In this document: piece by piece, positions 1 through 64,000 of the stretch
Layout: every line of letters starts with the position of its first letter
Numbering within the stretch: the stretch's first letter is position 1
IMG/VR virus record: IMGVR_UViG_2671181136_000006
DNA from: a virus
Lineage: Duplodnaviria; Heunggongvirae; Uroviricota; Caudoviricetes
Reading direction: 5' to 3' (one strand)
Length of the DNA stretch: 64,000 bases
Translations under genes and position numbers: made by a program
Notes under the pieces: model-generated
Database searches by the model: none
Told to the model about the DNA's origin: nothing
What the model saw: only the letters and a program-made list of their open reading frames with translations

Positions 1-150
1 ACTAAGTGAGGCCTATAGTGCTTAACTTACTTTTCAAAATCGTGCCGCCTATGTTCGCAATCATCGAAGCGATCATTGAGTACGTCAACCAGCGCCCATA
101 ATGCTAGTTGTTACCGGCCCCATCCAAATGGGGCCATTTTATTGTATTGA

Positions 151-783
151 CTACATACTTTCTGATCTAATTGAGTTGTTCACTGCTCTGGCAATCTTCT
201 CCCGCAATTGCTGCGCTCCGTGGTACTGAACCGCAATATCCCGCAACTCGTTCACCAGTTCTCTAATCTGGTGATCTTTAAGCTCATTATTTGGGTGATG
301 GGTAACAACTCTGGTTAATTCACCCTTGTCTTTTGCTCTTACGTATGCAGCTCTTGTGCATTCGACCCATGTATTACCGCCTACATTAACTTCGTAGATT
401 AGGCTGGACTTATCTGTCAATTCGGAACAAATACGGGCCGTGGTCTGGCAACTAGAGCATTCGCAGTTATCGCGGAAACCGTGATCTACCGGTCGAGAAA
501 GAGGTTTAACTTTTTCATCCAACTTCATCACAGCATCGTGATAAGCGTTCCAGCCGTCATCTTTACCAAGTTGATAAATCTCTGAAGGCTCCATGTAGTC
601 TATATCGCAACCTTCTTCATCCGATCTATCTGGTCGCTTCCCTGGTAATCGCTCATAAAAACGATTTCTGTCTCGACGTTCGGCTCTCAGAGCTAACGCA
701 AGAAGTTGCTCAAGCGAGGTATTTGCACCAGCAATAATTTCATTGAGAATATCTTCTGTGAGATCTTTCGCTACCGTGCTCAT
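151..783 (-). CDS. hypothetical protein
   Basis: 210-aa ORF in co-directional operon; no motif recognised. Confidence 0.35.
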   Translation of the reverse strand: MSTVAKDLTEDILNEIIAGANTSLEQLLALALRAERRDRNRFYERLPGKRPDRSDEEGCDIDYMEPSEIYQLGKDDGWNAYHDAVMKLDEKVKPLSRPVDHGFRDNCECSSCQTTARICSELTDKSSLIYEVNVGGNTWVECTRAAYVRAKDKGELTRVVTHHPNNELKDHQIRELVNELRDIAVQYHGAQQLREKIARAVNNSIRSESM

Positions 784-1163
784 TTATCTCTCTCAGTATG
801 TTGCGATGGCGTAAATTTGACGACATCAAATATTTTGGATGGCATCAACTTTATCCGCGAGCTTAGTTCGGCTCTTCTCTGTAATGCGGTTAATAATGTT
901 TTCGTTCTGACGCCTTCGTGTATCCTCATCCCTGGCACAAGAACTACATCGCAGGGGAGATGCTCAGGTGACAAATCATTTTGGGCATCGCTAATCAGTC
1001 GTGTAATCTCTCTTTCAAGCCGACCGCCTAGCTCTGTTTTAGTGCAATGTTCTGACCAATCACCAGCCTCAAGCAGCGCGAGAATGCTTAAAATATCGTC
1101 CAATAGATCAGTGGTATTATCGACTTCCTTCTGAAGCTCACCGGCTACTGATTTATGCATCAT
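780..1163 (-). CDS. hypothetical protein
   Basis: 127-aa ORF, 4-bp overlap with neighbours (translational coupling). Confidence 0.35.
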   Translation of the reverse strand: MMHKSVAGELQKEVDNTTDLLDDILSILALLEAGDWSEHCTKTELGGRLEREITRLISDAQNDLSPEHLPCDVVLVPGMRIHEGVRTKTLLTALQRRAELSSRIKLMPSKIFDVVKFTPSQHTERDK

Positions 1164-1798
1164 TCGTCATCCTCATCACAGAATGAAAGTAGTGGGTTAG
1201 TCATTCGCCCTACCTGAGTAGCGTAGCCACGCCGACAGAGATTGCGCAGCACACTGTATATTTCGAACATCTCGGTTCGTTCACCGCCAACATCAAGCTC
1301 AGATGCTATAGCGTGACATTCAGTCGCGAGAGCCGATATTTTCTGAAATAACTCTGCTTTATTCACTGTTCGACTCCTGCGGCGTTCTGGTAGTGGCATC
1401 CAGTGTGTGACATTGCTAATCAGACCATATTCATTAGTTTGAGGATGGTTGCCGTTATCGTCTCCGTATTTAAGACTCTCCATAAAGCCATAATGCCTAT
1501 CACCATTAACGCTCACAAAGCCGTAATAAGCAGGTATAACGCCGATCTCACACATAACCAGTAAAGGAAAACTAGTTCTCCAATTTAGCTCGCCAATTAC
1601 AGGCATTCGCTCACTACAGCTTATCCAACCATCCTTAGATGCGGCTGTATTGGCATAGGCCTTACGGTGCTTCTGTAGCTCTGCTGCAATCGCTCTCACG
1701 ACTTCAACTGGTGCCCTTGCAGCAAACTCAATGTTGGTGATCAGCTCATTAAGATATTTCTCGCTTGGGTAGCATTTCTTATTGTTAACGGTGGTCAT
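1160..1798 (-). CDS. hypothetical phage protein (possible DUF551-like C-terminus)
   Basis: 212 aa; C-terminal THWMPLPE-type motif recalled from DUF551 phage proteins. Confidence 0.35.
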   Translation of the reverse strand: MTTVNNKKCYPSEKYLNELITNIEFAARAPVEVVRAIAAELQKHRKAYANTAASKDGWISCSERMPVIGELNWRTSFPLLVMCEIGVIPAYYGFVSVNGDRHYGFMESLKYGDDNGNHPQTNEYGLISNVTHWMPLPERRRSRTVNKAELFQKISALATECHAIASELDVGGERTEMFEIYSVLRNLCRRGYATQVGRMTNPLLSFCDEDDE

Positions 1799-1983
1799 TA
1801 GGCAGCTCTCTCAACAACAAGCAATTCGTCGTAGTCATAATCAGTTTCGGAACCATCCGTACCGAACAGAGTCACTTTGTCATTTTCCATCCAAAAAGAT
1901 TTAACCGCACATTGTTGACCTTTAGATGTTATGAGCACATCACCAGGGATTACGTCTTCAGCGCGAACCTCTAGTGTTCTCAT
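1798..1983 (-). CDS. small hypothetical protein
   Basis: 61-aa ORF abutting neighbours. Confidence 0.25.
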   Translation of the reverse strand: MRTLEVRAEDVIPGDVLITSKGQQCAVKSFWMENDKVTLFGTDGSETDYDYDELLVVERAA

Positions 1984-2402
1984 CGTGCTGCCCCCTCTTT
2001 GGTGAAAATGCCTGCTGCAATGCTGTTTATGATGCTGTCAGTGCATGGAGTAGAAAGCTGGGCATCTCCAGCAATTTTCATGACCTCAACATCCGCATAT
2101 CGAATACCGAGGTGTATCAGACCGGCTATACCTGACTTAAGTCGAACATTTTCCATAAACAGATCCTTTTCCCGCTGTTTAACGGTCTCCAGCTCAACAC
2201 GCAACTTCTCAATTTCGGCAGCCATGTAGTAACCAACCATAGCGAAAGTGGCGAAAGGGTAGTCCGAATCATCAGGAGATACGGCGGCCATTAGCAGACC
2301 ATCGTGCATGTTCTGGCTTCCATCAGTGATGGATACCGCATAAGAATCGCTGGTTTCCCGTTTATACAATACGACGACCGGGTTCTTGATTTTCTCTCTC
2401 AT
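1980..2402 (-). CDS. hypothetical protein
   Basis: 140-aa ORF. Confidence 0.35.
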   Translation of the reverse strand: MREKIKNPVVVLYKRETSDSYAVSITDGSQNMHDGLLMAAVSPDDSDYPFATFAMVGYYMAAEIEKLRVELETVKQREKDLFMENVRLKSGIAGLIHLGIRYADVEVMKIAGDAQLSTPCTDSIINSIAAGIFTKEGAAR

Positions 2403-2956
2403 TACGATGCCTCTAACTTGTCTAACTCTTTCAGCCCTTCACGTACCGCGTTCACAATGCGTTCCAGATACTGGTATTTCGGGTTTGGTACCGTTGGCCA
2501 GTCGGCATACCACGGATCATCACCAAAGAGATTCAGCAGTTTGTTACCGACGCCGAAACAACAGCAGCTTTCTTTTACGTCATCGGCGTTTTCCGCCTCG
2601 TCCCACATTTCACGAGCCAGTACGGCGTCGATTTCTCTCTCTCTTCGTAACTTTATGATTTCTGACTTCACGAAAAGCAGATTTGCATCGTTGTCATCGT
2701 CGACCGTGCTTCGCAGTTGAGAGTCGAAATAGCCGATTAGATACTCGTTGCTGACCCGCTTAATGAACGTCTGCACATCATCACCGCCCATAGCAAACCA
2801 AGCCGCAGTCCACGCTTTTCCGTAGCAGATGATGGTGATTCTTCCCTTACCAGGTTCGTAGTTTTCAATCATTACTCGAACCGGATCGAGGCGTTCCAGA
2901 TCCGTCAGCACAAAGGAAAGAACATCTATTTTTTCGACCTTCATGCAGCCTCCCAC
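2402..2956 (-). CDS. hypothetical protein
   Basis: 184-aa ORF. Confidence 0.35.
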   Translation of the reverse strand: MGGCMKVEKIDVLSFVLTDLERLDPVRVMIENYEPGKGRITIICYGKAWTAAWFAMGGDDVQTFIKRVSNEYLIGYFDSQLRSTVDDDNDANLLFVKSEIIKLRREREIDAVLAREMWDEAENADDVKESCCCFGVGNKLLNLFGDDPWYADWPTVPNPKYQYLERIVNAVREGLKELDKLEAS

Positions 2957-3582
2957 GCGCTCCAGATCAGCGATTTGTGTTTTTCATAACGTTTGATGTG
3001 TACCGGTTTCAGAAGCGCAATACCTTCAGTGACTTTCGCCATTGCGCTTAATAGCAACGGGTGTTCTATACCTATCCTCTCCATGTACTCGACAACATCA
3101 GCGTTGGCACCAATCTCTTTGCCGTGAAAGAGTACGTCCAGCATCAGTTCTTTCTCTGCGAGGTAGACAGCTGAAAACTCGGGATCGCGACTCACGATAG
3201 AAGAGGTATTGTCGAGCAGGTCAGCCAGCTTGATCATGCGCGTCTGCATGTCGAGATTTTGCTCCAGCTCCCGGACATTGATGATGAAACGCTGTATTCG
3301 ATTGCCGTCTTCTGGCCTTGCAATGTTGGTCAGAGCCTGAACCATTTCAGCTACGCGCTCACCGAAGTGATCACGAACCATCTCTATGGTTACATGGGTG
3401 TCTTCGACCACATCATGCAGAAGCGCCGCGATTTGCATCTCCACGGTTCCGTCATGCAATGCAACAATCTCTCGGACAGCAACCGGGTGGTTGATGTAGT
3501 CTTCGCCGGTATATTTTCTTTTCTGACCAACGCCACCATGAGCGCCAGCGGCGAACATATGAGCTTCGGAAATACTAGACAT
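2941..3582 (-). CDS. HD-domain phosphohydrolase, SpoT/Mesh1-like small alarmone ((p)ppGpp) hydrolase
   Basis: HPVAV...AALLHDVVEDT...IKLADLLDN motifs match the RelA/SpoT HD hydrolase domain; no synthetase domain; SD GGAG upstream of ATG at 3582. Confidence 0.7.
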   Translation of the reverse strand: MSSISEAHMFAAGAHGGVGQKRKYTGEDYINHPVAVREIVALHDGTVEMQIAALLHDVVEDTHVTIEMVRDHFGERVAEMVQALTNIARPEDGNRIQRFIINVRELEQNLDMQTRMIKLADLLDNTSSIVSRDPEFSAVYLAEKELMLDVLFHGKEIGANADVVEYMERIGIEHPLLLSAMAKVTEGIALLKPVHIKRYEKHKSLIWSAWEAA

Positions 3583-3701
3583 TCTTAACTCCGTTGTTTT
3601 CTAGTTGTGGTTATTTTCACAAATAAGAAAAGGTGGAAAACAATTTATTTAAGGCCACAACTTATGGCCTTTATTTATTCATGCCGAAGGATTTGTAGCG
3701 T

Positions 3702-4082
3702 CTAATTGCCGGATAAAATGGGGTGAGGTGCTTGCCAGTAGGCTCCACCGTTCCATGTGAACCCCATGCGAATAAGAGTGTTTATTGCGGCTTTGGTAGC
3801 CTCCGATTCGACACTGGCTTTTCGAAACTCTTGAACCTCTTTCGCCAACTTGTATGTAATTGTGCAGGGGACGATTGCAGCCCAGCCTTTCTCATGACTG
3901 TTAATGACCATCTGGATGTGACCATCCAGAATAGGTTGATTAGGCATGTTATTGAAAATGTCTGCCTGTTTTTGAATGTGAAGAAAAAGCCTTGCCAGCT
4001 CCATTTGCTCACTACGAGACAAGGGATTATCAAGAGGGCTTTTTGCAAAAGCGGCTATACGCTGTGCGTCAATGCCAAACAT
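3702..4082 (-). CDS. hypothetical protein
   Basis: 126-aa ORF. Confidence 0.35.
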   Translation of the reverse strand: MFGIDAQRIAAFAKSPLDNPLSRSEQMELARLFLHIQKQADIFNNMPNQPILDGHIQMVINSHEKGWAAIVPCTITYKLAKEVQEFRKASVESEATKAAINTLIRMGFTWNGGAYWQAPHPILSGN

Positions 4083-4786
4083 CAGCGCACCTCACCATCT
4101 TTATGGCTGGAGTTAACTTCCGCCATTAAATGTCTGACGTAATCGACAAGAGAGCCACCTGGTGGAATCTGGCATTCCTCAACTAACTGGAAGTAGATAT
4201 CCGCTGCATTACGTGTATTGCTACCCGCACATATTCTTTCTTCCCGAAGTGCATGAAGCTCGTTGATCAAACGGTCACACTCTCCGTTACGCTGATCCAC
4301 AACGGCCTCAAGCTCTGCGACGCGTTCACCTGGCGTCTTACCTTCTTTGCGTTGGATGGTAACGACGAAATCGCCAATTGCAGGGACGTTGTAATCCAGC
4401 TCAAGGTAGTTTTTGGCACCGCTGCGGACGAACTCACCCGCGAACATGGTGGCGAACATCGCAGAGGCCACTTCGCCGTTGAAAAGTGACTCCAGATCTA
4501 ACGGAGTCCCGGCAGCAAGAGCTTCTTTTGCTGTATCCATTGCATCCATGAACCGATCAAACTCACTAGCGCGCTTTTCCAGGTCTTTCCATTGCTCGCT
4601 CCAACGTTTGGCAACGAAGTCTATGAATGTTTTCGCGGATTCATCAAAATTCCCCTCAAACTTAACGATGCCTTTATCAATAATGATCTGGCCTACCGCA
4701 TCCTCTGCATAACCTTTCAATGTAAACTTGAAAGGAAAATCAGAATGGCCTGTGACGTTAAAATGCTCTAACTGGAGGTTGTTCAT
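4082..4786 (-). CDS. hypothetical protein
   Basis: 234-aa ORF; palindrome motif 4831-4848 upstream. Confidence 0.4.
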   Translation of the reverse strand: MNNLQLEHFNVTGHSDFPFKFTLKGYAEDAVGQIIIDKGIVKFEGNFDESAKTFIDFVAKRWSEQWKDLEKRASEFDRFMDAMDTAKEALAAGTPLDLESLFNGEVASAMFATMFAGEFVRSGAKNYLELDYNVPAIGDFVVTIQRKEGKTPGERVAELEAVVDQRNGECDRLINELHALREERICAGSNTRNAADIYFQLVEECQIPPGGSLVDYVRHLMAEVNSSHKDGEVR

Positions 4787-4847
4787 GTGTTTTTCTCTTA
4801 TCGTTTAGTAACTACATTCTTACACAAATTAGGTAAGTATTTACCTA

Positions 4848-6533
4848 TCATTTAACGCGTTTGAAAACGTATACGCTGACTGTGATCCCTGTGTCTTCAA
4901 ACTCGTTGGTAAACGACTTCCCTCTGGCATAAACGTAATTATCCATCGTCATCCAGTCCAGTATTGGCGCAGTGCCCGGCAATACTGCTACAAGACGCCC
5001 GCCGACTTTCAGATGCCCAAGCGCAGCCAGAGTGTGCTCTCTATGACGACCAAGCGAGTACGGCGGGTTCATAACGATTTTGTCGAACTGATAACCTGCG
5101 TTGTCCTCAGACCACTTTATGAAGTCGCAGCAAATCGTGTTCGTATACCCTTTTCCACGCAGGATATCAGCGAAGAGAGGTGCGATTTCTATGCAGGTAA
5201 CATCTTCCAGATCGGCGTTAATATAGGCCAGAAGATCCCCACGTCCGGCTTGAGGCTCCAGCAGCTTCTCACCAGGCTTCAATTCAGTGGCTCTGGCAAC
5301 GTACTCAGCAATCAAGCGTGGGGTAGGGTAGAACTGGTGTGATTTTGTATCCGGTATTAATCCGGTAGCCACAATCGTATTTAGCGTATGGACGATGTCA
5401 TACGGGAACTGCCAGTGTTTTTTCTCCTGCACGCCGCCAATGAAGCTCAGTGTGCGCTCAAGCTCTTCCACCTGCGACTTCTGGAGAGCTGAATCAGAGA
5501 AGTACCATACGCCTTTGTCTTTGCTCAATCGCCCGTCACGAAGCGCAGTGCGAACCGGCACGGAGATCGTCTTCTGGATTAACCCGAACTGCTTTGGTGC
5601 CCGTGTTTTTGGCGCGGTGCGACATGGCGCGGGGATTGCAGCAGGCATACTGTAAGCCAGCACCTCATTCAACTTCCAGGCCACGTCAGGATGTATTTCA
5701 AAGTGAACGTTGCCGTTCTTGAACATCTTCACGCGCATCAGATTTCCATCGACGTTCATCCAGTCACCGGTCTGGCAGTCGTTTGCCCGATACGCAGCTG
5801 ATAGCACCTCAGCAGTGCGGTTGATGGTAATAAATTCTTTGTGCGCGAAGAAATGAAGCAAGACACGCAGATCGTCGATGTAGTCCTCTTTGCGATAGTT
5901 CACGCTAACGCTGTCCCGCCAGAAATCAGAAATGCAGTCAGCGATTATCAGCCGCTCGCTGAAACCGTTTGTCTTATTTGTCTTGTGCGCAGGACTCAGC
6001 GCCTTAAACAAGCCATACACGCGCTCAGAGAGATATTTGTGCCTGTCATTCAGCAAATTAAGCATCGTGGGTATGACCGTTTCTGCTTTGAACTCCGGTA
6101 CACCAACGAACTCTTTAACCTTCATCTGGTAGCCGGTTCTGTCAGTTTTGATGACTTCCTGTTTGCCCTCTATAAACTGCTCGCGCCACTCATCTCGACG
6201 GGAAGCTGGCATGATCAGCAAAACGTTAGTCATGTCCGTGACCTTCCTCCAGTACTCGGCCCAAATATTCTGTTTCACCCATTCCAGATCGACTTTATCC
6301 AACCAACCTCGATTTAAACGCGAGCGATCTTCATCTGGTCGATGGTTTAGTCTCAGCAGGCGATTAATCATGTTGTGGCGTTCGTCGCCATAAACGAAGT
6401 CGTGTACCTGATACATGAAGGCGATCTCTTTCTCGCACTCGGCCACGATTTCGTGGATGACATTCATTTCCTGACGATAGTCGATAGCCGTGTTTGAGCT
6501 GGCATCGTCGATGATGGAAAGGGCTGTATTCAT
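4848..6533 (-). CDS. DNA N6-adenine methyltransferase with large uncharacterised N-terminal domain
   Basis: C-terminal third carries EPQAGRGDL (AdoMet-binding-like) and NPPY catalytic motif; about 330 aa N-terminal region without recognised motif. Confidence 0.65.
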   Translation of the reverse strand: MNTALSIIDDASSNTAIDYRQEMNVIHEIVAECEKEIAFMYQVHDFVYGDERHNMINRLLRLNHRPDEDRSRLNRGWLDKVDLEWVKQNIWAEYWRKVTDMTNVLLIMPASRRDEWREQFIEGKQEVIKTDRTGYQMKVKEFVGVPEFKAETVIPTMLNLLNDRHKYLSERVYGLFKALSPAHKTNKTNGFSERLIIADCISDFWRDSVSVNYRKEDYIDDLRVLLHFFAHKEFITINRTAEVLSAAYRANDCQTGDWMNVDGNLMRVKMFKNGNVHFEIHPDVAWKLNEVLAYSMPAAIPAPCRTAPKTRAPKQFGLIQKTISVPVRTALRDGRLSKDKGVWYFSDSALQKSQVEELERTLSFIGGVQEKKHWQFPYDIVHTLNTIVATGLIPDTKSHQFYPTPRLIAEYVARATELKPGEKLLEPQAGRGDLLAYINADLEDVTCIEIAPLFADILRGKGYTNTICCDFIKWSEDNAGYQFDKIVMNPPYSLGRHREHTLAALGHLKVGGRLVAVLPGTAPILDWMTMDNYVYARGKSFTNEFEDTGITVSVYVFKRVK

Positions 6534-6674
6534 AATTACACCATTAAATAATTTGTTTTCTGATTGGTGTAATTATCGCAAACTTGAAAAGGCATAAAAG
6601 CTGCATTCATAGGCGTTACAGCAGATTTAAGGCGTAAAAATGGGGGCTGTCGCCCCCTGTCGAATGGTGCTGTA

Positions 6675-7241
6675 TTAGAGTGCGTATTGCGTTTTGTGCG
6701 GCTGCTTATTCAAGTCATGGCGATGCGTAAGCTCCCGCATCATGTCTTCAAGGCGACTCTTTGTGTCGTCGAGCTGGTCGGCCATTGCACCTAAAAGCTG
6801 GCGAACGGCCATCGGATCGTCGCTGTTTAGTGATGGCATTTTAGAACCTGCTTTAGAAGACATAAGGTTGATTGCAGACATCAACATCGTTAGAGAGGAT
6901 TTAAGCCCGGCAATTTCACGATCTTTGCTGGCAATAATCGTCTCACTTTTGTTACCGTCATCAGTTTCTTGAGTCTCGCTCACCATATCCAAAGTCGCTT
7001 GCAACTTATCAGCTCTCTCTTTTTCAGCAAGGTAATGAACACCGAAATGGTGTGCCAAAGCTACAATCTGAGTTGGCTCTTCAAAGGTGGAATTAAAATT
7101 AAGTATTGTAAACAGTCTCTCAAATATGGAAACGTCTTCTATTCCTCGAAGAATGGCTAACATTTTGACCAGTTCATTAGCATCCATTTCTTCGAATAAG
7201 GCGTTTTGTTCATCAGCTATCGCTTTGCATTTCTTGCACAT
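6675..7241 (-). CDS. hypothetical protein
   Basis: 188-aa ORF with conserved upstream motif at 7261-7279. Confidence 0.4.
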   Translation of the reverse strand: MCKKCKAIADEQNALFEEMDANELVKMLAILRGIEDVSIFERLFTILNFNSTFEEPTQIVALAHHFGVHYLAEKERADKLQATLDMVSETQETDDGNKSETIIASKDREIAGLKSSLTMLMSAINLMSSKAGSKMPSLNSDDPMAVRQLLGAMADQLDDTKSRLEDMMRELTHRHDLNKQPHKTQYAL

Positions 7242-7538
7242 GTGTTTTTCCTAATACTTAAACAAGTTGTTTTCTTATTGGCTTTATTGTGATGTGGCAT
7301 AAAAGGGGAGCAAGCTAAACGTAAAGGTGCAAACTCTCTATTTCGGTCAACGAAACACAAGGGCCATTTGGCCCTTGTCATTAACACTTTGCTTTACGAA
7401 CTAACGGATAAGCGAAGTAGATCGCCAAACCAATGAGGACGCCATCAGAAATGACAGACATCATCTTTCCCGTAAAATCCACCAACACCGCCATCACCAG
7501 AAGAGCAATGACGATCACAAGCCGGAATCTCTCAAGCA

Positions 7539-7964
7539 TTAGAGATAAGCATCCAGTGACAACTGAAGCGCCTGGGCGATCTTTTTCAGTGCCTGCTCTT
7601 CTTGTTCACCAATGCCGTCCTGATCGGCAATATCAAGGCACAGACACAGAACATCGACCGCCTCTGGAGTACCCGCAATATCAGACAGCTCACGAATAGC
7701 CTGTGCATTAGCAGAACGAGGGGACGCTTCGTAACGAGCACGGATATTGGCGCTCATTTGGGCAATTTCACCAGCAAACGGAGAAAACGCAGGCAGAGCT
7801 GCAATTGTCTTCTCAAGAATGGCAATTTCTTTTGCGTCACATGTGCCGTCAGCATAGGAGATCATGTACGCGCCCCACACGGTGGCCTCAACCGCATCAC
7901 GGTTCTCCATTTTTTTGACTTCGATAACAGCTTTACGAGTTTTCTTTTTGAAGAAACCTAACAT
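7539..7964 (-). CDS. hypothetical protein, possible TerB-like domain
   Basis: 141 aa; repeated YADG / DxDG...EE helical pattern reminiscent of TerB; weak. Confidence 0.3.
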   Translation of the reverse strand: MLGFFKKKTRKAVIEVKKMENRDAVEATVWGAYMISYADGTCDAKEIAILEKTIAALPAFSPFAGEIAQMSANIRARYEASPRSANAQAIRELSDIAGTPEAVDVLCLCLDIADQDGIGEQEEQALKKIAQALQLSLDAYL

Positions 7965-8255
7965 GTGCTTTCCTTTTATTATTTGTCAAAACAAGTTGTT
8001 TTCTAATTACATAAATAGCTTACGCAGAGATGGTCAATGCATATGCACTAACAGCCGTCAGAAATAACCAAGTACCGAACCAACTGGAAAAACAAAAATC
8101 CCAACTACACGAGCCAAGGTCATGCCAGCCTGAAACTGGAGATCGCCAGAGCAAACAAGTTTTATAATGTTCGATACCCAACCGGCGGCCATAAGGGCAA
8201 GAATTGCCAGCCAAATTTTTCCAAAGTGATTTGAAAACCAGTTCATACAACCGCC

Positions 8256-8750
8256 TTAGTCACAGCATGATCCTGAGTAACTGGATGAACTTGAGGTATC
8301 GCATCCACCGCCATCCCATCCAGAGTGACAGGACGCTCCACTGGAGTGGTGGTAATTGTCGTCGACGAAGGTGTGGTGATGGATGAATCCGGCATCAAAA
8401 GGCTCTGACCGGCTGGAACGGCTACCGTCGCCAGTGAAACTATAATGAGAACGTAGGCCATTGGTTTCAGCCTCTTTCTTTGAAAATTTTCCATTCGAAC
8501 TGTCCTTGTTGTTTTTCTCCTTCACTAAAGGCCGTGCATTTTTCGCTTCGCGTGAAGAACCAGAGGCAACAATCGCCCCCACGTTCGCAACAACTGACGC
8601 TTGATTATCTAAACGTTCATTCAGCAACCGAACGGTAGTCTCTAGTTCATCAAGGCGTGACATAACCCGACCGCTAAATAATTCGGCCAAAATTTGACGT
8701 AAAGAACGAGGACGTTTAGTTACAGAAGTGAAATAGGTTTGACGTGCCAT
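8256..8750 (-). CDS. hypothetical protein (C-terminal half may be out of frame)
   Basis: 164-aa ORF; overlapping alternative-frame ORF 8243-8494 has signal-peptide-like N-terminus. Confidence 0.3.
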   Translation of the reverse strand: MARQTYFTSVTKRPRSLRQILAELFSGRVMSRLDELETTVRLLNERLDNQASVVANVGAIVASGSSREAKNARPLVKEKNNKDSSNGKFSKKEAETNGLRSHYSFTGDGSRSSRSEPFDAGFIHHHTFVDDNYHHSSGASCHSGWDGGGCDTSSSSSYSGSCCD

Positions 8751-8898
8751 GTGGACTCCATCCAGTGTCAGAAAGAGTTGCGGCTGGCGATTGCCAGCCG
8801 CCTTTCTCGTTCCATCCTGGAACTGTGTCTTACCGACACATTGTCATCCTGACGCCGATAAGATACATGATTTAAAATAATAGGTAAACACTTACTTA

Positions 8899-9489
8899 CT
8901 ATTTATTATAAACAAAACCAATATCTTTCTTGTGAGGCATATCTGCTGCTGAAAAAGCTGCGATCTTCGCGAGTCGATCACATATTTCATTTTCACGATG
9001 CCCGGCGTGACCTTTAACCCACTTCCAGCGAACATTATGTCGACTTGCGGCCTCATCCAGACGCTTCCACAGATCAACATTCTTTACTGGTTTTTTGTCA
9101 GAAGTCATCCATCCATTGCGTTTCCACCATTTCATCCACTGTGTCATGCCGTTTTTCAGATACTGGCTATCAGAGTGCAAAATAACGTTGCATGGATATT
9201 TCAAACGCTCCAGCCCGATAAGTGCCCCCATCATCTCCATGCGGTTATTGGTGGTGCTATGAAAACCATCTGAGAACTCGCGTTCCTCACCACGATACTG
9301 GAGAACGATACCGTAACCGCCCGGGCCACCCGGATTTTTAAGGCAAGAGCCATCACTAAAGATTTTCACGGTTTTAAGCTGGGGATTGAACTCTACGACA
9401 GGCGTTGTGGGATTGGTGCGGGGGGAATTTTTGTTTTTGGCTTTTTTGCGAGTTTTTGCTTGCGATCGGGCTGGTGTCTTCGTCGTCAT
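8899..9489 (-). CDS. rnhA: ribonuclease HI
   Basis: FSDGSC..NPGxGGYG...TNNRMEMMG...DSQY...KGHAGH..NE.CD motifs near-collinear with E. coli RNase HI; start set to ATG 9489 preceded by AGGAG; basic N-terminal extension. Confidence 0.9.
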
Positions 9490-10071
9490 ATAAACTCCTG
9501 AATCAAGCGCCGCGCCGATTTTTCCTCGCGCGTGCGCACACGCGTGCGTGTTAATAATTATTAAAATAAACAAATTACTTCCCAGAACAGGTTTTTATAA
9601 ACCTGAACTGAACGAACGAAGTGAGTGAAGTTCACCTCGAACGAAGTGAGAGGTTGTCTTTTCAGGTAATACTCTCCCAGGGAGGTGAGTATAAAAATCT
9701 CTCACCAACCTGGTCGTTTCATAACCTGAAAAGTTATGGTCTAAGTCTACTGCCAGCTTAGACTTGGGAAGTTATGGATGACAGCACCCCAGAACCGAGA
9801 TCTTCCCACACTTTATGAAGGGGAGTACTGGATTCAACCTCTCGAAACACCCCAGACTCGACAATCATAAAGTGACCCTTGTCTCTGCTCACTTTGGTTC
9901 CCCCTTCCCCGACACCTAAACGGCACCAGTTCTACGCTGGTAGTGAGCTTTTTTAAACCTGACGCCAGTGACGCTTACCCCCACCCATCAGGTCGAGTCT
10001 CCAGTCTACGACTGGAAACTATCAGATCTTAGCACTTACAATTCACTTTATGAATAGTTTGTACTTATCTA

Positions 10072-10326
10072 TCATTGTGATTGATTATTTTCTCTACCAT
10101 GTAGTTGAACATTCAAGGCAAACACCTCATTGATCAACTCACCTAAAAGCTGTTCAACAAGTTCGCGATGCTCGCCAAGATGCAAGCACTTAATTGCCCA
10201 TTCGTACAAGTTGAAAGCCTGCTCACGATCTTTCATCATTTCACGAGCCTGGGCCAGAAAATCGCTCTCTACGAGCGCAACGACATTAGTCGGGTATGAC
10301 ATGTTGGTTTCCTTAAAGTGGTTCAT
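10072..10326 (-). CDS. hypothetical protein
   Basis: 84-aa ORF. Confidence 0.35.
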   Translation of the reverse strand: MNHFKETNMSYPTNVVALVESDFLAQAREMMKDREQAFNLYEWAIKCLHLGEHRELVEQLLGELINEVFALNVQLHGRENNQSQ

Positions 10327-10404
10327 AAAATCGATTTTAAAGCGTCTGGTAAGGGGTTCTAGTGGATTCTGTAGTGATGTTCAGGTCTGGAGTCTCTGAT
10401 ACAA

Positions 10405-10468
10405 AGCTGCCTGCTTCCGTATATTAATAATTAATATGTAGTTATTTATATATACAGAAGCAGGCTAA
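10405..10468. repeat. about 60-bp element: 14-bp inverted arms (CCTGCTTCCGTATA) flanking AT-rich spacer; second copy at 56495-56555
   Basis: direct sequence comparison of the two loci. Confidence 0.7.
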
Positions 10469-10487
10469 TTACAGACGCCAGAACAAA

Positions 10488-11081
10488 CTAAGCAGCCTTC
10501 TTTGATGGTCTTTTTTTCCTGATCACATTCGCAGGATCATACCCTCCCAGACTTTTCATGACGTCCAAAGGGATCTTGCTTATAGAGTGCCCAGCGTCCT
10601 GACAGAATCCTCGAAAAACAACGAGCATACTGCCACCTGGGTTGATGTTTACTTCTACCTGACCCAGATTTACGTCAGGCTCGACAAACGCTACGCGGCC
10701 ACCAGACAGAATAATCGTCTCATTCGCACACTCTGTTGCACGCTCATACCACTTTGTATCTAGGGATTGAGGAATTAGCATCACTGTTGTAACTCCGCGA
10801 GCCTGCTCACGTATAGCCGCATCAATCCAGGGGTAGATTTTGGAGTAGGGTGGATTGAGGAAGGCAATTGTACCTGGCTGTCCCCATTCAGATTTCAAAG
10901 CATCACGCTCAACGCCTATGAAATTAGGCAGCTTTGCATTGTCCTTGTTGCAGGCAACGTCAACATCAAATGTCACTCCAAGATAACGTTGAATGGCAGA
11001 AAACAGCCAGTCAGGTGTTCTCCAGAGGTCACGAAGAGAGTTGTCGCGCTTTCGCTGTTTGATTTTTTCGGCTGCAATCAT
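10488..11081 (-). CDS. dam: Dam-family phage DNA N6-adenine methyltransferase
   Basis: 197 aa; NPPY motif and overall pattern of the small phage Dam MTase family. Confidence 0.7.
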   Translation of the reverse strand: MIAAEKIKQRKRDNSLRDLWRTPDWLFSAIQRYLGVTFDVDVACNKDNAKLPNFIGVERDALKSEWGQPGTIAFLNPPYSKIYPWIDAAIREQARGVTTVMLIPQSLDTKWYERATECANETIILSGGRVAFVEPDVNLGQVEVNINPGGSMLVVFRGFCQDAGHSISKIPLDVMKSLGGYDPANVIRKKRPSKKAA

Positions 11082-11264
11082 CTTCTTTCTCGATAGGTAA
11101 GTATATACCTATTTTTGCATTTGATTTTATGTCTGGCAATCAAATAAAACGCGCCAGAAATGCAAACGAGAAGCTCTCTGGCGCGTTTTTGTGGTGCTGG
11201 GTATGTGATTGGCTTACCCAGTACTATAAAGCTCTCTATGGGCTTTATTTTAAGTAGGGGAACG

Positions 11265-12074
11265 TCATCCAATAGTGTACTCCGCGACAAACTTCTTAAC
11301 GATCGGTGATTCTTCGTTCAATGTTAGATTTCCACCGTCTCTAACGGCAATTCCTGTCGCTGGAAATACAGCCATCATTTGCCCAGCCTGAGTTGACGCA
11401 GTATTAAGCGGATACGGTTTTTCTGGATTGCTCATTAAAGCAATCTTAATACTATTACTTGTAGCCTTCTTTTCTGTGAGAAGGTGTCTCATGGAAATTA
11501 CCGTGTAAACACTAATATCTGGACCTCCGCTAAACCAATTAAGAAGGTTTAATATCTTATCCTTTGCTTTGACAGGCGCGTTATCGTAAGCGTCTAAGAA
11601 AATATCTTTTTCTAAGCCCGCTTTATTGAAAAACGAATCATCTTTATCACTTAAAGTAAAACGAGGACCTCTTGCAGTACGAGCTTTTTTATTTGTATTG
11701 CTATCATTTGACTGTTGAACTTTTAATTCATCATTAACCTCAACACACTCTTCAACCTCAATAAATCCCAATTGTTCTGGCTCGTTTTCGGCAGCTTCAA
11801 CACTTTCAGCGTTAATTACGTTTATAGGCTCATGCGCTAACTCCAACTCATTTAAAGCAGAGCTGAAATCACCTGCTTTTTCTTCATTGAACAGTTCTTC
11901 GGCAACATCATCAGAACTCATGGCTACGCCAGCATCTAGGCCGAGCAGCAGATCGTCAATATCATCAGTATTTTCAACCTGTGCAGCTTTTTTTACTGGT
12001 TCATCAAGTGATTGCAACATGGCTGTCAGCTCGTCCAGATCATCATTTGTCATTACATTTTCAACCGAACTCAT
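11265..12074 (-). CDS. acidic hypothetical protein
   Basis: 269 aa, strongly acidic N-terminal half (D/E-rich). Confidence 0.4.
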   Translation of the reverse strand: MSSVENVMTNDDLDELTAMLQSLDEPVKKAAQVENTDDIDDLLLGLDAGVAMSSDDVAEELFNEEKAGDFSSALNELELAHEPINVINAESVEAAENEPEQLGFIEVEECVEVNDELKVQQSNDSNTNKKARTARGPRFTLSDKDDSFFNKAGLEKDIFLDAYDNAPVKAKDKILNLLNWFSGGPDISVYTVISMRHLLTEKKATSNSIKIALMSNPEKPYPLNTASTQAGQMMAVFPATGIAVRDGGNLTLNEESPIVKKFVAEYTIG

Positions 12075-12190
12075 GTAAGTCTCCTTCTGTTTGGTTACAT
12101 TTGCGTTTCGATGGCTGCATTTTGACTAAACCTATCAGGCGGAAAAGTATTAAATACAGGCAGGAAATGATTGAAAGGCGACTGTTCTTT

Positions 12191-12232
12191 AAAAAAAAGC
12201 CTACTTTAAACTTTTTAAAGTAGGCTTTTGTT
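12191..12232 (-). terminator. rho-independent terminator (minus-strand sense)
   Basis: AGCCTACTTTAAA / TTTAAAGTAGGCT hairpin followed by T-run on minus strand. Confidence 0.55.
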
Positions 12233-12790
12233 TTACACAATTTCAGAGGGTAATTTAAAAAATCCGTACTTATTACGTGCCTTAAAGAAGCATTGCATCA
12301 TTAAGTTTGTGTCATATAAGGCACTATGTGCTTTGGCATGATCGTATATAAAGCCAAGAGAGAAGGCCAACTCTTCAAGGCGGGGACGTTTACCGTCTTC
12401 TGTGGCCCACAATCCCGATAACATAGTATCTATAACAGGAACTTCTGGCAGTCTTACTCCATACCCTGAAAACTCGTGTCGAATAAATGGTATATCAAAT
12501 GCTTCGCCGTTATGAGCAACCCACACACTACATGCCCCCATATAAGCGCCAATTTCGCTGGCATGATTTGACAACAAAGGTTCAGCTGCGAGCTGTTCCA
12601 ATGAAATGCCATGAACGGCTTGAGCTTTCGGATCTATGTTTCTGCGAGGGTTAAAACGCATCTCCAGACTATCAATATGTCTCTGTGTCTCCAGTTCATA
12701 GCGGGTAATTGCGATTTCAATAATTTTATGACCAGCAAGGAAATCCAGTCCCGTAGACTCGATATCGATGCCTGCAACAATCGTTGTCAT
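12233..12790 (-). CDS. DnaQ-like 3'-5' exonuclease (DEDDh family)
   Basis: GIDIESTGL (Exo I), HNGEAFDIPF (Exo II), H...LYD (Exo III) motifs. Confidence 0.75.
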   Translation of the reverse strand: MTTIVAGIDIESTGLDFLAGHKIIEIAITRYELETQRHIDSLEMRFNPRRNIDPKAQAVHGISLEQLAAEPLLSNHASEIGAYMGACSVWVAHNGEAFDIPFIRHEFSGYGVRLPEVPVIDTMLSGLWATEDGKRPRLEELAFSLGFIYDHAKAHSALYDTNLMMQCFFKARNKYGFFKLPSEIV

Positions 12791-12799
12791 CAGAACTCC

Positions 12800-13219
12800 T
12801 TACAACTTCTTAGCGCCCTTAAGTAGTGCGCTACGTACAAATTGAGCCGCTTTTTTCAAAGTTTCTTCACTGGTTTCACAGACAATCGGATCTTTCCACT
12901 TACCTGACACAGTGTTGAGAATATTGATTTGGTTGCTATCCAGACAAACAGAGATATAAAGCACCGTGCCACCAGCCAGCATCAAATGCATAGGAAACAG
13001 AGGCTTTTTACTGCCTTCACTGAACTGAGACATGGCGATGTTAATGGCTTCACCCACTTGTGTACCAACAAGCCCCTGCGCAGTTTCGAATATGGCACGA
13101 ATAGCCAGACGAGCCTCTCGATCGCTCATAAGCGACCGGGAATGTTCGTCCGCTACACGAATCAAAGCCTCTGTTGTTTTCCGATCCAGTTCATCTTCAA
13201 GCAACATTTCACTAAACAT
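12800..13219 (-). CDS. hypothetical protein
   Basis: 139-aa ORF. Confidence 0.35.
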   Translation of the reverse strand: MFSEMLLEDELDRKTTEALIRVADEHSRSLMSDREARLAIRAIFETAQGLVGTQVGEAINIAMSQFSEGSKKPLFPMHLMLAGGTVLYISVCLDSNQINILNTVSGKWKDPIVCETSEETLKKAAQFVRSALLKGAKKL

Positions 13220-13280
13220 TTTTTATCCTTAACCCATTTTGAGAGTTTTATTGTCGCAATGTCGAAGAGGCGAACAATTT

Positions 13281-13925
13281 CTAATGAACGGTCACTCGGC
13301 CACAGAACCGGTTTTCTATCTTTTCTACAGCGTTATCTAGCATTCTCATCACTGATCTGGCTCTTGCTTCAACTGTGCGATACCGGTTGGAAACGACGAA
13401 GGTTTGCAGATCTCCCCTTTGCGGATGCAGGTGAATTTTTGTCAGTTCCCCGCACATCAACGCATCAATACGAGCGACATACAGACGGTCTAATGATGCT
13501 CGTTGTGACCGCAAGTAATCTCGCTCTGAGAGAGCGACCCCCGGGCGTAGGCCAGCAATGGCGTTAAAGTTTGAAATAGCAGTTTTGTGGCAAAACTTTT
13601 CGATATCGAGGGCTAACTCAATACACCGATCTTCATTTGTATGGCCGACCAAATCCAACGTGTAGGCCATAACATCAGCAGGTGTGCGATCGATAACAAA
13701 GCCTTCAGCACCACGCGTAAGTAGCTCTATATGCTTTGCTATTTCCATTTGAATCTGAAGCCGCTCATATAGAGGCATAGAATCACCTACTCGAACACCG
13801 AGGCGGCTCATCAAACTTCCGACACCAGCATCCACGTAAGGGATTCCGTAATGTTTGTCGATATATTTAGCCAGGGTTGTTTTCCCACTGCCCTGAGCAC
13901 CAGTGATCCCAATCCGGTAATCCAT
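13281..13925 (-). CDS. P-loop nucleotide kinase, probable deoxynucleoside monophosphate kinase
   Basis: Walker A GAQGSGKTT near N-terminus; position in nucleotide-metabolism operon. Confidence 0.5.
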   Translation of the reverse strand: MDYRIGITGAQGSGKTTLAKYIDKHYGIPYVDAGVGSLMSRLGVRVGDSMPLYERLQIQMEIAKHIELLTRGAEGFVIDRTPADVMAYTLDLVGHTNEDRCIELALDIEKFCHKTAISNFNAIAGLRPGVALSERDYLRSQRASLDRLYVARIDALMCGELTKIHLHPQRGDLQTFVVSNRYRTVEARARSVMRMLDNAVEKIENRFCGRVTVH

Positions 13926-14401
13926 TACGACCTTCTGTATACGATCTGCGAAAAGCCAGGCTCTTCCTCGCTGGCTCGTTGGGTATAAGCTGTTTCAACA
14001 GGCACAAAGCCTAAATTACGCATCATGCTTGCCGGGAAGAATGCATCGGCGTTTGGCACATCAACGCCGATGTGGGAGAGCCAAATCTCTTCAACATGCG
14101 GCATGAATAGCGAGTAAATTTGTTCCCCGCCAATCACCCACACAGGCTCTGGTAATCGCAACACATCATCCACACCAGCAGGGTAGAATCCATTTGGTAC
14201 AAAGCCATGAGAGCGCGTCAAAACGAGGTTATGACGCTCTGGAAGAGGGCGTTTGAGACTTTCCATCGTTTTACGCCCCATAACGACAGTGGCGTTTTTG
14301 GTGAGTCTCTTAAATAGCTTCAGATCGGTAGAACAACGCCAGGGCAGTTCGTTCGCTATGCCGATCTCATAGTTACGGCCAACAGCAGCTATCATCTTCA
14401 T
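13925..14401 (-). CDS. folA: dihydrofolate reductase
   Basis: MIAAVGRN.EIG..N.LPW....DLK.FK..T....V.MGRKT.ESL..PLP.R.N.VL.R pattern matching DHFR. Confidence 0.85.
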   Translation of the reverse strand: MKMIAAVGRNYEIGIANELPWRCSTDLKLFKRLTKNATVVMGRKTMESLKRPLPERHNLVLTRSHGFVPNGFYPAGVDDVLRLPEPVWVIGGEQIYSLFMPHVEEIWLSHIGVDVPNADAFFPASMMRNLGFVPVETAYTQRASEEEPGFSQIVYRRS

Positions 14402-14811
14402 TTGCTCACCTCATAGATGACCGGTCTATGATGAGAGTCAGCTAAAGCGGCACGGAGTCGAGGATCGTGCACCAGCGCAGCGATAAGCAGATCGCCTTTA
14501 TGCTCCGCTAATGTGCGCTTAATATGCTTCTCATAACTGGTGCTATTCGGTACGAGGTGAAGCCAGTCGTAATCAACACCAAAATCTTTCAGCCATCGTT
14601 TAGTGGGCGCTTCAAGAGTTTCAGAGCGGCTACTGATAAGCACCACTTCAGCCCCTGAGCGAGCAAAACCACGCAACATACGGCTGGTGGGGAAAATGAG
14701 TTCATCACCGGCAATGAATTGGCCTGCATCCGAGTCAGATACAGATTTACGATGGCTGGTATTTGCCAGCACACCTTCAATTTCGCATAAGACATACATA
14801 CCTCTTGCCAT
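14398..14811 (-). CDS. hypothetical protein, possible HAD-like 5'-deoxynucleotidase
   Basis: start moved to ATG at 14811 immediately after thyA stop; IEGVLAN resembles DxDGVLxD of NT5C-type nucleotidases with substitutions; weak. Confidence 0.3.
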   Translation of the reverse strand: MARGMYVLCEIEGVLANTSHRKSVSDSDAGQFIAGDELIFPTSRMLRGFARSGAEVVLISSRSETLEAPTKRWLKDFGVDYDWLHLVPNSTSYEKHIKRTLAEHKGDLLIAALVHDPRLRAALADSHHRPVIYEVSK

Positions 14812-14812
14812 A

Positions 14813-15943
14813 TCACACCGCCACTGGAACCTTGATCCACGGTAGAGGGGCATAGCCAAGAATAAGAATCTCGTCCCATTTGAAATCATCCAGCTCAGAC
14901 CATTCATTAGGGAATATAACGACCGGATCTGAATGCTCTGGAGCCTGTCGTTGCATTAGCTCACACACACCTTCCATGTGGTTGTTGTACAAATGCACGT
15001 CAAAGCCAAAATGCACAAATGCACCGGCCATGTGACCCGTAATCTTCGCGAGAAAATGAGTGAGAATGCCATAGCCAGCAATATTGAATGGCATACCAAC
15101 AAAAGTGTCTACGCTACGCTGTACGAGGCAGGAGTTGAGGATGCGTTTGGGGATTCCAAGTTCATCCAGTTCAGCTTCAGTAACACTGCCGTCCATCTCC
15201 AGATCGTATAGCATCTTGGTGTAGATAGACTCGTAACCGAGGCGACTGTGTTGAAGACCAATGTCAGTTGCCATCGTTAAACGGGTTTCAAAATCCAGTT
15301 CACGACTCCACAAAGAGAAGACAAAGTGGCAAGGTGGCAGTTTCATATCCTCAAGCTCGCCTACGTTCCATGCGTTAAGCATGATGCGACGATCGGTAGG
15401 GTTCGTGCGCAGTGTATCGACAATACGCTGTAGCTGATCGATTTCACGGGACAGCACTACGCGATCTTCACTGATACCCAGGTATCCCTCGACTTTGTAC
15501 CCGCGTTCACGGAAAGTAGCGATCTTGCTCAGATATTCACTATGGCTCACGATGCGGGTATCTTCCCATCGACGCCACTGCTTACCGTAAACCGGCCCCA
15601 AATCGCCATTCTCATCGGCCCATGCATCCCAAATCTTAACGCCGTTATCCTTGAGAAATTGGATGTTGCCCGTGCCTTTCAGATACCACTCAAGTTCGAC
15701 AAGCAGTGGCTTAAGATTTACCGCCTTTCCAGAAATAAGCGGCACAGTCCCACCAGTAAGCATGTAGTAAGAGGGAACGTAACAGGTGCTTAAAGTACCA
15801 GTGCCTGTGCGATCATCAGCCTGCACGCCGCTTTTAAGCACCGTCTCAATAACTTTTGCATACGATGCGTTTGTTACCTGACCGTTCGTATGCTCACGAT
15901 TCAAAAGGAGTGACACAAAAACCTCACAAAGATAAGTAACCAC
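14813..15943 (-). CDS. thyA: thymidylate synthase (ThyA type) with two insertions
   Basis: DRTGTGTLS, GPVYGKQWR, MKLPPCH (catalytic Cys), GMPFNIAGY, HLYNNH motifs; GTG start in track, true start uncertain. Confidence 0.9.
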   Translation of the reverse strand: MVTYLCEVFVSLLLNREHTNGQVTNASYAKVIETVLKSGVQADDRTGTGTLSTCYVPSYYMLTGGTVPLISGKAVNLKPLLVELEWYLKGTGNIQFLKDNGVKIWDAWADENGDLGPVYGKQWRRWEDTRIVSHSEYLSKIATFRERGYKVEGYLGISEDRVVLSREIDQLQRIVDTLRTNPTDRRIMLNAWNVGELEDMKLPPCHFVFSLWSRELDFETRLTMATDIGLQHSRLGYESIYTKMLYDLEMDGSVTEAELDELGIPKRILNSCLVQRSVDTFVGMPFNIAGYGILTHFLAKITGHMAGAFVHFGFDVHLYNNHMEGVCELMQRQAPEHSDPVVIFPNEWSELDDFKWDEILILGYAPLPWIKVPVAV

Positions 15944-15993
15944 TTATTCATTGCGTGAGTTTACATTTATTGAGAGAACAAGACCAGACAGAT

Positions 15994-16025
15994 AAAAAAA
16001 TGGTGGCCATAGGCCACCAAAAACG
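15994..16025 (-). terminator. rho-independent terminator
   Basis: GGTGGCCATAGGCCACC hairpin flanked by A-run/T-run. Confidence 0.55.
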
Positions 16026-16087
16026 AATAGTTGTTTCAGAAATTTAACGCGCCAGCGCAATATACACAGATAGATAACTACCTACAA

Positions 16088-16957
16088 TTATTTTTTGATC
16101 ATTCCGTACATTGCTGAGGCTTTAGCTTGCTCAACAAAGGAGGATAAATCGACATCACTATAGGTTGGAGACTTCAGAATCTTTCCATCGGAAATTCGAA
16201 AACCGATCATCTTATCGGTGCCATCAGCATGGCGAAATCCCAGGTCAGAAGAGTCGTATTTGCAGTTGGCCACAGCATGGCGACGCTCTTCGGCATCTGC
16301 AGGCCATAATTTTGTCATGTTGGACCGATGAATTTCGCCAACCAGCTCGACGACATTGATACCGAGAAAATCAGCCAGTCGATAAGTCATCATGCACGCC
16401 ACATAGATTTTGTTCATTACACGGCGCAGTTCCTGAATCAGCTCAGAATCCTTAACAGTCTTCTTCTCAAGTTTATCTGCCAGCTCTTCGAGCATACATG
16501 ACGCCTCACGAGCTTCCTGAAATGGCATTGCCATATCATCGAAAACAGTGTTACCAGGCACAAAAATTGTCTGCATAAAGCGATCAATGCTCTGTTCCTG
16601 CGTGTAATAAGTCATGCCGGTAGAAATACCACCTTTGATGGCGACCATCGTACCAACACCAACGTATAAAAAGTCGGCCATTGCATCCAGCAGTTGCTCA
16701 ATATCCCCATTCATTGCGGCTGGAATACCTTCCACTACAGCTTCTTCATGAATCAGGCTTGCACGGAGACGAAGCAGCTCTGGTGTCGGCATAACGCGTC
16801 TCGGATGCTGGAAGAGTTCATGAAACTGATCGACCATCTTGTAAATACTTTCAGTGGCTACACCATGGCCTTCATGCAACTCATATGGTTCTGGCTTAAA
16901 TCCAATGAGTCGATCGGTGGCAAGTTTCAGGTGGTCAGTCAGTTTGGTAAAGTTCAT
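16088..16957 (-). CDS. putative MazG-like nucleotide pyrophosphohydrolase (tandem all-alpha NTP-PPase)
   Basis: EE..VE......D.EQLLDAMADFLY and LEELADKLE...ELVGEI...SNMTKL patterns resemble MazG/HisE-type domains; not verified. Confidence 0.4.
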   Translation of the reverse strand: MNFTKLTDHLKLATDRLIGFKPEPYELHEGHGVATESIYKMVDQFHELFQHPRRVMPTPELLRLRASLIHEEAVVEGIPAAMNGDIEQLLDAMADFLYVGVGTMVAIKGGISTGMTYYTQEQSIDRFMQTIFVPGNTVFDDMAMPFQEAREASCMLEELADKLEKKTVKDSELIQELRRVMNKIYVACMMTYRLADFLGINVVELVGEIHRSNMTKLWPADAEERRHAVANCKYDSSDLGFRHADGTDKMIGFRISDGKILKSPTYSDVDLSSFVEQAKASAMYGMIKK

Positions 16958-17034
16958 GCTAGTTTTGCTCCTTCTTAATTCTTGTGATCCATTGTGGCCC
17001 AGCGTTGCCAGGCCACATAATGCTTTGTATCGGT

Positions 17035-18177
17035 TTACAGGTCTGCAAACTGGCTTAGAGAAGCCTTATCCACGGTAGAATCGATCTGACCTACCAGATA
17101 TGTGCTTTGCTCTGCCTCTTGTGGTGCAATTTGCAGTGTGTCGGTTAACAACCACTTGTTCATCCAGACCAGCGGATCAGTGGTAACTTCTGGAAATAAA
17201 GCCTTCAGGCCAAGACGATTCATAGCCAGATTGGTGCGGTATTTTACATAGGTTTTGAGAATATCCGCGTTTAAACCAATCATCGAACCGTCTTTGAAGA
17301 GATAGTCTGCCCAGTTCATTTCTTGTTCGGCGACTGATTTCATGGTGTCGTAAATGACGTTTTCTTCATCAGCAGCAATCTCTTTCCACAATAAACCTTC
17401 GCGACCGGTACGCATGAAGCGGATCATGCGTTCAGTTCCTTCGCAATGCAGAGCTTCATCACGGGCAATAAAGCGCATAATTTTGGTGTTACCCTCAAGC
17501 AACTTCCGTTCACCAAAGGCAAACGTACATGCAAAACTTACGTAGAAACGGATCGCCTCAAGCGCATTAATGGACACCAACGTGCGGAAAAGCTGACGAT
17601 GCAAAGGGTATGGCTCCCAGCCATATTCATTTACGTACAGACGCTCAAATTCCTTCTCACCTAACGACTGGCGCTCGCAGGTCATCCCATAAAGCCTGTC
17701 ATATTCAGCAGAGATACTGATCGCTCGGTTGATGATTTCTTCATCCGTAACAATACCGTCAAAAACAATGCTCGGATCGTCCACCATGCCACGAATAATG
17801 TGGGTGTAGCTGCGGCTATGGATAGTCTCAGAGAAAGACCACGTTTCAACCCACGTTTCCAGTTCAGGAATAGAGATAAGCGGCAGCAGCGTTGCATTTG
17901 GACTACGTCCCTGAACTGAATCGAGTAACGTTTGATAACGGAGATTGCTCAGAAAAATGTGACGTTCGTGGTCCCGCAGCTTCGTGTTGAAGTCGATACG
18001 ATCGCTCGAAATATCAACTTCTTCCGGCCGCCAGAAGAAAGACAATTGACGTTCAATCAACTTTTCAAAATCACGGTATTTTTGCTGATCGTAACGTGCC
18101 ACGTTGACAGATTGTCCGAGGAACATAGGCTCTTTGGTTGCATCATTAGCACCCAAACGGAACGTTGAATATGACAT
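17035..18177 (-). CDS. nrdB: ribonucleotide reductase class Ia beta subunit
   Basis: 380 aa; di-iron ligand pattern ([11 protein letters not shown] in CEG...) typical of NrdB. Confidence 0.95.
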
Positions 18178-18283
18178 GTGTTTTTCCTTTTTCTTTTTTG
18201 GTGCGTTTAAACAAGTTGTTATCTTATGTGTTTAAACAAGGCTTACAAATCAAAGAGAAGGTGGGGATATCCCCCACCATATG

Positions 18284-20599
18284 TCAGATTTTGCAGGCTC
18301 CGTCGCACTCATCTTCTGGCTCGACGGCTACAGCTTGCGCCAGTGGATTCTGCGGTTCGTCGTCATCACGCTTTCCTGCACCATCTCTGGTGTTGTGGTA
18401 GTAAAGCGTTTTAACTCCCATCTTGTAGGCGAGAAGCAAATCTGACAGTAGCGTCATCATTGGGACTTTATCGCCTTCAAAGCGAGAAGGGTCATAGTTG
18501 GTATTGGCTGAAATAGCCTGGTCAAAGAACTTCTGGATGATCGCCACCTTTGTCAGATAGCCGCGGTTGTCCGGCATATCCCACAGGTATTCATACTGTT
18601 CCTTCAGTTTTTCAAACTCAGGCACGACCATCTTAACGATGCCGTCCTTAGAAGATTTCACCGACACCGGGCCACGAGGCGGTTCGATGCCGTTGGTGGA
18701 ATTAGTGATCTGGCTGGAAGTCTCGCATGGCATTTGTGCCGTCAGTGTGGAGTTGCGAAGGCCGTATTTTGCAATACGTTCACGCAGTTCTTCCCACGGC
18801 ATCTTTAACTCAAAGTTGGTTTCGCCACTTTCGTCTAATGAAGAACGGTAATGGTCGATCGGCAACTGACCAATTGCGTACTTGGTCTGCTCAAACCAGT
18901 CACACTCACCTTTTGCTTCAGCAAGTCGGCAGCTGGCATCAAGAAGGTAATACTGGATAGCTTCGAATGTTTCATGCACCAGTTTATTGCCAGCGGTATC
19001 AGAATAACGAACGCCATTCTTTGCCAGGTAATAAGCAAAGTTGGTTACACCAATTCCCAAGCTACGACGAGCTTTGGCAGGCACTTCGGCTGCCTCCATC
19101 GGATAGTCTTGATAATCCAGTAACGAATCCAGTGCAGCAACGGCATAGAACGCCACCTCTTTAAGAGACTCCAGTGAACGGATGGCTCCGAGGTTAAAAG
19201 CGGATAAAGTGCATAGCGCGATCTCACCGTTCGGGTCGTCGGTAAATGCCAGTGGACGGGTGGGTAGGGTGATCTCCATACACAGGTTTGACTGGCGGAC
19301 AGGTGCAAGAGCAGGAATGAAAGCGCCATGCTCATTAATATGATCGACGTTCGCAATATAAATTCGGCCCGTGGACGCTCGTTCCTGCATCAGAGATGAG
19401 AACAGCTCAATGGCAGGTACTGACTTCTTGCGAATTGAATCATCGGCTTCGTATTTATGGTACAGCTTTTCAAACAGCTCCTGGTCTGTGAAGAAGGCTT
19501 CGTACATATCAGGCACATCATGCGGGCTGAACAGAGTGATGTTCTCGCTTCTGACGAGTCGACGGTACATTAGACGGTTACTCATGACGCCGTAATCAAG
19601 ATGGCGAACGCGGTTTTCATCAATACCACGGTTATTTTTCACCACCAGCAGACTTTCAACTTCAAGATGCCAGATCGGGTAAAACGCTGTTGCTGCGCCA
19701 CCACGAACACCACCTTGCGAACAAGATTTAACAGCCGTCTGGAAATGCTTCAGGAATGGAATAACTCCGGTATGGGTGGCTTCACCATTGCGGATCTCGC
19801 TGCCCAGCGCACGGATACGGCCAAAACCAATACCAATTCCAGCACGACGTGAAACGTAGTCGATAATTGCGGCTGAAGCTGCACTAATCCCTTTCAGACT
19901 ATCGCCAGACTCAATCAGCACACAACTGGAGAACTGACGGGTTGGAGTACGGACGCCGGCCATGATTGGTGTGGGCAGAGACAGTTTGAACGTACTTGTA
20001 ACGTCATAGAAACCTTTGACCATCTCCATACGTGTTTTGCCAGCGCAGTCGTCTTCCCAATTCTGGAACAGACACATGCCTACCAGCATATAGATATGTT
20101 GCGGCCCCTCATGAATCTCACCAGTAACACGGTTTTGAACGAGGTATTTGCTTTGCAACTGCACCGTAGCTGCATAGCCAAAAAGATCGTCACGTTTAGG
20201 CTTAATGTAATTGCCGAGTTCTTCGATCTCTTCAAACGAATAATGTGTCAGCAAATCCTTGTCATAAACGCCCTTGTTAACGTTCTTGACAATGTGTTGG
20301 TAGAAGTTCGGATAGTCGTAACGACCGAAGGCATCTTTGCGGATTTTAAAAATGTTCAGGCGGGCAGCCACCTGTGAGTAATTTGGTGCTTCTGGTGAGA
20401 TCAAATCAGCGGCAGATTTAACCAAAGCCTCATGCAACTGGCTGGTGGTCATCCCATCAAAAATGCTGGCCGCAGCTCCCATTGCTACAGCGGATGCGCT
20501 TACACCACGAATGCCTTCTACGCCATACATTACGACGCGGTTGTATTTTTCTTCGGATAACGGCTCTGTTTGGCCGTTACGTTTTACGATGCTTATCAT
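18284..20599 (-). CDS. nrdA: ribonucleotide reductase class Ia alpha subunit
   Basis: 771 aa; N-terminal ATP-cone (VKRNG..E....K), catalytic-site motifs, C-terminal CxxC tail. Confidence 0.95.
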   Translation of the reverse strand: MISIVKRNGQTEPLSEEKYNRVVMYGVEGIRGVSASAVAMGAAASIFDGMTTSQLHEALVKSAADLISPEAPNYSQVAARLNIFKIRKDAFGRYDYPNFYQHIVKNVNKGVYDKDLLTHYSFEEIEELGNYIKPKRDDLFGYAATVQLQSKYLVQNRVTGEIHEGPQHIYMLVGMCLFQNWEDDCAGKTRMEMVKGFYDVTSTFKLSLPTPIMAGVRTPTRQFSSCVLIESGDSLKGISAASAAIIDYVSRRAGIGIGFGRIRALGSEIRNGEATHTGVIPFLKHFQTAVKSCSQGGVRGGAATAFYPIWHLEVESLLVVKNNRGIDENRVRHLDYGVMSNRLMYRRLVRSENITLFSPHDVPDMYEAFFTDQELFEKLYHKYEADDSIRKKSVPAIELFSSLMQERASTGRIYIANVDHINEHGAFIPALAPVRQSNLCMEITLPTRPLAFTDDPNGEIALCTLSAFNLGAIRSLESLKEVAFYAVAALDSLLDYQDYPMEAAEVPAKARRSLGIGVTNFAYYLAKNGVRYSDTAGNKLVHETFEAIQYYLLDASCRLAEAKGECDWFEQTKYAIGQLPIDHYRSSLDESGETNFELKMPWEELRERIAKYGLRNSTLTAQMPCETSSQITNSTNGIEPPRGPVSVKSSKDGIVKMVVPEFEKLKEQYEYLWDMPDNRGYLTKVAIIQKFFDQAISANTNYDPSRFEGDKVPMMTLLSDLLLAYKMGVKTLYYHNTRDGAGKRDDDEPQNPLAQAVAVEPEDECDGACKI

Positions 20600-20672
20600 G
20601 TATCACCAAATAAAGAGGGCCACTAAATATAGTGGCCCATGTTAATAGATAAGTACTTACCTATCAATGAAA

Positions 20673-21242
20673 TCAAATGAGAGACTTAAGAACATCGCGC
20701 ACCTGGCGGAACTGATCTGTTTGCATACCGGTATGGATGGCAGCCACCGCATCAGCCAAATGTTCGTTTTTGTTCACGAGAACATCCTGTCCAGATTGCT
20801 TACGACGCAGCCACGGTGCTTTAGGGTGTTTTTTCGTAGCCCACTGGATAATCTCTTCTTTCGATGTAGTAAGTTTATTGCCGACAAAATGCTTAATTTC
20901 GTTTGGAGTAACCTGGATCAATGGCTTATCCACACACGCAAGTACACCGATACAAATACCGTAAGACGTCTGCGAACGAGAGCTTTGGCTCCCAACCGGT
21001 AGCTCACAAAAAACCATATTTGCCTTATCAATGATTGGCTTCGCAACACGCCATATTTCACTGGCACGACGCAGATCGTCACTGTTCACACGAACGGTCT
21101 TTTTGTTACTCCCCGCCTTAGTCTCAACAAGAGTAAGGCCGTGAATCTCAAGTTCGTCCGTTTCAAGGTCTAAAGTGCCCACAGCAAGCCCAAAGTTGCT
21201 CATAGAGGGATCAACACCAACTACGCTGATTTTTTTACTCAT
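20673..21242 (-). CDS. RuvC-like Holliday-junction resolvase (RNase H fold)
   Basis: VVGVDPSMSNFGLAVG N-terminus and C-terminal ADAVAAIH resemble RuvC; moderate. Confidence 0.5.
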   Translation of the reverse strand: MSKKISVVGVDPSMSNFGLAVGTLDLETDELEIHGLTLVETKAGSNKKTVRVNSDDLRRASEIWRVAKPIIDKANMVFCELPVGSQSSRSQTSYGICIGVLACVDKPLIQVTPNEIKHFVGNKLTTSKEEIIQWATKKHPKAPWLRRKQSGQDVLVNKNEHLADAVAAIHTGMQTDQFRQVRDVLKSLI

Positions 21243-21251
21243 ATAGTCTCC

Positions 21252-21995
21252 TTACCATGTTCCCCATATAGGGTTTTCCAATAATCTCGCCTCCAACGAA
21301 TTGGTTACTATTGCCGTTTGCAACGTTGGTTGGGGAGAGTTTGCAAAGTCTGAATACTCATTTTCCTGCGTGACACGTTTATCTGCGGCATGTTTAACAC
21401 CACTTGCTATGAAATGACGCATGATGCCCAACAGCCTCCGACTGTCTGCACTATCGTTTGCTAAAACATGAGGGAGCTGAAGTTCGATTTCTACCATTTC
21501 TCCATACTTACCAACAAACTGTAGTTTGTCCGCACTGTACTTTTTATCCCTCCTTTGGATAAGGAAACCAGTAAAAGCATCACCTGGCGATGCCAAACTA
21601 TCTACCCGCTTATTGGCAAGTCGAATAAGGTTCGTGAAAGCCATACAGTGATGCGCACCCATTCCCCCAAAGAACCCTTCGCTATTAATGTTAAGATCTT
21701 CATTTTCATGGGATGCAATAAACCCAGGCCCGACGTTGGGAAGATATCCCCCCTCAACAAAAGGATTAATCAGGATCGGCGCAATACATCCAGGTGGTAG
21801 TGATTTCAAACTTTGCATCAATGGCGTCTCGGATATTAGACCAAGCAACGCGGCGAATTGTACTCCGTCAATATTGTTGCTGCCCCACAGAATACGTGGA
21901 GCCGCACCATTGGAAGTATGCCCATTGATCAGTTTTATCGACTGCATCACTGCAAATACCTGCAAAAACTGCGAGCGGCTTAATTTAAACGACAT
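21252..21995 (-). CDS. hypothetical protein
   Basis: 247-aa ORF. Confidence 0.4.
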   Translation of the reverse strand: MSFKLSRSQFLQVFAVMQSIKLINGHTSNGAAPRILWGSNNIDGVQFAALLGLISETPLMQSLKSLPPGCIAPILINPFVEGGYLPNVGPGFIASHENEDLNINSEGFFGGMGAHHCMAFTNLIRLANKRVDSLASPGDAFTGFLIQRRDKKYSADKLQFVGKYGEMVEIELQLPHVLANDSADSRRLLGIMRHFIASGVKHAADKRVTQENEYSDFANSPQPTLQTAIVTNSLEARLLENPIWGTW

Positions 21996-23901
21996 AGCTG
22001 CGCCCCTCTTTAACTTCCAGCGTAATAGTTTCCCGGAACCATGACTTCATCTCTTTATGGGAGATAATCAGCACAGTACCTCGCTCGCGAGCTTTGGACT
22101 CCAGAATCCCCATGAGGCGTTCAAGACCGGCTGTATCGAGTGCATCGTCAATTTCGTCGCCGATAAACAAATCGATGTTTTTACTCGCCCGGTTACTAAC
22201 CAGATCCTGCAATGCCAAAGAACACGCAATGCGAACCTTCCGCTTCTCACCACCAGAGAGGGTCTGGAACGACTTACTTGAACCTTTCTTCTGCACACTA
22301 ATGTTGAATTTGTCGCGATACTCACCTTTTTTAGTGACATCCATCGTCGACCACTCAGCAGTAATATTCCCGTCAGACAACGTATTGAGATACTCGGCAG
22401 TGCGTGTATTCAGGAAAGGCGTAACAGACGTCAAAATATGAGAACGCACCCCGGCAGGAGAGTAGACCTGACGAGCTTTTTCCAATAGCAACGTTTGTTC
22501 CTGAATAGCCTTCAGCTCATCTTTTAAGGACTTGAAGGTAGACTTACTGGATACCAGGTTATCTTCGTGTCTGGCGATAAGAGCAATAAACGGATTAATC
22601 TCTTTTGATATACGATCGACCTCAGTACGAGCACGAGTCACAAGAGACTCAATAGCAACAACCTCCTTCTCACGATGACGCAAAGATGAGAGTTGTTTCG
22701 TAAGCTCTTCAATCCGGGCAATGATAGCCGTTACATCAGGTGTCGTTTTAACAAGGGCAGACTCAATGCTTAACGCTTTCTCAAGATTCGTTTTGTGTTT
22801 AGCCATTGCCTCTGCAAGTGTCTTCGCCTGACCAATTTCCTGACGTGCTTGTTCAATGAAATTCTCCTTCACCGTTGATAGATCTTCTTCGCAGTAGGCT
22901 TTGCCACAAGTAGGGCATGGTGATCCCACTTTAGTACCAACCTCTTCTGCTTTGGTCTTAAAATTACGCGCGCGGTTCATTGCATCAGCCTGACTATTTT
23001 CTGTAGCTTTGATGCTTGCCCGAATATCAGTTATCGCACCACGAACTTTGAGCAACTTGGCGTCATGTTCTTCTTTTGAGGCTAACTTTTTGCGCTCACT
23101 TTCGATTGCCTTCTCGGTATCACGGATCTGTTCGGGAAGAGTGCGGATCTCAAGTTCAACTTCCGTTAACTCAACTTCGGCACTTGCCAGCCCAGCCAGG
23201 GCATCGTCATAACGTTTAGAACGCTCTTGTTCCCATGATTCAGAAGAGGCTTTCGCGGACTCAATTTCTGACTGTGTTGCCTCAATGGTCGAGATTGTCG
23301 ACTCCAATTTGGTTTTAACCACGTCCATGCGTGCGGCAGCTGCGTTAGCTCGTTCACGAGCAATAGCGTAGGCGCGTGTCAGTCTGTCAACGCCAGCGGC
23401 TTCTTCTACGATGGTTTTGAGGTTTTTGTCGGACATTCCAGGTAAATCTGGCATAGCTTCTTGGCTCGCATAGATGGAAGCCATGAAAACCTCTTTAGAT
23501 GCACCGATCAGACGCTCGACGAACTCTTGCGTCAGCGCATCTTTGCCTTTCGTCATATCGCCGTCTTCACCACGAACGATAAGCCGATTTTTGAACTCTT
23601 TGTGTTTACGGTGACGAATGATCGCATATCTTTTGCCTTCATCCTCGATGGTTACTGCAACACGACAGTTCTTTTCATGGTCGGTAGACAACACATCGTC
23701 ACCCTTCACACCATGAGCTGTTTCGCCATAAAGACACCACATCAGGCTATTCATTAGCGTTGACTTTCCAGAGCCATTACTTGATGCGGAACTATCATCA
23801 CTATTAACACCCTGAATGAGCACTAAACCACGCTGATCTAACTCGACCTCCGCGCTGGCGATAGCCATAAAATTCTCAACCTGGAGCTTTAAAAACTTCA
23901 T
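21985..23901 (-). CDS. sbcC: SbcC/Rad50-like ATPase
   Basis: N-terminal NFMAI...LIQGVN..SSNGSGKST Walker A, long coiled-coil, C-terminal LSGGE signature and Walker B/D-loop. Confidence 0.85.
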   Translation of the reverse strand: MKFLKLQVENFMAIASAEVELDQRGLVLIQGVNSDDSSASSNGSGKSTLMNSLMWCLYGETAHGVKGDDVLSTDHEKNCRVAVTIEDEGKRYAIIRHRKHKEFKNRLIVRGEDGDMTKGKDALTQEFVERLIGASKEVFMASIYASQEAMPDLPGMSDKNLKTIVEEAAGVDRLTRAYAIARERANAAAARMDVVKTKLESTISTIEATQSEIESAKASSESWEQERSKRYDDALAGLASAEVELTEVELEIRTLPEQIRDTEKAIESERKKLASKEEHDAKLLKVRGAITDIRASIKATENSQADAMNRARNFKTKAEEVGTKVGSPCPTCGKAYCEEDLSTVKENFIEQARQEIGQAKTLAEAMAKHKTNLEKALSIESALVKTTPDVTAIIARIEELTKQLSSLRHREKEVVAIESLVTRARTEVDRISKEINPFIALIARHEDNLVSSKSTFKSLKDELKAIQEQTLLLEKARQVYSPAGVRSHILTSVTPFLNTRTAEYLNTLSDGNITAEWSTMDVTKKGEYRDKFNISVQKKGSSKSFQTLSGGEKRKVRIACSLALQDLVSNRASKNIDLFIGDEIDDALDTAGLERLMGILESKARERGTVLIISHKEMKSWFRETITLEVKEGRSYVV

Positions 23902-24176
23902 ATAACACCTTTGATACCGTGTGTTAGCTTTTGACCTTCTTTCAATCTGAACTCCGTATGCGCCGGGAAGGATCTGCGCCTCAATACGCCTTTTCTGGTT
24001 AACCTTCCAAGATAAAACGCTACGGGATTTCCTTGTGGCGGGTAGGGCTTGTGAAACATCACCGTCTGGCCTCGTTCAAGTCTTTTCATCGTGATGGCAA
24101 AGTCTCGAAAGCTCCCATAACGACTTTGCCTCACACAGCCTCCGAACTCTCCGCTTCGGTGAGGATTTCCTGACAC
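23898..24176 (-). CDS. small hypothetical protein
   Basis: 92-aa ORF between sbcD and sbcC, overlaps both. Confidence 0.3.
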   Translation of the reverse strand: MSGNPHRSGEFGGCVRQSRYGSFRDFAITMKRLERGQTVMFHKPYPPQGNPVAFYLGRLTRKGVLRRRSFPAHTEFRLKEGQKLTHGIKGVI

Positions 24177-25216
24177 AAAATATCCAACTTGCTCAGATCA
24201 AATCCGCCGTCAGTATCGTGGACAATCTTGCAATAAGCAGATACCGACTCTCCCAGGCTATCGATTTTGCTGGTTTCCGTTGTGCTTGCTGTCCCTTCCA
24301 TCATTGATGACTTACGGATGAAGTTGCACACGACACCTTTTGCACCCATTGTTTTGAGGATGTTCTGGTACTTAATGCCTTCTTCATCGTTCTCAATTAC
24401 GGCGCGGAAACGCACGTAGTTGCCGCGAATTTGGTCATCGGCAACATAATCTTCCAGGTTAATGAATTTAGGCGCACTGGTTTCGTAGTGACTGAAACTG
24501 CCATCCGGGTTTACGATCATGTAACCAGCCAGAGATCCAACATCTCCCCAATTTTGATGGGTCAGCGCACCGACACTGATAACTCCAGGAATGACCTCTT
24601 TGTGGTTGTGGTAATGCCCACTAAGCACGAGACGAAAGCCGATATCCTTTAACTCCTGCGCATCGATACCGACGTCAGGCATTGTTGGAATGGCTTTGTT
24701 AATGGATGTATGGATAACAACGTCATGATTATCACCTTCTACACTCTTACGTAATGCTTTCAGATCGCTGATAAGCTCCGCATGATTGTTACGCCAGCTA
24801 ATCAGGTGGACAGTCACATCACCAATTTTTATTGAGTGTGGGCGTTTGCCACATACGATTACCACGCCGATAGAACTCAGCGATGCTGCTGCGTTGGCGC
24901 TATATACTGAATCGTTGGTTTCAAGATCGTGATTACCGGCCAGCATTACTACTGTCAGATCAAGCTCGTTGATAATCCACTTGTACGTTTCAGTTACGTA
25001 ATGCAAAACAGAAGGGGACACAGTTCCTCGGACGTGAAATGTATCACCGGCAACCAACATGTACTTACAACCGGCCTTCTTCATGGCGATGGCTGCTTCT
25101 TTCGTTGCTTCCAACTGTATTTCAAGTCTGGAGTTAAGCCCCTCTGCGTTCGTCGTGGAGAACGCATCCCATTTGTGGTAGTGGCAGTCAGAAATGACGC
25201 CGTATGGCAAAGTCAT
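24131..25216 (-). CDS. sbcD: SbcD/Mre11-like nuclease (calcineurin-like phosphoesterase)
   Basis: SDCHYH, AGDTFH, GNHD, GHYH metallophosphoesterase motifs. Confidence 0.85.
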   Translation of the reverse strand: MTLPYGVISDCHYHKWDAFSTTNAEGLNSRLEIQLEATKEAAIAMKKAGCKYMLVAGDTFHVRGTVSPSVLHYVTETYKWIINELDLTVVMLAGNHDLETNDSVYSANAAASLSSIGVVIVCGKRPHSIKIGDVTVHLISWRNNHAELISDLKALRKSVEGDNHDVVIHTSINKAIPTMPDVGIDAQELKDIGFRLVLSGHYHNHKEVIPGVISVGALTHQNWGDVGSLAGYMIVNPDGSFSHYETSAPKFINLEDYVADDQIRGNYVRFRAVIENDEEGIKYQNILKTMGAKGVVCNFIRKSSMMEGTASTTETSKIDSLGESVSAYCKIVHDTDGGFDLSKLDILCQEILTEAESSEAV

Positions 25217-25470
25217 GTGTTTTTCCTTTGTGGTTATTTTGATACAAATTTTAAGAGCAATGAGAAGGTAAACAACTATGCATAACGGTATGTTAGGAAT
25301 GAAACGAGCGTCTTAATATACAAAATTTATAAGTAAGTATATACCTATTTATTGTGGCGCAACTTTGCTTGTCTGTATGACTAAAAATAAGACAGGATCA
25401 CTGTAGAACGCTATGAGAGCTATTTTGAGGAGGCGTAGATTCTATCTACGCCAATATACGATCTGGAGGG

Positions 25471-26115
25471 TTACAGCGCGTCAGTGGGCTTTTTACGCGC
25501 TGCGTTTATGCTTATGACGCCAGCTTTTGGACGTGGGTCAACAAGGTTAAGCTCTTCTTCGCTGTGGTATTCGAGGTCGAACTCACGTTTTACATGTCTG
25601 ATGTAGATTGCGGTGAGCAGGCTATCTTTGGTCAGAAAGTGTCCGTAGGATTTGCGGATCACTTCTTCTACCTTCTCGATTTTCTCACCACCCATACAGA
25701 GATGATTAAACCGGCTGTGTTTCCGCAACATTTCGTCTACTGGGCCTGAGTAAACCTTGTCTACTTTCCCAAAACGGATGATTTTCCCTGTGTCTGCGGA
25801 TACGAGGCAAATCAGCTTGTCTGGTGATAAACGATCTCGCCACGTCACACCTGAACGGAGTGTGTTGAAGTAGGGAGCATCCAATCCGATGATCGGTTTA
25901 CGAAATGCGAGTAATGGAACGTACCTGATGCAACTGTTTAAATGAAAATTCACACCAGCCTTATCAAGTTTAATTCTGGTTTCGTAGATCGGGCACTTCG
26001 CCGCTATACCGCAGATGTCACAAAGCAACTTCTGCTTATTCAGGTTGGAATTTGATTCGATAGTGTAGGAGCCGTCTTCAAGACGACGAACCCAGCGCGT
26101 GCGTTTTAGATCCAT
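25471..26115 (-). CDS. hypothetical protein
   Basis: 214-aa ORF. Confidence 0.4.
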   Translation of the reverse strand: MDLKRTRWVRRLEDGSYTIESNSNLNKQKLLCDICGIAAKCPIYETRIKLDKAGVNFHLNSCIRYVPLLAFRKPIIGLDAPYFNTLRSGVTWRDRLSPDKLICLVSADTGKIIRFGKVDKVYSGPVDEMLRKHSRFNHLCMGGEKIEKVEEVIRKSYGHFLTKDSLLTAIYIRHVKREFDLEYHSEEELNLVDPRPKAGVISINAARKKPTDAL

Positions 26116-26199
26116 ATGTCATTTTTCTGTGATTGTTAGCCGAGGCAACGATAACCCACCAGGTGCGCCGAAGGTAGTAAATGCCTGTTTTAATTATTC

Positions 26200-26300
26200 A
26201 CATATCCACAGGATAGATCCTAATAAAGAGATCCATAGATAGATCCTTGTATAGATCAAATAAGATCCCCGATCGCTGTAAGCCGCGCCACGACTGGTCT
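26200..26300. promoter_or_regulatory. origin-like region: DnaA-box-like ATATCCACA plus six GATC sites in about 60 bp
   Basis: ATATCCACA at 26203-26210 (8/9 to TTATCCACA); GATC at 26216, 26230, 26242, 26254, 26264, 26271; directly upstream of iterons. Confidence 0.55.
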
Positions 26301-26315
26301 GAAGCCATGTTCATG

Positions 26316-26416
26316 TATGCTGTCAGCGGTAATTGATAGTCTGTCAGCGGTTCACCGTATGCTGCCAACTGTTTTTGGTATTCTGTCAGCGGCAAATCAA
26401 GTATGCTGTCAGCGGT
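26316..26416 (+). repeat. upstream iteron cluster (about 5 copies of TATGCTGTCAGCGGT and variants)
   Basis: copies at 26316, about 26337, about 26358 (partial), about 26389, 26402. Confidence 0.8.
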
Positions 26417-26436
26417 TGAATGACAAAGGTGTCCAC

Positions 26437-27531
26437 ATGTCCACAAAAAATAAAAAAGGTAAAAATAACAAAGAAGTAGAAGATAATCTCGACAACTTTG
26501 AAGAAGGTTCCCTTGAATTGTACACAGGGGAACTTGTCCCTAATAGCAACAATACAGTCCAACCAATTGCGTTGATGCGGCTGGGATTGTTCGTGCCCAC
26601 GCTCAAGGGGACAAAATACAGCAAGCGTAACAAGCCAAATGAGATCGATGCTTCAAAGGAGCTTGTTCAGCTCGAAGTAGCCCGTTCTGAAGGCTATTCC
26701 GATATCAAGATAACCGGTCCTCGTCTCGACATGGATCATGATTTCAAAACGTGGGTGGGCGTTGTGCGTTCGCTGGCAGAATACGGCGAACCTAACGGTC
26801 GTGTCGAGTTAAGCATCACGAAATTTGCGAAGTTTTGTGGCTATCCATCGTCACAGATCCGCAAAACACTCCGCGACCGGCTTACAAACAGTCTTTTGAA
26901 GATCATGCGTACAACTCTGTCTTTCCAGAGAACGTATGAAGAAAAGAACGTCGACGGCTCTAACAAGATCTCGCTTCTGATGGTGCACCTCATCAATAGC
27001 GTGGACTACAACGAGCAGAAAGATACGGTGGTGTTCTATGCAGAACCGAAGCTGGCCGAACTATATCGCTTTGACCATAAGGTTCTTTTGCAGTTAAAGG
27101 TTATCAATAAGCTACCACGCAAAGAAACAGCACAGGCTCTGTACACCTTCATCGAAAGTCTTCCAACCAAGCCTGCGCCGGTATCGCTTGCTCGATTGCG
27201 TGCGCGACTCAATTTGAGTAGCAGGAATGTCAGCTCGCAGAATCAGACTATACGCAACGGCTTAAAAGCTCTCCAAGATTTGGGCTATCTCGAATACAGC
27301 GAGATTAAGCGTGGGCGGTCGATCTATATCCAGATTCACAGCCGCAATCCAAAACTCAAAGTCGCACCGCCAAAACCTGAAGACATCGAACCCAAAAAAC
27401 TAGATGAGAAAGCTGGGGAAATTGATGCCAAACAGAACATTATCAACAAGATAACCGAACTTTCGCAGAATTTGACGCCTGAAAATATCAAGATGATTGA
27501 GATCCTTTCCAATAGTCTCAAACTGCTTTGA
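26437..27531 (+). CDS. repA: iteron-binding replication initiator (RepA/RepE-like)
   Basis: basic N-terminus, winged-helix-like pattern, flanked on both sides by 15-bp iterons; start set to ATG 26437 because the longer ORF runs through the iterons. Confidence 0.75.
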   Translation: MSTKNKKGKNNKEVEDNLDNFEEGSLELYTGELVPNSNNTVQPIALMRLGLFVPTLKGTKYSKRNKPNEIDASKELVQLEVARSEGYSDIKITGPRLDMDHDFKTWVGVVRSLAEYGEPNGRVELSITKFAKFCGYPSSQIRKTLRDRLTNSLLKIMRTTLSFQRTYEEKNVDGSNKISLLMVHLINSVDYNEQKDTVVFYAEPKLAELYRFDHKVLLQLKVINKLPRKETAQALYTFIESLPTKPAPVSLARLRARLNLSSRNVSSQNQTIRNGLKALQDLGYLEYSEIKRGRSIYIQIHSRNPKLKVAPPKPEDIEPKKLDEKAGEIDAKQNIINKITELSQNLTPENIKMIEILSNSLKLL

Positions 27532-28062
27532 TATGCTGTCAGCGGTGAAATGTATGCTATCAGCGGCTATTTTTCTGAAAAGTATGCTGTGAACGGTTAA
27601 AGATATGCTACCAGCGGTATAGTGAGATGAACGTATGCTGTGAGCGGTAAATCATCTATCACCACTCAATGCTCTGTCATACCTCCCCAGTGGTTACTAA
27701 CCTCGAAGAGTGCATTCCATATAGGTTTGCGCTCACTAACATTCTATTGCTATTGCGCTGATTGCTTGTAGTGAAAGGCATTTATTGCCTGCTACTCCCT
27801 GATAGAACGTATGCTGTCAGCGGTGTGTTATTGAGGAATTTTTGTTTGGATATGCTATCAGCGGTAATTAATGGTATATGTCAGACATTCGTATGCTGCC
27901 AGCGGTAATTTTGTTCTGGTTATACCCATACCGGGACACATTATTCATGCAATTTCTTAAGTATGCTGTCAGCGGTAAAAAATCGAGTAAAGTATGCTGT
28001 GAGCGGTGAGATAGACTCTCGATATGCTATCAGCGGTAGTTGATTGTGTATGCTGTCAGCGG
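27532..28062 (+). repeat. downstream iteron clusters (about 12 copies, two groups)
   Basis: TATGCT(G/A)(T/C)(C/G)A(G/A)CGGT at 27532, 27553, 27583, 27604, 27634, 27810, 27851, 27892, 27962, 27992, 28023, 28048; followed by GACTGCGGAACGTGCCGCAGTC hairpin. Confidence 0.8.
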
Positions 28063-28110
28063 TGACGACTATGAAATATGACTGCGGAACGTGCCGCAGT
28101 CAGTTTGCAT

Positions 28111-28323
28111 TTAGTGTATTTTCTTTAACAGACCCCAAAGTGTTCCGGCTTTTGTAGTCAGTTTTCCTGTTTCTGGATCGTACATACGCCATTCACGCCG
28201 CTGGTGGACGATATACCCATCTTCACGTTCCAGACGCTCAAGAATGCCAGGCTGCTTGAAACCCTTAGCACGCCAGTAGCCGCTTGTTTTCTCGATTTCC
28301 AGACCTGCCAGTGTTAATGCCAT
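28111..28323 (-). CDS. hypothetical protein
   Basis: 70-aa ORF. Confidence 0.3.
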   Translation of the reverse strand: MALTLAGLEIEKTSGYWRAKGFKQPGILERLEREDGYIVHQRREWRMYDPETGKLTTKAGTLWGLLKKIH

Positions 28324-28658
28324 TACCCAACCTCCTTGCAGTCATCGAAAAGGTAGCTTTGCTGAGAAGCGTGAACGCCATAGAAGCCCTTGTATTTGTT
28401 GTATACGAAGTGGTCTTCTCCGACGCCGGTTAATTTGCCATTACGATTTGTGAGATATGGGGATGACAACACTCGATCGTCACGCACAACATAGAACTGG
28501 TCGCCGCTGTCTACGACCATCGCTCCATATGGTGCTTTTATGACGTCGGTAAGAGTGCCATTCTTAACGTCGGCTACAGACATTTCACACTGATAAACAG
28601 TGGTGTCGGCCACAACGATCGAAGAAAGAAACAACAGCGCGAATGGGATGGTCTTCAT
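28323..28658 (-). CDS. secreted hypothetical protein
   Basis: N-terminal signal peptide MKTIPFALLFLSSIVVA. Confidence 0.45.
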   Translation of the reverse strand: MKTIPFALLFLSSIVVADTTVYQCEMSVADVKNGTLTDVIKAPYGAMVVDSGDQFYVVRDDRVLSSPYLTNRNGKLTGVGEDHFVYNKYKGFYGVHASQQSYLFDDCKEVG

Positions 28659-28834
28659 GCTGCCACCTCTTTGATTACATCAAATGCTGAATTAAATACG
28701 AGCACGATAGCCAAAGCGTTTATGACTACGTCGTGCACCGGGGAAAAGACTTTACGAATGACACCAGTGAAAATGCAGTCGATGACAAAAGCTATTGAAA
28801 CGATGAGTAACAAGTATTCAATAAAAATCTTCAT
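28655..28834 (-). CDS. small membrane protein (not in ORF track)
   Basis: 59-codon ORF, two hydrophobic segments, stop overlaps next start (ATGA). Confidence 0.3.
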   Translation of the reverse strand: MKIFIEYLLLIVSIAFVIDCIFTGVIRKVFSPVHDVVINALAIVLVFNSAFDVIKEVAA

Positions 28835-28873
28835 GATAGGTAGATACTAACTTATATAAACTTTACTGTAAAC

Positions 28874-29149
28874 TCACTCAAAAGTGCTGATGCTTAAAAT
28901 ACGCTCAAGATGTTCAGCATCTTCATTACTGATTTGTTGAGTCTCTTCTACGTACCAACAGTTGCCGTTATGCCAACAAACACCATCATCATCAACCATC
29001 ACTGAATCAGCGTCATGACCTGTATATTCAACAAGAGTACGCTGGATCAGCGCGTCAGTTTCTTCATCGTTAAGGCCATCGACTTTGACCATAAAAAGCG
29101 GAAACACGTCATAGACAGTGCTGGTAACGATTCGAACTAAAACTCTCAT
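28874..29149 (-). CDS. hypothetical protein
   Basis: 91-aa ORF. Confidence 0.35.
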   Translation of the reverse strand: MRVLVRIVTSTVYDVFPLFMVKVDGLNDEETDALIQRTLVEYTGHDADSVMVDDDGVCWHNGNCWYVEETQQISNEDAEHLERILSISTFE

Positions 29150-29204
29150 GTGTTTTTCCTTTTGTGGTTAGTGTTTACTTATTTTGTTAGTTATGAATAG
29201 GCGA

Positions 29205-29630
29205 TCAATCTTCTTGGTTAGGGAAAAACTGTTCAATAACTCTGTCAACGGCTGTGTCTATATGGAGTAGATGCCACACAACCATATCTTTGCTTCCCAT
29301 GCCTTGTGTGAATATCACGTCATACTTACGCCATGCGCAGTGGAACCAATATGCTGAGTCATCAATTGGTAAATCCTCTCCCGCCTCTTTGAAGTATTTC
29401 AGCAGCATTGCCTGCTCTGCCGTTGGCGTTGGACCTATTTCCTGAGCGTACATACGGATGAATCGCTGCCAGTCTGTCTCGTCGGGGGTTGGATCTGATG
29501 GGGTCATTTCTGCGATAGCGTTTCGTAGCTGATGCGCCCAATCAGGTTCAGGAAAGCCTTTTGATACTTCATCATCAATAACATCCAGAGCCGCGTTTGC
29601 GGCATCGTAGAGTTTCTTAATTGCTGCCAT
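29205..29630 (-). CDS. hypothetical protein
   Basis: 141-aa ORF. Confidence 0.4.
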   Translation of the reverse strand: MAAIKKLYDAANAALDVIDDEVSKGFPEPDWAHQLRNAIAEMTPSDPTPDETDWQRFIRMYAQEIGPTPTAEQAMLLKYFKEAGEDLPIDDSAYWFHCAWRKYDVIFTQGMGSKDMVVWHLLHIDTAVDRVIEQFFPNQED

Positions 29631-29691
29631 GTTTACTTCTCCTTATAAATAGGAAAATAATCACCTTTGAAAAAATAAAGCAAAGATATAT

Positions 29692-30081
29692 TCACTCCGA
29701 TACAAGACGTTTATATGCTTCGATGTCTCGACGTGCTTCACCGAGTTTTCTTCTTAGGTCCATATTTTCTGATTCAAGTTTTTCAATGTTTTTTTGGTAT
29801 CGGCCACGATGTTCTTCCCAGGCATCCTGATATGCCTTCATATATGTCGTATTAGCCTTTCTTTTTGCCTGACGAACCGCGTGGTGATTTTCTACAAACC
29901 AGTCAGGGTCGTTAAATGCTGCTCTTGCGCATTTATACCAATAATCGGTTGACTCTCTGTTTAACCAATGAATGGTGATAAATGGTAATCGAATAGACAG
30001 AATTTTTCGTTTGGAATCTCGCTCACCAAACATATGCCCTTTTTTTATCTTTAAACCGAACCCAGGTTGAATTAAAAGCAT
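29692..30081 (-). CDS. hypothetical protein
   Basis: 129-aa ORF. Confidence 0.35.
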   Translation of the reverse strand: MLLIQPGFGLKIKKGHMFGERDSKRKILSIRLPFITIHWLNRESTDYWYKCARAAFNDPDWFVENHHAVRQAKRKANTTYMKAYQDAWEEHRGRYQKNIEKLESENMDLRRKLGEARRDIEAYKRLVSE

Positions 30082-30101
30082 TGTCAGTACCTCAGATGCA
30101 T

Positions 30102-30842
30102 TTATGGCAGTAATTCTTTACCGCTTTCCATTTTGGTGATAGAGACAGTAGGATCATCGTTAATGCATGATTCTGTGCCTAATGCTGCTAACCCTTTACG
30201 CATAACCGTGCCCGCAACATACGCCTCAATCTCCGCCTTTCCAGATGAGACAATTTCATCCATTTGTTCCTGCATTAATTCGGTAGCAAAGCACAGATTT
30301 TCAGGAAGGTTAGCTACAGCAGATGCTAGTTTTCTATATAGTTCTTCAAGGTCACGTTTTCCAGCTCTTCCTTTTTTTACAAGTTCACCTAGCTCTGAAA
30401 CTTGCTGATTAAGTCGATCAATCTCACTATTCGTAGCGGCCTTTATTTGATCGTTGAATTTTTGCCGAATACTTTTTTGCTCGGCAATATCATGAACTCT
30501 AATTGAGTCTCCAATGGTTTTATATGAAATAGTGCATGGCACACCTTCGCCCACTCCAAAACTGCTAACCATAGCAGCCCATTGTGCCTGGCTAAGTCTA
30601 ATTTCAACTAAAGGCCGTCTATTGCAACTTCTTTGTGGGCGGGTTCGTTCATTGTCTAAGGACAGTTCCGCCTCGTAAACGCCTATTTCAATATAGTCTC
30701 TATGTTCCAGTTCTGAATCAAATAGGCGAATGCCAGTTGTGCTAACACGGCTTGTTTTCACAAGACCGAACGCTGGATGTGTTTGAATTTTTTCCCCATG
30801 TTTATTAAGGGTCGTTTTTGGTTCTTCAATTTTTCTTTTCAT
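30102..30842 (-). CDS. hypothetical protein
   Basis: 246-aa ORF. Confidence 0.4.
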   Translation of the reverse strand: MKRKIEEPKTTLNKHGEKIQTHPAFGLVKTSRVSTTGIRLFDSELEHRDYIEIGVYEAELSLDNERTRPQRSCNRRPLVEIRLSQAQWAAMVSSFGVGEGVPCTISYKTIGDSIRVHDIAEQKSIRQKFNDQIKAATNSEIDRLNQQVSELGELVKKGRAGKRDLEELYRKLASAVANLPENLCFATELMQEQMDEIVSSGKAEIEAYVAGTVMRKGLAALGTESCINDDPTVSITKMESGKELLP

Positions 30843-30888
30843 CTTATTAACCTCTATGCTTCATGCGTAAAGCTAAATGACAATTTTT

Positions 30889-31713
30889 TTAATATCCGGC
30901 GTATTCGTATTCTTCATTTAGACCGTATTCTTGTGGAGTGATACCAGGACAACATAACTCAAAGGCGAACTTGCGCCATTTGATTTTTTCTTCTGACGAT
31001 TGTTTGTTATTCGCCGGTGCAATGTAGTCATATTCCCATTTGCCGTTGCGAAGTAAAATGAATCCGCAGTTATTGCCGAAGTCTTCGTCTGCATAACGTA
31101 TTACAAACTCAAGGTGCGGGAACTTTCTAGCCATCGCTTGATAAATTGGTTTTGGCATAGACCAGGCTGTTTCAAAGCGAATCACCAACTCACCACCAGT
31201 TGCGGCATGTCTTGCAAGACGTTTTTTATAGATTCGTTTTGCATATGCTCGAACGTGTGTATGGCGGAAATTATGGCCGTACTTAATACGTGTAGGGATA
31301 CGTTTTACGGGCATTTCGATGTTGTAGGCATTCCATTTTGTTCCCCAATTAGCTCGCGACCAGTCAAACCATGAGTAATAGCCATAGCGACGATAATTCT
31401 CAAGCCGCATAAGAGCCTGCTCTTTGATTTTGCGAATTTCCTTGCGTGTCATTCCTGATTCACGCATAGCTAATTCGACCTGTTCTGGAGTCTTTAATTC
31501 ACCGAACATGTGGTCGTAAACTGTTTCGCCCGCCATTGCAGAGGCCATGCGCCTGATATGATTGTTTTCTTCCATTTCTATACTTTTCGGACGTCTGCAA
31601 ATGGTATTAAAGTCAATTAGACCTTTTTTGTTAGTTATGGCACGTATGAAATCTAAGCGTTGTTTATTTGTACCACCTATGACTCGGATTTCGTTTGTAA
31701 TGTGGTTGGGCAT
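30889..31713 (-). CDS. hypothetical protein
   Basis: 274 aa; W/Y-rich central motif WFDWSRANWGTKWNAY, family not recognised. Confidence 0.4.
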   Translation of the reverse strand: MPNHITNEIRVIGGTNKQRLDFIRAITNKKGLIDFNTICRRPKSIEMEENNHIRRMASAMAGETVYDHMFGELKTPEQVELAMRESGMTRKEIRKIKEQALMRLENYRRYGYYSWFDWSRANWGTKWNAYNIEMPVKRIPTRIKYGHNFRHTHVRAYAKRIYKKRLARHAATGGELVIRFETAWSMPKPIYQAMARKFPHLEFVIRYADEDFGNNCGFILLRNGKWEYDYIAPANNKQSSEEKIKWRKFAFELCCPGITPQEYGLNEEYEYAGY

Positions 31714-31764
31714 AATTAACTTAACCTTTTAACAAATTGTTTTCTTGTGTGTGATAATAACGAG

Positions 31765-31792
31765 AATAAAACGGCGTCCAACTGGACGCCTG
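31765..31792 (-). terminator. rho-independent terminator
   Basis: GGCGTCCAACTGGACGCC hairpin plus T-run on minus strand. Confidence 0.5.
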
Positions 31793-31808
31793 ATCTTCTT
31801 AATGAGAG

Positions 31809-32639
31809 TTATTTCACTGTAATGAAAGGAGTGTTAGCCCCTTGAGTCATGTACTGCGGTAACTGGCCATTCCATTTATTGATGGCTTCCAGCTCCATAA
31901 CGTTCGGGTTTTGACGCAGAGCTTCACCGCGCAGACGAATGGCGTCGGCTTCTGCTTGCGCACGAGCACGGATAGCATCAGCTTCACCATTAGCCTGTTC
32001 ACGTAGCATATTTGCCTCAGCTTTACGCTGTTCAACTTCCTGCTGACGTTGCAGAGTACGCTGGTTAGCCGTTACTTTGGCGTTGATAGATTCAATGACG
32101 GTTTTTGGGTAATCAGGCTTTCCAACCCATGACAGGCTCAGTACCTCAATACCAACCGGAGACATCTCTTTCTGAATATCTTTCAGTGCGTTGTCCAGCA
32201 ATTGCGCCTTACCACCGTCGATAAATGAGTCAGTGGTCATACGGCTGGCCAAACGGTTTAGAGAGTCGGCAATTTTCTGACGCAGATCTGATTCGGTGAT
32301 ATCGTCTACGCCTTTGCGATAGGTCTGGAACACCGTCGTTACCTTGTCACGATTAACCAGATACGCAACGCCAATTTTGTGACCAATAGCAGTACCGTCA
32401 CTCATCTGGAATGTGAACGGCTCGTCGTAGGTCTTCATTTGTTTGAAGGTCGGGAATACGTAAAGTTCGGTGTTAAGACCTGTCCATTGGCGACCAACGC
32501 CAACCACTTCACCGATCCCTTTGTCTTCACCTAGTTTGTTTACTTTGATGCCAACGTATCCAGGCTCCACGCGATCACAGCCAGTAAGACCCATTGTGCA
32601 AATAGCCGCCAGAGCAACTGCAAGTAAACCTTTCTTCAT
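31809..32639 (-). CDS. SPFH/band-7 domain lipoprotein
   Basis: lipoprotein signal (LTGC), SPFH-like core, C-terminal coiled-coil with EA-repeat typical of HflK/C-like proteins. Confidence 0.7.
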   Translation of the reverse strand: MKKGLLAVALAAICTMGLTGCDRVEPGYVGIKVNKLGEDKGIGEVVGVGRQWTGLNTELYVFPTFKQMKTYDEPFTFQMSDGTAIGHKIGVAYLVNRDKVTTVFQTYRKGVDDITESDLRQKIADSLNRLASRMTTDSFIDGGKAQLLDNALKDIQKEMSPVGIEVLSLSWVGKPDYPKTVIESINAKVTANQRTLQRQQEVEQRKAEANMLREQANGEADAIRARAQAEADAIRLRGEALRQNPNVMELEAINKWNGQLPQYMTQGANTPFITVK

Positions 32640-32642
32640 TAC

Positions 32643-32843
32643 TTATTTCCCCTTTGCTTTGATTAATGAGTTGATAAACTTACGACCAGCAATAAGACCG
32701 ATTACAGGAGCACCAAAACCAACGATAACTCCAAACATGACGGCTAAATCACTCTTGGTAGAAATCAGCGACGGAACCAGTAAACCGTAGATGAGAGCCA
32801 CTGAAACGCCTGTGGCTACTGCCAATAGATAGATTTTGATCAT
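32643..32843 (-). CDS. small two-TM membrane protein
   Basis: 66 aa, two hydrophobic helices; immediately upstream of SPFH gene. Confidence 0.4.
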   Translation of the reverse strand: MIKIYLLAVATGVSVALIYGLLVPSLISTKSDLAVMFGVIVGFGAPVIGLIAGRKFINSLIKAKGK

Positions 32844-32904
32844 GTGTTTTCCTATGTGGTTGTTATGCGAAAATAATAAGTAAGTACTTATATATTTTCA
32901 AGAG

Positions 32905-32932
32905 ATAAAAAAGGCGTCCTGTGGACGCCTTG
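32905..32932 (-). terminator. rho-independent terminator
   Basis: GGCGTCCTGTGGACGCC hairpin with T-run on minus strand. Confidence 0.5.
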
Positions 32933-32935
32933 TGT

Positions 32936-34009
32936 TTACTCTTCTACTGACTCGGTGGGGTTGTCTTTTGCTCTTCGGTCGTCGATTGCCTGCAAAGCCG
33001 CAATGATTTCAGCCAGTGGCTTCTCCCGATACATCTCGACGATCTGCGATTTGGTGTATTTCTTGTCACCAATTTCAACTCGCCCGCTGGCGTTCTTTGG
33101 CAGGTATCCTTCTTCCAGCATGTACTCGACGAGCGATTCGATAACGTCGAGGCCACGAGTAGGATCGAAGTAGAATTTCCAGGTGCATTTGCCATACGGT
33201 GGTGCAACTTTGTTTTTGATGCATTCTGCGCCTACGTCCTGGCCGATCTTCTCTTTACCATCCTTCATCACCGATGCACCAAGACGGATACGTACAGAAG
33301 CGTAGAACTTCGGTGAATCTCCACCTGGCGACGTAGTAGGGTCGCCAAACATTACACCGATTTTTGTGCGAACCTGATTCAAGAAGATGATGCAGGCGTT
33401 GTATTTGCGTGCCCACAAAGCCAGAGTAGGGAAGTTCGCACTTGTCGCACGAGCCAGTGCCGTATTGTCGTTCATGTTCAGCTGATCTTTGTCTTTGGCA
33501 GTGCCTTCAGCCATCTTTTCGAACTTCTCGGCTTTGGAGTTCGGAACCATAGACGCAAGTGAGTCAGCCACGATACAGATAGGTGCTGATTCAGGAATAA
33601 GCTCTTCATCACGTACCAATTTAAGAATTGTGCCGATCAACTCTACAGAGTCTTCGAAGGTATCAGGCTGCTTGTATACCCACTGACCGTCATCCTCATC
33701 TGCGTTCAGGCCATTGGCTACAGCCAGGCCAACGTCAAAACTGTTTTCATGATCGAGGAATACCGCCAGACCATCTTGTTTTTGAGCGGAGATCATCGCT
33801 GCTGTTGCAAGGAACGTTTTCCCTGCACTTGGAGGACCGAATACTTCGACGATACGACCACATGGGAAGCCGCCATCGTAACGACCAGAAATAGCTTTGT
33901 TTAACGGTGGAAAGCCTGTATCAATCCAATGAGTTACTTTCTGAATTTCGTCGTTGCTACCGATTTTCTTTTTCAGAGCAAGTGCCAGTGCGGATTTTCC
34001 TTTTGCCAT
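32936..34009 (-). CDS. recA: RecA-family recombinase
   Basis: GRIVEVFGPPSAGKT Walker A, NQVRTKIGVMFGDPTTSPGG L2-like region near-identical in pattern to RecA. Confidence 0.85.
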   Translation of the reverse strand: MAKGKSALALALKKKIGSNDEIQKVTHWIDTGFPPLNKAISGRYDGGFPCGRIVEVFGPPSAGKTFLATAAMISAQKQDGLAVFLDHENSFDVGLAVANGLNADEDDGQWVYKQPDTFEDSVELIGTILKLVRDEELIPESAPICIVADSLASMVPNSKAEKFEKMAEGTAKDKDQLNMNDNTALARATSANFPTLALWARKYNACIIFLNQVRTKIGVMFGDPTTSPGGDSPKFYASVRIRLGASVMKDGKEKIGQDVGAECIKNKVAPPYGKCTWKFYFDPTRGLDVIESLVEYMLEEGYLPKNASGRVEIGDKKYTKSQIVEMYREKPLAEIIAALQAIDDRRAKDNPTESVEE

Positions 34010-34011
34010 GA

Positions 34012-34284
34012 TCAGGCTCCTTTTGTTTCGTTGATTCGTTTTAAAGCGGCGGATTCGTCGAATACAATCGCATCGTGGTTAAGGAGTCTGGATACACGAG
34101 CGAGGATTTTTACGACCTGCTCGCTGACTAATCCAAACTCGCGATCTGTCGCTTTCATTCCGGCAGCGCCTAGAATTGACGGCAGTGCGATGACAGCGTA
34201 CTCACCGTGATAAAAGACAATTTCTTTTGCCAGTTGGGCAGGGGTGGTTGTAGCGCCATTGATAATCGATTTAAGCATTAGCAA
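34012..34284 (-). CDS. hypothetical protein
   Basis: 90-aa ORF. Confidence 0.35.
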   Translation of the reverse strand: MLMLKSIINGATTTPAQLAKEIVFYHGEYAVIALPSILGAAGMKATDREFGLVSEQVVKILARVSRLLNHDAIVFDESAALKRINETKGA

Positions 34285-35273
34285 TACCTTTCGAATGGAA
34301 GAACAAACACTTCAAGGTCTTCAAGGAACGAACGGAAATTCAGCTCGTAGCACAGTTGCTCGAATGCTTTCACGTCACGATTGCCTTTGATTGTTTCGAT
34401 TTCGGTAGGCGGAAACTTCGTCTCAATCAGGTTCATTAGCGTGATGTTTCTCTTGAACGCTTCGAGCATTCGACAGCCTGTTTTCTCGTTGAAGGCATTC
34501 TTCGCTAGTTTGTTGAAGGCGGTCTTATGGCGTCCTTTGTCAACCACGATTGAGCCGTCGTTGATACCGCGTACCATCGTTGCGACACTTCCCCATTCAT
34601 GCAGCAGCTCTTTCGCACCGCCAGCACCAATGCCACCAACACCGCTAATGTTGTCCGATTTATCGCCTTGTAATGCTTTTGCTTCCAAAAATGCGCGAGG
34701 AGTAGCGAATCCTGTCAGTTCCGCAAATTGCTCAAAATTAACCTGCTTGTTTTTGGCGTCTTCGCGCAGGCTTACCCAGCTTACGTTTTCGCGAACTAAC
34801 TGAAGCCAGTCGCTATCGCCTGTTAACAGATAGATGTGTTCAACGATTGGCTGCGGTGCAATGCTGGCTACCAGCAGCCCGGCCAGATCATCCGCTTCTG
34901 CATCTTTTGCAATGAGTTGGGTAACTCCAAGCGCGGTCATCATTTTGAGGATGTATGGCTTCTGGATAGCAAAGCCTTCCTTCATCTTTTTCATATCAGG
35001 ATCGTCGTCGCGATTTGCTTTGTAGTCCGGGTAAAAGTCGCGACGCTTGTCACTAAATCCATCCCAAAGAATCATAGGTCGGGCATGGAGGATGGAGGCA
35101 TAACGACGGACGTTCTTAACAAAGCCGAAAGCAGCCTGTACTTCCATTTCGCCGTTGTGCAATTTGTCAGATTGTTGGTGGTAATAACCCAGGCTATTGC
35201 CATCTACGAAGAGATAATTCACCGGTACATTCCTTCCAAAAAGTAAGGCGTCCGTAGACGCCTTACTGGTCAC
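34278..35273 (-). CDS. 5'-3' exonuclease / flap endonuclease (Pol I N-terminal-like)
   Basis: LFVDGNSLGYY N-terminal motif, acidic clusters, H3TH GIGAGGAKEL; 5' end overlaps a hairpin so true start may be downstream. Confidence 0.8.
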   Translation of the reverse strand: MTSKASTDALLFGRNVPVNYLFVDGNSLGYYHQQSDKLHNGEMEVQAAFGFVKNVRRYASILHARPMILWDGFSDKRRDFYPDYKANRDDDPDMKKMKEGFAIQKPYILKMMTALGVTQLIAKDAEADDLAGLLVASIAPQPIVEHIYLLTGDSDWLQLVRENVSWVSLREDAKNKQVNFEQFAELTGFATPRAFLEAKALQGDKSDNISGVGGIGAGGAKELLHEWGSVATMVRGINDGSIVVDKGRHKTAFNKLAKNAFNEKTGCRMLEAFKRNITLMNLIETKFPPTEIETIKGNRDVKAFEQLCYELNFRSFLEDLEVFVLPFERYC

Positions 35274-35282
35274 GTAATGGGA

Positions 35283-36311
35283 TTACAGAGAGTCCAGCTC
35301 TCTCAGTAGGTCATCCAGACCTTCATCTTCCGTCGCAGATGCGGCTGCTACAGATGTCGCTGCGACTGCTTCAGACTCTTTGACTGATACTGCAACGGCA
35401 GCGGGACTTGCTTCTGGTTTAAATTCAGTTTCAACGGCACGGAGGATTTCTTCATCAACCAGACTGGTTGGTTCAGAAGCTGGGGTATGAGCGGTAGCTA
35501 CAGCAGTCGCACCCTCCGTATGACCAGTGACAGAGCCAAATCCAGGTAGTGCCGCAGCCGATGTTTTCGCGGTTGAGGAAATTGCTGGTGCAGATGCTGC
35601 GGCAGTTGGTGCAGCGATGCCAATCAGACGACCCATAGTGCGAACTGTCGACAGAAGACGAGTTTCATCAGCCTGATTTGCGTATGCGATCAGATCATGC
35701 TGGGTATTCCAGAATTTATCTTCGATATCGCCTTTGTAGACTTTACGCTTAGGCGAGACGTCATATTTGGTATCGCGACCAGAGCCAGTACGTTTAATCA
35801 GGAATGCGTAGCCTTCCTCTTTGCTCAGTGGATTGCCGATATCATCAGCGATGTCTTCGGTGATTGCTTTGCAGATATCATCGAATACAGTAGACGGCAG
35901 CTCGATTAACTGGCATTTCTCAGCATCTGCGAAATCCTCACGAGCAGAAAGAATGCCGTTGACCAGGTAGCGAGGAGTGGCACGCATTTGACCGATGCGT
36001 TCTTCCATTGCTTTGTTACCCTTGTGACGAGCGCGACCTTCCATCACCATTTCGCATAGCTGACAAGCGCGACCGTGAGTATGTTGCTCACAAATATAAG
36101 CGTTGGTTGCTTCTTTACCTTCCTCGTTCTGATACTTAACGTAGTGCATACCGAAAGTCTGGAAGAACTTACCGTTTGGGTCGTCTTTATTCGGGAAGAT
36201 GCGGATATAGTTGACGCCGTCTTTTAAGCGAGTCAGATCAACGTTGTTACCACGTTTGGCGGCAATGTCTTCACGAGTTTTGTTAAGCAAATCAAGTAAT
36301 GTCTTAGACAT
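35283..36311 (-). CDS. putative ssDNA-binding protein
   Basis: C-x2-H...C-x2-C zinc-like cluster (CEQHTHGRACQLC), Ala/Ser-rich linker, acidic C-terminal tail EDEGLDDLLRELDSL. Confidence 0.45.
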   Translation of the reverse strand: MSKTLLDLLNKTREDIAAKRGNNVDLTRLKDGVNYIRIFPNKDDPNGKFFQTFGMHYVKYQNEEGKEATNAYICEQHTHGRACQLCEMVMEGRARHKGNKAMEERIGQMRATPRYLVNGILSAREDFADAEKCQLIELPSTVFDDICKAITEDIADDIGNPLSKEEGYAFLIKRTGSGRDTKYDVSPKRKVYKGDIEDKFWNTQHDLIAYANQADETRLLSTVRTMGRLIGIAAPTAAASAPAISSTAKTSAAALPGFGSVTGHTEGATAVATAHTPASEPTSLVDEEILRAVETEFKPEASPAAVAVSVKESEAVAATSVAAASATEDEGLDDLLRELDSL

Positions 36312-36428
36312 GTGTTTCTCCTTGTTGTGATTTGGCCGATGGCGCTATGCGCGTTGGGCTTTCGTTCATTCGTGGCTCTTTCGAGCTGTTAAATGATAGA
36401 TCAGTACTTACTTATTATCTATCAAAAA

Positions 36429-36860
36429 TCAACGGGGAGTAATAAAGCGTTCAGAGCCTAATCGCTCTAATTCAACGATGGCCATCTTTGACGCCTGAAC
36501 GATCATGTCTCGGCGATGCGAAAAGGCGGCGACAGCATGTTTGTATATGTCTGCGATGTGCCGTGCTTCATCCAACTTCTGCCTTTTAGACAGATACTGT
36601 GGGTTTGTTTTAACCTTAGCGTCCAGTACAGATTCGTTGAACTTAATGCCGTTCATACTCAAGTTCTTACGCTCTGTGTCGTATAGCTTTGCTTCAACAG
36701 CTTCAAGGTTAAGTTTTGCCTCTGCGACACTTCTTTCTGCATGAGCGAGTTTTGAGCCATACTCCATTAAAAGGCGGGGTTGTCTGCGCCAGACTTCCTC
36801 CAGATTGTCTCGGTCAAACTCGAGATCAGACATTATTTTCTCGTAAATATCGGTGAACAT
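36429..36860 (-). CDS. hypothetical protein
   Basis: 143-aa ORF. Confidence 0.4.
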   Translation of the reverse strand: MFTDIYEKIMSDLEFDRDNLEEVWRRQPRLLMEYGSKLAHAERSVAEAKLNLEAVEAKLYDTERKNLSMNGIKFNESVLDAKVKTNPQYLSKRQKLDEARHIADIYKHAVAAFSHRRDMIVQASKMAIVELERLGSERFITPR

Positions 36861-36954
36861 GTGCTTTCCTTTTTACTTATCATCTTATATTGATTATATC
36901 ATTGTGATGATAAGGCAAGGAGTTCGAGGATAGGGGATATGAGGGGATAAGAGA

Positions 36955-36982
36955 AAACATGGCCATAGAGGCCATGTTTATT
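36955..36982 (-). terminator. rho-independent terminator
   Basis: CATGGCCATAGAGGCCATG hairpin with T-run on minus strand. Confidence 0.5.
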
Positions 36983-36985
36983 GGA

Positions 36986-39900
36986 TCACGACTTAATAGT
37001 TTCTGCTACGTCGGCTAATATCGCTTCTAGTCGTTCTCCCTCTTCAGGTCTGAAGTAAAGAATGTTGGGGTTAAACCCGTAAAAGACAGTAACGTCAAGG
37101 TCTGGAAGATACTCCTTCCTGCCGACCAAATCGGATGGCTTGTTTTTGTTGTTAAACAATGAAGTTGCCCGGCTGCCACACGTCAGCACATAGGTCGGAC
37201 GCACCAGATTGATCTCTTCACGCATAAAGTCGGTGAACTGGCCGATCTCGTCTTTGGTGTAGTCTTTTTCTTTGTCTTTAACCTTCTTGCAAACACCTGT
37301 GACATAGAGATCGCCCATGCGTAAATCTCCAGCCGTCAATAGCTTGGCCTTAAAGTCGTCGTATCCGTTCTCCATAAAGTAACCGGTTCGAGCATCATTG
37401 CCGTTCGCATTGTCCAGAATGATCATGATTTTCGGCTTAATACCAATGCTGGGGCGGATTAGTTCATCACCTAAGCCCATTTCAGCCGCCATCCGCGTCA
37501 TGAGTACGTTAATCTCAGCCGAACGTTTGGGGTTCATCTCAAACGGACGTGAGGCTTTAACTGCGTCTATGACAAGGTTTCCCATCAATTCAGCCTGGTC
37601 GCGTAGGCGCTCTGGATCAGTTGCTGGCAGACTACCTGGCTCGATGGATGCAAACGCCCCTACTTTTTGCAGCGATTCGCGCACTCGACTATTACAGGCA
37701 CGTTTCTCGACAGCTTCTTCGAATTGCGCCAGTGACTCGAATTTGCCGCCAACTTTTTCTCGCGCTCTCATGATGGCTTGGCAGCCATTCTCAGAACACC
37801 CTTTCACAGCAGAGAAGGGCGCATACAGCACCTGGCTGCCATCTTCAAGCGTGCGGATCTCGATTCGGTTAGATGACACGTTAACGTCTGGTGGCAATAC
37901 GCGAATACCATAGGTCAGCGCATCTTTAACCAGCCCCTGGTGTTTATCTTCGCCAAGAATAGTGAGAGCAGCAGCGAAAAACTCTGCGGGATAATGAGTT
38001 TTCAACCACATAGATTGATAACTGATTAAGGAGTAAGCAACAGAGTGTGATTTGTTGAACTGGTAGGCACCATTCTTTTCGAATGCGGTCCAGATCTCCT
38101 TCGCTTTCATCTCTGATAGCCCTGGATGTGACGCTGTAACGCGTACTGCGTTTATAGGTAGTTTTGCGCCGTACTCAAGTGCCTCTTCGACAGTTTTCAG
38201 TGTTCCGTCTTCGCATTTAAAATGTTCCGCACGGTGAATGCGCTGTGTAGTGCCATCTTCCAGCTCAACGTCTATCCAGCCAGCTTGAGCCTGAACGATG
38301 AACTTCTCACCCATGCTCTTCATTTTCTCCATGTCTTTTTTGCCGATCGCTTTACGAACGCCGTCAGCTTCAGCCATTGTGAAGCCAGCAAGCAATCGAG
38401 TCGCGTTCATCGTCTGTTCCTGATAAAGAATCACGCCATTTGTTTCTGCGGTAAGTTCATCAAGAACGGGGTGTAATGATTCCGGCGTCATAAAGCCTTT
38501 GGCGACAGAAACATAATCATCCAACATGCCTGACTGAATTGGCCCCGGCCGGAAGAGCGCAGTCGTAGCAACAACCGTTTTAAAGCTCATTGGCTCAATT
38601 CCACCACCTAAATCTTTAAGCAGCTTGCGCATTGGGCCTGATTCAAGCTGGAAAACACCTTGAGTGTACCCAGCAGCAAAACCATCCAGCACCTTGCGAT
38701 CTTCAAGAGAAATGGCATCAAGATTGATATCTTCACCTGTGTTCTCTTTTATGTAGCGTTTTGCACTATCGAGCAAATCGAGAGTTGCCAGACCGAGTAC
38801 GTCCAGCTTAATTAGGCCCATAGCCTCGCAGTAACGCTTGTCAAATGCGATACAACGCGCGTCACCACGGCGTTCAACCGGTGTACGTTCTGTCAGAGGA
38901 ACACCTGCTACGATCATCCCTGCCGCATGTCTACCAAAGCCACGCATAAGGCTTTGTAACTTGCAGGCTGCATTGAATGCATCAGGATATTTTGTTGCGT
39001 ATTTGTCGAGACTTGCCAGTTGTTCGCGCAGCTCCTCCAATGGAAGGCTATCATCCTCGACGTTCTTCAGCTCTTTTGATACCGCCATATCTGCGGACTC
39101 CACACCATAAATACGAGCGGTATCACGTAGTGCAGAGGCTGCGCCCAGGTAGGTGAAGTTCGGAATGCCTGCAACGTAATCTTCGCCGTAGCGTTCATTC
39201 AGATACTCGATCACCTCATGGCGACGTGCCTGGCTGAAGTCCAAGTCCGCATCCGGCAAGTCGAGACGCTCAGGGTTGATGAAACGCTCAAACAGAAGAC
39301 CGTGACGGATTGGGTCGACGTTGGTTATGCCTATGCACCACGCCACCAGAGAACCGGCAGAGGAACCACGACCAGGCCCAACGGGAATGCCAGTTTCACG
39401 ACTATGATTCATCAGATCGCGCACCATCAGGAAGTAACCACAGAATCCCAGGCGAGTCAGCGTGTCCATTTCGTACTTTAGCCGCTCAACATAAACCCTG
39501 TTCTCAGAAGCAGGTGGTGTGTATCCAAACTCTTTTGTGGTAAGACGTTTACGCAGCCCTGCAACAGCCAGTTTCATCAGCGTTGCAGGCTCGTCGTCTG
39601 CCATCTTTGGCAGTGCTGGCGGCAATTCATGCCAGCGCCATGTGCAGGCATCGATAATGGTATCCTGCGTTGTTGAGGCCATTGCAGCTGTTACCGGCAC
39701 ATCCATGCGAACGGAGAAGGCTTTAAGCGCCTCAAGGAGATGGCGGCGACCATTGACGGCGTTATCTCGCTGGTGGGGGATACGCAGACGATGCGGCTGG
39801 TCGATTTTGATGTTGTTCGTAACCATGTGCGCAATGTCTTTAATGTCTGCATCGTCGATCGATTCGTAATAAGCGGGATAGAACGCCACTGGCTCTATTT

Positions 39901-40504
39901 TCAATGCGCTGGCGACTTTCATCGCCCGGACGTTAATCTGGTCGTAGAATGGGGTAGGGTGCGGATAAACCACACTATAGAAGTTGTCTTTTCCACCCGC
40001 TGTAATCAGTGTGCTTATGATTTTTGCAAAATCGTTGCGTTGGAACACGCTACCGATGTCGGAAGTAAGCAGGATGATGTTGCCTTTGGCATATGTAGAA
40101 ACCAACTGTTCGAGCGAGAGACGCGGTACAAAGTAGAACTGTTCTCGTGTGTTGGCCGCCGTCATTAGTTCGCAGATGTCGCGATATCCTTTCTCATTTT
40201 TAATTAGAGCGGTAAACGAGTAGTTACGTCCTCGCTCTAATGATTCCATACATCTCATAGATTCTTTAGCAAGTTTAGCCCGGTGCTCGTATGTGGGATC
40301 ATCAACAATGTTTAGTTTCACACCACAAATAACCGCCATGTCGTCACCAGCGGCACGTTGTAGTGGAATAACGCTCGCAATATTCATGCTATCTGCTGAA
40401 ATTACAGCGGTGTAGCCAGCTTCTCTGGCAATCTTCACCGCGTTTTCTGCTTTTAGAGCCGACTCCCCAAGTGAGAAGTCAGTTCGAACCATCAGTGCCT
40501 TCAT
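36986..40504 (-). CDS. dnaE: DNA polymerase III alpha subunit (DnaE family, PHP domain N-terminal)
   Basis: 1172 aa; N-terminal PHP domain pattern, central polymerase core and GxGRGSSAGSLV-type motifs typical of bacterial replicative pol C family. Confidence 0.9.
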   Translation of the reverse strand: MKALMVRTDFSLGESALKAENAVKIAREAGYTAVISADSMNIASVIPLQRAAGDDMAVICGVKLNIVDDPTYEHRAKLAKESMRCMESLERGRNYSFTALIKNEKGYRDICELMTAANTREQFYFVPRLSLEQLVSTYAKGNIILLTSDIGSVFQRNDFAKIISTLITAGGKDNFYSVVYPHPTPFYDQINVRAMKVASALKIEPVAFYPAYYESIDDADIKDIAHMVTNNIKIDQPHRLRIPHQRDNAVNGRRHLLEALKAFSVRMDVPVTAAMASTTQDTIIDACTWRWHELPPALPKMADDEPATLMKLAVAGLRKRLTTKEFGYTPPASENRVYVERLKYEMDTLTRLGFCGYFLMVRDLMNHSRETGIPVGPGRGSSAGSLVAWCIGITNVDPIRHGLLFERFINPERLDLPDADLDFSQARRHEVIEYLNERYGEDYVAGIPNFTYLGAASALRDTARIYGVESADMAVSKELKNVEDDSLPLEELREQLASLDKYATKYPDAFNAACKLQSLMRGFGRHAAGMIVAGVPLTERTPVERRGDARCIAFDKRYCEAMGLIKLDVLGLATLDLLDSAKRYIKENTGEDINLDAISLEDRKVLDGFAAGYTQGVFQLESGPMRKLLKDLGGGIEPMSFKTVVATTALFRPGPIQSGMLDDYVSVAKGFMTPESLHPVLDELTAETNGVILYQEQTMNATRLLAGFTMAEADGVRKAIGKKDMEKMKSMGEKFIVQAQAGWIDVELEDGTTQRIHRAEHFKCEDGTLKTVEEALEYGAKLPINAVRVTASHPGLSEMKAKEIWTAFEKNGAYQFNKSHSVAYSLISYQSMWLKTHYPAEFFAAALTILGEDKHQGLVKDALTYGIRVLPPDVNVSSNRIEIRTLEDGSQVLYAPFSAVKGCSENGCQAIMRAREKVGGKFESLAQFEEAVEKRACNSRVRESLQKVGAFASIEPGSLPATDPERLRDQAELMGNLVIDAVKASRPFEMNPKRSAEINVLMTRMAAEMGLGDELIRPSIGIKPKIMIILDNANGNDARTGYFMENGYDDFKAKLLTAGDLRMGDLYVTGVCKKVKDKEKDYTKDEIGQFTDFMREEINLVRPTYVLTCGSRATSLFNNKNKPSDLVGRKEYLPDLDVTVFYGFNPNILYFRPEEGERLEAILADVAETIKS

Positions 40505-40682
40505 GTGTTTTTACCTTTCTGGTTTTTTTGATTTTGTCATTGGGGAAGCCTACGAACTTCCCATGCATCGAAATCGCAACTTCTTTTGCTGATTGGTGAC
40601 AATCGGGCTTGTCTGGACACACCAGACAAGCCTTACCAGTTTCAGAAGCAGCGATAAGAGAGCCGAAACATCCTTTACGCAC
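40479..40682 (-). CDS. small Cys-rich hypothetical protein
   Basis: 67-aa ORF with CLVCPDKPDC. Confidence 0.25.
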   Translation of the reverse strand: MRKGCFGSLIAASETGKACLVCPDKPDCHQSAKEVAISMHGKFVGFPNDKIKKTRKVKTHEGTDGSN

Positions 40683-40684
40683 GA

Positions 40685-41920
40685 TTAACCAAATATTTTT
40701 TGAACAACTTCACGAGCCGCTTGTGCAGAAGCTGAAGGGAGTTTGTTAATGAAAGAACGCTCAATACCTGTCACAAAGTCGCCTCGCATCATTCCAATCT
40801 TGGCCGACAACAAAAGTTCACGAGGGCCAATTGGCTGACTAATGAGGTGTTCTTCGTATCCATCGCGAACGATACCGGCAAACTTAACCATCTTTTCAGC
40901 GTATTCATCCACGATGCCTGCATTTGTCAGCATGTTGATCTCTGCGTCTTTGCTCATGTATTTCACATTCGAAACGATGCCAAAACGCGAAAAGTTCGCG
41001 GCGTTCTGGATGTTTGTACCCTGGTACAAGCCGGTTTCATCACCAGATCCGTTCGTGTTGCCAGTGCCAATGAAAGCAAACCGTTCATGCGGAGTAATGC
41101 GACGCCATTCTGGAGTTGCCTCTTTGATGACCAACGCTTCACCTTCCAGCACTGGCTGATACACGCCAAGAATTTGTGGAAACGCAAAGTCGTATTCATC
41201 CGCGAGGTAAACCCAGCCATGCTTCATTGCGAGCGCAAGCAAGCCAGGTTCGAAATACGTAGAGCCATCACGCGCCAGAATTTGCCCCGTAACATGTGCC
41301 TCTTCCATTGATGCTGTATGTTGGGCACGGATCAACGGACGATTGAGCAAAGCACATAGCTGTGTAGGCAATGACGATTTGCCTGTTCCTGCATGACCCC
41401 ACAAATAGCCAGGTATGCCAAGTTCAAGCATCATGAAAATATCTTTGATCAGTTCGAAGTCGCCATATACGTAGCCTTTCTTCACTTCGGGAACGAACTC
41501 TGGATACGGCGTATTGACGTTGACGCTAACCATGAGCGGCGTCCCACGTTTTGTTCCGAGTTCTTCCACCGTTACGTTTAGCAGTTCGTGAGCTGCGACC
41601 AGATCTGTCTTGTACTCAACTGTGCCTGTGTAGCCAGGGCTACTGGTCAAGCCAGAAGATTTGGCCATTTCGCTTTTTTGCTCGGCACGTTTAGCTTGAA
41701 TTGCATCAAGTGCCTTTTTCGATAGCGTTGGTTCATCTGGAAACTGCGTTGTGTACATTTTCAGTACGGTGTCAGGATCGGCATCTTTTACTGACTCAGG
41801 AATGCCCTCGCAATTACCATTGGCTACATGGGACTTAAAATAGTGAAATGATTTGCCGCACCACTTGCAAACAAGGTAATCAGAAGGATTTTTTTCATTT
41901 TGCAGTGCAGTAGTCGTCAT
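40685..41920 (-). CDS. CobS-like AAA+ ATPase (MoxR family)
   Basis: Walker A GHAGTGKSS, N-terminal Cys cluster; paired with downstream vWA protein. Confidence 0.65.
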   Translation of the reverse strand: MTTTALQNEKNPSDYLVCKWCGKSFHYFKSHVANGNCEGIPESVKDADPDTVLKMYTTQFPDEPTLSKKALDAIQAKRAEQKSEMAKSSGLTSSPGYTGTVEYKTDLVAAHELLNVTVEELGTKRGTPLMVSVNVNTPYPEFVPEVKKGYVYGDFELIKDIFMMLELGIPGYLWGHAGTGKSSLPTQLCALLNRPLIRAQHTASMEEAHVTGQILARDGSTYFEPGLLALAMKHGWVYLADEYDFAFPQILGVYQPVLEGEALVIKEATPEWRRITPHERFAFIGTGNTNGSGDETGLYQGTNIQNAANFSRFGIVSNVKYMSKDAEINMLTNAGIVDEYAEKMVKFAGIVRDGYEEHLISQPIGPRELLLSAKIGMMRGDFVTGIERSFINKLPSASAQAAREVVQKIFG

Positions 41921-42015
41921 GCGTTTTTCCTTTGTTCTCTAATGAGCGTTCAACTTCTTATATAAATATATCATCATCTATCGTAAGTGGTTACTTATCA
42001 TTAAGGCTGTTTTGT

Positions 42016-44124
42016 TCACTTTAAAATGATACGAGATAGTTCAGTAACTACAGATGAACCAAGACTATCAACGCTCGTTACCAGGGCATGATTTGAGTAA
42101 AATCTCTCCGGTGCGTCAGTCATGATGCCAATTGCCATCAAATCAATATCAGTCTGCGTTTCAATTTGCTTCGCAACTGAACGCAAATGAGCGTCAAAAC
42201 CTCTCCCAACAGCCCACGGCGCGCCATCACTCAGAACAAGCATGATCTTCCTGTCCTCCAAGCGACCGGAAAATAACGATGCAAGGCTGGCTATGCTTTC
42301 ACCATCCACGTTATTAAGAAGTGGGAATGTGTAGCCTACGCACCCCATACGTGAGCGAACTTCGCGAGAATTTACCTTTTCATTCCAATTTTTGATGATA
42401 GGTAGCATTAAAGATTCAAAGCGAGAGAACTCATACTTGACAGCCTTAAGTTCTCCTGCCGCCATATGACTACCAAATGTAGTGAAGCCGGTGATAATGT
42501 TGGGAACATTTATTCGATCAAGGGCATCGGCGATGGTATATGCACTTGCAAGAGCCAATTGTATCGTTATACCACTCATTGAACCTGATAAATCAATCAC
42601 TTGTTGAACACAGGCGTTAACGGCTTTAGATTCTTCTTTTTTACGAAACACGCGAGCATCATTCATTGCTAATCTGTAGATACTAGAACCATGAATGCGC
42701 CCCCGACGCTGGCCCGGTATAAACTGAACTCTGTTTCTGCTTGCTATTGCTCGCTCCAGGTCTTTTGCCAGCGTCGACGAAACACCTGACGAAAGATGCT
42801 TTTCAATATATTTGTCGAAGAGCTGGTTGCCTTCAGGAACGATGCGATAGCGGCTGATTGGATATCCTCCCAAATCAATATCGGAGAATGTTTTAATAAG
42901 CCGTTTGATATGGGCTTCTGCCTGATCAATCGAGCCGATGAAGTCGTATGAGCGATTGTATGGCCTGTATTCGCTTTTCGAGCTTTCTGTTAACTCGCTT
43001 TTAATCGTTTCGGATAGCGCATCTTCTGTCATGCCTCCGACTTCATCTTCCATGCTATCCAACTCCTCTAAAGCCTCTTCCAGACTCATTTTTGACGGAG
43101 TTGGGATATCTGAAGAGCCGTCTTCTGTCGTTTTTCTTTTTTCGTGGTCAGCGGTTAATGATTCTGACGCCGCGTTATCAGAAGCATCAGAATCTGATAC
43201 CTCTTTATCATTTTCTGTATCATCGAATATTGTTTCTGATGATTCAGAATTATCTGAATCATCACTGTCGTTATTATCATGTTTGTGCTTACTGTGTGAT
43301 TCTGATTTGATAGATTTGTGATTATCTAACACTGAGGGTGTCTCATGATCTTCGTTGTCTTCACTGTTTTCTCCAGAGGCATCCGTCTGGTCAGCGTCTG
43401 AAGGATCGGAAGTTTTTCCCGGAGCTGACTCCTTACCTTTGCTTTCACTTTCAGTGTCTTTGAGGATCTTAGCTATGGTCGCAGCCACCTTTACACAATC
43501 CTCGGTGCAAGACATGTTACGCACGGCCACATCGATACCATGTTCTTTTAATAATGAAATTGGTTTCTCAATGACAGGCCAATATTCATCCATGAAATCT
43601 ACGAACGGTGCTTGGCCATCCCAGGCTCTTACAACCGGACAGAGAAAGAAGTTTAGAAAAAGCGCGCGCTGATCTTTGCCACAATAAGCAATAGCCTCTG
43701 AAGCCTTTGGTTTAAAGACTTTTTCGATTATAAGGCGCTGAGTTGCCATCAGATTACGTCTTGTTCCGTTAAAGACCTGACCCATTTTTCGCTCGATGAA
43801 CACGTCTTCTAAGGCATTCCATAGCGACCAGGAAGGAACGCGTCCTTTTTCTCTCATTTTGTTGGACACACGAATATCGGTAAACAAAATGTGAGCAACC
43901 TCATGATCGAGAAATCCGCGCACAGCATTCATCAATGCCGGTGTTGCGTTATCCGGGATTGATGGGATGTTTACGAGAATTGGCTCTCCATCATCGTTAT
44001 AGCGAACATAAGCGTCGTCCCCTCGTTCTGCAACAGGGATGTTTTTACCTGAAAGGAGAGCGACTACTCGTTTTACACTGTCACGGAAGTCCTGAACCTC
44101 TTTGATGGAACGTTTTTTAGACAT
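42016..44124 (-). CDS. CobT-like protein with acidic low-complexity region and C-terminal vWA domain
   Basis: D/E/S-rich stretch (about aa 230-340), vWA MIDAS-like DLSGSMSG. Confidence 0.6.
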   Translation of the reverse strand: MSKKRSIKEVQDFRDSVKRVVALLSGKNIPVAERGDDAYVRYNDDGEPILVNIPSIPDNATPALMNAVRGFLDHEVAHILFTDIRVSNKMREKGRVPSWSLWNALEDVFIERKMGQVFNGTRRNLMATQRLIIEKVFKPKASEAIAYCGKDQRALFLNFFLCPVVRAWDGQAPFVDFMDEYWPVIEKPISLLKEHGIDVAVRNMSCTEDCVKVAATIAKILKDTESESKGKESAPGKTSDPSDADQTDASGENSEDNEDHETPSVLDNHKSIKSESHSKHKHDNNDSDDSDNSESSETIFDDTENDKEVSDSDASDNAASESLTADHEKRKTTEDGSSDIPTPSKMSLEEALEELDSMEDEVGGMTEDALSETIKSELTESSKSEYRPYNRSYDFIGSIDQAEAHIKRLIKTFSDIDLGGYPISRYRIVPEGNQLFDKYIEKHLSSGVSSTLAKDLERAIASRNRVQFIPGQRRGRIHGSSIYRLAMNDARVFRKKEESKAVNACVQQVIDLSGSMSGITIQLALASAYTIADALDRINVPNIITGFTTFGSHMAAGELKAVKYEFSRFESLMLPIIKNWNEKVNSREVRSRMGCVGYTFPLLNNVDGESIASLASLFSGRLEDRKIMLVLSDGAPWAVGRGFDAHLRSVAKQIETQTDIDLMAIGIMTDAPERFYSNHALVTSVDSLGSSVVTELSRIILK

Positions 44125-44222
44125 GGCTAATCCTTTGTTATGAAAACAAATTATTTACTAGTGTGTTTAATGTAGCACTGCGCGAACAGGGAACTAAGCC
44201 ATTCGCGCAGGGAGAAGAGGGG

Positions 44223-44435
44223 TTAACAGATTCTGACGGCTAAAGACCCGGAGCCGGTATTGAGAAGCGTGAAGCGTTTGTTGTTAAATTCGAATATAAA
44301 GCCAGTTGTGTCATTCACACCAACCTGAATCTGCTCATTCGGTAGATCGGTGAGGATGTCAGCTACACACTCATCAGCTAATTTCTGTACGTGTCCGATC
44401 TCAAGAGCGATTAGGCTGGAAATAGTGGTGTTCAT
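44223..44435 (-). CDS. hypothetical protein
   Basis: 70-aa ORF. Confidence 0.3.
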   Translation of the reverse strand: MNTTISSLIALEIGHVQKLADECVADILTDLPNEQIQVGVNDTTGFIFEFNNKRFTLLNTGSGSLAVRIC

Positions 44436-44612
44436 TCAATCAATCCATTCTAACTTATACTATGGTAAGGAATACTACTAAAATTTATATCAATACTGAA
44501 TACATTCATATCATATACAAGTTAATTTTCTTACCTGTTTTGGGCTAATTTTTCTCCGTGCAATGGCCTTTAACCGGTCTTTTAAGTGCCTATCGAAAAA
44601 AATGATAATAGC

Positions 44613-44657
44613 TTTACAACCCTAACCTTTGATGTAATATCGGTAAGCACTTACCAG
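44613..44657 (+). promoter_or_regulatory. sigma70-like promoter (TTTACA-16-TAATAT) with palindromic operator CGGTAAGCACTTACCAG just downstream
   Basis: -35 at 44613-44618, -10 at 44635-44640, palindrome 44641-44657 belongs to the dispersed GGTAAG..CTTACC family. Confidence 0.55.
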
Positions 44658-44686
44658 TGAGAATTGAACGCGCAAAGGTTGTAACA

Positions 44687-45073
44687 ATGTCTGACAACAA
44701 GATTGAATTTATAGAAAGTCGCTATGCTGCTTTTATCGCAGGGCTGATTGAATCCTCACCTATGAGTCAGGCCCAAATAGCCAGACTTATTGGTTATAAA
44801 AATGCCAACAACCTTTCTTTAATTAAAAGTGGCAAAATTCCTTTGCCTATCGATAAGGTTCGTCCGTTGGCGCTGGCGCTGGGTATTGAGCCAAGTCGTC
44901 TTATGATGATGGTGCTGGAAGAACGCCAACCTGAACTCGCAGCATTTTTATACAAAGAAGGCACCGCTCCTCTTAACGAGGACGAAAAACAGGTTCTTGC
45001 TGCATATAACGAGCGATTCGGTAAAGAGAAAGGCGCATCACAAAAGGTTGTTGAGGCTATAAAGTCTCTATGA
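44687..45073 (+). CDS. HTH DNA-binding protein (XRE-like), candidate repressor
   Basis: SQAQIARLIGYKNANNLSLIKSG helix-turn-helix pattern; start set to MSDNK (ORF track starts 44657). Confidence 0.5.
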   Translation: MSDNKIEFIESRYAAFIAGLIESSPMSQAQIARLIGYKNANNLSLIKSGKIPLPIDKVRPLALALGIEPSRLMMMVLEERQPELAAFLYKEGTAPLNEDEKQVLAAYNERFGKEKGASQKVVEAIKSL

Positions 45074-46171
45074 AAAATTTACACGAATAAGCTCTGTTGA
45101 TAGACGATCTCCCTTGAATTTGTGGTCAATTTCGTCTAAATCCGGTTGCTCTACGATTGATGCGATGTACGTCGAGAAACTTTCTAAGGCGTCTCGCATC
45201 TCGTCCATATAATCGTGCCGGTCGTAGACTCGATCTATCCCCTCAAGACTGTGGTTCATGATTTTGCGTGATACCTCCTGGCTTATGCCTAATGCTGGGA
45301 AGTAACTACGCGCAGTACGGCGCAAGTCTCGGGGTGTAAATGGCTCAAGCTCCATCAGTTCTGGTCGTTCCAGAATACGACGTAATGCCTGGGCTATTGC
45401 CACTTTAGACATAGGAAGGTCTTTCCCGATTTTTTTATTCGAAGGCACGAGCCACTGGCTGCCTTTACCGTATTCGAACAACTCTTCAATACATGTGCGC
45501 ATTAATGTGCTTAAAGGCAGCGAATGCTCACGGGCAGATTTGTTCCTCTTGCCTTGATTCCAAACCCCACGCTTAAGATTGAACTCACTTTTTTTAGCCC
45601 GCAGTACTTCGTCAGGTCGTCTTGCGGATACAAGACACAGCCTGGCCGCCCATTTTGTACCAGCGCACACATTGAAGTAGTCCCATATATTCCAGAACAC
45701 CCATACCTCTGCGTCGGTCAGCTTCCGCTCGCGAGGTGTGGGCTTTGCGCCACCGGCAACTTTGTTTAGTGACATATCGTTTAACGGTGACACGTCTATC
45801 ATCCCCTGGAAGGCGCACCAGCTAAGGAACTGCTTCATCAGAGAGAAAACGCGGCGGCCCATAACAATTTTGCCATCCAGTATTAGTGGGTTGACCAGTT
45901 GGTTCACCATGAACCTATTAATGTCACTTACTTTTACATCGGCAATGTGCGGCAAAACATGTATCAAAATACAATGAACAGCGATCTCTGGCCGACGTCT
46001 GGTTATCAGCAGAGATAAGCGAGTGAATAACATGAATGCGTCCGAGAATCTCATGTCATTGCTGACCTGGGAGATCATAACGGCCTGCATTTGAGATGCT
46101 CTTTCGAGATACTCAATCGCCTCTTTTGAGGTGTTCTCCGCAGCGCGTGCTCTGTCAAAGCTATTTTTCAT
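45068..46171 (-). CDS. tyrosine site-specific recombinase (integrase/resolvase family)
   Basis: C-terminal catalytic pattern R...H..R...Y (RDLRRTARS; HSLEGIDRVYDRHDY). Confidence 0.8.
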   Translation of the reverse strand: MKNSFDRARAAENTSKEAIEYLERASQMQAVMISQVSNDMRFSDAFMLFTRLSLLITRRRPEIAVHCILIHVLPHIADVKVSDINRFMVNQLVNPLILDGKIVMGRRVFSLMKQFLSWCAFQGMIDVSPLNDMSLNKVAGGAKPTPRERKLTDAEVWVFWNIWDYFNVCAGTKWAARLCLVSARRPDEVLRAKKSEFNLKRGVWNQGKRNKSAREHSLPLSTLMRTCIEELFEYGKGSQWLVPSNKKIGKDLPMSKVAIAQALRRILERPELMELEPFTPRDLRRTARSYFPALGISQEVSRKIMNHSLEGIDRVYDRHDYMDEMRDALESFSTYIASIVEQPDLDEIDHKFKGDRLSTELIRVNFS

Positions 46172-46269
46172 ATGACAATCACCGAGTTACGCCGATTCAC
46201 TGTATAAGTAAACAGTATATTAGGCATAGATTCTTATAGGATCAAGAGTAAAAGTAACTCATTTTCACT

Positions 46270-46302
46270 AATGATTCCATACATAGTAGGTATGGAATCA
46301 TT
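46270..46302. other. candidate recombination site: perfect 13-bp inverted repeats AATGATTCCATAC / GTATGGAATCATT around 7-bp spacer ATAGTAG
   Basis: read directly; about 100 bp upstream of recombinase start; arm repeated at 48885 and 49895. Confidence 0.5.
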
Positions 46303-46438
46303 GAGGATGCGTTTTTTGAAATCTACCCTTCGTTCTAGGAGGTAATATTGAAAATCAAAATAATACATAACAATGCATATAAACGTTTGGTAGGGTACAA
46401 TAAGACAACTTATACTAATAAAGAGGGATTCGAGACAG

Positions 46439-46993
46439 ATGCACTTGCATAAGTTGGTTACACCTGGTTTGGCTTCATTGCCGGGTGATCTGTCATATTT
46501 AGATATAGACTTTGTTTTCTCTGGCAATGAAGCTCGTAAGGCTAGATACCGTTTAGTCTTTTGCCCTCCTTCTTTAGATCCTGTTGCCGCAGAAACTATG
46601 CATAATATGTTAGGTGCTGATGTTTATGGGTTGTGTGTATCTGTCGTTAGTTTTGTGGACATGATTCAACTTGACAGGCAGCAAGAACAGCTCCAGAATG
46701 TCGCTCTTGGAGCGGAAGAGCCAATTAACGTATTTGCCAAACCCGAAGGGTCTTTTAATCTTACTTTAGGTGAACTTCAATACCTTTACGGTACTTTAGT
46801 TGACTTAATGCTCAAAGTTGCCGACAATGAAGGCATACAGATTTTATTCTTTGCGGCAGAACGCGAAGAACTGATGGCCACATACAAGAGATATGTGAAG
46901 AGATTTACACAAGAGCGTGGCCTAACTTATTTAAATGACGGAGCTTCCTATGCGATACGAACACAACACTACCCAAAACAAAGGGAAGATTGA
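46439..46993 (+). CDS. hypothetical protein
   Basis: 184-aa ORF after AT-rich region. Confidence 0.4.
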   Translation: MHLHKLVTPGLASLPGDLSYLDIDFVFSGNEARKARYRLVFCPPSLDPVAAETMHNMLGADVYGLCVSVVSFVDMIQLDRQQEQLQNVALGAEEPINVFAKPEGSFNLTLGELQYLYGTLVDLMLKVADNEGIQILFFAAEREELMATYKRYVKRFTQERGLTYLNDGASYAIRTQHYPKQRED

Positions 46994-47113
46994 TTTTAAA
47001 ACTATCCATGCTAGCAAAGTCGAAATGATCAAACGATTCATGACTGCTAAAGCTGAAGCTGAACGCAAGGGTGAAGTGGTCTTTAAGCCACTGTAGTGGT
47101 TAGCTAGAAGTTA

Positions 47114-47140
47114 TGAAAAAGGCCCATATGGGCCTTTTTT
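47114..47140. terminator. bidirectional rho-independent terminator
   Basis: AAAAAGGCCCATATGGGCCTTTTTT between convergent genes. Confidence 0.7.
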
Positions 47141-47177
47141 GTTATATGTACTATATGTACAAAGATGTGGCTTTTAC

Positions 47178-47423
47178 TTATAAGAAACTTACGAAAGATG
47201 CCATCTCTGTGTATCCGCCAATCGGCTGGCCATCGATCAGCACCTGGGGGATAGTCTCTACCGGTTTACCAACAATTTCACTAAGTTTTTCCTTGTCGAT
47301 ACCGGCAGTGGTGATGTCGATGTACTCATAATCACCGTAGCCATGTCCCTTTAGTTGCTTCGCCAGCTCGACTGCACGTTTGCAGTATGAGCAGTTATCT
47401 CGTCCGTAGATAGTGATCGTCAT
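47178..47423 (-). CDS. glutaredoxin
   Basis: 81 aa; CSYC active site, KPVETIPQVLIDGQPIGGYTE matches Grx fold motifs. Confidence 0.85.
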   Translation of the reverse strand: MTITIYGRDNCSYCKRAVELAKQLKGHGYGDYEYIDITTAGIDKEKLSEIVGKPVETIPQVLIDGQPIGGYTEMASFVSFL

Positions 47424-47770
47424 TGCTTTGCCTCATGCCACTTTTGCTTCAGGAGATAGCCTTCCAGGGGCCAGATTTGATCGATAGCATCTTTTCGAGC
47501 GTACTCGCGACCAACATCAAAGTTGAAGATTTCTGGTCTTACGCACGCAGATTTTCCCGTTACGGTATATCCATTTTTGAGAACCATAACGCAGAACGTT
47601 AAGAGTTTTAACGACTCATGACCTTTGTCGATATCTGTTTTTGAATTGTAAACAGAGATGAAGTTATCCCCGTGGCTGGCATCATATGCAGTGAAATAAT
47701 GTTCACTTTGAATGAGTTGTTCAATGTGTTCAGGGGTGACTTTTAGTGGTGTGTTCTCTTTGCTGGTCAT
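47420..47770 (-). CDS. hypothetical protein
   Basis: 116-aa ORF. Confidence 0.4.
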   Translation of the reverse strand: MTSKENTPLKVTPEHIEQLIQSEHYFTAYDASHGDNFISVYNSKTDIDKGHESLKLLTFCVMVLKNGYTVTGKSACVRPEIFNFDVGREYARKDAIDQIWPLEGYLLKQKWHEAKQ

Positions 47771-47811
47771 TATTTCTTCCTACAAAGTTCGTAGACTTGA
47801 CTCTTTCAGTT

Positions 47812-47845
47812 GCAAAAAAGGGGCCGAAGCCCCTTTGAATTTTGC
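47812..47845 (-). terminator. rho-independent terminator downstream of tRNA cluster
   Basis: GGGGCTTCGGCCCC hairpin followed by TTTTTTT on minus strand. Confidence 0.7.
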
Positions 47846-47992
47846 GCTGAAAAAAAAGTGTTGCTAGGATGTTAGCAAGCTATGGTTAAGAACGTCTGCC
47901 GTAATTGTCTATCACAGCGTTGAGCGGTCTGGTTTATGTTAGCGGAGTCTTAATCTGGGTGATTAAAAGGCCAAACCGCTCAACGCTGTGTC

Positions 47993-48079
47993 TGGCGGAG
48001 AGTAATGGAATCGAACCATCATCGCTTGCGCAATGGGACGGTTTTCAAGACCGCTTGAGCACCATGCTCCCTACTCTCC
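47993..48079 (-). tRNA. tRNA-Ser (anticodon TGA), class II with long variable arm
   Basis: manual fold: 7-bp acceptor GGAGAGT/ACTCTCC, anticodon loop CTTGAAA, T-loop TTCGATT, encoded CCA. Confidence 0.75.
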
Positions 48080-48443
48080 GGCCGTTGTGGTGGCCGGTAC
48101 TGAATCTCCGGCATACGGTGCAGCCAATTAGGACTACGGACGATCACCGCTCGCGAAAGGGAAGATTTGCGGCCGCATTTCCCTAACATCCAAGAAAGCT
48201 ATCGCATCAGTCTGCGAATCCACCACAACGGTAAGATCACTACCTTTCGACCAGTCATTGTGCACATGAACGACGATTAACCGTAATGATCTTATCGTTG
48301 TGTTGTGAAGCCAGATGCTTATCTTCTGGTTGCCTCAAAGAGCTGCACTTCCTCACAACGGTAAGAGCACTGGTCTGACTCTATCGATTTACGGGCTTGT
48401 GGGTCAGTATCGCCGATTCGCCCAATGCACTTACCTGTTGTGT

Positions 48444-48519
48444 TGGTGCCGGTTAACGGACTCGAACCGCTGACATCCTGCTTACAAGGCAGACGCTCTA
48501 CCAACTGAGCTAAACCGGC
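48444..48519 (-). tRNA. tRNA-Thr (anticodon TGT)
   Basis: acceptor GCCGGTT/AACCGGC, D-loop AGCTCAGTTGGTAGAGC, anticodon loop CTTGTAA, T-loop GGTTCGAGTCC, CCA. Confidence 0.85.
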
Positions 48520-48523
48520 AATT

Positions 48524-48610
48524 TGGTGGGGAGTGATGGAGTCGAACCACCCGAGTCGCCATGACAGTAGATTTACAGTCTACCCCGCTGCCCCTACGGA
48601 CTAACTCCCC
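48524..48610 (-). tRNA. tRNA-Tyr (anticodon GTA), long variable arm
   Basis: acceptor GGGGAGT/ACTCCCC, anticodon stem GTAGA/TCTAC loop CTGTAAA, T-loop GGTTCGACTCC, CCA. Confidence 0.8.
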
Positions 48611-48615
48611 TAAAT

Positions 48616-48690
48616 TGGCGATGGTGGGTGGATTCGAACCACCGACCAGTTGGTTAACAGCCAACTGCTCTACCGCTGAGCTACACCATC
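48616..48690 (-). tRNA. tRNA-Asn (anticodon GTT)
   Basis: acceptor GATGGTG/CACCATC, anticodon stem GTTGG/CCAAC loop CTGTTAA, T-loop GGTTCGAATCC, CCA. Confidence 0.85.
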
Positions 48691-49468
48691 AATTCAGCAC
48701 TGCCAGTATTTATTACTCAACAGTGCCAATCGCGACGGTTTAGTTTCTGCCAGGAAACGCACCGCTACTTGCACTTTTCGTTAGTGCCAGACGCTTTCGA
48801 CTTCGCTCAATAGTAGAAGGCAAAATCTTTAAGTAGATGATGTTTCTGAGGACAGCACCTACTTTGTAATTTATACAATGTGATGTATGGAATCATTTGT
48901 TGTGAAAACAGGCACCAATGGCAACAGTGGTTAAACCTACACAACAATCCTGTCTTCACAACGTTGAGGCCACTACTCCGATTGAATGTTTGCCCAACAT
49001 GTTACATATCAACGCTCGCCGGTATCTCTGTGAATAGAACCTTAGAATTGATAAAAATGTAATGGCCTCAACGTTATGTGCTGGCTAACCATACCAGCCG
49101 GGCTACGTCGCCGCTTTTTAACCCAGTATAAACGACATAATTGAACAAAATGACGTAACAGGATGGGCGGTCAGTGGCTAAGAATCCGGGAGTCATATGG
49201 AGTTGAAAATATACCAACCGCCCATTCTGTTACTTCATCGGAGGGAACATGAATGTTCCCTCCTGCGTTCTGCAATCACACTCGCTCAGTGTGTCCCATT
49301 TCGGTAACGAGGCTGGAAACTGACCTCGCTGGTGTTTGGCTTATTAGGCTACTGCCAGATAGACTTCTTCGTTTGCACTTGTATTTAAGTTCAAACAGTC
49401 GCGTCTCAACGAAAACAAAGTCATCTTATACACAAAAGATAAGTAAGTAAATACTTATCAATATGTTT

Positions 49469-49759
49469 TTATTCGGTTGTGACTTTTTTGATCAAGGCCA
49501 CTCTACGACTAGGTGTTCTTGTAATGGTGGCAGTGAATCGTTTCGCTTGGATAGTAATGGTTTCGTTCTCCTTAAGTTGCCCGTAGCGAGTTTCCACCAG
49601 GGTGCCAAGACGCCACAGACCATCATCGATACGTTTATGACTAGCAAATTTAATCAGCAACAGTTTTACGACTAACTGACCTACGTAAAAGGCGAATGCG
49701 ACTCCGGCCGCTAAGAAATAGGTGGCCAACCACCATTCCCAAGAAGTTAAATTGCTCAT
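49469..49759 (-). CDS. membrane protein, hypothetical
   Basis: 96 aa, N-terminal hydrophobic helix. Confidence 0.35.
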   Translation of the reverse strand: MSNLTSWEWWLATYFLAAGVAFAFYVGQLVVKLLLIKFASHKRIDDGLWRLGTLVETRYGQLKENETITIQAKRFTATITRTPSRRVALIKKVTTE

Positions 49760-49904
49760 TTTTTCACCTTTGTTTCATGAACTACCCGATACACACGCTT
49801 TCCGATGCACAGTGTTTTGGTTTTAAGTTCCTGCTTAATTAAATCACGACAGATGCCGAAGCCGATAAGGAAGCCACCCATAAAAGCTAATGAGATGTAT
49901 GGAA

Positions 49905-50120
49905 TCATTTTAACGCTCCTGATTCTACTAATTGCTGTAGCAATACTTTCCCTTTATCAGTTAACTGGTAGTTGGCCGAACACCACGTTTCAGAAACGTT
50001 TGCAACCAACCCTAAACGCTCTAACTTAGCTCGCGTTTTAGGCTTCCAGTACTCAGGGAACTCCGGCCACTTACTGATTTCATGAAGCGTTTCCTTCTCC
50101 CGTTTACTTAATACGATCAT
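49905..50120 (-). CDS. hypothetical protein
   Basis: 71-aa ORF; competing plus-strand ORF 49805-50029. Confidence 0.3.
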   Translation of the reverse strand: MIVLSKREKETLHEISKWPEFPEYWKPKTRAKLERLGLVANVSETWCSANYQLTDKGKVLLQQLVESGALK

Positions 50121-50279
50121 CCTTAATCTCCTTCAGGGTGTTGGTTATTTCTACAATGCGATAAATACGACCGCGTCTTTCTATAACACCGCTTTTAATG
50201 TAGTCATTGATGCAACTGGACATCACCACAATACCTATGAAAAAACCAACTGCTAAAAATGCAATCATCCAGCCGAGCA

Positions 50280-51602
50280 TCATTCTTTATCTCCGATTCG
50301 ATCTTCTGTATCGCGTAAGCAACGCGGCCATTTCAGTCGTGGGTGGCGTAAGCTGCCGTCCGGTGTTTTCTCGTGACAATGAACCTCGACAATACGACCA
50401 CGGTACTTCTCTTTGTTGTTCCAGATCTCATCCAGATATTTATGCTTAATGCCGCTCGCACGAACGATGACGCCGTTTTCAAGACGAATAACAATTTTTC
50501 CAAGTGTGTTGGCAAAACCAGAGTCCGGGTCGCCCGGCTCAAAGTCGATAATTTCACCATCTTCTGAATCTTCGTCTTTTAACTTCCACCAGCTGCGGGT
50601 ACGTTTAAACTCGTAAACAGAGTTCGGATCTTTGCCCATCTCCCCTTCTTCGTTATCGTCCAGGCGTTTCATGAAGCGTTCGATGAAGTCTTCGTGGCTA
50701 TGGATGATATAGAACGGATGCAGGTGAATGTCTTGTGTGTAGCCTTCACTGCGATCGTTTTTGAACAACGCCACCAGCATAGCCAGGCGCTCTTTCAGCT
50801 TCATACCTGTCTTTGCATACTCTTTGGATTTAGCCTGTGCTCGCCATTCCGGTAGGAAGAAGTCGAAAACATGATAAATAGCGCCAATTGCCTGCACGTT
50901 CTTTTTGCGCAATGCAGATACGGACTGGTTAAATGAACCGGCAGTTCCTTCACCATCGAAGAAGATGTGTTTGTGGCCTGAAAGTTTGCCTAATTCGAGC
51001 ATTGCTGGCTTTAGGTGATCGAGAGACGTGATTGGATTACCAGTACGAGAAAGGAAGTTAACCTCTTCCTCGTCAACAATAACCTCGCAAATTACTCGCA
51101 AACCATCGAGCTTAAGACTGCCAATCATCGGCCATTTTGCTTTAGGATTTGGCTTGAAGGGGTATTTGTCGCCTTTTTCTTTATACGGTGACGCCAGCTG
51201 CACCTCGAATTTCGGAATGGGATTTTCAAAAACCTTGTTGCATAGGCTAATCCCAACACCTGCTTTCGGGTCTTTTAAGAGGAAACGACGGAACACGTCC
51301 TGCCCATCGGCGCACATTGACGCCACGATAGACTCAACAGCTGCTATTGCTGCGTTCCCCGTTAGCTCGCGAGAGGCCAGCTTATTCAGTACATCAATGG
51401 CTTTTTCGTCACTTGGGATGGACTCACTAAGCGGCTCTGCCACTTTGTATTTCTTTACCCCAAAACGGATGAAAGGGTTGAGCATCAATGAAACCATGCT
51501 TTGCTCGAAGTCATCCATGTTGGCCAATGCCTCTTTTTTTGCATTGGTTCCCATAGCTTTCATTTCGTCCAGCTTATGCTTAAGTGCGATCAACTTTTTC
51601 AT
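50280..51602 (-). CDS. ATP-dependent DNA ligase
   Basis: adenylation motif I KLDG (SLKLDGLRV), followed by nucleotidyltransferase and OB-like region. Confidence 0.8.
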   Translation of the reverse strand: MKKLIALKHKLDEMKAMGTNAKKEALANMDDFEQSMVSLMLNPFIRFGVKKYKVAEPLSESIPSDEKAIDVLNKLASRELTGNAAIAAVESIVASMCADGQDVFRRFLLKDPKAGVGISLCNKVFENPIPKFEVQLASPYKEKGDKYPFKPNPKAKWPMIGSLKLDGLRVICEVIVDEEEVNFLSRTGNPITSLDHLKPAMLELGKLSGHKHIFFDGEGTAGSFNQSVSALRKKNVQAIGAIYHVFDFFLPEWRAQAKSKEYAKTGMKLKERLAMLVALFKNDRSEGYTQDIHLHPFYIIHSHEDFIERFMKRLDDNEEGEMGKDPNSVYEFKRTRSWWKLKDEDSEDGEIIDFEPGDPDSGFANTLGKIVIRLENGVIVRASGIKHKYLDEIWNNKEKYRGRIVEVHCHEKTPDGSLRHPRLKWPRCLRDTEDRIGDKE

Positions 51603-52081
51603 TGTTGTTTTACCTCCATATGTTGATCGATTTGCTCATGTGTTTCTTTTGTTGTTTCTTCAAGCAACGCCGCATACACGTCAGTGATCGCTGTTTGTGA
51701 TGTGGTGCTCTTCTTAACCATGCTATTAATCGTTACACTGTCACGTTTTCGTTTTAAAGTTCTGGCTTGTTTATTCCGTTCTTCAACCTCCTTAATGAGC
51801 GCGGTCATATCTTCGAAATACAGAGATTCTCCTTTACGAATCTCTTCAACCATCATTTTTAACGCCTTGCATTTGCCTGCTTTGATAGCGGTTGCGCACG
51901 ACTGGAATGAAGTTCGAGGAAGACGGTTTTCTTTGAAGGCAAGAATGGTGTGCTGGCAAACGGAGTAGCTGCAATATGCCGACTCACCGTTTATCTTTAC
52001 TTCCTCACAACGAAGTGAATAACCATTATTTCCTGAAATAGAGGGGATTTTTGACAAATCAGCTTTCACAACTACCGCCAT
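51599..52081 (-). CDS. hypothetical protein
   Basis: 160-aa ORF. Confidence 0.35.
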   Translation of the reverse strand: MAVVVKADLSKIPSISGNNGYSLRCEEVKINGESAYCSYSVCQHTILAFKENRLPRTSFQSCATAIKAGKCKALKMMVEEIRKGESLYFEDMTALIKEVEERNKQARTLKRKRDSVTINSMVKKSTTSQTAITDVYAALLEETTKETHEQIDQHMEVKQQ

Positions 52082-52136
52082 AAATAATCTTGTACTTACC
52101 TATCGTTATTTGCGTAAAAAACGACGCGCGGAGAGA

Positions 52137-52919
52137 TTACCAACTTCCCCAGCTAATCATCTTGCGCTGATCGCTTTCTAAGCGATAGGGGACAAGAAGC
52201 TCTGTGACATGATTGGTGGCGTATGATTTAGCCTCTTGCTCTATCATCGGTAATTCGTTAGCAATCCTGACCATCTTCCCAGCAAACTCCGCCATTACGC
52301 CATCACATGCCTTCCCAGCATCAATAACGATATGCACCAGATCCAACTGGCTTTTGCACATGTCGCAAAGAGACGCATACTCACTCTCTCTGATTACATT
52401 TACGGCATCATTAGCCCCTTTATTAAGCAAGACTTCCAACAGGTTTGTCGGGGTAACGAAATCGGCTTTAAGTGACAATGTTCTCTCACCTTTTATCGAC
52501 CGTAAGTACTCTTCGTAGTTTTGCTTGTCTTCCAGCAAAAATAAGCTATGCATAGTTAGAAGTGATTCTTGAATAGCCTCTTCAATAATACTGTCATTTG
52601 ACGCACAAAAAACGGTATTTGTGTAGATCACTTTGCCATCCATCCATGCCCCAACCTGCACTTTAAGACTGATCGGGTTTTCTTTGCTAATAAAAACAAC
52701 TAATGCAGAACGCCGTGCACAAGAAGGTTCACCCCATACGTGTAACTTAACCTTCAGATAAGGTAGCCCCGGTAGCGGGATCTCGACCAAACGAGTGGCG
52801 ATATGATCCATTGCTGTTTTTACGGCTTTTTCAATGATGTCTAGCCGATTGCTCTCGCTGATTTCTAAACCAGTTTTATCAATGATGTCGCAGGCTAATT
52901 TCTGAATTTCGTCTTTCAT
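52137..52919 (-). CDS. hypothetical protein
   Basis: 260-aa ORF. Confidence 0.4.
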   Translation of the reverse strand: MKDEIQKLACDIIDKTGLEISESNRLDIIEKAVKTAMDHIATRLVEIPLPGLPYLKVKLHVWGEPSCARRSALVVFISKENPISLKVQVGAWMDGKVIYTNTVFCASNDSIIEEAIQESLLTMHSLFLLEDKQNYEEYLRSIKGERTLSLKADFVTPTNLLEVLLNKGANDAVNVIRESEYASLCDMCKSQLDLVHIVIDAGKACDGVMAEFAGKMVRIANELPMIEQEAKSYATNHVTELLVPYRLESDQRKMISWGSW

Positions 52920-52994
52920 ACCAACTCCTAGCTAACAGATGAAAGTATTCTCACAGAAAGATAAGTAATCATCTACTTATTTTAAAGGTGATTG

Positions 52995-54176
52995 TTATGA
53001 TAGAGCCTTAATGCCCAAAACCTTGCTTTGCAACTCCAACTGTTTGGTATACGGTTTTGCCCGATAATAGGCTTTGATGATTTGCTCTGGCGTTGCATCG
53101 CCCGGGTCGAGTCCTTCCTCGCCCAAACACGCCACTTTGACATTAAGACCAATACTGGTCAGTCGCCTGGCTGCGGCCATCGTGTTGCGTATAGCTTGCT
53201 TTTCACTATCCCACATCATGATCACATTACGTAATCCACGCGCCTTGAGCGTCAGGAACGCGCCCAACTGATCTTCTGCATCCTGAGTGGTGTTGCCAGA
53301 TAGATGCATCCCGAACGTTCCTATTGGCTCCACGTAATCACGTAATGTTTCTTCGTCGAAAATAGCTCGTTTGACCCCCATAACATCGAACGCACCCTCA
53401 CAGACAACTACAGTCTGTTTGCCGACTGCATTATGGCCGTTGTAGAGAAATTTACCTGAAGCTGGAAGTTGCATAGGAAAGAGGTAGCGGCGTTCTGCTG
53501 TACCGGTAATGTCTCGTCCCTGAAATGTCTTCATTACCCCATCCAGATCGTAAACCGGTATCAGTATTCGCATATCGAATATCTGTCCTTTAACCTGATC
53601 TGTATACGGATCTACATAGGCGTGCTTGCCTTCGACGCAGTATCGTAGGTCAAAATACTTTGCCATTTCAGGCGATATGTTTCGTTCAACCAGATAGTCT
53701 GGAAGACGGCCATCTATAGGAAGCTCGTAATGACGAGGGAGTGCAACTGGCTCCTCTAACTCGACTGTGCTTGCAAGCACTAGCTCTTCTTTCTTTGGTG
53801 CCCACCCCTGGGAAAGAAGGGCGTTCTGCACATATTCCTCGAACTGTCGTCGTGATTTGCCGCTGTAGTGCTTGAGGAAGACCAGCTTATTGAACTGAAT
53901 CTCTTCGGGATGATCACCAGCGAAGCATTTACCGACGCCACTGGTCAGATTGAAATATACCTTCCAGTTGGAGCTGCCACATACCGGACACTCCTTGATA
54001 TTCACTTCACGACCGCGAGTACTCACGCCTCCACGTCGATAAACGATACCTTCAGTATCCAACCATTGTTCAAAATCTAATTCGGTAATTAGCTCTTTCA
54101 GCTCGCTCACGATAATTCCACTTTTAACAGGCAATATTGTGACCAACCTAAATGTTGATATAACATAAAGGCTCAT
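52995..54176 (-). CDS. DNA primase (zinc-ribbon + Toprim)
   Basis: CPVCGSS...C zinc ribbon, Toprim VVVCEGAFDVMG; start set to internal ATG 54176 which has the conserved upstream motif. Confidence 0.65.
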   Translation of the reverse strand: MSLYVISTFRLVTILPVKSGIIVSELKELITELDFEQWLDTEGIVYRRGGVSTRGREVNIKECPVCGSSNWKVYFNLTSGVGKCFAGDHPEEIQFNKLVFLKHYSGKSRRQFEEYVQNALLSQGWAPKKEELVLASTVELEEPVALPRHYELPIDGRLPDYLVERNISPEMAKYFDLRYCVEGKHAYVDPYTDQVKGQIFDMRILIPVYDLDGVMKTFQGRDITGTAERRYLFPMQLPASGKFLYNGHNAVGKQTVVVCEGAFDVMGVKRAIFDEETLRDYVEPIGTFGMHLSGNTTQDAEDQLGAFLTLKARGLRNVIMMWDSEKQAIRNTMAAARRLTSIGLNVKVACLGEEGLDPGDATPEQIIKAYYRAKPYTKQLELQSKVLGIKALS

Positions 54177-54257
54177 GTGTTTTTCTTTTGTGGTTTGGCA
54201 AAAGAAAAGTTGTTTCACCAATGAATCAAGCGTGGAGGTGTTCTCCACGCTTATTTT

Positions 54258-55598
54258 TTAGGTAACGTCTAAGATTCGCTCAATGAAGCGCATTTGTTCG
54301 AGGTTTTGTTTAACGCGAATGCTGATCCCTCCCTGCTGGTTACGTGAACCAGCAAAGTAGAGACGAGCCTCTCCTTTCGCTTCTTCTTCTTCGGTTTTGT
54401 TGATCGTTATTACCAGGTCAGCAATACGTACTTTTTCGATGTTGTCGGCAGCGTGCATCATTGTGGCAACTTCTGACGCGCCACCTTCACGGTTTGTCTG
54501 CGATGCCGTGATCCCAGCAACGTTATGCTTGTCATAAAGAGCACGTAAATCGGTGTAGATACTACGAATGTTGGCGCGATCATCACGAAGGTCATAACTG
54601 GCACGCATCAAATCTGCGTAGTCGACAACAACCATGTCAGGCACCATGCCATTGGCTTTCATACTGTTAAGCATACGGTCCAGATCTGCCGGTGACATAC
54701 TTCCTGACGGACGCTCAACAACCCACAAACTACCAATCCCCTTCGTGGCTCCCAACTCTGCCAACTTACGATGAACCTCATCGCGCCGTTCCACCAGCTT
54801 GGACATTTCTGTCTCCGACAATCTTGCATCAAAACGGTCGGATAAAATGGTGGTGTGAACCTCCAGCGAGAGATACAGAACATTGTAGCCAGCAAGCGTT
54901 GCGTTTATGGAAAACTCACCCATTGCGGTCGATTTACCGGATTTAGCGAACCCCATGAAGAGCACCATTTCGCGCTTTGCCCAGCCTTTTTGGTACAGCA
55001 ACCTATCGAGAAGAGGGAGTCCAGTTGTAATACTGTTTGGTACATACTCCTCTGAAGCCTCATATTCACGCGCTTTCAATCGCTCACTTGCGGAGGTGTA
55101 GTAGTCATAGATTCCGGTCGCTTCGTTCGATCCAATCTGCTGAACCTTGGCCATGATTGCCATCGCCCCCTGAAAGTCGCCTTTCTCTTTCAGTTCAGCA
55201 GCCTTAATCAGAGCATCATCAAACGCTACACTTTTTGCGAAGGTTGATACCTGGTCAACCATGTACGAGGTATCGGACAATTTTTCTGCAAGAATGCGCT
55301 TAAACGCAGCAACAACATCGGCGAATAGTTCCTCACGGATAGTCTTATCGCGTTTCGCACGCTTAAGCATATCCAGAATTGCAGATGAAGAGGGCGCGCT
55401 CTTGTACATACGGTAATAGCCCGAAACCATATTAACCAATATGGCATTGGCCGCATTGGCAAACTGGCTAGGCACAACCAGATCTCCCGCACGAGTAAGA
55501 AACTCGTGATCACGACAAAAATATGCCGTCAGTCTGTTCTGGAAATCTTCATCAAACTCTTCGGACAGCCCGCGTCCTGTATGGCAAAGTTCGGTCAT
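54258..55598 (-). CDS. DnaB-like replicative helicase
   Basis: Walker A GFAKSGKST, Walker B VVVDYADLM, RecA-like core in C-terminal half. Confidence 0.75.
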   Translation of the reverse strand: MTELCHTGRGLSEEFDEDFQNRLTAYFCRDHEFLTRAGDLVVPSQFANAANAILVNMVSGYYRMYKSAPSSSAILDMLKRAKRDKTIREELFADVVAAFKRILAEKLSDTSYMVDQVSTFAKSVAFDDALIKAAELKEKGDFQGAMAIMAKVQQIGSNEATGIYDYYTSASERLKAREYEASEEYVPNSITTGLPLLDRLLYQKGWAKREMVLFMGFAKSGKSTAMGEFSINATLAGYNVLYLSLEVHTTILSDRFDARLSETEMSKLVERRDEVHRKLAELGATKGIGSLWVVERPSGSMSPADLDRMLNSMKANGMVPDMVVVDYADLMRASYDLRDDRANIRSIYTDLRALYDKHNVAGITASQTNREGGASEVATMMHAADNIEKVRIADLVITINKTEEEEAKGEARLYFAGSRNQQGGISIRVKQNLEQMRFIERILDVT

Positions 55599-55641
55599 GT
55601 GCTTTCCTTTGTTTTTTAAACAAATTGTTTTCTAGTATTAG

Positions 55642-56391
55642 TTAATTAGATAGGGGATCAATAAACCGCCGTGCTTCTTCCAGTTCTTCTGGAAAGTGGG
55701 CGGAAATAAGGCGCTCTGGAACGATTTCCATTAGCCAGATAGCGGAGAAAATTGCGCGTATGCGCTTGCTGCGAGGGATGGTGCGCAAACGCTCCAGAAT
55801 CCACTCAAAATAGCTTTCCTGAATCGGGTTGAACTGCATGTCTCCCATATGCTTAAAGCTAACCAGAGAGTCATCCAGACGGGTTGTTGCGCGTCTGGCT
55901 AATTTCTCTTCAAATATCTCAATCAGTTCTGGCTGCCATAAATGCTGTGGGCGCGGCAGCTTGTCCCACAGCCGTCGTGCAGCTGCGGAAAGAACGGTGG
56001 AGATAAAGTAGTCGTATGAGCAGCAATAGCGGTCAGCAAACTGGCGTGCTTTCCATAGAGACGTTTTATTGGCAGTCGACAACTCCTGATAAGGCAGGCG
56101 TTTTAACCCGGTGGTGAACGGAGCTGTTTCAAAGTGTTCGCGACCGTGCGTCAGCATGATATTTGAGTACTGACGTTTGTATGCCTCCGTAAACAGACAG
56201 GTGGCCATAAGAGGATGCATGTCGCGGTAATCAAACCACTTCGTCTCGAAGAGTTCAGCCTCATCTTTACAGCGCGACAAACCAATGTTTTCAGCGACCC
56301 ACTTGTCCATAACAGCGGTATTCCACTCTGTCATGAAGTCGTACTGGTCGTTGTCGATGGTATCGAAAAAGATTTGGCTCATGTGGCTCAC
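55642..56391 (-). CDS. hypothetical protein
   Basis: 249-aa ORF. Confidence 0.4.
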   Translation of the reverse strand: MSHMSQIFFDTIDNDQYDFMTEWNTAVMDKWVAENIGLSRCKDEAELFETKWFDYRDMHPLMATCLFTEAYKRQYSNIMLTHGREHFETAPFTTGLKRLPYQELSTANKTSLWKARQFADRYCCSYDYFISTVLSAAARRLWDKLPRPQHLWQPELIEIFEEKLARRATTRLDDSLVSFKHMGDMQFNPIQESYFEWILERLRTIPRSKRIRAIFSAIWLMEIVPERLISAHFPEELEEARRFIDPLSN

Positions 56392-56494
56392 CCGGTAGGT
56401 AGTTACTTACTTATCACAATGAGCGGATGATAGCGACTGGTGGCAGTTTTTGGAAGTGAAAACGGAAGGGAGTTGTTCTGGTGGTGTCTTTTAA

Positions 56495-56555
56495 AAGACC
56501 TGCTTCCGTATATATTTAATAAGTTACTTATTATTTATATACAGAAACAGGCTCC
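56495..56555. repeat. second copy of about 60-bp inverted-arm element (see 10405-10468)
   Basis: CCTGCTTCCGTATAT...TATACAGAAACAGG in divergent intergenic region. Confidence 0.7.
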
Positions 56556-56656
56556 TAATGGATACCAAGAACAACATAATTTGACTCCAACCCCAGATGC
56601 TATGTCATTGACAGATTTATCAAGGGAGATCATGTTAGAATCAGTGTTTTAGCCTC

Positions 56657-57730
56657 GTGGATATTGTCACCATGCGCATGAATAGACTTCCAGGATATGG
56701 CCTTCCCGAACTGGCTTTTTGGCCTCAGCCTAAATATGAACGGAATAAATGGTCGATGTTCTGTCTGAAACTCCGTAATGATGGAACCCTTGCTTGGTAT
56801 CGGCGATATGTTGATCGTGGTATGCCAAACCACGCTTTTGATGACGACTACGATAACTATCCTGAAGCAAGAAAAGCGGCATTAGAGCTGAATAAAAACG
56901 TGAGCTTTGACATTGAAAAACTTCCTCTATCTATGTTTCAAAAGAAGTCATTGCGTTTGAAAGTTGACAAAGCACTCAAAGCCAAATCACGTCTCATGGA
57001 TGAAGAGCATATAATGCTCAACGAAGCAATTAAGGCACACGCCAACGATCCGCGAGTGACATTAAATGAGTTAATAATTAACCCAGATTACGAAACTTTG
57101 CGTCAACCCCTTTTTGACGTGCTAAGCGAGATGCCTTACTTACATTTTGTTTTTCTTCCCAAATTCCAAGTTTCACTTCAACTCGTTGCTCCTAACACTT
57201 GGGAATGTTCATATAACAACAAAGCTAAGACAGCGAAGATCTGCTACCAAGAACGCATAGCCAGAGGTTTTGGTTTATCAGGTGCTGCACATTGGGGAAA
57301 AACAAAAGCGACTATTCGCTCAATGCTTCTGCCGCGTGCTAACCGGTTACTGCAACTCGCCAGCGTAAAAAGAATGCTGGATGAAGCTCTCAGGAATGGG
57401 CAAAAGGTACTGGTTGTTGGCAACTTTGTTTTCTGGTTTGAGGACAAAAATCAGGTAGGTTGGAGTGTTAAAGTTGCTAGCGAAAGCGAAACCACCTCAA
57501 GAGGCAATACGCTCTGGAAAGAAGGAACTATCATTTCAAAAAATCACGGTCGAATTGTCGTGCTGCCGTATACAAAAGAAAACGGTAAACATGTAAAAGG
57601 TTATACCAAGAATGCCCCTAACGACGGCAACGCAATTCCGAGACATAAGGATGAGTATGTCGAGTTGCCCTTTGAAATTTTGGATGGTGACTTGATGTTC
57701 AGTCTGTTCGGTGAGCTTAACTACGAATAG
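56657..57730 (+). CDS. hypothetical protein
   Basis: 357-aa ORF. Confidence 0.4.
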   Translation: MDIVTMRMNRLPGYGLPELAFWPQPKYERNKWSMFCLKLRNDGTLAWYRRYVDRGMPNHAFDDDYDNYPEARKAALELNKNVSFDIEKLPLSMFQKKSLRLKVDKALKAKSRLMDEEHIMLNEAIKAHANDPRVTLNELIINPDYETLRQPLFDVLSEMPYLHFVFLPKFQVSLQLVAPNTWECSYNNKAKTAKICYQERIARGFGLSGAAHWGKTKATIRSMLLPRANRLLQLASVKRMLDEALRNGQKVLVVGNFVFWFEDKNQVGWSVKVASESETTSRGNTLWKEGTIISKNHGRIVVLPYTKENGKHVKGYTKNAPNDGNAIPRHKDEYVELPFEILDGDLMFSLFGELNYE

Positions 57731-57790
57731 CTTTCATAGAACGAAATATTTCTAAGGCTGTCCAATGCAGACCAGCCTTAGAGATTTATA

Positions 57791-58150
57791 TCAACCTTTC
57801 TTCATTAACTCGCGTTTAATTTCATCGGTACGCATCGTGACATCGGCAGCGGTGATCGCCTCATTCAATTTCACGATGTCCTCGATTTCCTGCGGTGACT
57901 TCTCTGCCAGATGGAAAATGGCTGCTCGAATCACGTCAGAACGAGTGAACTTCTCGAAGCGAGGGATGAACTTCATCATCTCCAGCAGTTCGAAGTATTC
58001 GTCCTCCAGTGACATTGTGCGGCTTTTAATTTTCTCTTTGCCACGAGTCGGGCGTCCCTGTGGTCTGACTGGTTGGCGCAAAGGAGTTGTGTTCTTAGCC
58101 GGTGCATCAGGCTCTTTGCGCTTTGCTAGGTCACCCATTTTCATGGACAT
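57791..58150 (-). CDS. small basic DNA-binding partition protein (ParG/RHH-like), candidate centromere-binding protein
   Basis: 119 aa, basic disordered N-terminus, directly downstream of and overlapping parA stop. Confidence 0.45.
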   Translation of the reverse strand: MSMKMGDLAKRKEPDAPAKNTTPLRQPVRPQGRPTRGKEKIKSRTMSLEDEYFELLEMMKFIPRFEKFTRSDVIRAAIFHLAEKSPQEIEDIVKLNEAITAADVTMRTDEIKRELMKKG

Positions 58151-58818
58151 TATTCTTCTTCCTCCAGACTCAACAGATAATCTACAAATTCTTCAAACTC
58201 GGCTTCCGCCTTTTTGTCGCGCTCGCTACCGGTCATTTCAAAGATAGAACGACCAGACTCTTCCGCATCATCATAGACGTTGCGGTTATATAGATTGACT
58301 GGCGCAGACTCGATTCCAAACGTCTCAACAATCTCTTTAGCCGCCAGAATGCGAGACACTTGTGATGGCAAAGCCGGGCACTGGTTCATGACCGCGCGGA
58401 CCTTCACTTTATCGTTTACATTGCGAACATTGTCGATAATAGGATCGATGTCACGTAAAGATTTCAAATCACGACGCTTAGGACGCAGCGGGATAATGAT
58501 AACGTCAGCCATCAGCATCGCTTGTCGCTGAATTTCGGAGTCGAAGCCACCAGCATCTACCACTACAAACTCAGCTCTACCCTGAAGCGATTTTAGGTGC
58601 TTAATGATGTCATCCTGAACGTATGCAAAAGGAATCAGCTCAAGGTCTTCGTTCTGTCGACGGTCTTCACACCAGCTCGTTGTCGTGCGCTGAATATCTA
58701 TATCGGTAATATAAACCTTCTTCTTCTTTTTGACTTTCAGGCAAACGGCAATTTGCTGGGCAACGGTGGATTTGCCAGGCCCGCCCTTTGTGCCGCCAAC
58801 CACAAAGATCTTGGTCAT
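58150..58818 (-). CDS. parA: ParA/Soj-family partition ATPase (small type Ib)
   Basis: deviant Walker A GGTKGGPGKST, 222 aa. Confidence 0.85.
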   Translation of the reverse strand: MTKIFVVGGTKGGPGKSTVAQQIAVCLKVKKKKKVYITDIDIQRTTTSWCEDRRQNEDLELIPFAYVQDDIIKHLKSLQGRAEFVVVDAGGFDSEIQRQAMLMADVIIIPLRPKRRDLKSLRDIDPIIDNVRNVNDKVKVRAVMNQCPALPSQVSRILAAKEIVETFGIESAPVNLYNRNVYDDAEESGRSIFEMTGSERDKKAEAEFEEFVDYLLSLEEEE

Positions 58819-59136
58819 TGGAGAGTTCCCTTTGCGTATATAATTATCGTCTGAAACAACTTGTTTTCTTATATGTGATATAGCCTAAATGCCTACGGCT
58901 GCGGTGTAAAGGTTAAATGGTAGGTTGTGATTAACAATTGGCAAACATAGCTTGTATTTGTCTGTTGAAAAAAGTAACAATGACCTCTATATTACAAGTA
59001 CGGTGATATGCCGTACACAATTTGATAATGCACACGTAATGGGCTATAGCCTTTTAAAGTAATTTTTGAGTCGAAAACTCAGTTTGAACAGAGGAGATTG
59101 ATGGCCTTCCTACATCACGGCCATCAGGAGGAATAC

Positions 59137-59406
59137 ATGTCAGCACTAAAAAAGCAGCGCATCGATTTGAGATTAACCGATGACGATAAAAGCATCATCG
59201 AGGAAGCTGCCGCAATGTCTAACCAGAGCATTACTCAGTTTATGGTTAGCAGTGCATCTGAACGTGCCGTGAAAGTTATAGAGCAACACCGTAGACTAGT
59301 TCTGAATGAAGAATCCTGGAATCTGGTTATGGACGCTATAAGCAATCCTCCGGCACCGAACGACAAGCTGAAACGAGCTGCTGATCGTCTGAAAAGCATG
59401 GAGTAG
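59137..59406 (+). CDS. ataR: RHH antitoxin of GNAT-toxin TA pair (AtaR/TacA-like, DUF1778)
   Basis: MSALKKQRIDLRLTDDDKSIIEEAA... closely resembles AtaR as recalled; AGGAGG SD 7 nt upstream of ATG 59137. Confidence 0.85.
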   Translation: MSALKKQRIDLRLTDDDKSIIEEAAAMSNQSITQFMVSSASERAVKVIEQHRRLVLNEESWNLVMDAISNPPAPNDKLKRAADRLKSME

Positions 59407-59413
59407 TTTACTC

Positions 59414-59935
59414 GTGGATAATATAAAGATAGAAATTTTCTCTGGAGAGAAAGATTATGATTTGAATGGTTTTGATTGCGGTGAAGAATCACTAAATGCC
59501 TTTTTAACCAACCACTTAAAAAGGCAGCATGAGGGAAAAATTCTTCGCGCTTATGTGCTTTGCACGAAAGAAGGCAGACCAAAAGTGTTAGGGTATTACA
59601 CTTTGTCAGGTAGCTGCTTTGAAAAGGAGTCCTTACCTTCAAGAAGCCAGCAAAAGAAGGTACCTTATCGGAATGTTCCAAGTGTTACTTTGGGTAGGCT
59701 GGCTTTGGACAAGTCCCTTCAAGGTCAAGGATTTGGCTCAATGCTTGTAACACATGCAATGCGCGTTGTGTACAATGCATCTCTTGCTGTAGGCATTCAT
59801 GGACTTTTCGTTGAGGCGTTAAATGACAAAGCCAAGGCGTTTTATAAAAGTTTAGACTTTATCCAGCTGGTTGGTAACAACGAGCGTTCTTTGTTCTATC
59901 CTACAAAATCTATCGAAAAATTGTTCGAAGAATAA
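59414..59935 (+). CDS. ataT: GNAT acetyltransferase toxin (AtaT/TacT-like)
   Basis: FDCGEE..N.FL..H, LGYYTL.GSCFE, SVTLGRLA.D.SLQGQG, GIHGLFVEALN.KA..FYKSL.F motifs near-collinear with AtaT as recalled; GTG start 8 bp after antitoxin stop. Confidence 0.9.
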   Translation: MDNIKIEIFSGEKDYDLNGFDCGEESLNAFLTNHLKRQHEGKILRAYVLCTKEGRPKVLGYYTLSGSCFEKESLPSRSQQKKVPYRNVPSVTLGRLALDKSLQGQGFGSMLVTHAMRVVYNASLAVGIHGLFVEALNDKAKAFYKSLDFIQLVGNNERSLFYPTKSIEKLFEE

Positions 59936-59966
59936 TGTACTCCCCTCAAGTGAGGGGAACTTCGCA

Positions 59967-60182
59967 TCACCAACCGCAAACTCTCTCTCCCATCGTATTG
60001 TGAAAAAGGATTTGGCGTTCGGTTTCTTCGGTCATCACATCATTATTGCTGATATAGATAGGCCCAGCTCCATCGCAGAACAATACGCTGGCGGTTTGTG
60101 GTTTAATGACGCACCCACTTATCATACAACTCACGATGAACGGCAGAAGCATCTTTCTGACGTATTTTATTGCTCGTCTCAT
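59967..60182 (-). CDS. o-spanin-like outer-membrane lipoprotein (Rz1-like)
   Basis: lipobox ...CMISGC, short Pro-containing periplasmic domain; overlaps 3' end of i-spanin ORF in another frame. Confidence 0.5.
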   Translation of the reverse strand: MRRAIKYVRKMLLPFIVSCMISGCVIKPQTASVLFCDGAGPIYISNNDVMTEETERQILFHNTMGERVCGW

Positions 60183-60354
60183 TCACCACTTCCACTGTGC
60201 TTTGAAGTCGTTTTCTGTCTTCCTGTTTTGCCTTCTCTTCCATTGCTCGTCGCGCCGCATTCCCGCCCATCGTGTAAGCGCCGACAAGAACGAAAAGAAC
60301 GGCAGCCAGCGTAATCAAAGCAACTTTTAGCTTTGTCATCAGGCTGCCTAGCAT
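60103..60354 (-). CDS. i-spanin-like protein (Rz-like)
   Basis: N-terminal TM helix followed by charged coiled-coil region; overlapped by o-spanin candidate. Confidence 0.5.
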   Translation of the reverse strand: MLGSLMTKLKVALITLAAVLFVLVGAYTMGGNAARRAMEEKAKQEDRKRLQSTVEVVNETSNKIRQKDASAVHRELYDKWVRH

Positions 60355-60355
60355 A

Positions 60356-60781
60356 TTAGACCATCCCTTTCTGGTGTTTTCTTACCTGCGACCAGGCAAT
60401 GAATCCTGCCACAACAATAGTGGCAATACCGAAGATGATGCGTACTGTATCCCCGCTAGAGATATGACCTTGTGCTTTATCCATAGCAGCGGAAACCTGC
60501 GGCATAACATCGGCCAGCTGCGCCAGACCAATACCTGCTGTAACAGTTGCGCCTGCGGTTTCTTTAGTTACAGGAACAGCCTTCACGGTTTTCACCGGCT
60601 TAACAACGCCAGCTCGACGCAGACCTTCCTCAATAACTTCTACCGCATACCAGGTGTTCAGCGTTTTTAGCGGGCCTCGGCCATTCTCGTGGCGAATGAT
60701 TGCCTCAACCAAAGGTCGAAGGATGTCGTAATCATGCAGATCGATGATCATGTCTGCGGTTACACCAACGGCTTTAGACAC
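60356..60781 (-). CDS. lysis-cassette protein with C-terminal TM segment, possibly N-terminally truncated by transposon insertion
   Basis: GTG start at 60781 sits 9 bp from the transposon IR; frame stays open 14 codons into the IR before a stop. Confidence 0.3.
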   Translation of the reverse strand: MSKAVGVTADMIIDLHDYDILRPLVEAIIRHENGRGPLKTLNTWYAVEVIEEGLRRAGVVKPVKTVKAVPVTKETAGATVTAGIGLAQLADVMPQVSAAMDKAQGHISSGDTVRIIFGIATIVVAGFIAWSQVRKHQKGMV

Positions 60782-60790
60782 CTCATTAAT

Positions 60791-60828
60791 GGGGGAACCG
60801 CAGAATTCGGAAAAAATCGTACGCTAAG
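60791..60828. repeat. Tn1721-type 38-bp terminal inverted repeat
   Basis: GGGGGAACCGCAGAATTCGGAAAAAATCGTACGCTAAG, near-identical to the Tn1721 IR as recalled. Confidence 0.85.
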
Positions 60829-60979
60829 CTAACGGTGTTCTCGTGACAGCTCTTTGACTAGGCTTTCTAAGGCCATTCTGATAGCCCTGACTTCCTGAAA
60901 AGCCATGGCTAAAATTTGTGCGGCTAAAAGGGATAACCGATGGTAAAGTAAGTTATCCCTGTCGAGATACTGAAAAGCG

Positions 60980-62557
60980 TTATCCTCGTTTTTCCCAAAA
61001 CTGTTTTGCCAGTTCGCTCAGAGCGCTAGTTAACTGAGCGACAGATTTCGCACTTTGCAAATTATTCTGCCCGGTCTGTACATTGGTATCAGCAGCATCG
61101 CGTATATTGATAATACTGCGGTTTATGTCTTCACTTACTGCTCCCTGCTGCTCGACCGCAGTCGCTATTTGCGCGTTCATGTCGGTAATTTCGTTAACGC
61201 GTTGGCCAATTCCATCAAGAGCTGTAGCTGCTTCCTCTGCGTGAGCTACACTCGTGTGCGCTTGCCGACTACTTTGCTCCATGACTGTAACAGCGGATTG
61301 CGCTCGCTCTTGTAGAGCGCTGATCATGCTTTGAATATCCGTTGTCGATTGCTGTGTGCGAGCAGCAAGACTGCGAACCTCATCGGCGACAACAGCAAAA
61401 CCACGCCCCTGCTCACCAGCACGCGCGGCCTCAATTGCTGCGTTGAGTGCCAACAAATTCGTTTGCTCGGCGATCCCTCGTATAACGTCAAGAACTTTTG
61501 ATATCTCGTTACTTTGACCTTCAAGCTCATGAATAACCTGAGTGGCTTGCCTAATTTCACCTTCAAGGGCAGTGATTGACTGGCTTGTGTGGGCTACCAG
61601 ACGCTGGCCAGATGCCGTCTCAGTGTCTGCTCTTCCGGCCGCATCTGCAGCATGCTGTGCATTGCTCGCAACCTCTTGAATGCTTGCCACCATTTGGTTT
61701 ACTGCCGTTGCTATTTGATCTGTCTCTGCCTGCTGCTCAACTGTAAGTACATTGCTTGACTCAATATCCTTTAGTAGGCCTCGGGTGTGTTCGCTAAGCC
61801 GATTTGATGCATCACCTATGCGACCTACTATGGCGCCTGTTTCAGCTTGCATCATTCGTAAAGCAAACTCTATTTGGCCAAACTCATCGGTGCGCCCAGT
61901 GTAGAGGGATTGACTTAATGGGTTATTGGAAATATTCCTGGCTCTTTCAACCAGTCTTCCAAGAGGAGAGAGAATAGCCAAAACACTAACAGAGCTTAAG
62001 CTTCCTGACATTAAAGTGGCTAACAATAAGCTGCTTATTGATGTATCAGTAAGCATGCCGGCAGCCATTGCGCTTGATATAATACTACCCCATATGAGCA
62101 AGAGTATTTTCACGGAAAAGCTAGCAGCCAATTTCGGCCTCGCGGCCTTCCCGCTTCTCAATTGAGCATATAATTTTTCCGCAGCCAAAACCTGCTCAGG
62201 TTCAGGCTTGGTCCTTACAGACTGGTATTCAACAATCGAACCATTCTTAGCTATTGGCGTTACATAAGCACTTACCCAATAGTGGTCGCCATTTTTACAG
62301 CGATTTTTTACTAGCCCCATCCATGAGCGGCCAGATTTTAATGTACTCCACATATGCTCAAATGCAGCAGGCGGCATATCTGGGTGTCTTACGATGTTGT
62401 GAGGCTGGCCTAATAGTTCTTCCTCAGTGAAACCACTGATTTTAATGAAGTCAGGATTAACGTACGTGATATGGCTTTGAGGGGAGGTAGTCGAAAGAAT
62501 ATTGGCATCTTTTGGGAGTTCTAAGTTTCGACCCGTCACTGGTAAATTCTGGCGCAT
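60980..62557 (-). CDS. methyl-accepting chemotaxis-like protein with N-terminal PAS domain (Tn1721 orfI-like passenger)
   Basis: Aer-like PAS N-terminus, TM region, highly conserved MCP signalling motif [37 protein letters not shown]. Confidence 0.85.
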
Positions 62558-62866
62558 AAGAACCTCAAGGGTTGGCTGTTTTATTTTATTGTTTTCGGCA
62601 TTAAGCCCAATTTCTTGAGCGTTACGATAAAGCTAGCATGGAAACGATAGGTGCAAGCAAGTTAAGGGTTGCATCGCGCATGTCAATCTAGGCTATACCC
62701 TAACTTGATGTCAGGCAGGGCCGCGCCGCTTCGTCAGAATAGAGTCTGCTTTCCCATTTTTTGACACATGCCCGCGAAGGTTATAGATTTCAGCCTGACA
62801 GAAATGGGCTTTGAGGCACAACGGAACAGAAAGTGCACTTAAGCCGCCTTCAACCAAGGAGACATC
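62558..62866. promoter_or_regulatory. res site / divergent promoter region
   Basis: between divergent orfI and tnpR; contains TGTCAGGC / GCCTGACAG inverted subsite-like repeats. Confidence 0.5.
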
Positions 62867-63427
62867 GTGCAGGGGCACCGCATCGGCTACGTCCGGGTCA
62901 GCAGCTTTGACCAGAACCCGGAACGCCAGCTGGAACAAACCCAGGTGAGCAAGGTGTTCACCGACAAGGCATCGGGCAAGGACACCCAGCGCCCCCAGCT
63001 CGAAGCGCTGCTGAGCTTCGTCCGCGAAGGCGATACAGTGGTGGTGCACAGCATGGATCGGCTGGCCCGCAACCTCGATGACCTGCGTCGCTTGGTACAG
63101 AAGCTGACTCAGCGCGGCGTGCGCATCGAGTTCCTGAAGGAGGGCCTGGTGTTCACTGGCGAGGACTCGCCGATGGCCAACCTGATGCTGTCGGTGATGG
63201 GGGCCTTCGCTGAGTTCGAGCGCGCCCTGATCCGCGAGCGGCAGCGTGAGGGCATCGCCTTGGCCAAGCAGCGTGGCGCGTACCGGGGCCGCAAGAAAGC
63301 CCTGTCCGATGAGCAGGCTGCTACCCTGCGGCAGCGAGCGACGGCCGGCGAGCCCAAGGCGCAGCTTGCCCGCGAGTTCAACATCAGCCGGGAAACCCTC
63401 TACCAGTACCTCCGCACGGACGACTGA
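62867..63427 (+). CDS. tnpR: serine resolvase TnpR
   Basis: IGYVRVSSFDQNPERQ with catalytic Ser, C-terminal HTH; near-identical to Tn21/Tn1721-subgroup resolvases as recalled; GTG start. Confidence 0.95.
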   Translation: MQGHRIGYVRVSSFDQNPERQLEQTQVSKVFTDKASGKDTQRPQLEALLSFVREGDTVVVHSMDRLARNLDDLRRLVQKLTQRGVRIEFLKEGLVFTGEDSPMANLMLSVMGAFAEFERALIRERQREGIALAKQRGAYRGRKKALSDEQAATLRQRATAGEPKAQLAREFNISRETLYQYLRTDD

Positions 63428-63430
63428 CAC

Positions 63431-64000
63431 ATGCCGCGTCGCTTGATCCTCTCGGCCACGGAGCGGGACACCCTGCTTGCGCTGCCGGAAAGCCAGGATG
63501 ACCTGATCCGCTACTACACCTTCAACGACTCCGACCTGTCGCTGATCCGCCAGCGACGCGGCGACGCCAACCGCCTCGGCTTCGCCGTGCAGCTCTGCCT
63601 GCTGCGCTACCCCGGTTACGCGCTGGGAACCGACAGCGAGCTGCCCGAGCCGGTCATCCTGTGGGTGGCGAAGCAAGTCCAGGCCGAGCCGGCGAGCTGG
63701 GCAAAGTACGGCGAGCGCGACGTGACCCGTCGCGAGCATGCCCAGGAACTGCGCACCTACCTGCAACTGGCCCCGTTCGGCCTGTCCGACTTCCGCGCCC
63801 TGGTGCGCGAGCTAACCGAGCTGGCCCAGCAGACCGACAAAGGCTTGCTGCTGGCCGGTCAGGCCCTGGAGAGCCTACGGCAGAAACGACGCATCCTGCC
63901 GGCGCTGAGCGTGATTGACCGGGCCTGCTCGGAAGCCATTGCGCGAGCCAATCGGCGGGGCTACCGCGCCCTGGTCGAACCACTCACGGACTCGCATCGG
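63431..64000 (+). CDS. tnpA: Tn3-family transposase TnpA, N-terminal part (truncated by window end)
   Basis: [44 protein letters not shown]... matches N-terminus of Tn21-subgroup TnpA as recalled; ATG 4 bp after tnpR stop. Confidence 0.9.

What the first reader, a model, noticed from the sequence alone, without database searches (positions are those of the whole stretch)
60356..60828. Tn1721-like transposon end abuts the first ORF of the lysis cassette
The 38-bp transposon IR starts 9 bp from the GTG start of the ORF immediately upstream of the overlapped Rz/Rz1-like spanin pair. The ORF's frame stays open into the IR and stops inside it, so the gene may have lost its N-terminus and promoter. 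If this gene is the endolysin or holin, the element could be lysis-defective and effectively locked into the plasmid lifestyle while carrying the transposon.
Basis: partly seen in the sequence, partly recalled or inferred. Interest (0 to 1): 0.65.

Follow-up and report, generated by a model that had tools for sequence, protein, structure and literature searches.

The report
Transposon splits a phage-plasmid endolysin gene
A Tn1721-type transposon has inserted inside the cell-wall-digesting (endolysin) gene of an E. coli phage-plasmid, leaving a dead 3' remnant, so the element probably cannot burst its host unaided; this is an ordinary kind of event in an unusual place.

Summary
A 38-bp Tn1721 left inverted repeat lies at 60791-60828, 9 bp from the GTG (60781) of a 141-codon minus-strand ORF. 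The ORF's frame runs into the repeat and stops there.

The ORF is the 3' remnant (codons 87-230) of a 230-residue endolysin, not an intact gene. Transposon-free relatives (phage Cyrano, phage CMS-2020a, hundreds of about 109-kb plasmids) carry holin-endolysin-Rz-Rz1. Their homology to the window stops exactly at the repeat.

The endolysin is of the Enc34 type (PDB 7Q47), with a catalytic domain followed by a C-terminal membrane anchor. The break falls after Tyr86, inside helix 4. Lost are helices 1-3, all 15 invariant residues, and the Trp and Tyr equivalents implicated in catalysis. The catalytic Glu, the linker and the anchor remain.

The holin, the 5' gene half and the far transposon end are not in the window, because the source contig ends in tnpA. 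The TTAAT target duplication is therefore predicted, not seen.

None of 219 complete E. coli genomes with this gene has it interrupted. Loss of lysis is inferred, not tested. This is a new instance of a known kind of event, of modest interest.

The parts
59939..59960 (.). GC-rich hairpin between the convergent GNAT toxin gene and Rz1. It is the likely terminator of the lysis transcript.
   Evidence: It is the only terminator-like site on the minus strand downstream of the remnant and spanin genes.
59967..60182 (-). Rz1-like o-spanin gene (71 codons, lipobox ISGC). It overlaps Rz by 80 nt in another frame.
   Evidence: PHROG 1275 'Rz-like spanin', E = 2.3e-24. ORF listed. Cyrano annotates an Rz1 spanin at this position.
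60103..60354 (-). Rz-like i-spanin gene (83 codons, N-terminal membrane helix). It keeps its own AAGGGA ribosome-binding site.
   Evidence: PHROG 1026 'Rz-like spanin', E = 9e-25. Upstream sequence shown. Cyrano annotates it as Rz spanin.
60356..60790 (-). 3' remnant of the endolysin gene: codons 87-230 plus the stop. It holds the C-terminal two-thirds of helix 4, helix 5 with the catalytic Glu (E121 of the intact protein), helix 6, the linker and the C-terminal membrane anchor (about residues 205-223). It is a pseudogene. The listed ORFs start at GTG 60781 or ATG 60751, and neither has a usable ribosome-binding site.
   Evidence: Homology to the intact 230-residue endolysins of Cyrano and CMS-2020a runs to 60790/60791 and stops there. 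The remnant differs from Cyrano residues 87-230 only by A136V. PHROG 873 'endolysin', E = 1.6e-34. Helix boundaries come from the AlphaFold model.
60786..60790 (.). TTAAT, the predicted 5-bp target-site duplication (only this copy is visible).
   Evidence: These are the five bases next to the outer end of the repeat. Intact relatives read ...CATTAAT|GTAGGCG... at this point. The second copy lies beyond the contig end, so it has not been seen.
60791..60828 (+). 38-bp left terminal inverted repeat of Tn1721/Tn1722.
60980..62557 (-). Tn1721 orfI, a PAS-HAMP methyl-accepting chemotaxis-like protein (525 codons). It is transcribed toward the repeat and the endolysin remnant.
   Evidence: Pfam MCPsignal at 7e-44, plus PAS_3 and HAMP. 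100% identical to Tn1721 copies. No terminator-like site on the minus strand between its stop codon and the remnant.
62558..62866 (.). Intergenic region between orfI and tnpR. It is the presumed res site and holds divergent promoter-like hexamers.
   Evidence: Promoter-like sites at 62714-62685 (-) and 62761-62789 (+). The res assignment rests on the known layout of Tn1721 and was not tested.
62867..63427 (+). tnpR resolvase gene (186 codons).
   Evidence: Pfam Resolvase at 3e-39 and HTH_7 at 6e-14.
63431..64000 (+). First 190 codons of tnpA, cut off by the end of the window, which is also the end of the source contig.
   Evidence: Pfam DUF4158 at 5e-55. The contig ends at this base.

Best explanation
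A Tn1721/Tn1722-type Tn3-family transposon inserted into the endolysin gene of an SSU5-supergroup phage-plasmid of about 108 kb in Escherichia coli. The insertion lies between codons 86 and 87.

The intact cassette in relatives is holin, then endolysin (230 residues, Enc34 type: catalytic domain plus C-terminal membrane anchor), then Rz, then Rz1. The insertion splits it. The window holds only the distal part: the endolysin remnant (residues 87-230), Rz and Rz1. The holin and the first 86 endolysin codons must lie beyond the transposon, outside the window.

The remnant lacks helices 1-3 and the first turn of helix 4. It lacks every invariant residue of the family, and it lacks the equivalents of the Trp and Tyr residues implicated in catalysis. 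It also has no ribosome-binding site. It therefore cannot be an active muramidase.

Inferred consequences: on induction the element can still replicate, assemble particles and probably kill the cell through its holin. It cannot degrade the cell wall, and the spanins cannot act without that step, so virions stay trapped. The element is then inherited only vertically as a plasmid, helped by its ParA partition gene, its TacA/TacT-type toxin-antitoxin pair and whatever selectable trait the transposon carries.

Shown: the insertion, the gene's identity, and what is missing. Inferred: the target duplication, the intactness of the far side, and the phenotype.
For: Junction and frame.

Relatives without the transposon:
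- They are 98-99% identical up to 60790/60791 and then continue with the rest of the endolysin gene, the holin and the tail-fibre gene.
- None of that continuing sequence is in the window.

Gene identity:
- PHROG 873 endolysin at 3e-88.
- PDB 7Q47, the Enc34 endolysin catalytic domain, at 7e-54.
- An AlphaFold model of a 92%-identical homologue has pLDDT 91 and matches 7Q47 at TM 0.91.

What is lost:
- The model's helices span residues 5-8, 39-56, 68-75, 83-94, 107-122 and 136-145, so the break after residue 86 falls in helix 4.
- In a 56-sequence alignment, all 15 invariant columns and 15 of 22 nearly invariant columns lie in residues 1-86.
- Enc34 Trp79, Tyr95 and Glu131 (PMC8943055) map to W75, Y86 and E121 by the alignment. 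Only E121 is kept.

Experimental background: in the related endolysin M4Lys, neither the catalytic domain alone nor the membrane anchor alone lyses cells, and the anchor alone is only bacteriostatic (PMC7143992).

Transposon identity.

Backbone: the window is collinear with phage Cyrano at 92-98% identity over most of the window, with a few diverged or replaced segments. Cyrano's annotation lists a single endolysin among its 126 features.

Contig arithmetic: 111,398 minus 3,210 transposon bases leaves 108,188 bp. That equals a full-length relative (107.6-109.3 kb), which argues for a simple insertion without a large deletion.
Against: - The second transposon end, the second TTAAT copy, the holin and the 5' gene half were not seen. 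The draft contig ends 570 bp into tnpA.
- The predicted N-terminal fragment with a read-through tail (...DAYIKGSPQNSEKIVR) was not found in the protein collection in ten variants.
- No experiment bears on lysis.
- E. coli strains usually carry other prophages whose endolysins could act in trans.
- Other peptidoglycan hydrolases on the element were excluded only through Cyrano's annotation, not by a full scan.
- The strain could also hold an intact copy of the element. A draft assembly would not show that.
Confidence: 0.85

Rival explanations
1. The gene is broken as described, but the element still lyses and spreads. Release would be rescued in trans by the endolysin of a co-induced chromosomal prophage, or by another hydrolase on the element.
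For: Nothing in the window argues against it. The rest of the window is collinear with a deposited phage genome, so particle production is plausible. Several SSU5-like elements that carry resistance genes do yield particles after mitomycin C (PMC9600943).
Against: Cyrano's annotation lists only one endolysin. The same paper reports one E. coli SSU5-like element that gave no particle DNA, so inactive elements exist (PMC9600943). Rescue would depend on the host strain and would be lost on transfer.
Confidence: 0.15
2. This was not a simple insertion. The transposon end marks a larger rearrangement, such as an adjacent deletion, an IS26-type or one-ended event, or a cointegrate. In that case the holin or structural genes may also be missing or displaced.
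For: Only one junction is visible. The contig breaks inside tnpA, which means the distal transposon sequence is repeated elsewhere in the genome. Tn1721 copies truncated by IS26 are common (L003 and L004).
Against: The contig holds 108,188 bp of backbone, the size of complete relatives, which leaves no room for a large deletion. The window end shows no IS terminus. The junction lies exactly at the outer base of the repeat, in an AT-rich pentamer, as in normal Tn3-family transposition.
Confidence: 0.1
3. The junction is an assembly artefact. In the cell the endolysin gene is intact and the transposon sits elsewhere.
For: The source is a short-read draft whose contig ends in a repeated element. 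No other public record has this junction.
Against: A misjoin needs shared sequence, and the endolysin gene and the transposon share none beyond a single G. The break falls precisely at the first base of the 38-bp repeat, as a real insertion would give.
Confidence: 0.03
4. The ORF is an intact small gene that starts at the GTG, and the transposon landed in intergenic DNA.
For: None beyond the presence of a GTG.
Against: All relatives read through this GTG as Val90 of a 230-residue protein. In 218 of 219 complete E. coli genomes the full gene is a single uninterrupted stretch; the one exception is cut by the start of its record. No ribosome-binding site precedes the GTG.
Confidence: 0.01

Closest known systems
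Tn1721 / Tn1722 (Tn3-family transposon; PGAP labels its transposase 'TnAs1 family')
   Same: Same 38-bp left repeat, orfI (mcp-like), tnpR and start of tnpA. The sequence is 100% identical over 3,210 bp to copies in pFBAOT6 and many enterobacterial plasmids.
   Different: Only the left 3.2 kb is visible. It cannot be told whether this is the 5.6-kb Tn1722 core, the 11-kb tet(A)-bearing Tn1721 or a truncated derivative. The target here is a conserved phage gene.
Enc34 ORF39 endolysin (PDB 7Q47, family PHA02564) and Salmonella phage BSPM4 M4Lys
   Same: The intact relatives have the same layout: an N-terminal all-helical catalytic domain, a linker and a C-terminal membrane anchor, encoded between a holin and overlapped spanins. 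E = 7e-54 to 7Q47, 59% identity in the structural alignment, TM 0.91 (PMC8943055, PMC7143992).
   Different: The window's copy is only the last 144 residues. It lacks helices 1-3 and the Trp and Tyr equivalents, so it is a remnant and not a functional family member.
SSU5 / pHCM2-supergroup phage-plasmids (phage Cyrano OV696614.1, phage CMS-2020a CP054387.1, E. coli O104:H4 plasmid NC_018651.1)
   Same: Collinear backbone, 92-98% identical over most of the window, with the same ParA gene, the same GNAT toxin-antitoxin pair and the same lysis cassette. All 220 matching places in complete E. coli genomes are on plasmids.
   Different: Those relatives have an uninterrupted cassette. Published surveys report resistance elements inserted in one locus, or avoiding conserved phage genes (PMC9600943; bioRxiv 10.1101/2025.09.12.675607). 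This one hits a conserved lysis gene.
Endolysin-null phage mutants such as lambda R- (textbook knowledge, not tested here)
   Same: The expected phenotype is the same: the holin kills the cell, but no lysis follows and particles stay inside.
   Different: Here the cause is a natural transposon insertion, and the endolysin is of a membrane-anchored type whose export route is not settled.

Membership tests
Tn1721/Tn1722 transposon | 38-bp terminal inverted repeat at the element's end | tested here: met
   60791-60828 is identical to the left repeat in L003, L004 and L008.
Tn1721/Tn1722 transposon | orfI (mcp-like), res, tnpR and tnpA in that order inward from the left repeat | tested here: met
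   Pfam domains and 100% identity over 3,210 bp to Tn1721 copies. tnpA is visible only for its first 190 codons. The res assignment is by position only.
Tn1721/Tn1722 transposon | Second inverted repeat and a 5-bp direct target duplication | not testable with these tools
   The window and the source contig end inside tnpA. No second repeat is present in the window. Prediction...CCGAATTCTGCGGGCTCCCC-TTAAT-GTAGGCGTCAG.
Tn1721/Tn1722 transposon | tetR-tet(A) module, which distinguishes Tn1721 from Tn1722 | not testable with these tools
   It would lie beyond the contig end.
Enc34-type (PHA02564) endolysin with C-terminal membrane anchor | Complete six-helix catalytic domain homologous to 7Q47 | tested here: not met
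   The intact relatives meet it. The window's copy starts at residue 87, inside helix 4, so helices 1-3 are absent.
Enc34-type (PHA02564) endolysin with C-terminal membrane anchor | Catalytic Glu (Enc34 Glu131) together with the Trp79 and Tyr95 equivalents | tested here: not met
   E121 is present in IIRHENG. W75 and Y86 are on the missing part (alignment; PMC8943055).
Enc34-type (PHA02564) endolysin with C-terminal membrane anchor | C-terminal transmembrane segment | tested here: met
   A hydropathy peak above 2.0 lies at residues 205-223 (IIFGIATIVVAGFIAWSQV), with a weaker one at 165-190.
Two-component spanin, overlapped architecture | An i-spanin with an N-terminal membrane helix and an o-spanin with a lipobox, the two genes overlapping in different frames | tested here: met
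   PHROG 1026 and 1275. The sequence shows KVALITLAAVLFVLVGAY and the lipobox ISGC. The genes overlap by 80 nt.
SSU5-supergroup phage-plasmid | A backbone of about 108 kb carrying both phage and plasmid functions and kept extrachromosomally | tested here: met
   The window is collinear with phage Cyrano. A ParA gene is present. All 220 matching places in complete E. coli genomes are on plasmids. The structural genes lie outside the window.
SSU5-supergroup phage-plasmid | A complete, functional lysis cassette | tested here: not met
   The endolysin is split, and the holin and the 5' gene half are not in the window.

The most novel reading that the evidence does not exclude
The insertion may have created a new transcription unit. 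Tn1721 orfI is transcribed toward the left repeat, and no terminator-like site separates it from the remnant. Read-out could therefore express the spanin pair constitutively and, if internal initiation occurs, a membrane-anchored endolysin fragment of the kind that is bacteriostatic in M4Lys. That would give the host a membrane-active or phage-exclusion trait rather than just a dead gene.
Probability: 0.05. Interest if true: 0.45.

Novelty: new member of a known kind. Interest (0 to 1): 0.3.

Why it matters
Phage-plasmids are increasingly seen as carriers of resistance genes that can spread by infection. Published surveys report that resistance elements sit in a few permissive loci and avoid conserved phage genes. 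This window shows a counter-example: a single transposon hit in the only annotated endolysin gene of an otherwise collinear, full-length element.

If the phenotype is as inferred, this is a one-step conversion of an infectious element into a vertically inherited plasmid. It could still kill its host on induction. It is a clean natural case for testing how phage-plasmids turn into plasmids, and whether Enc34-type endolysins are essential for release.

It reveals no new mechanism or gene family.

Tried and rejected
**Search for the same junction elsewhere.** No record covers it. Searches were megablast of 60500-61100 against plasmids and complete E. coli genomes and an exact 32-mer scan of viral contigs and species-representative genomes.

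**Apparent flank matches.** Some BLAST hits extended up to 23 bases beyond the repeat. These proved to be chance similarity of AT-rich target sites in unrelated plasmids.

**Search for the far end of the transposon.**
- The 141-residue product is not on record.
- The 131-residue product led to the source contig, which ends in tnpA.
- A search with the predicted N-terminal fragment plus repeat-encoded tail returned only ordinary partial endolysins.
- Exact look-ups of ten predicted variants failed.
- Cluster listings did not show a fragment from the source assembly.
- The two relatives' holin sequences each occur on at least 1000 contigs and so are uninformative.

**Pfam.** It has no model for this endolysin family; only sub-threshold noise appeared.

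**Rejected readings.** An intact small gene starting at the GTG, and a translational fusion with a transposon gene. In-frame stops separate orfI from the remnant, and the open stretch inside the repeat has no start codon.

Full report
**1. The observation**

The window carries GGGGGAACCGCAGAATTCGGAAAAAATCGTACGCTAAG at 60791-60828. This is the only such site on either strand, and no shuffle of the window produced one. The same 38 bases form the left end of Tn1721-type elements in three unrelated plasmids.

The minus-strand ORF at 60356-60781 begins with GTG at 60781, 9 bases from the repeat. Its frame stays open for 14 more codons and closes at a TAG at 60826-60824, inside the repeat.

Downstream on the same strand lie an Rz-like gene (60103-60354) and an Rz1-like gene (59967-60182). 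They overlap by 80 nt and both match PHROG spanin families.

**2. What the ORF is**

Megablast of 59900-60790 against phage records found four close relatives. Phage Cyrano (OV696614.1) annotates this region as holin, endolysin, Rz spanin, Rz1 spanin.

- Alignment of Cyrano and of phage CMS-2020a to the window runs at 98-99% identity up to window position 60790/60791 and stops there.
- The relatives continue with GTAGGCGTCAG..., the rest of the endolysin gene, the holin and the tail-fibre gene. None of this occurs anywhere in the window.
- The intact protein has 230 residues. The window keeps residues 87-230, which differ from Cyrano only by A136V.
- The GTG is simply Val90. No ribosome-binding site precedes it, nor the ATG at 60751 that the source annotation used.

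The ORF is therefore a 3' remnant, and it belongs to the second gene of the cassette, not the first.

**3. The protein family and what was lost**

Pfam has no model for this protein. Other evidence identifies it.

- PHROG 873 'endolysin' matches the intact protein at 3e-88.
- The PDB search finds 7Q47, the catalytic domain of the Hafnia phage Enc34 endolysin, at 7e-54.
- An AlphaFold model of a 92%-identical homologue, built on a 56-sequence alignment, has pLDDT 91. It superposes on 7Q47 with TM 0.91.

The published structure is all-helical, and the full-length protein has a C-terminal membrane domain. Glu131 is proposed as the catalytic residue, and Trp79 and Tyr95 are conserved and implicated in catalysis (PMC8943055). 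By the alignment these map to E121, W75 and Y86 of the E. coli protein.

The model's helices span residues 5-8, 39-56, 68-75, 83-94, 107-122 and 136-145. The break after residue 86 therefore lies in helix 4.

| Lost | Kept |
|---|---|
| Helices 1-3 and the first turn of helix 4 | Rest of helix 4, helix 5, helix 6 |
| The RGIRNNNPGN motif | The catalytic Glu, E121 |
| W75 and Y86 | The linker |
| All 15 invariant and 15 of 22 nearly invariant alignment columns | The membrane anchor at about 205-223 |

In the related endolysin M4Lys, the catalytic domain without the anchor does not lyse cells. The anchor alone is only bacteriostatic (PMC7143992). A fragment with less than half of the catalytic domain cannot be expected to work.

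**4. The transposon**

Positions 60791-64000 are 100% identical to Tn1721 copies in many plasmids. They encode the PAS-HAMP-MCP orfI (minus strand), the resolvase and the first 190 codons of the transposase.

The five bases outside the repeat are TTAAT. For a Tn3-family element this predicts a TTAAT duplication at the other end. The right repeat of the family, GGGGAGCCCGCAG..., was verified in pFBAOT6.

**5. The limit of the evidence**

The 131-residue call of the remnant exists on a single public contig, CYBD01000014.1 of the E. coli assembly GCA_001285985.1 (protein CTT49369.1). The contig is 111,398 bp long, and the window is its last 64 kb. The contig ends 570 bp into tnpA. The far end of the transposon, its cargo, the 5' endolysin half and the holin are therefore not visible.

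Subtracting the 3,210 transposon bases leaves 108,188 bp, the size of complete relatives (107.6-109.3 kb). This argues for a simple insertion into a full-length element. It remains an argument from length only. All attempts to reach the other junction failed.

**6. How unusual it is**

- Of 694 PLSDB plasmids holding this lysis cassette, 634 carry it as one uninterrupted stretch, and only one record shows two places.
- Of 219 complete E. coli genomes with this endolysin gene, 218 have it whole. The exception is merely cut by the start of its record. All copies are on plasmids.
- One survey states that resistance insertions in SSU5-like elements concentrate in a single locus (PMC9600943).
- Another states that such elements insert 'while avoiding conserved phage genes' (bioRxiv 10.1101/2025.09.12.675607).
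- No record in the collections searched has this junction.

**7. Mechanism and rivals**

The best-supported reading is replicative insertion of a Tn1721-type element into codon 86/87. This separates the holin and the 5' half from the 3' half and the spanins.

The inferred phenotype is that of an endolysin-null phage: death without lysis on induction, trapped particles, and vertical inheritance as a plasmid only. The ParA gene and the TacA/TacT-type toxin-antitoxin pair next to the cassette would favour retention.

The main rival concerns only the phenotype, namely rescue by another prophage's endolysin. A rearrangement larger than a simple insertion, and a misassembly, are less likely for the reasons given under each rival.

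One speculative point deserves a test. orfI is transcribed toward the remnant, and no terminator-like site lies between them. The first such site is the hairpin at 59960-59939, after Rz1. The spanins may therefore now be transcribed from the transposon. By established knowledge of spanin function this would be harmless while the cell wall is intact.

**8. Verdict**

The event is an ordinary kind (a transposon insertion creating a pseudogene) at an unusual target. It is of modest interest as a natural example of a phage-plasmid losing its exit route.

Noticed in passing
window 59098-59935: A TacA-like antitoxin (Pfam TacA1, 9e-26) and a GNAT acetyltransferase toxin (annotated KacT in Cyrano) sit convergent to the lysis cassette. 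They appear to share the hairpin at 59939-59960 as terminator.
   Followed up: partly
window 56560-57788: A 357-codon plus-strand ORF with no Pfam match occupies a variable slot between the 249-codon ORF (55642-56391) and the parA operon. Cyrano has an unrelated 804-bp hypothetical gene (CYRAN_30) there, and CMS-2020a has a different 1.75-kb segment.
   Followed up: partly
window 26304-28110, 29639-31719 and 36840-38314: These stretches have no match or only a weak match (84%) to phage Cyrano, within an otherwise 92-98% collinear backbone. The first corresponds to Cyrano's RepA region, which suggests a different replicon allele. The second is about 2 kb of extra DNA.
   Followed up: no
window 60768-60790; L003 2973-3024; L004 1464-1515: Three independent Tn1721 left-end junctions have similar AT-rich flanks (...CTCATTAAT...CTACTTAAT...CTAATCAAT). 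The similarity was enough for BLAST to extend its alignments 14-23 bases beyond the repeat. This could be chance or a target-site preference.
   Followed up: partly
window 64000 (end of source contig CYBD01000014.1): The draft contig stops 570 bp into tnpA with no IS terminus at the break. This implies that the distal part of the transposon is present more than once in the E. coli genome.
   Followed up: no
proteins P0068 and P0004 (public assemblies, not the window): Other damaged alleles of the same endolysin exist in public data. One diverges after residue 42 and ends at 55 residues. Another is frameshifted near residue 68. Independent inactivation of this gene may therefore not be unique to this strain.
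   Followed up: no
window 62711-63766 (minus strand): A 351-codon ORF lies antisense to tnpR and the start of tnpA, and the source record also calls a gene there. It lies in the GC-rich transposon sequence and is most likely a spurious call.
   Followed up: no

Follow-up and report, generated by a model that had tools for sequence, protein, structure and literature searches.

Positions 60791 to 64000 of the window (the whole 64,000-nucleotide stretch of DNA that was analysed) contain, in this order, a 38-bp terminal inverted repeat (IRL), an intact orfI (mcp) gene, a spacer containing res, the tnpR gene, and the 5′ end of tnpA. The IRL (positions 60791 to 60828, plus strand) has the sequence GGGGGAACCGCAGAATTCGGAAAAAATCGTACGCTAAG, which is of the Tn1721 type (GGGG...CGCTAAG). 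It is identical in the Tn1721 copies of pFBAOT6 and of an E. coli IncF plasmid. The IRL-type repeat occurred only once within the window, with zero occurrences expected by chance, and differed from the IRR (GGGGAGCCC...) at three positions, as expected. The orfI gene (60980 to 62557, minus strand) encodes a protein of 525 residues with matches to the Pfam domains MCPsignal (7e-44), PAS_3 (2e-17), and HAMP (1e-10), and WP_001323889.1 of the reference plasmids has the same length and position. Tn1722 carries orfI as a passenger gene, which specifies a chemoreceptor-like product and has no known role in transposition. The 309-bp spacer separating orfI from tnpR (62558 to 62866) is identical in sequence to that of Tn1721 and contains res, a site composed of three resolvase sub-sites. 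According to PMC13367494, which cites Rogowsky, Halford & Schmitt 1985, the res site of Tn1721 was mapped experimentally. The spacer also contains putative divergent promoter-like hexamers, defined solely by matches to the consensus, at 62761 to 62789 (plus strand) and 62714 to 62685 (minus strand).

The tnpR gene (62867 to 63427, plus strand) adjoins the res spacer, is co-directional with tnpA, and encodes a serine resolvase of 186 residues (Pfam Resolvase, 3e-39; HTH_7, 6e-14), for which the reference plasmids carry the annotation WP_001161490.1. The visible portion of tnpA (63431 to 64000, plus strand) comprises the first 570 nt, corresponding to 190 of the 988 codons of a gene that spans 2,967 nt in pSE79-2359 and in the reference E. 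coli IncF plasmid. Residues 6 to 169 of TnpA match DUF4158 (Pfam, 5e-55), which is the N-terminal domain of Tn3-family transposases. Residues 1 to 190 match the TnAs1 transposase with one substitution, and the catalytic DDE domain lies beyond the window. The IRL-orfI-res-tnpR-tnpA layout and the coordinates proposed in the preliminary description were confirmed except for the start of tnpA, which is at 63431 rather than 63432.

Tn1721 (X61367), a Tn3-family transposon of 11.1 kb that confers tetracycline resistance, was reportedly described by Allmeier and colleagues in 1992. Tn1721/Tn1722, designated TnAs1 in NCBI annotation, has had textbook status since 1979-1992. Comparison of the 3,210 bases with five reference copies of Tn1721/Tn1722 revealed a single mismatch, at position 63960, the IRL, orfI, res, tnpR, and the first 570 nt of tnpA being otherwise identical and present in the same order and orientation. 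With an exact IRL, one mismatch in 3,210 bases, and fitting protein domains, the initial proposal of a Tn3-family, Tn1721-like transposon was upheld. The 3,210-base segment matched more than 3,500 plasmid records of PLSDB at 99% identity or more. The element is thus already known and ordinary, and a copy that barely differs from thousands already recorded teaches nothing new about the transposon; it is the insertion site that is new.

The single mismatch consists of a G in place of the reference T (63960, plus strand), which replaces Val by Gly at codon 177 of tnpA, and is located 41 nt from the end of the contig. A G at this position was found in none of the 2,168 plasmid records holding that stretch of tnpA. 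The absence from these records and the nearness to the contig end argue against the base as the mark of a distinct lineage and, most simply, it is a contig-end error, which we consider the more likely explanation.

The sequence flanking the transposon belongs to an E. coli SSU5/pHCM2-like phage-plasmid. Altogether, 53,092 of the 64,000 bases of the window aligned collinearly with phage Cyrano (Cyrano positions 88665 to 27333), mostly at 94 to 98% identity, and the annotation of this phage includes RepA, ParA/ParB, head, tail, and lysis genes. The identity to SSU5 was 83%, and the tail, holin, endolysin, spanin, ParA, and helicase genes appear in an order shared by the relatives. Carriage by a phage-plasmid, as previously claimed, is supported, the carrier being a member of the SSU5/pHCM2 group. 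Close relatives range in size from 107.6 to 111 kb and differ from one another at the kilobase scale in the tail-fibre region. The source contig (CYBD01000014.1, from the E. coli draft genome GCA_001285985.1) is 111,398 bp long; it begins 47 kb before the first base of the window, and its last base is window position 64000. Subtraction of the 3,210 transposon bases leaves 108,188 bp, in comparison to 108,379 bp for Cyrano, indicating that the contig corresponds to roughly one complete circular phage-plasmid, linearized at a point within the transposon.

Alignment with Cyrano revealed that the backbone is uninterrupted up to ...CATTAAT and that the IRL begins immediately thereafter. On the backbone side, the IRL abuts codon 87 of a 230-codon endolysin gene, of which codons 87 to 230 and the stop codon are retained (60356 to 60790, minus strand) and codons 1 to 86 are absent from this side of the insertion. 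The translation of this remnant corresponds to residues 87 to 230 of the 230-residue endolysin of Cyrano with a single substitution (A to V). The gene is identified as an endolysin gene based on the match of the remnant to PHROG 873 ("endolysin"; E = 1e-36), the match of the full-length protein to PDB 7q47 ("Endolysin") over residues 3 to 151, and the location between the holin and Rz/Rz1 genes. Since the match to PDB 7q47 covers residues 3 to 151, the break falls within the catalytic domain. The IRL at codon 87 therefore splits this domain and lysis is probably lost, as judged from the split gene. Together, these results indicate that a Tn3-family transposon of the Tn1721/Tn1722 type (TnAs1) very probably interrupts the endolysin gene of an SSU5/pHCM2-like E. 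coli phage-plasmid, positions 60791 to 64000 being its 3.2 kb next to the IRL.

The switch from backbone to transposon coincides with the exact outermost base of the IRL and follows an AT-rich pentamer, TTAAT (60786 to 60790), the presumed 5-bp target site. This is the product expected of transposition. Reference copies of Tn1721 have 38-bp inverted repeats and 5-bp duplications (PMC5736529), the latter being TTTTT for Tn1722 in pSE79-2359 and TCATC for Tn1721 in the E. coli IncF plasmid. The source is a short-read draft with a unique base close to the contig end, as might be found in an assembly chimera in which the transposon and the phage-plasmid were wrongly joined. Such a chimera is nonetheless very improbable, as the junction falls at the exact outer base of the IRL, beside an AT-rich pentamer within a gene, the two sides share no sequence able to mislead an assembler, and the contig fits one full circle minus only the region past the junction.

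The same backbone-IRL junction was not spanned by any record of the phage collection, the PLSDB plasmids, or the complete E. coli genomes, and exact-match scans of the GTDB species representatives and of IMG/VR for this junction returned no match. Matches extending 12 to 23 nt upstream of the IRL were considered as candidates for the same site and rejected: the two that were examined were IS26-truncated copies in unrelated IncHI1B and IncI backbones, and these extensions are chance similarity. For the opposite side of the element, exact look-up in the protein collection of four predicted right-junction fusion proteins (endolysin residues 1 to 86 followed by the target site duplication and read-through into the IRR or the IRL) identified none. 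A homology search with the right-junction fusion retrieved only partial endolysins located at contig ends of other assemblies. At the DNA level, neither the IRL-type right-junction pattern in GTDB nor the IRR pattern in IMG/VR was found. The right-junction protein could be missing because its N terminus varies, because the gene was called only in part, or because the right junction is non-canonical.

The visible part of the element is the IRL end only, up to codon 190 of tnpA. This left end fits Tn1721 and Tn1722 alike because identical sequences of 3,210 bases head both transposons. Carriage of tetracycline resistance is a matter of what lies beyond the visible sequence, since base 64000 is the last of the source contig, and we give roughly even odds to the presence of tet(A) on the element. 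The tet region of Tn1721 (tetR, tet(A), pecM, a truncated copy of tnpA, and IRR-II) would be located past the contig end. Tn1722, the "minor transposon" of Tn1721 (IRL-orfI-res-tnpR-tnpA-IRR), is alike in everything visible here, and only the 2.4 kb at its 3′ end, covering the remainder of tnpA plus the IRR, would be located past the contig end.

If the element were a complete 11.1-kb Tn1721, to which we assign slightly under an even chance, the phage-plasmid would possess tetR-tet(A)-pecM together with a second IRR and would confer tetracycline resistance. In the E. coli IncF plasmid, the same 3,210 bases form the start of a full Tn1721 that includes tetR/tet(A). In PLSDB, 238 plasmids contained at least 80% of the full Tn1721 in one place, versus 381 (of at least 5,000 matching plasmids) with at least 80% of the left end, a ratio of ~0.6. 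Tn1721 contains an internal repeat extending from nt 1215 of tnpA through the IRR, and a short-read break inside the element fits such repeated parts. However, the contig breaks at nt 570 of tnpA, i.e., 645 nt before the repeat boundary and with a probable end error, which excludes the edge of the internal repeat as the site of the break, so that the break in itself is no pointer to Tn1721. Moreover, the window contains no tet sequence and the genome would reach ~119 kb.

The element might instead be a cryptic 5.6-kb Tn1722 alone, devoid of any resistance gene, the 111.4-kb contig being in that case the whole circle opened arbitrarily in tnpA. We regard this as an appreciable possibility, though somewhat less probable than a complete Tn1721. 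A 5,640-bp copy of Tn1722 with an identical left end, flanked by the 5-bp duplication TTTTT and lacking a resistance gene, is present in pSE79-2359, and a copy of the length of Tn1722 is also present on a P1-like phage-plasmid. The 111,398 bp of the contig would then comprise Tn1722 and a backbone of 105.8 kb, which is feasible given the variation of the tail-fibre region among relatives but below the size of all of the close relatives seen (107.6 to 111 kb). The prior counts also slightly favor Tn1721.

Finally, the left end could belong to a truncated Tn1721 remnant edging a larger resistance region of the IS26 or integron type, the far side having been joined by other events and lacking a matching IRR or target duplication. 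Most database matches are partial, as illustrated by the 381 of at least 5,000 plasmids with at least 80% of the segment, and IS26-truncated copies are common, including those in the IncHI1B and IncI backbones. The copy on that P1-like phage-plasmid has no matching 5-bp flanks, and the protein collection lacked the protein predicted for a canonical right junction. Set against these points, no IS sequence interrupts the left end, which stays intact as far as the contig reaches, and a contig of 111,398 bp agrees with simple insertion into a backbone that is otherwise whole, making a remnant unlikely.

From what is established for the Tn3 family and for Tn1721, TnpA would bind the 38-bp terminal repeats and drive the element replicatively into a target rich in A and T, in this case TTAAT. 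The resulting cointegrate would be resolved by TnpR at res, upstream of tnpR, where the serine resolvase would also repress the divergent promoters. The process would leave behind a 5-bp target duplication. In the case of simple transposition, a TTAAT repeat would be expected past the far end of the element, and the canonical far junction would read ...CTGCGGGCTCCCC then TTAATGTAGGCGTCAG followed by the 5′ part of the endolysin gene. Insertion would part endolysin codons 1 to 86 from codons 87 to 230 and, as a consequence of this split, the phage-plasmid should be incapable of host lysis and should be maintained in plasmid form. We tentatively suggest, as a rather doubtful extension of this scheme, that a resistance transposon in the endolysin gene has "grounded" the phage-plasmid, which would be a lysis-defective, plasmid-only, and tetracycline-selected replicon, i.e., an intermediate caught in the act of conversion from phage-plasmid to plasmid. 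Disruption of the endolysin would imply that a carrier of a resistance transposon may no longer spread as a virus.

P1-like phage-plasmids, including an isolate of Escherichia phage P1 (MH445380.1) and Salmonella phage SJ46, carry an identical left end, indicating that carriage of the element by phage-plasmids is already on record. The P1-like copies differ from the one described here, since they belong to another family than SSU5 and are located in a multi-resistance region next to ref, with no matching 5-bp flanks and not in a lysis gene. In the phage collection, the transposon segment had only four matches, none of which was on an SSU5-type record. The copy in the window adds an SSU5-group example to the carriage of Tn1721/Tn1722, found here before only on P1-like elements, an addition of modest value. 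SSU5-group phage-plasmids of Enterobacteriaceae with Tn3-like unit transposons and further resistance elements provide another parallel, namely, a Tn3-family transposon on an SSU5-like backbone. The insertions reported in that group involve blaTEM near tRNA loci or are clustered in one plastic locus, and are said to avoid conserved phage genes (PMC9600943; bioRxiv 10.1101/2025.09.12.675607). In contrast to these published insertions, the site occupied here is the conserved endolysin gene. For surveillance purposes, a draft contig ending inside tnpA is not scorable as "phage-borne tet(A)."

The GC content was 0.457 for the backbone, 0.475 for orfI, 0.466 for the spacer, 0.656 for tnpR, and 0.681 for tnpA. 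The GC jump that had been taken as a mark of different ancestry in the preliminary description is therefore real and occurs at tnpR, but it lies inside the transposon rather than at the boundary between transposon and backbone. Thus, the step reflects the mosaic make-up of Tn1721 itself and not a separate acquisition by the replicon.

The segment at 60791-64000 begins with a 38-bp terminal inverted repeat (IRL, GGGGGAACCGCAGAATTCGGAAAAAATCGTACGCTAAG; 60791-60828), followed by orfI (mcp; 525 codons, 60980-62557, minus strand; Pfam PAS, HAMP, and MCPsignal), a 309-bp orfI-tnpR spacer (62558-62866), tnpR (186 codons, 62867-63427, plus strand; Pfam Resolvase and HTH_7), and the 5' part of tnpA, which starts at 63431 on the plus strand and runs off the window end. 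The tnpA fragment encodes Pfam domain DUF4158, the N-terminal domain of Tn3-family transposases. IRL occurs once in the window (chance expectation, none) and is identical to the IRL of the Tn1721 copies carried by pFBAOT6 and one IncF plasmid, in which its right partner, IRR, is GGGGAGCCC.... A BLAST comparison of the segment had been proposed in the preliminary description; megablast against PLSDB detected at least 80% of the 3210 bases in 381 records and matches at ≥99% identity in more than 3,500. Base-by-base comparison with five reference copies revealed a single mismatch, at 63960, where G replaces the T of every reference copy (TnpA V177G). Since this G is located 41 nt from the contig end and was found in 0 of 2,168 PLSDB plasmid records, it is probably a contig-end error or, possibly, a private mutation. 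The identity of IRL, the domains of the open reading frames, and the single mismatch bear out the Tn1721/Tn1722-type organization recognized in the preliminary description. The GC jump reported there is real, but it falls within the transposon (orfI, 0.475; spacer, 0.466; tnpR, 0.656; tnpA, 0.681; backbone, 0.457), indicating that it is a property of the mosaic structure of Tn1721 itself.

Left of IRL, the window belongs to a phage-plasmid of the SSU5/pHCM2 group. The backbone at 55000-60790 displayed 96-99% identity to Escherichia phages CMS-2020a, Cyrano, and PhiR41_1 and 83% identity to SSU5. Whole-window alignment revealed 53,092 bases collinear with Cyrano (88665 down to 27333), in a region that carries genes for RepA, ParA, and DNA metabolism together with the lysis cassette. 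The order tail J, tail fibre, holin, endolysin, Rz, toxin-antitoxin, ParA, and helicase is common to relatives on contigs of ~108-111 kb. These SSU5-group matches and the collinearity with Cyrano confirm the type of carrier that had been proposed.

Five stretches of this otherwise collinear alignment (493-981, 2403-3607, 26304-28093, 29650-31719, and 48080-48437) have no counterpart in Cyrano. The phage-plasmid presumably carries them as strain-specific accessory cassettes. A variable slot (56560-57788) separates the partition genes (ParA and an adjoining 119-aa open reading frame) from the helicase gene and resembles a hotspot for accessory or defence-type genes, relatives carrying a GIY-YIG/LEM-3-like, DUF2971, or KAP-NTPase gene at this position. 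Here, the slot encodes a 357-aa protein (56657-57730, plus strand) matching PHROG 22329, of unknown function, and having no match in Pfam or PADLOC. An addiction module at 59098-59935 (plus strand), kept in all relatives seen, comprises a TacA-like antitoxin (102-codon open reading frame, called as 101 aa; PF08681) and a 173-aa GNAT acetyltransferase toxin of the KacT/TacT type, and directly adjoins the Rz/Rz1 spanin genes (59967-60354, minus strand).

Alignment with Cyrano showed that the backbone is unbroken up to ...CACCTCATTAAT, where IRL starts from its outermost base. On the backbone side, the minus strand codes for residues 87-230 of the Cyrano endolysin (230 aa; PHROG 873, "endolysin"), whose gene is placed between the holin and Rz/Rz1 genes. 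Because residues 3-151 match the solved endolysin 7q47, the break at residue 87 splits the catalytic domain, and endolysin function would be lost. The preliminary description, correct for the element and the type of carrier, was incomplete with respect to this insertion site. Transposition of Tn3-family elements yields a junction at the exact terminus of the inverted repeat beside an AT-rich pentamer, and the reference copies are flanked by 5-bp duplications (TTTTT around Tn1722 in reference plasmid pSE79-2359; TCATC around Tn1721 in an E. coli IncF plasmid). The insertion appears to be a genuine transposition event.

The predicted right-junction fusions, running from endolysin residues 1-86 through TTAAT into an IRR or IRL-type end, were absent from the protein collection, and a homology search with the fusion retrieved only partial endolysins from other assemblies. 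Junction patterns were found neither in GTDB representatives nor in IMG/VR, the right junction being searched as DNA with the IRL-type end only in GTDB and with the IRR pattern in IMG/VR only. None of the collections of phages, plasmids, and complete E. coli genomes contained a record spanning the left junction. Two homologous endolysins from other assemblies, P0115 and P0118 (contigs of 114,651 and 53,878 bp), end after ~41 residues in unrelated tails (...KDPVWGFGH and ...KDPVWGFGLWQ). They may reflect separate disruptions, or frameshifts, of the endolysin gene in other SSU5-like elements.

Exact protein look-up traced the truncated endolysin to one contig of an E. coli draft genome (GCA_001285985.1), CYBD01000014.1 (111,398 bp). 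Over its final 13,645 bases, the window is identical to the reverse complement of the locus, and the window corresponds to contig positions 47399-111398. Since the locus stops at position 111398, the contig ends at window base 64000. Features leaving the right edge of the window are cut by assembly and not by windowing. Without the 3210 transposon bases, the contig comprises 108,188 bp, versus 108,379 bp for Cyrano, and its part outside the window comprises 47,398 bases, versus the 47,047 needed to close the Cyrano circle. Thus, CYBD01000014.1 corresponds to roughly one complete circle of the phage-plasmid, with the opening located within the transposon.

The identical 3210 bases head both complete Tn1721 (11,127 bp in the IncF plasmid), which contains IRR-I, tetR(A), tet(A), an EamA/pecM gene, a tnpA repeat from nt 1215, and IRR-II, and the bare Tn1722 of pSE79-2359 (5640 bp), which contains no resistance gene. 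This two-part structure and the independent transposition of the minor element have been described (PMC5736529). In PLSDB, 238 plasmids carry at least 80% of Tn1721 at a single locus, versus 381 with an intact left end, giving tet(A) a prior somewhat better than even. The presence of complete Tn1721 with tet(A) beyond the contig end, which the preliminary description considered plausible, has a little under an even chance. Tn1722 alone is less likely than not; a closed circle with Tn1722, opened at an arbitrary point, fits 111,398 bp if the backbone is ~105.8 kb. A rearranged remnant is improbable. The contig does not break at the internal repeat boundary of Tn1721 (tnpA nt 1215) but at tnpA nt 570, and the break position is therefore uninformative on Tn1721 versus Tn1722.

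Tn1721 and Tn1722 have been known since the late 1970s and were sequenced in 1992; NCBI annotates the element as TnAs1 family. The transposon itself is thus already known, and only its location is new. SSU5-group phage-plasmids carry resistance elements, including Tn3-like transposons, and those reported cluster in plastic loci, avoiding conserved phage genes (PMC9600943; bioRxiv 10.1101/2025.09.12.675607). In comparison, insertion in the endolysin gene is the sole unusual aspect here. Such an insertion should leave a lysis-defective element persisting as a plasmid only, but that a resistance transposon grounded the phage-plasmid in this way is a tentative and rather doubtful proposal. The identical transposon left end is already on record in the P1-like phage-plasmids MH445380.1 and SJ46. 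In MH445380.1, a Tn1722-length copy with this left end (20001-25640) adjoins a multi-resistance region. No 5-bp duplication is common to its two flanks (CTCTTT... versus GTTAA...), and it was therefore probably recombination, rather than simple transposition, that placed or reshuffled this copy.
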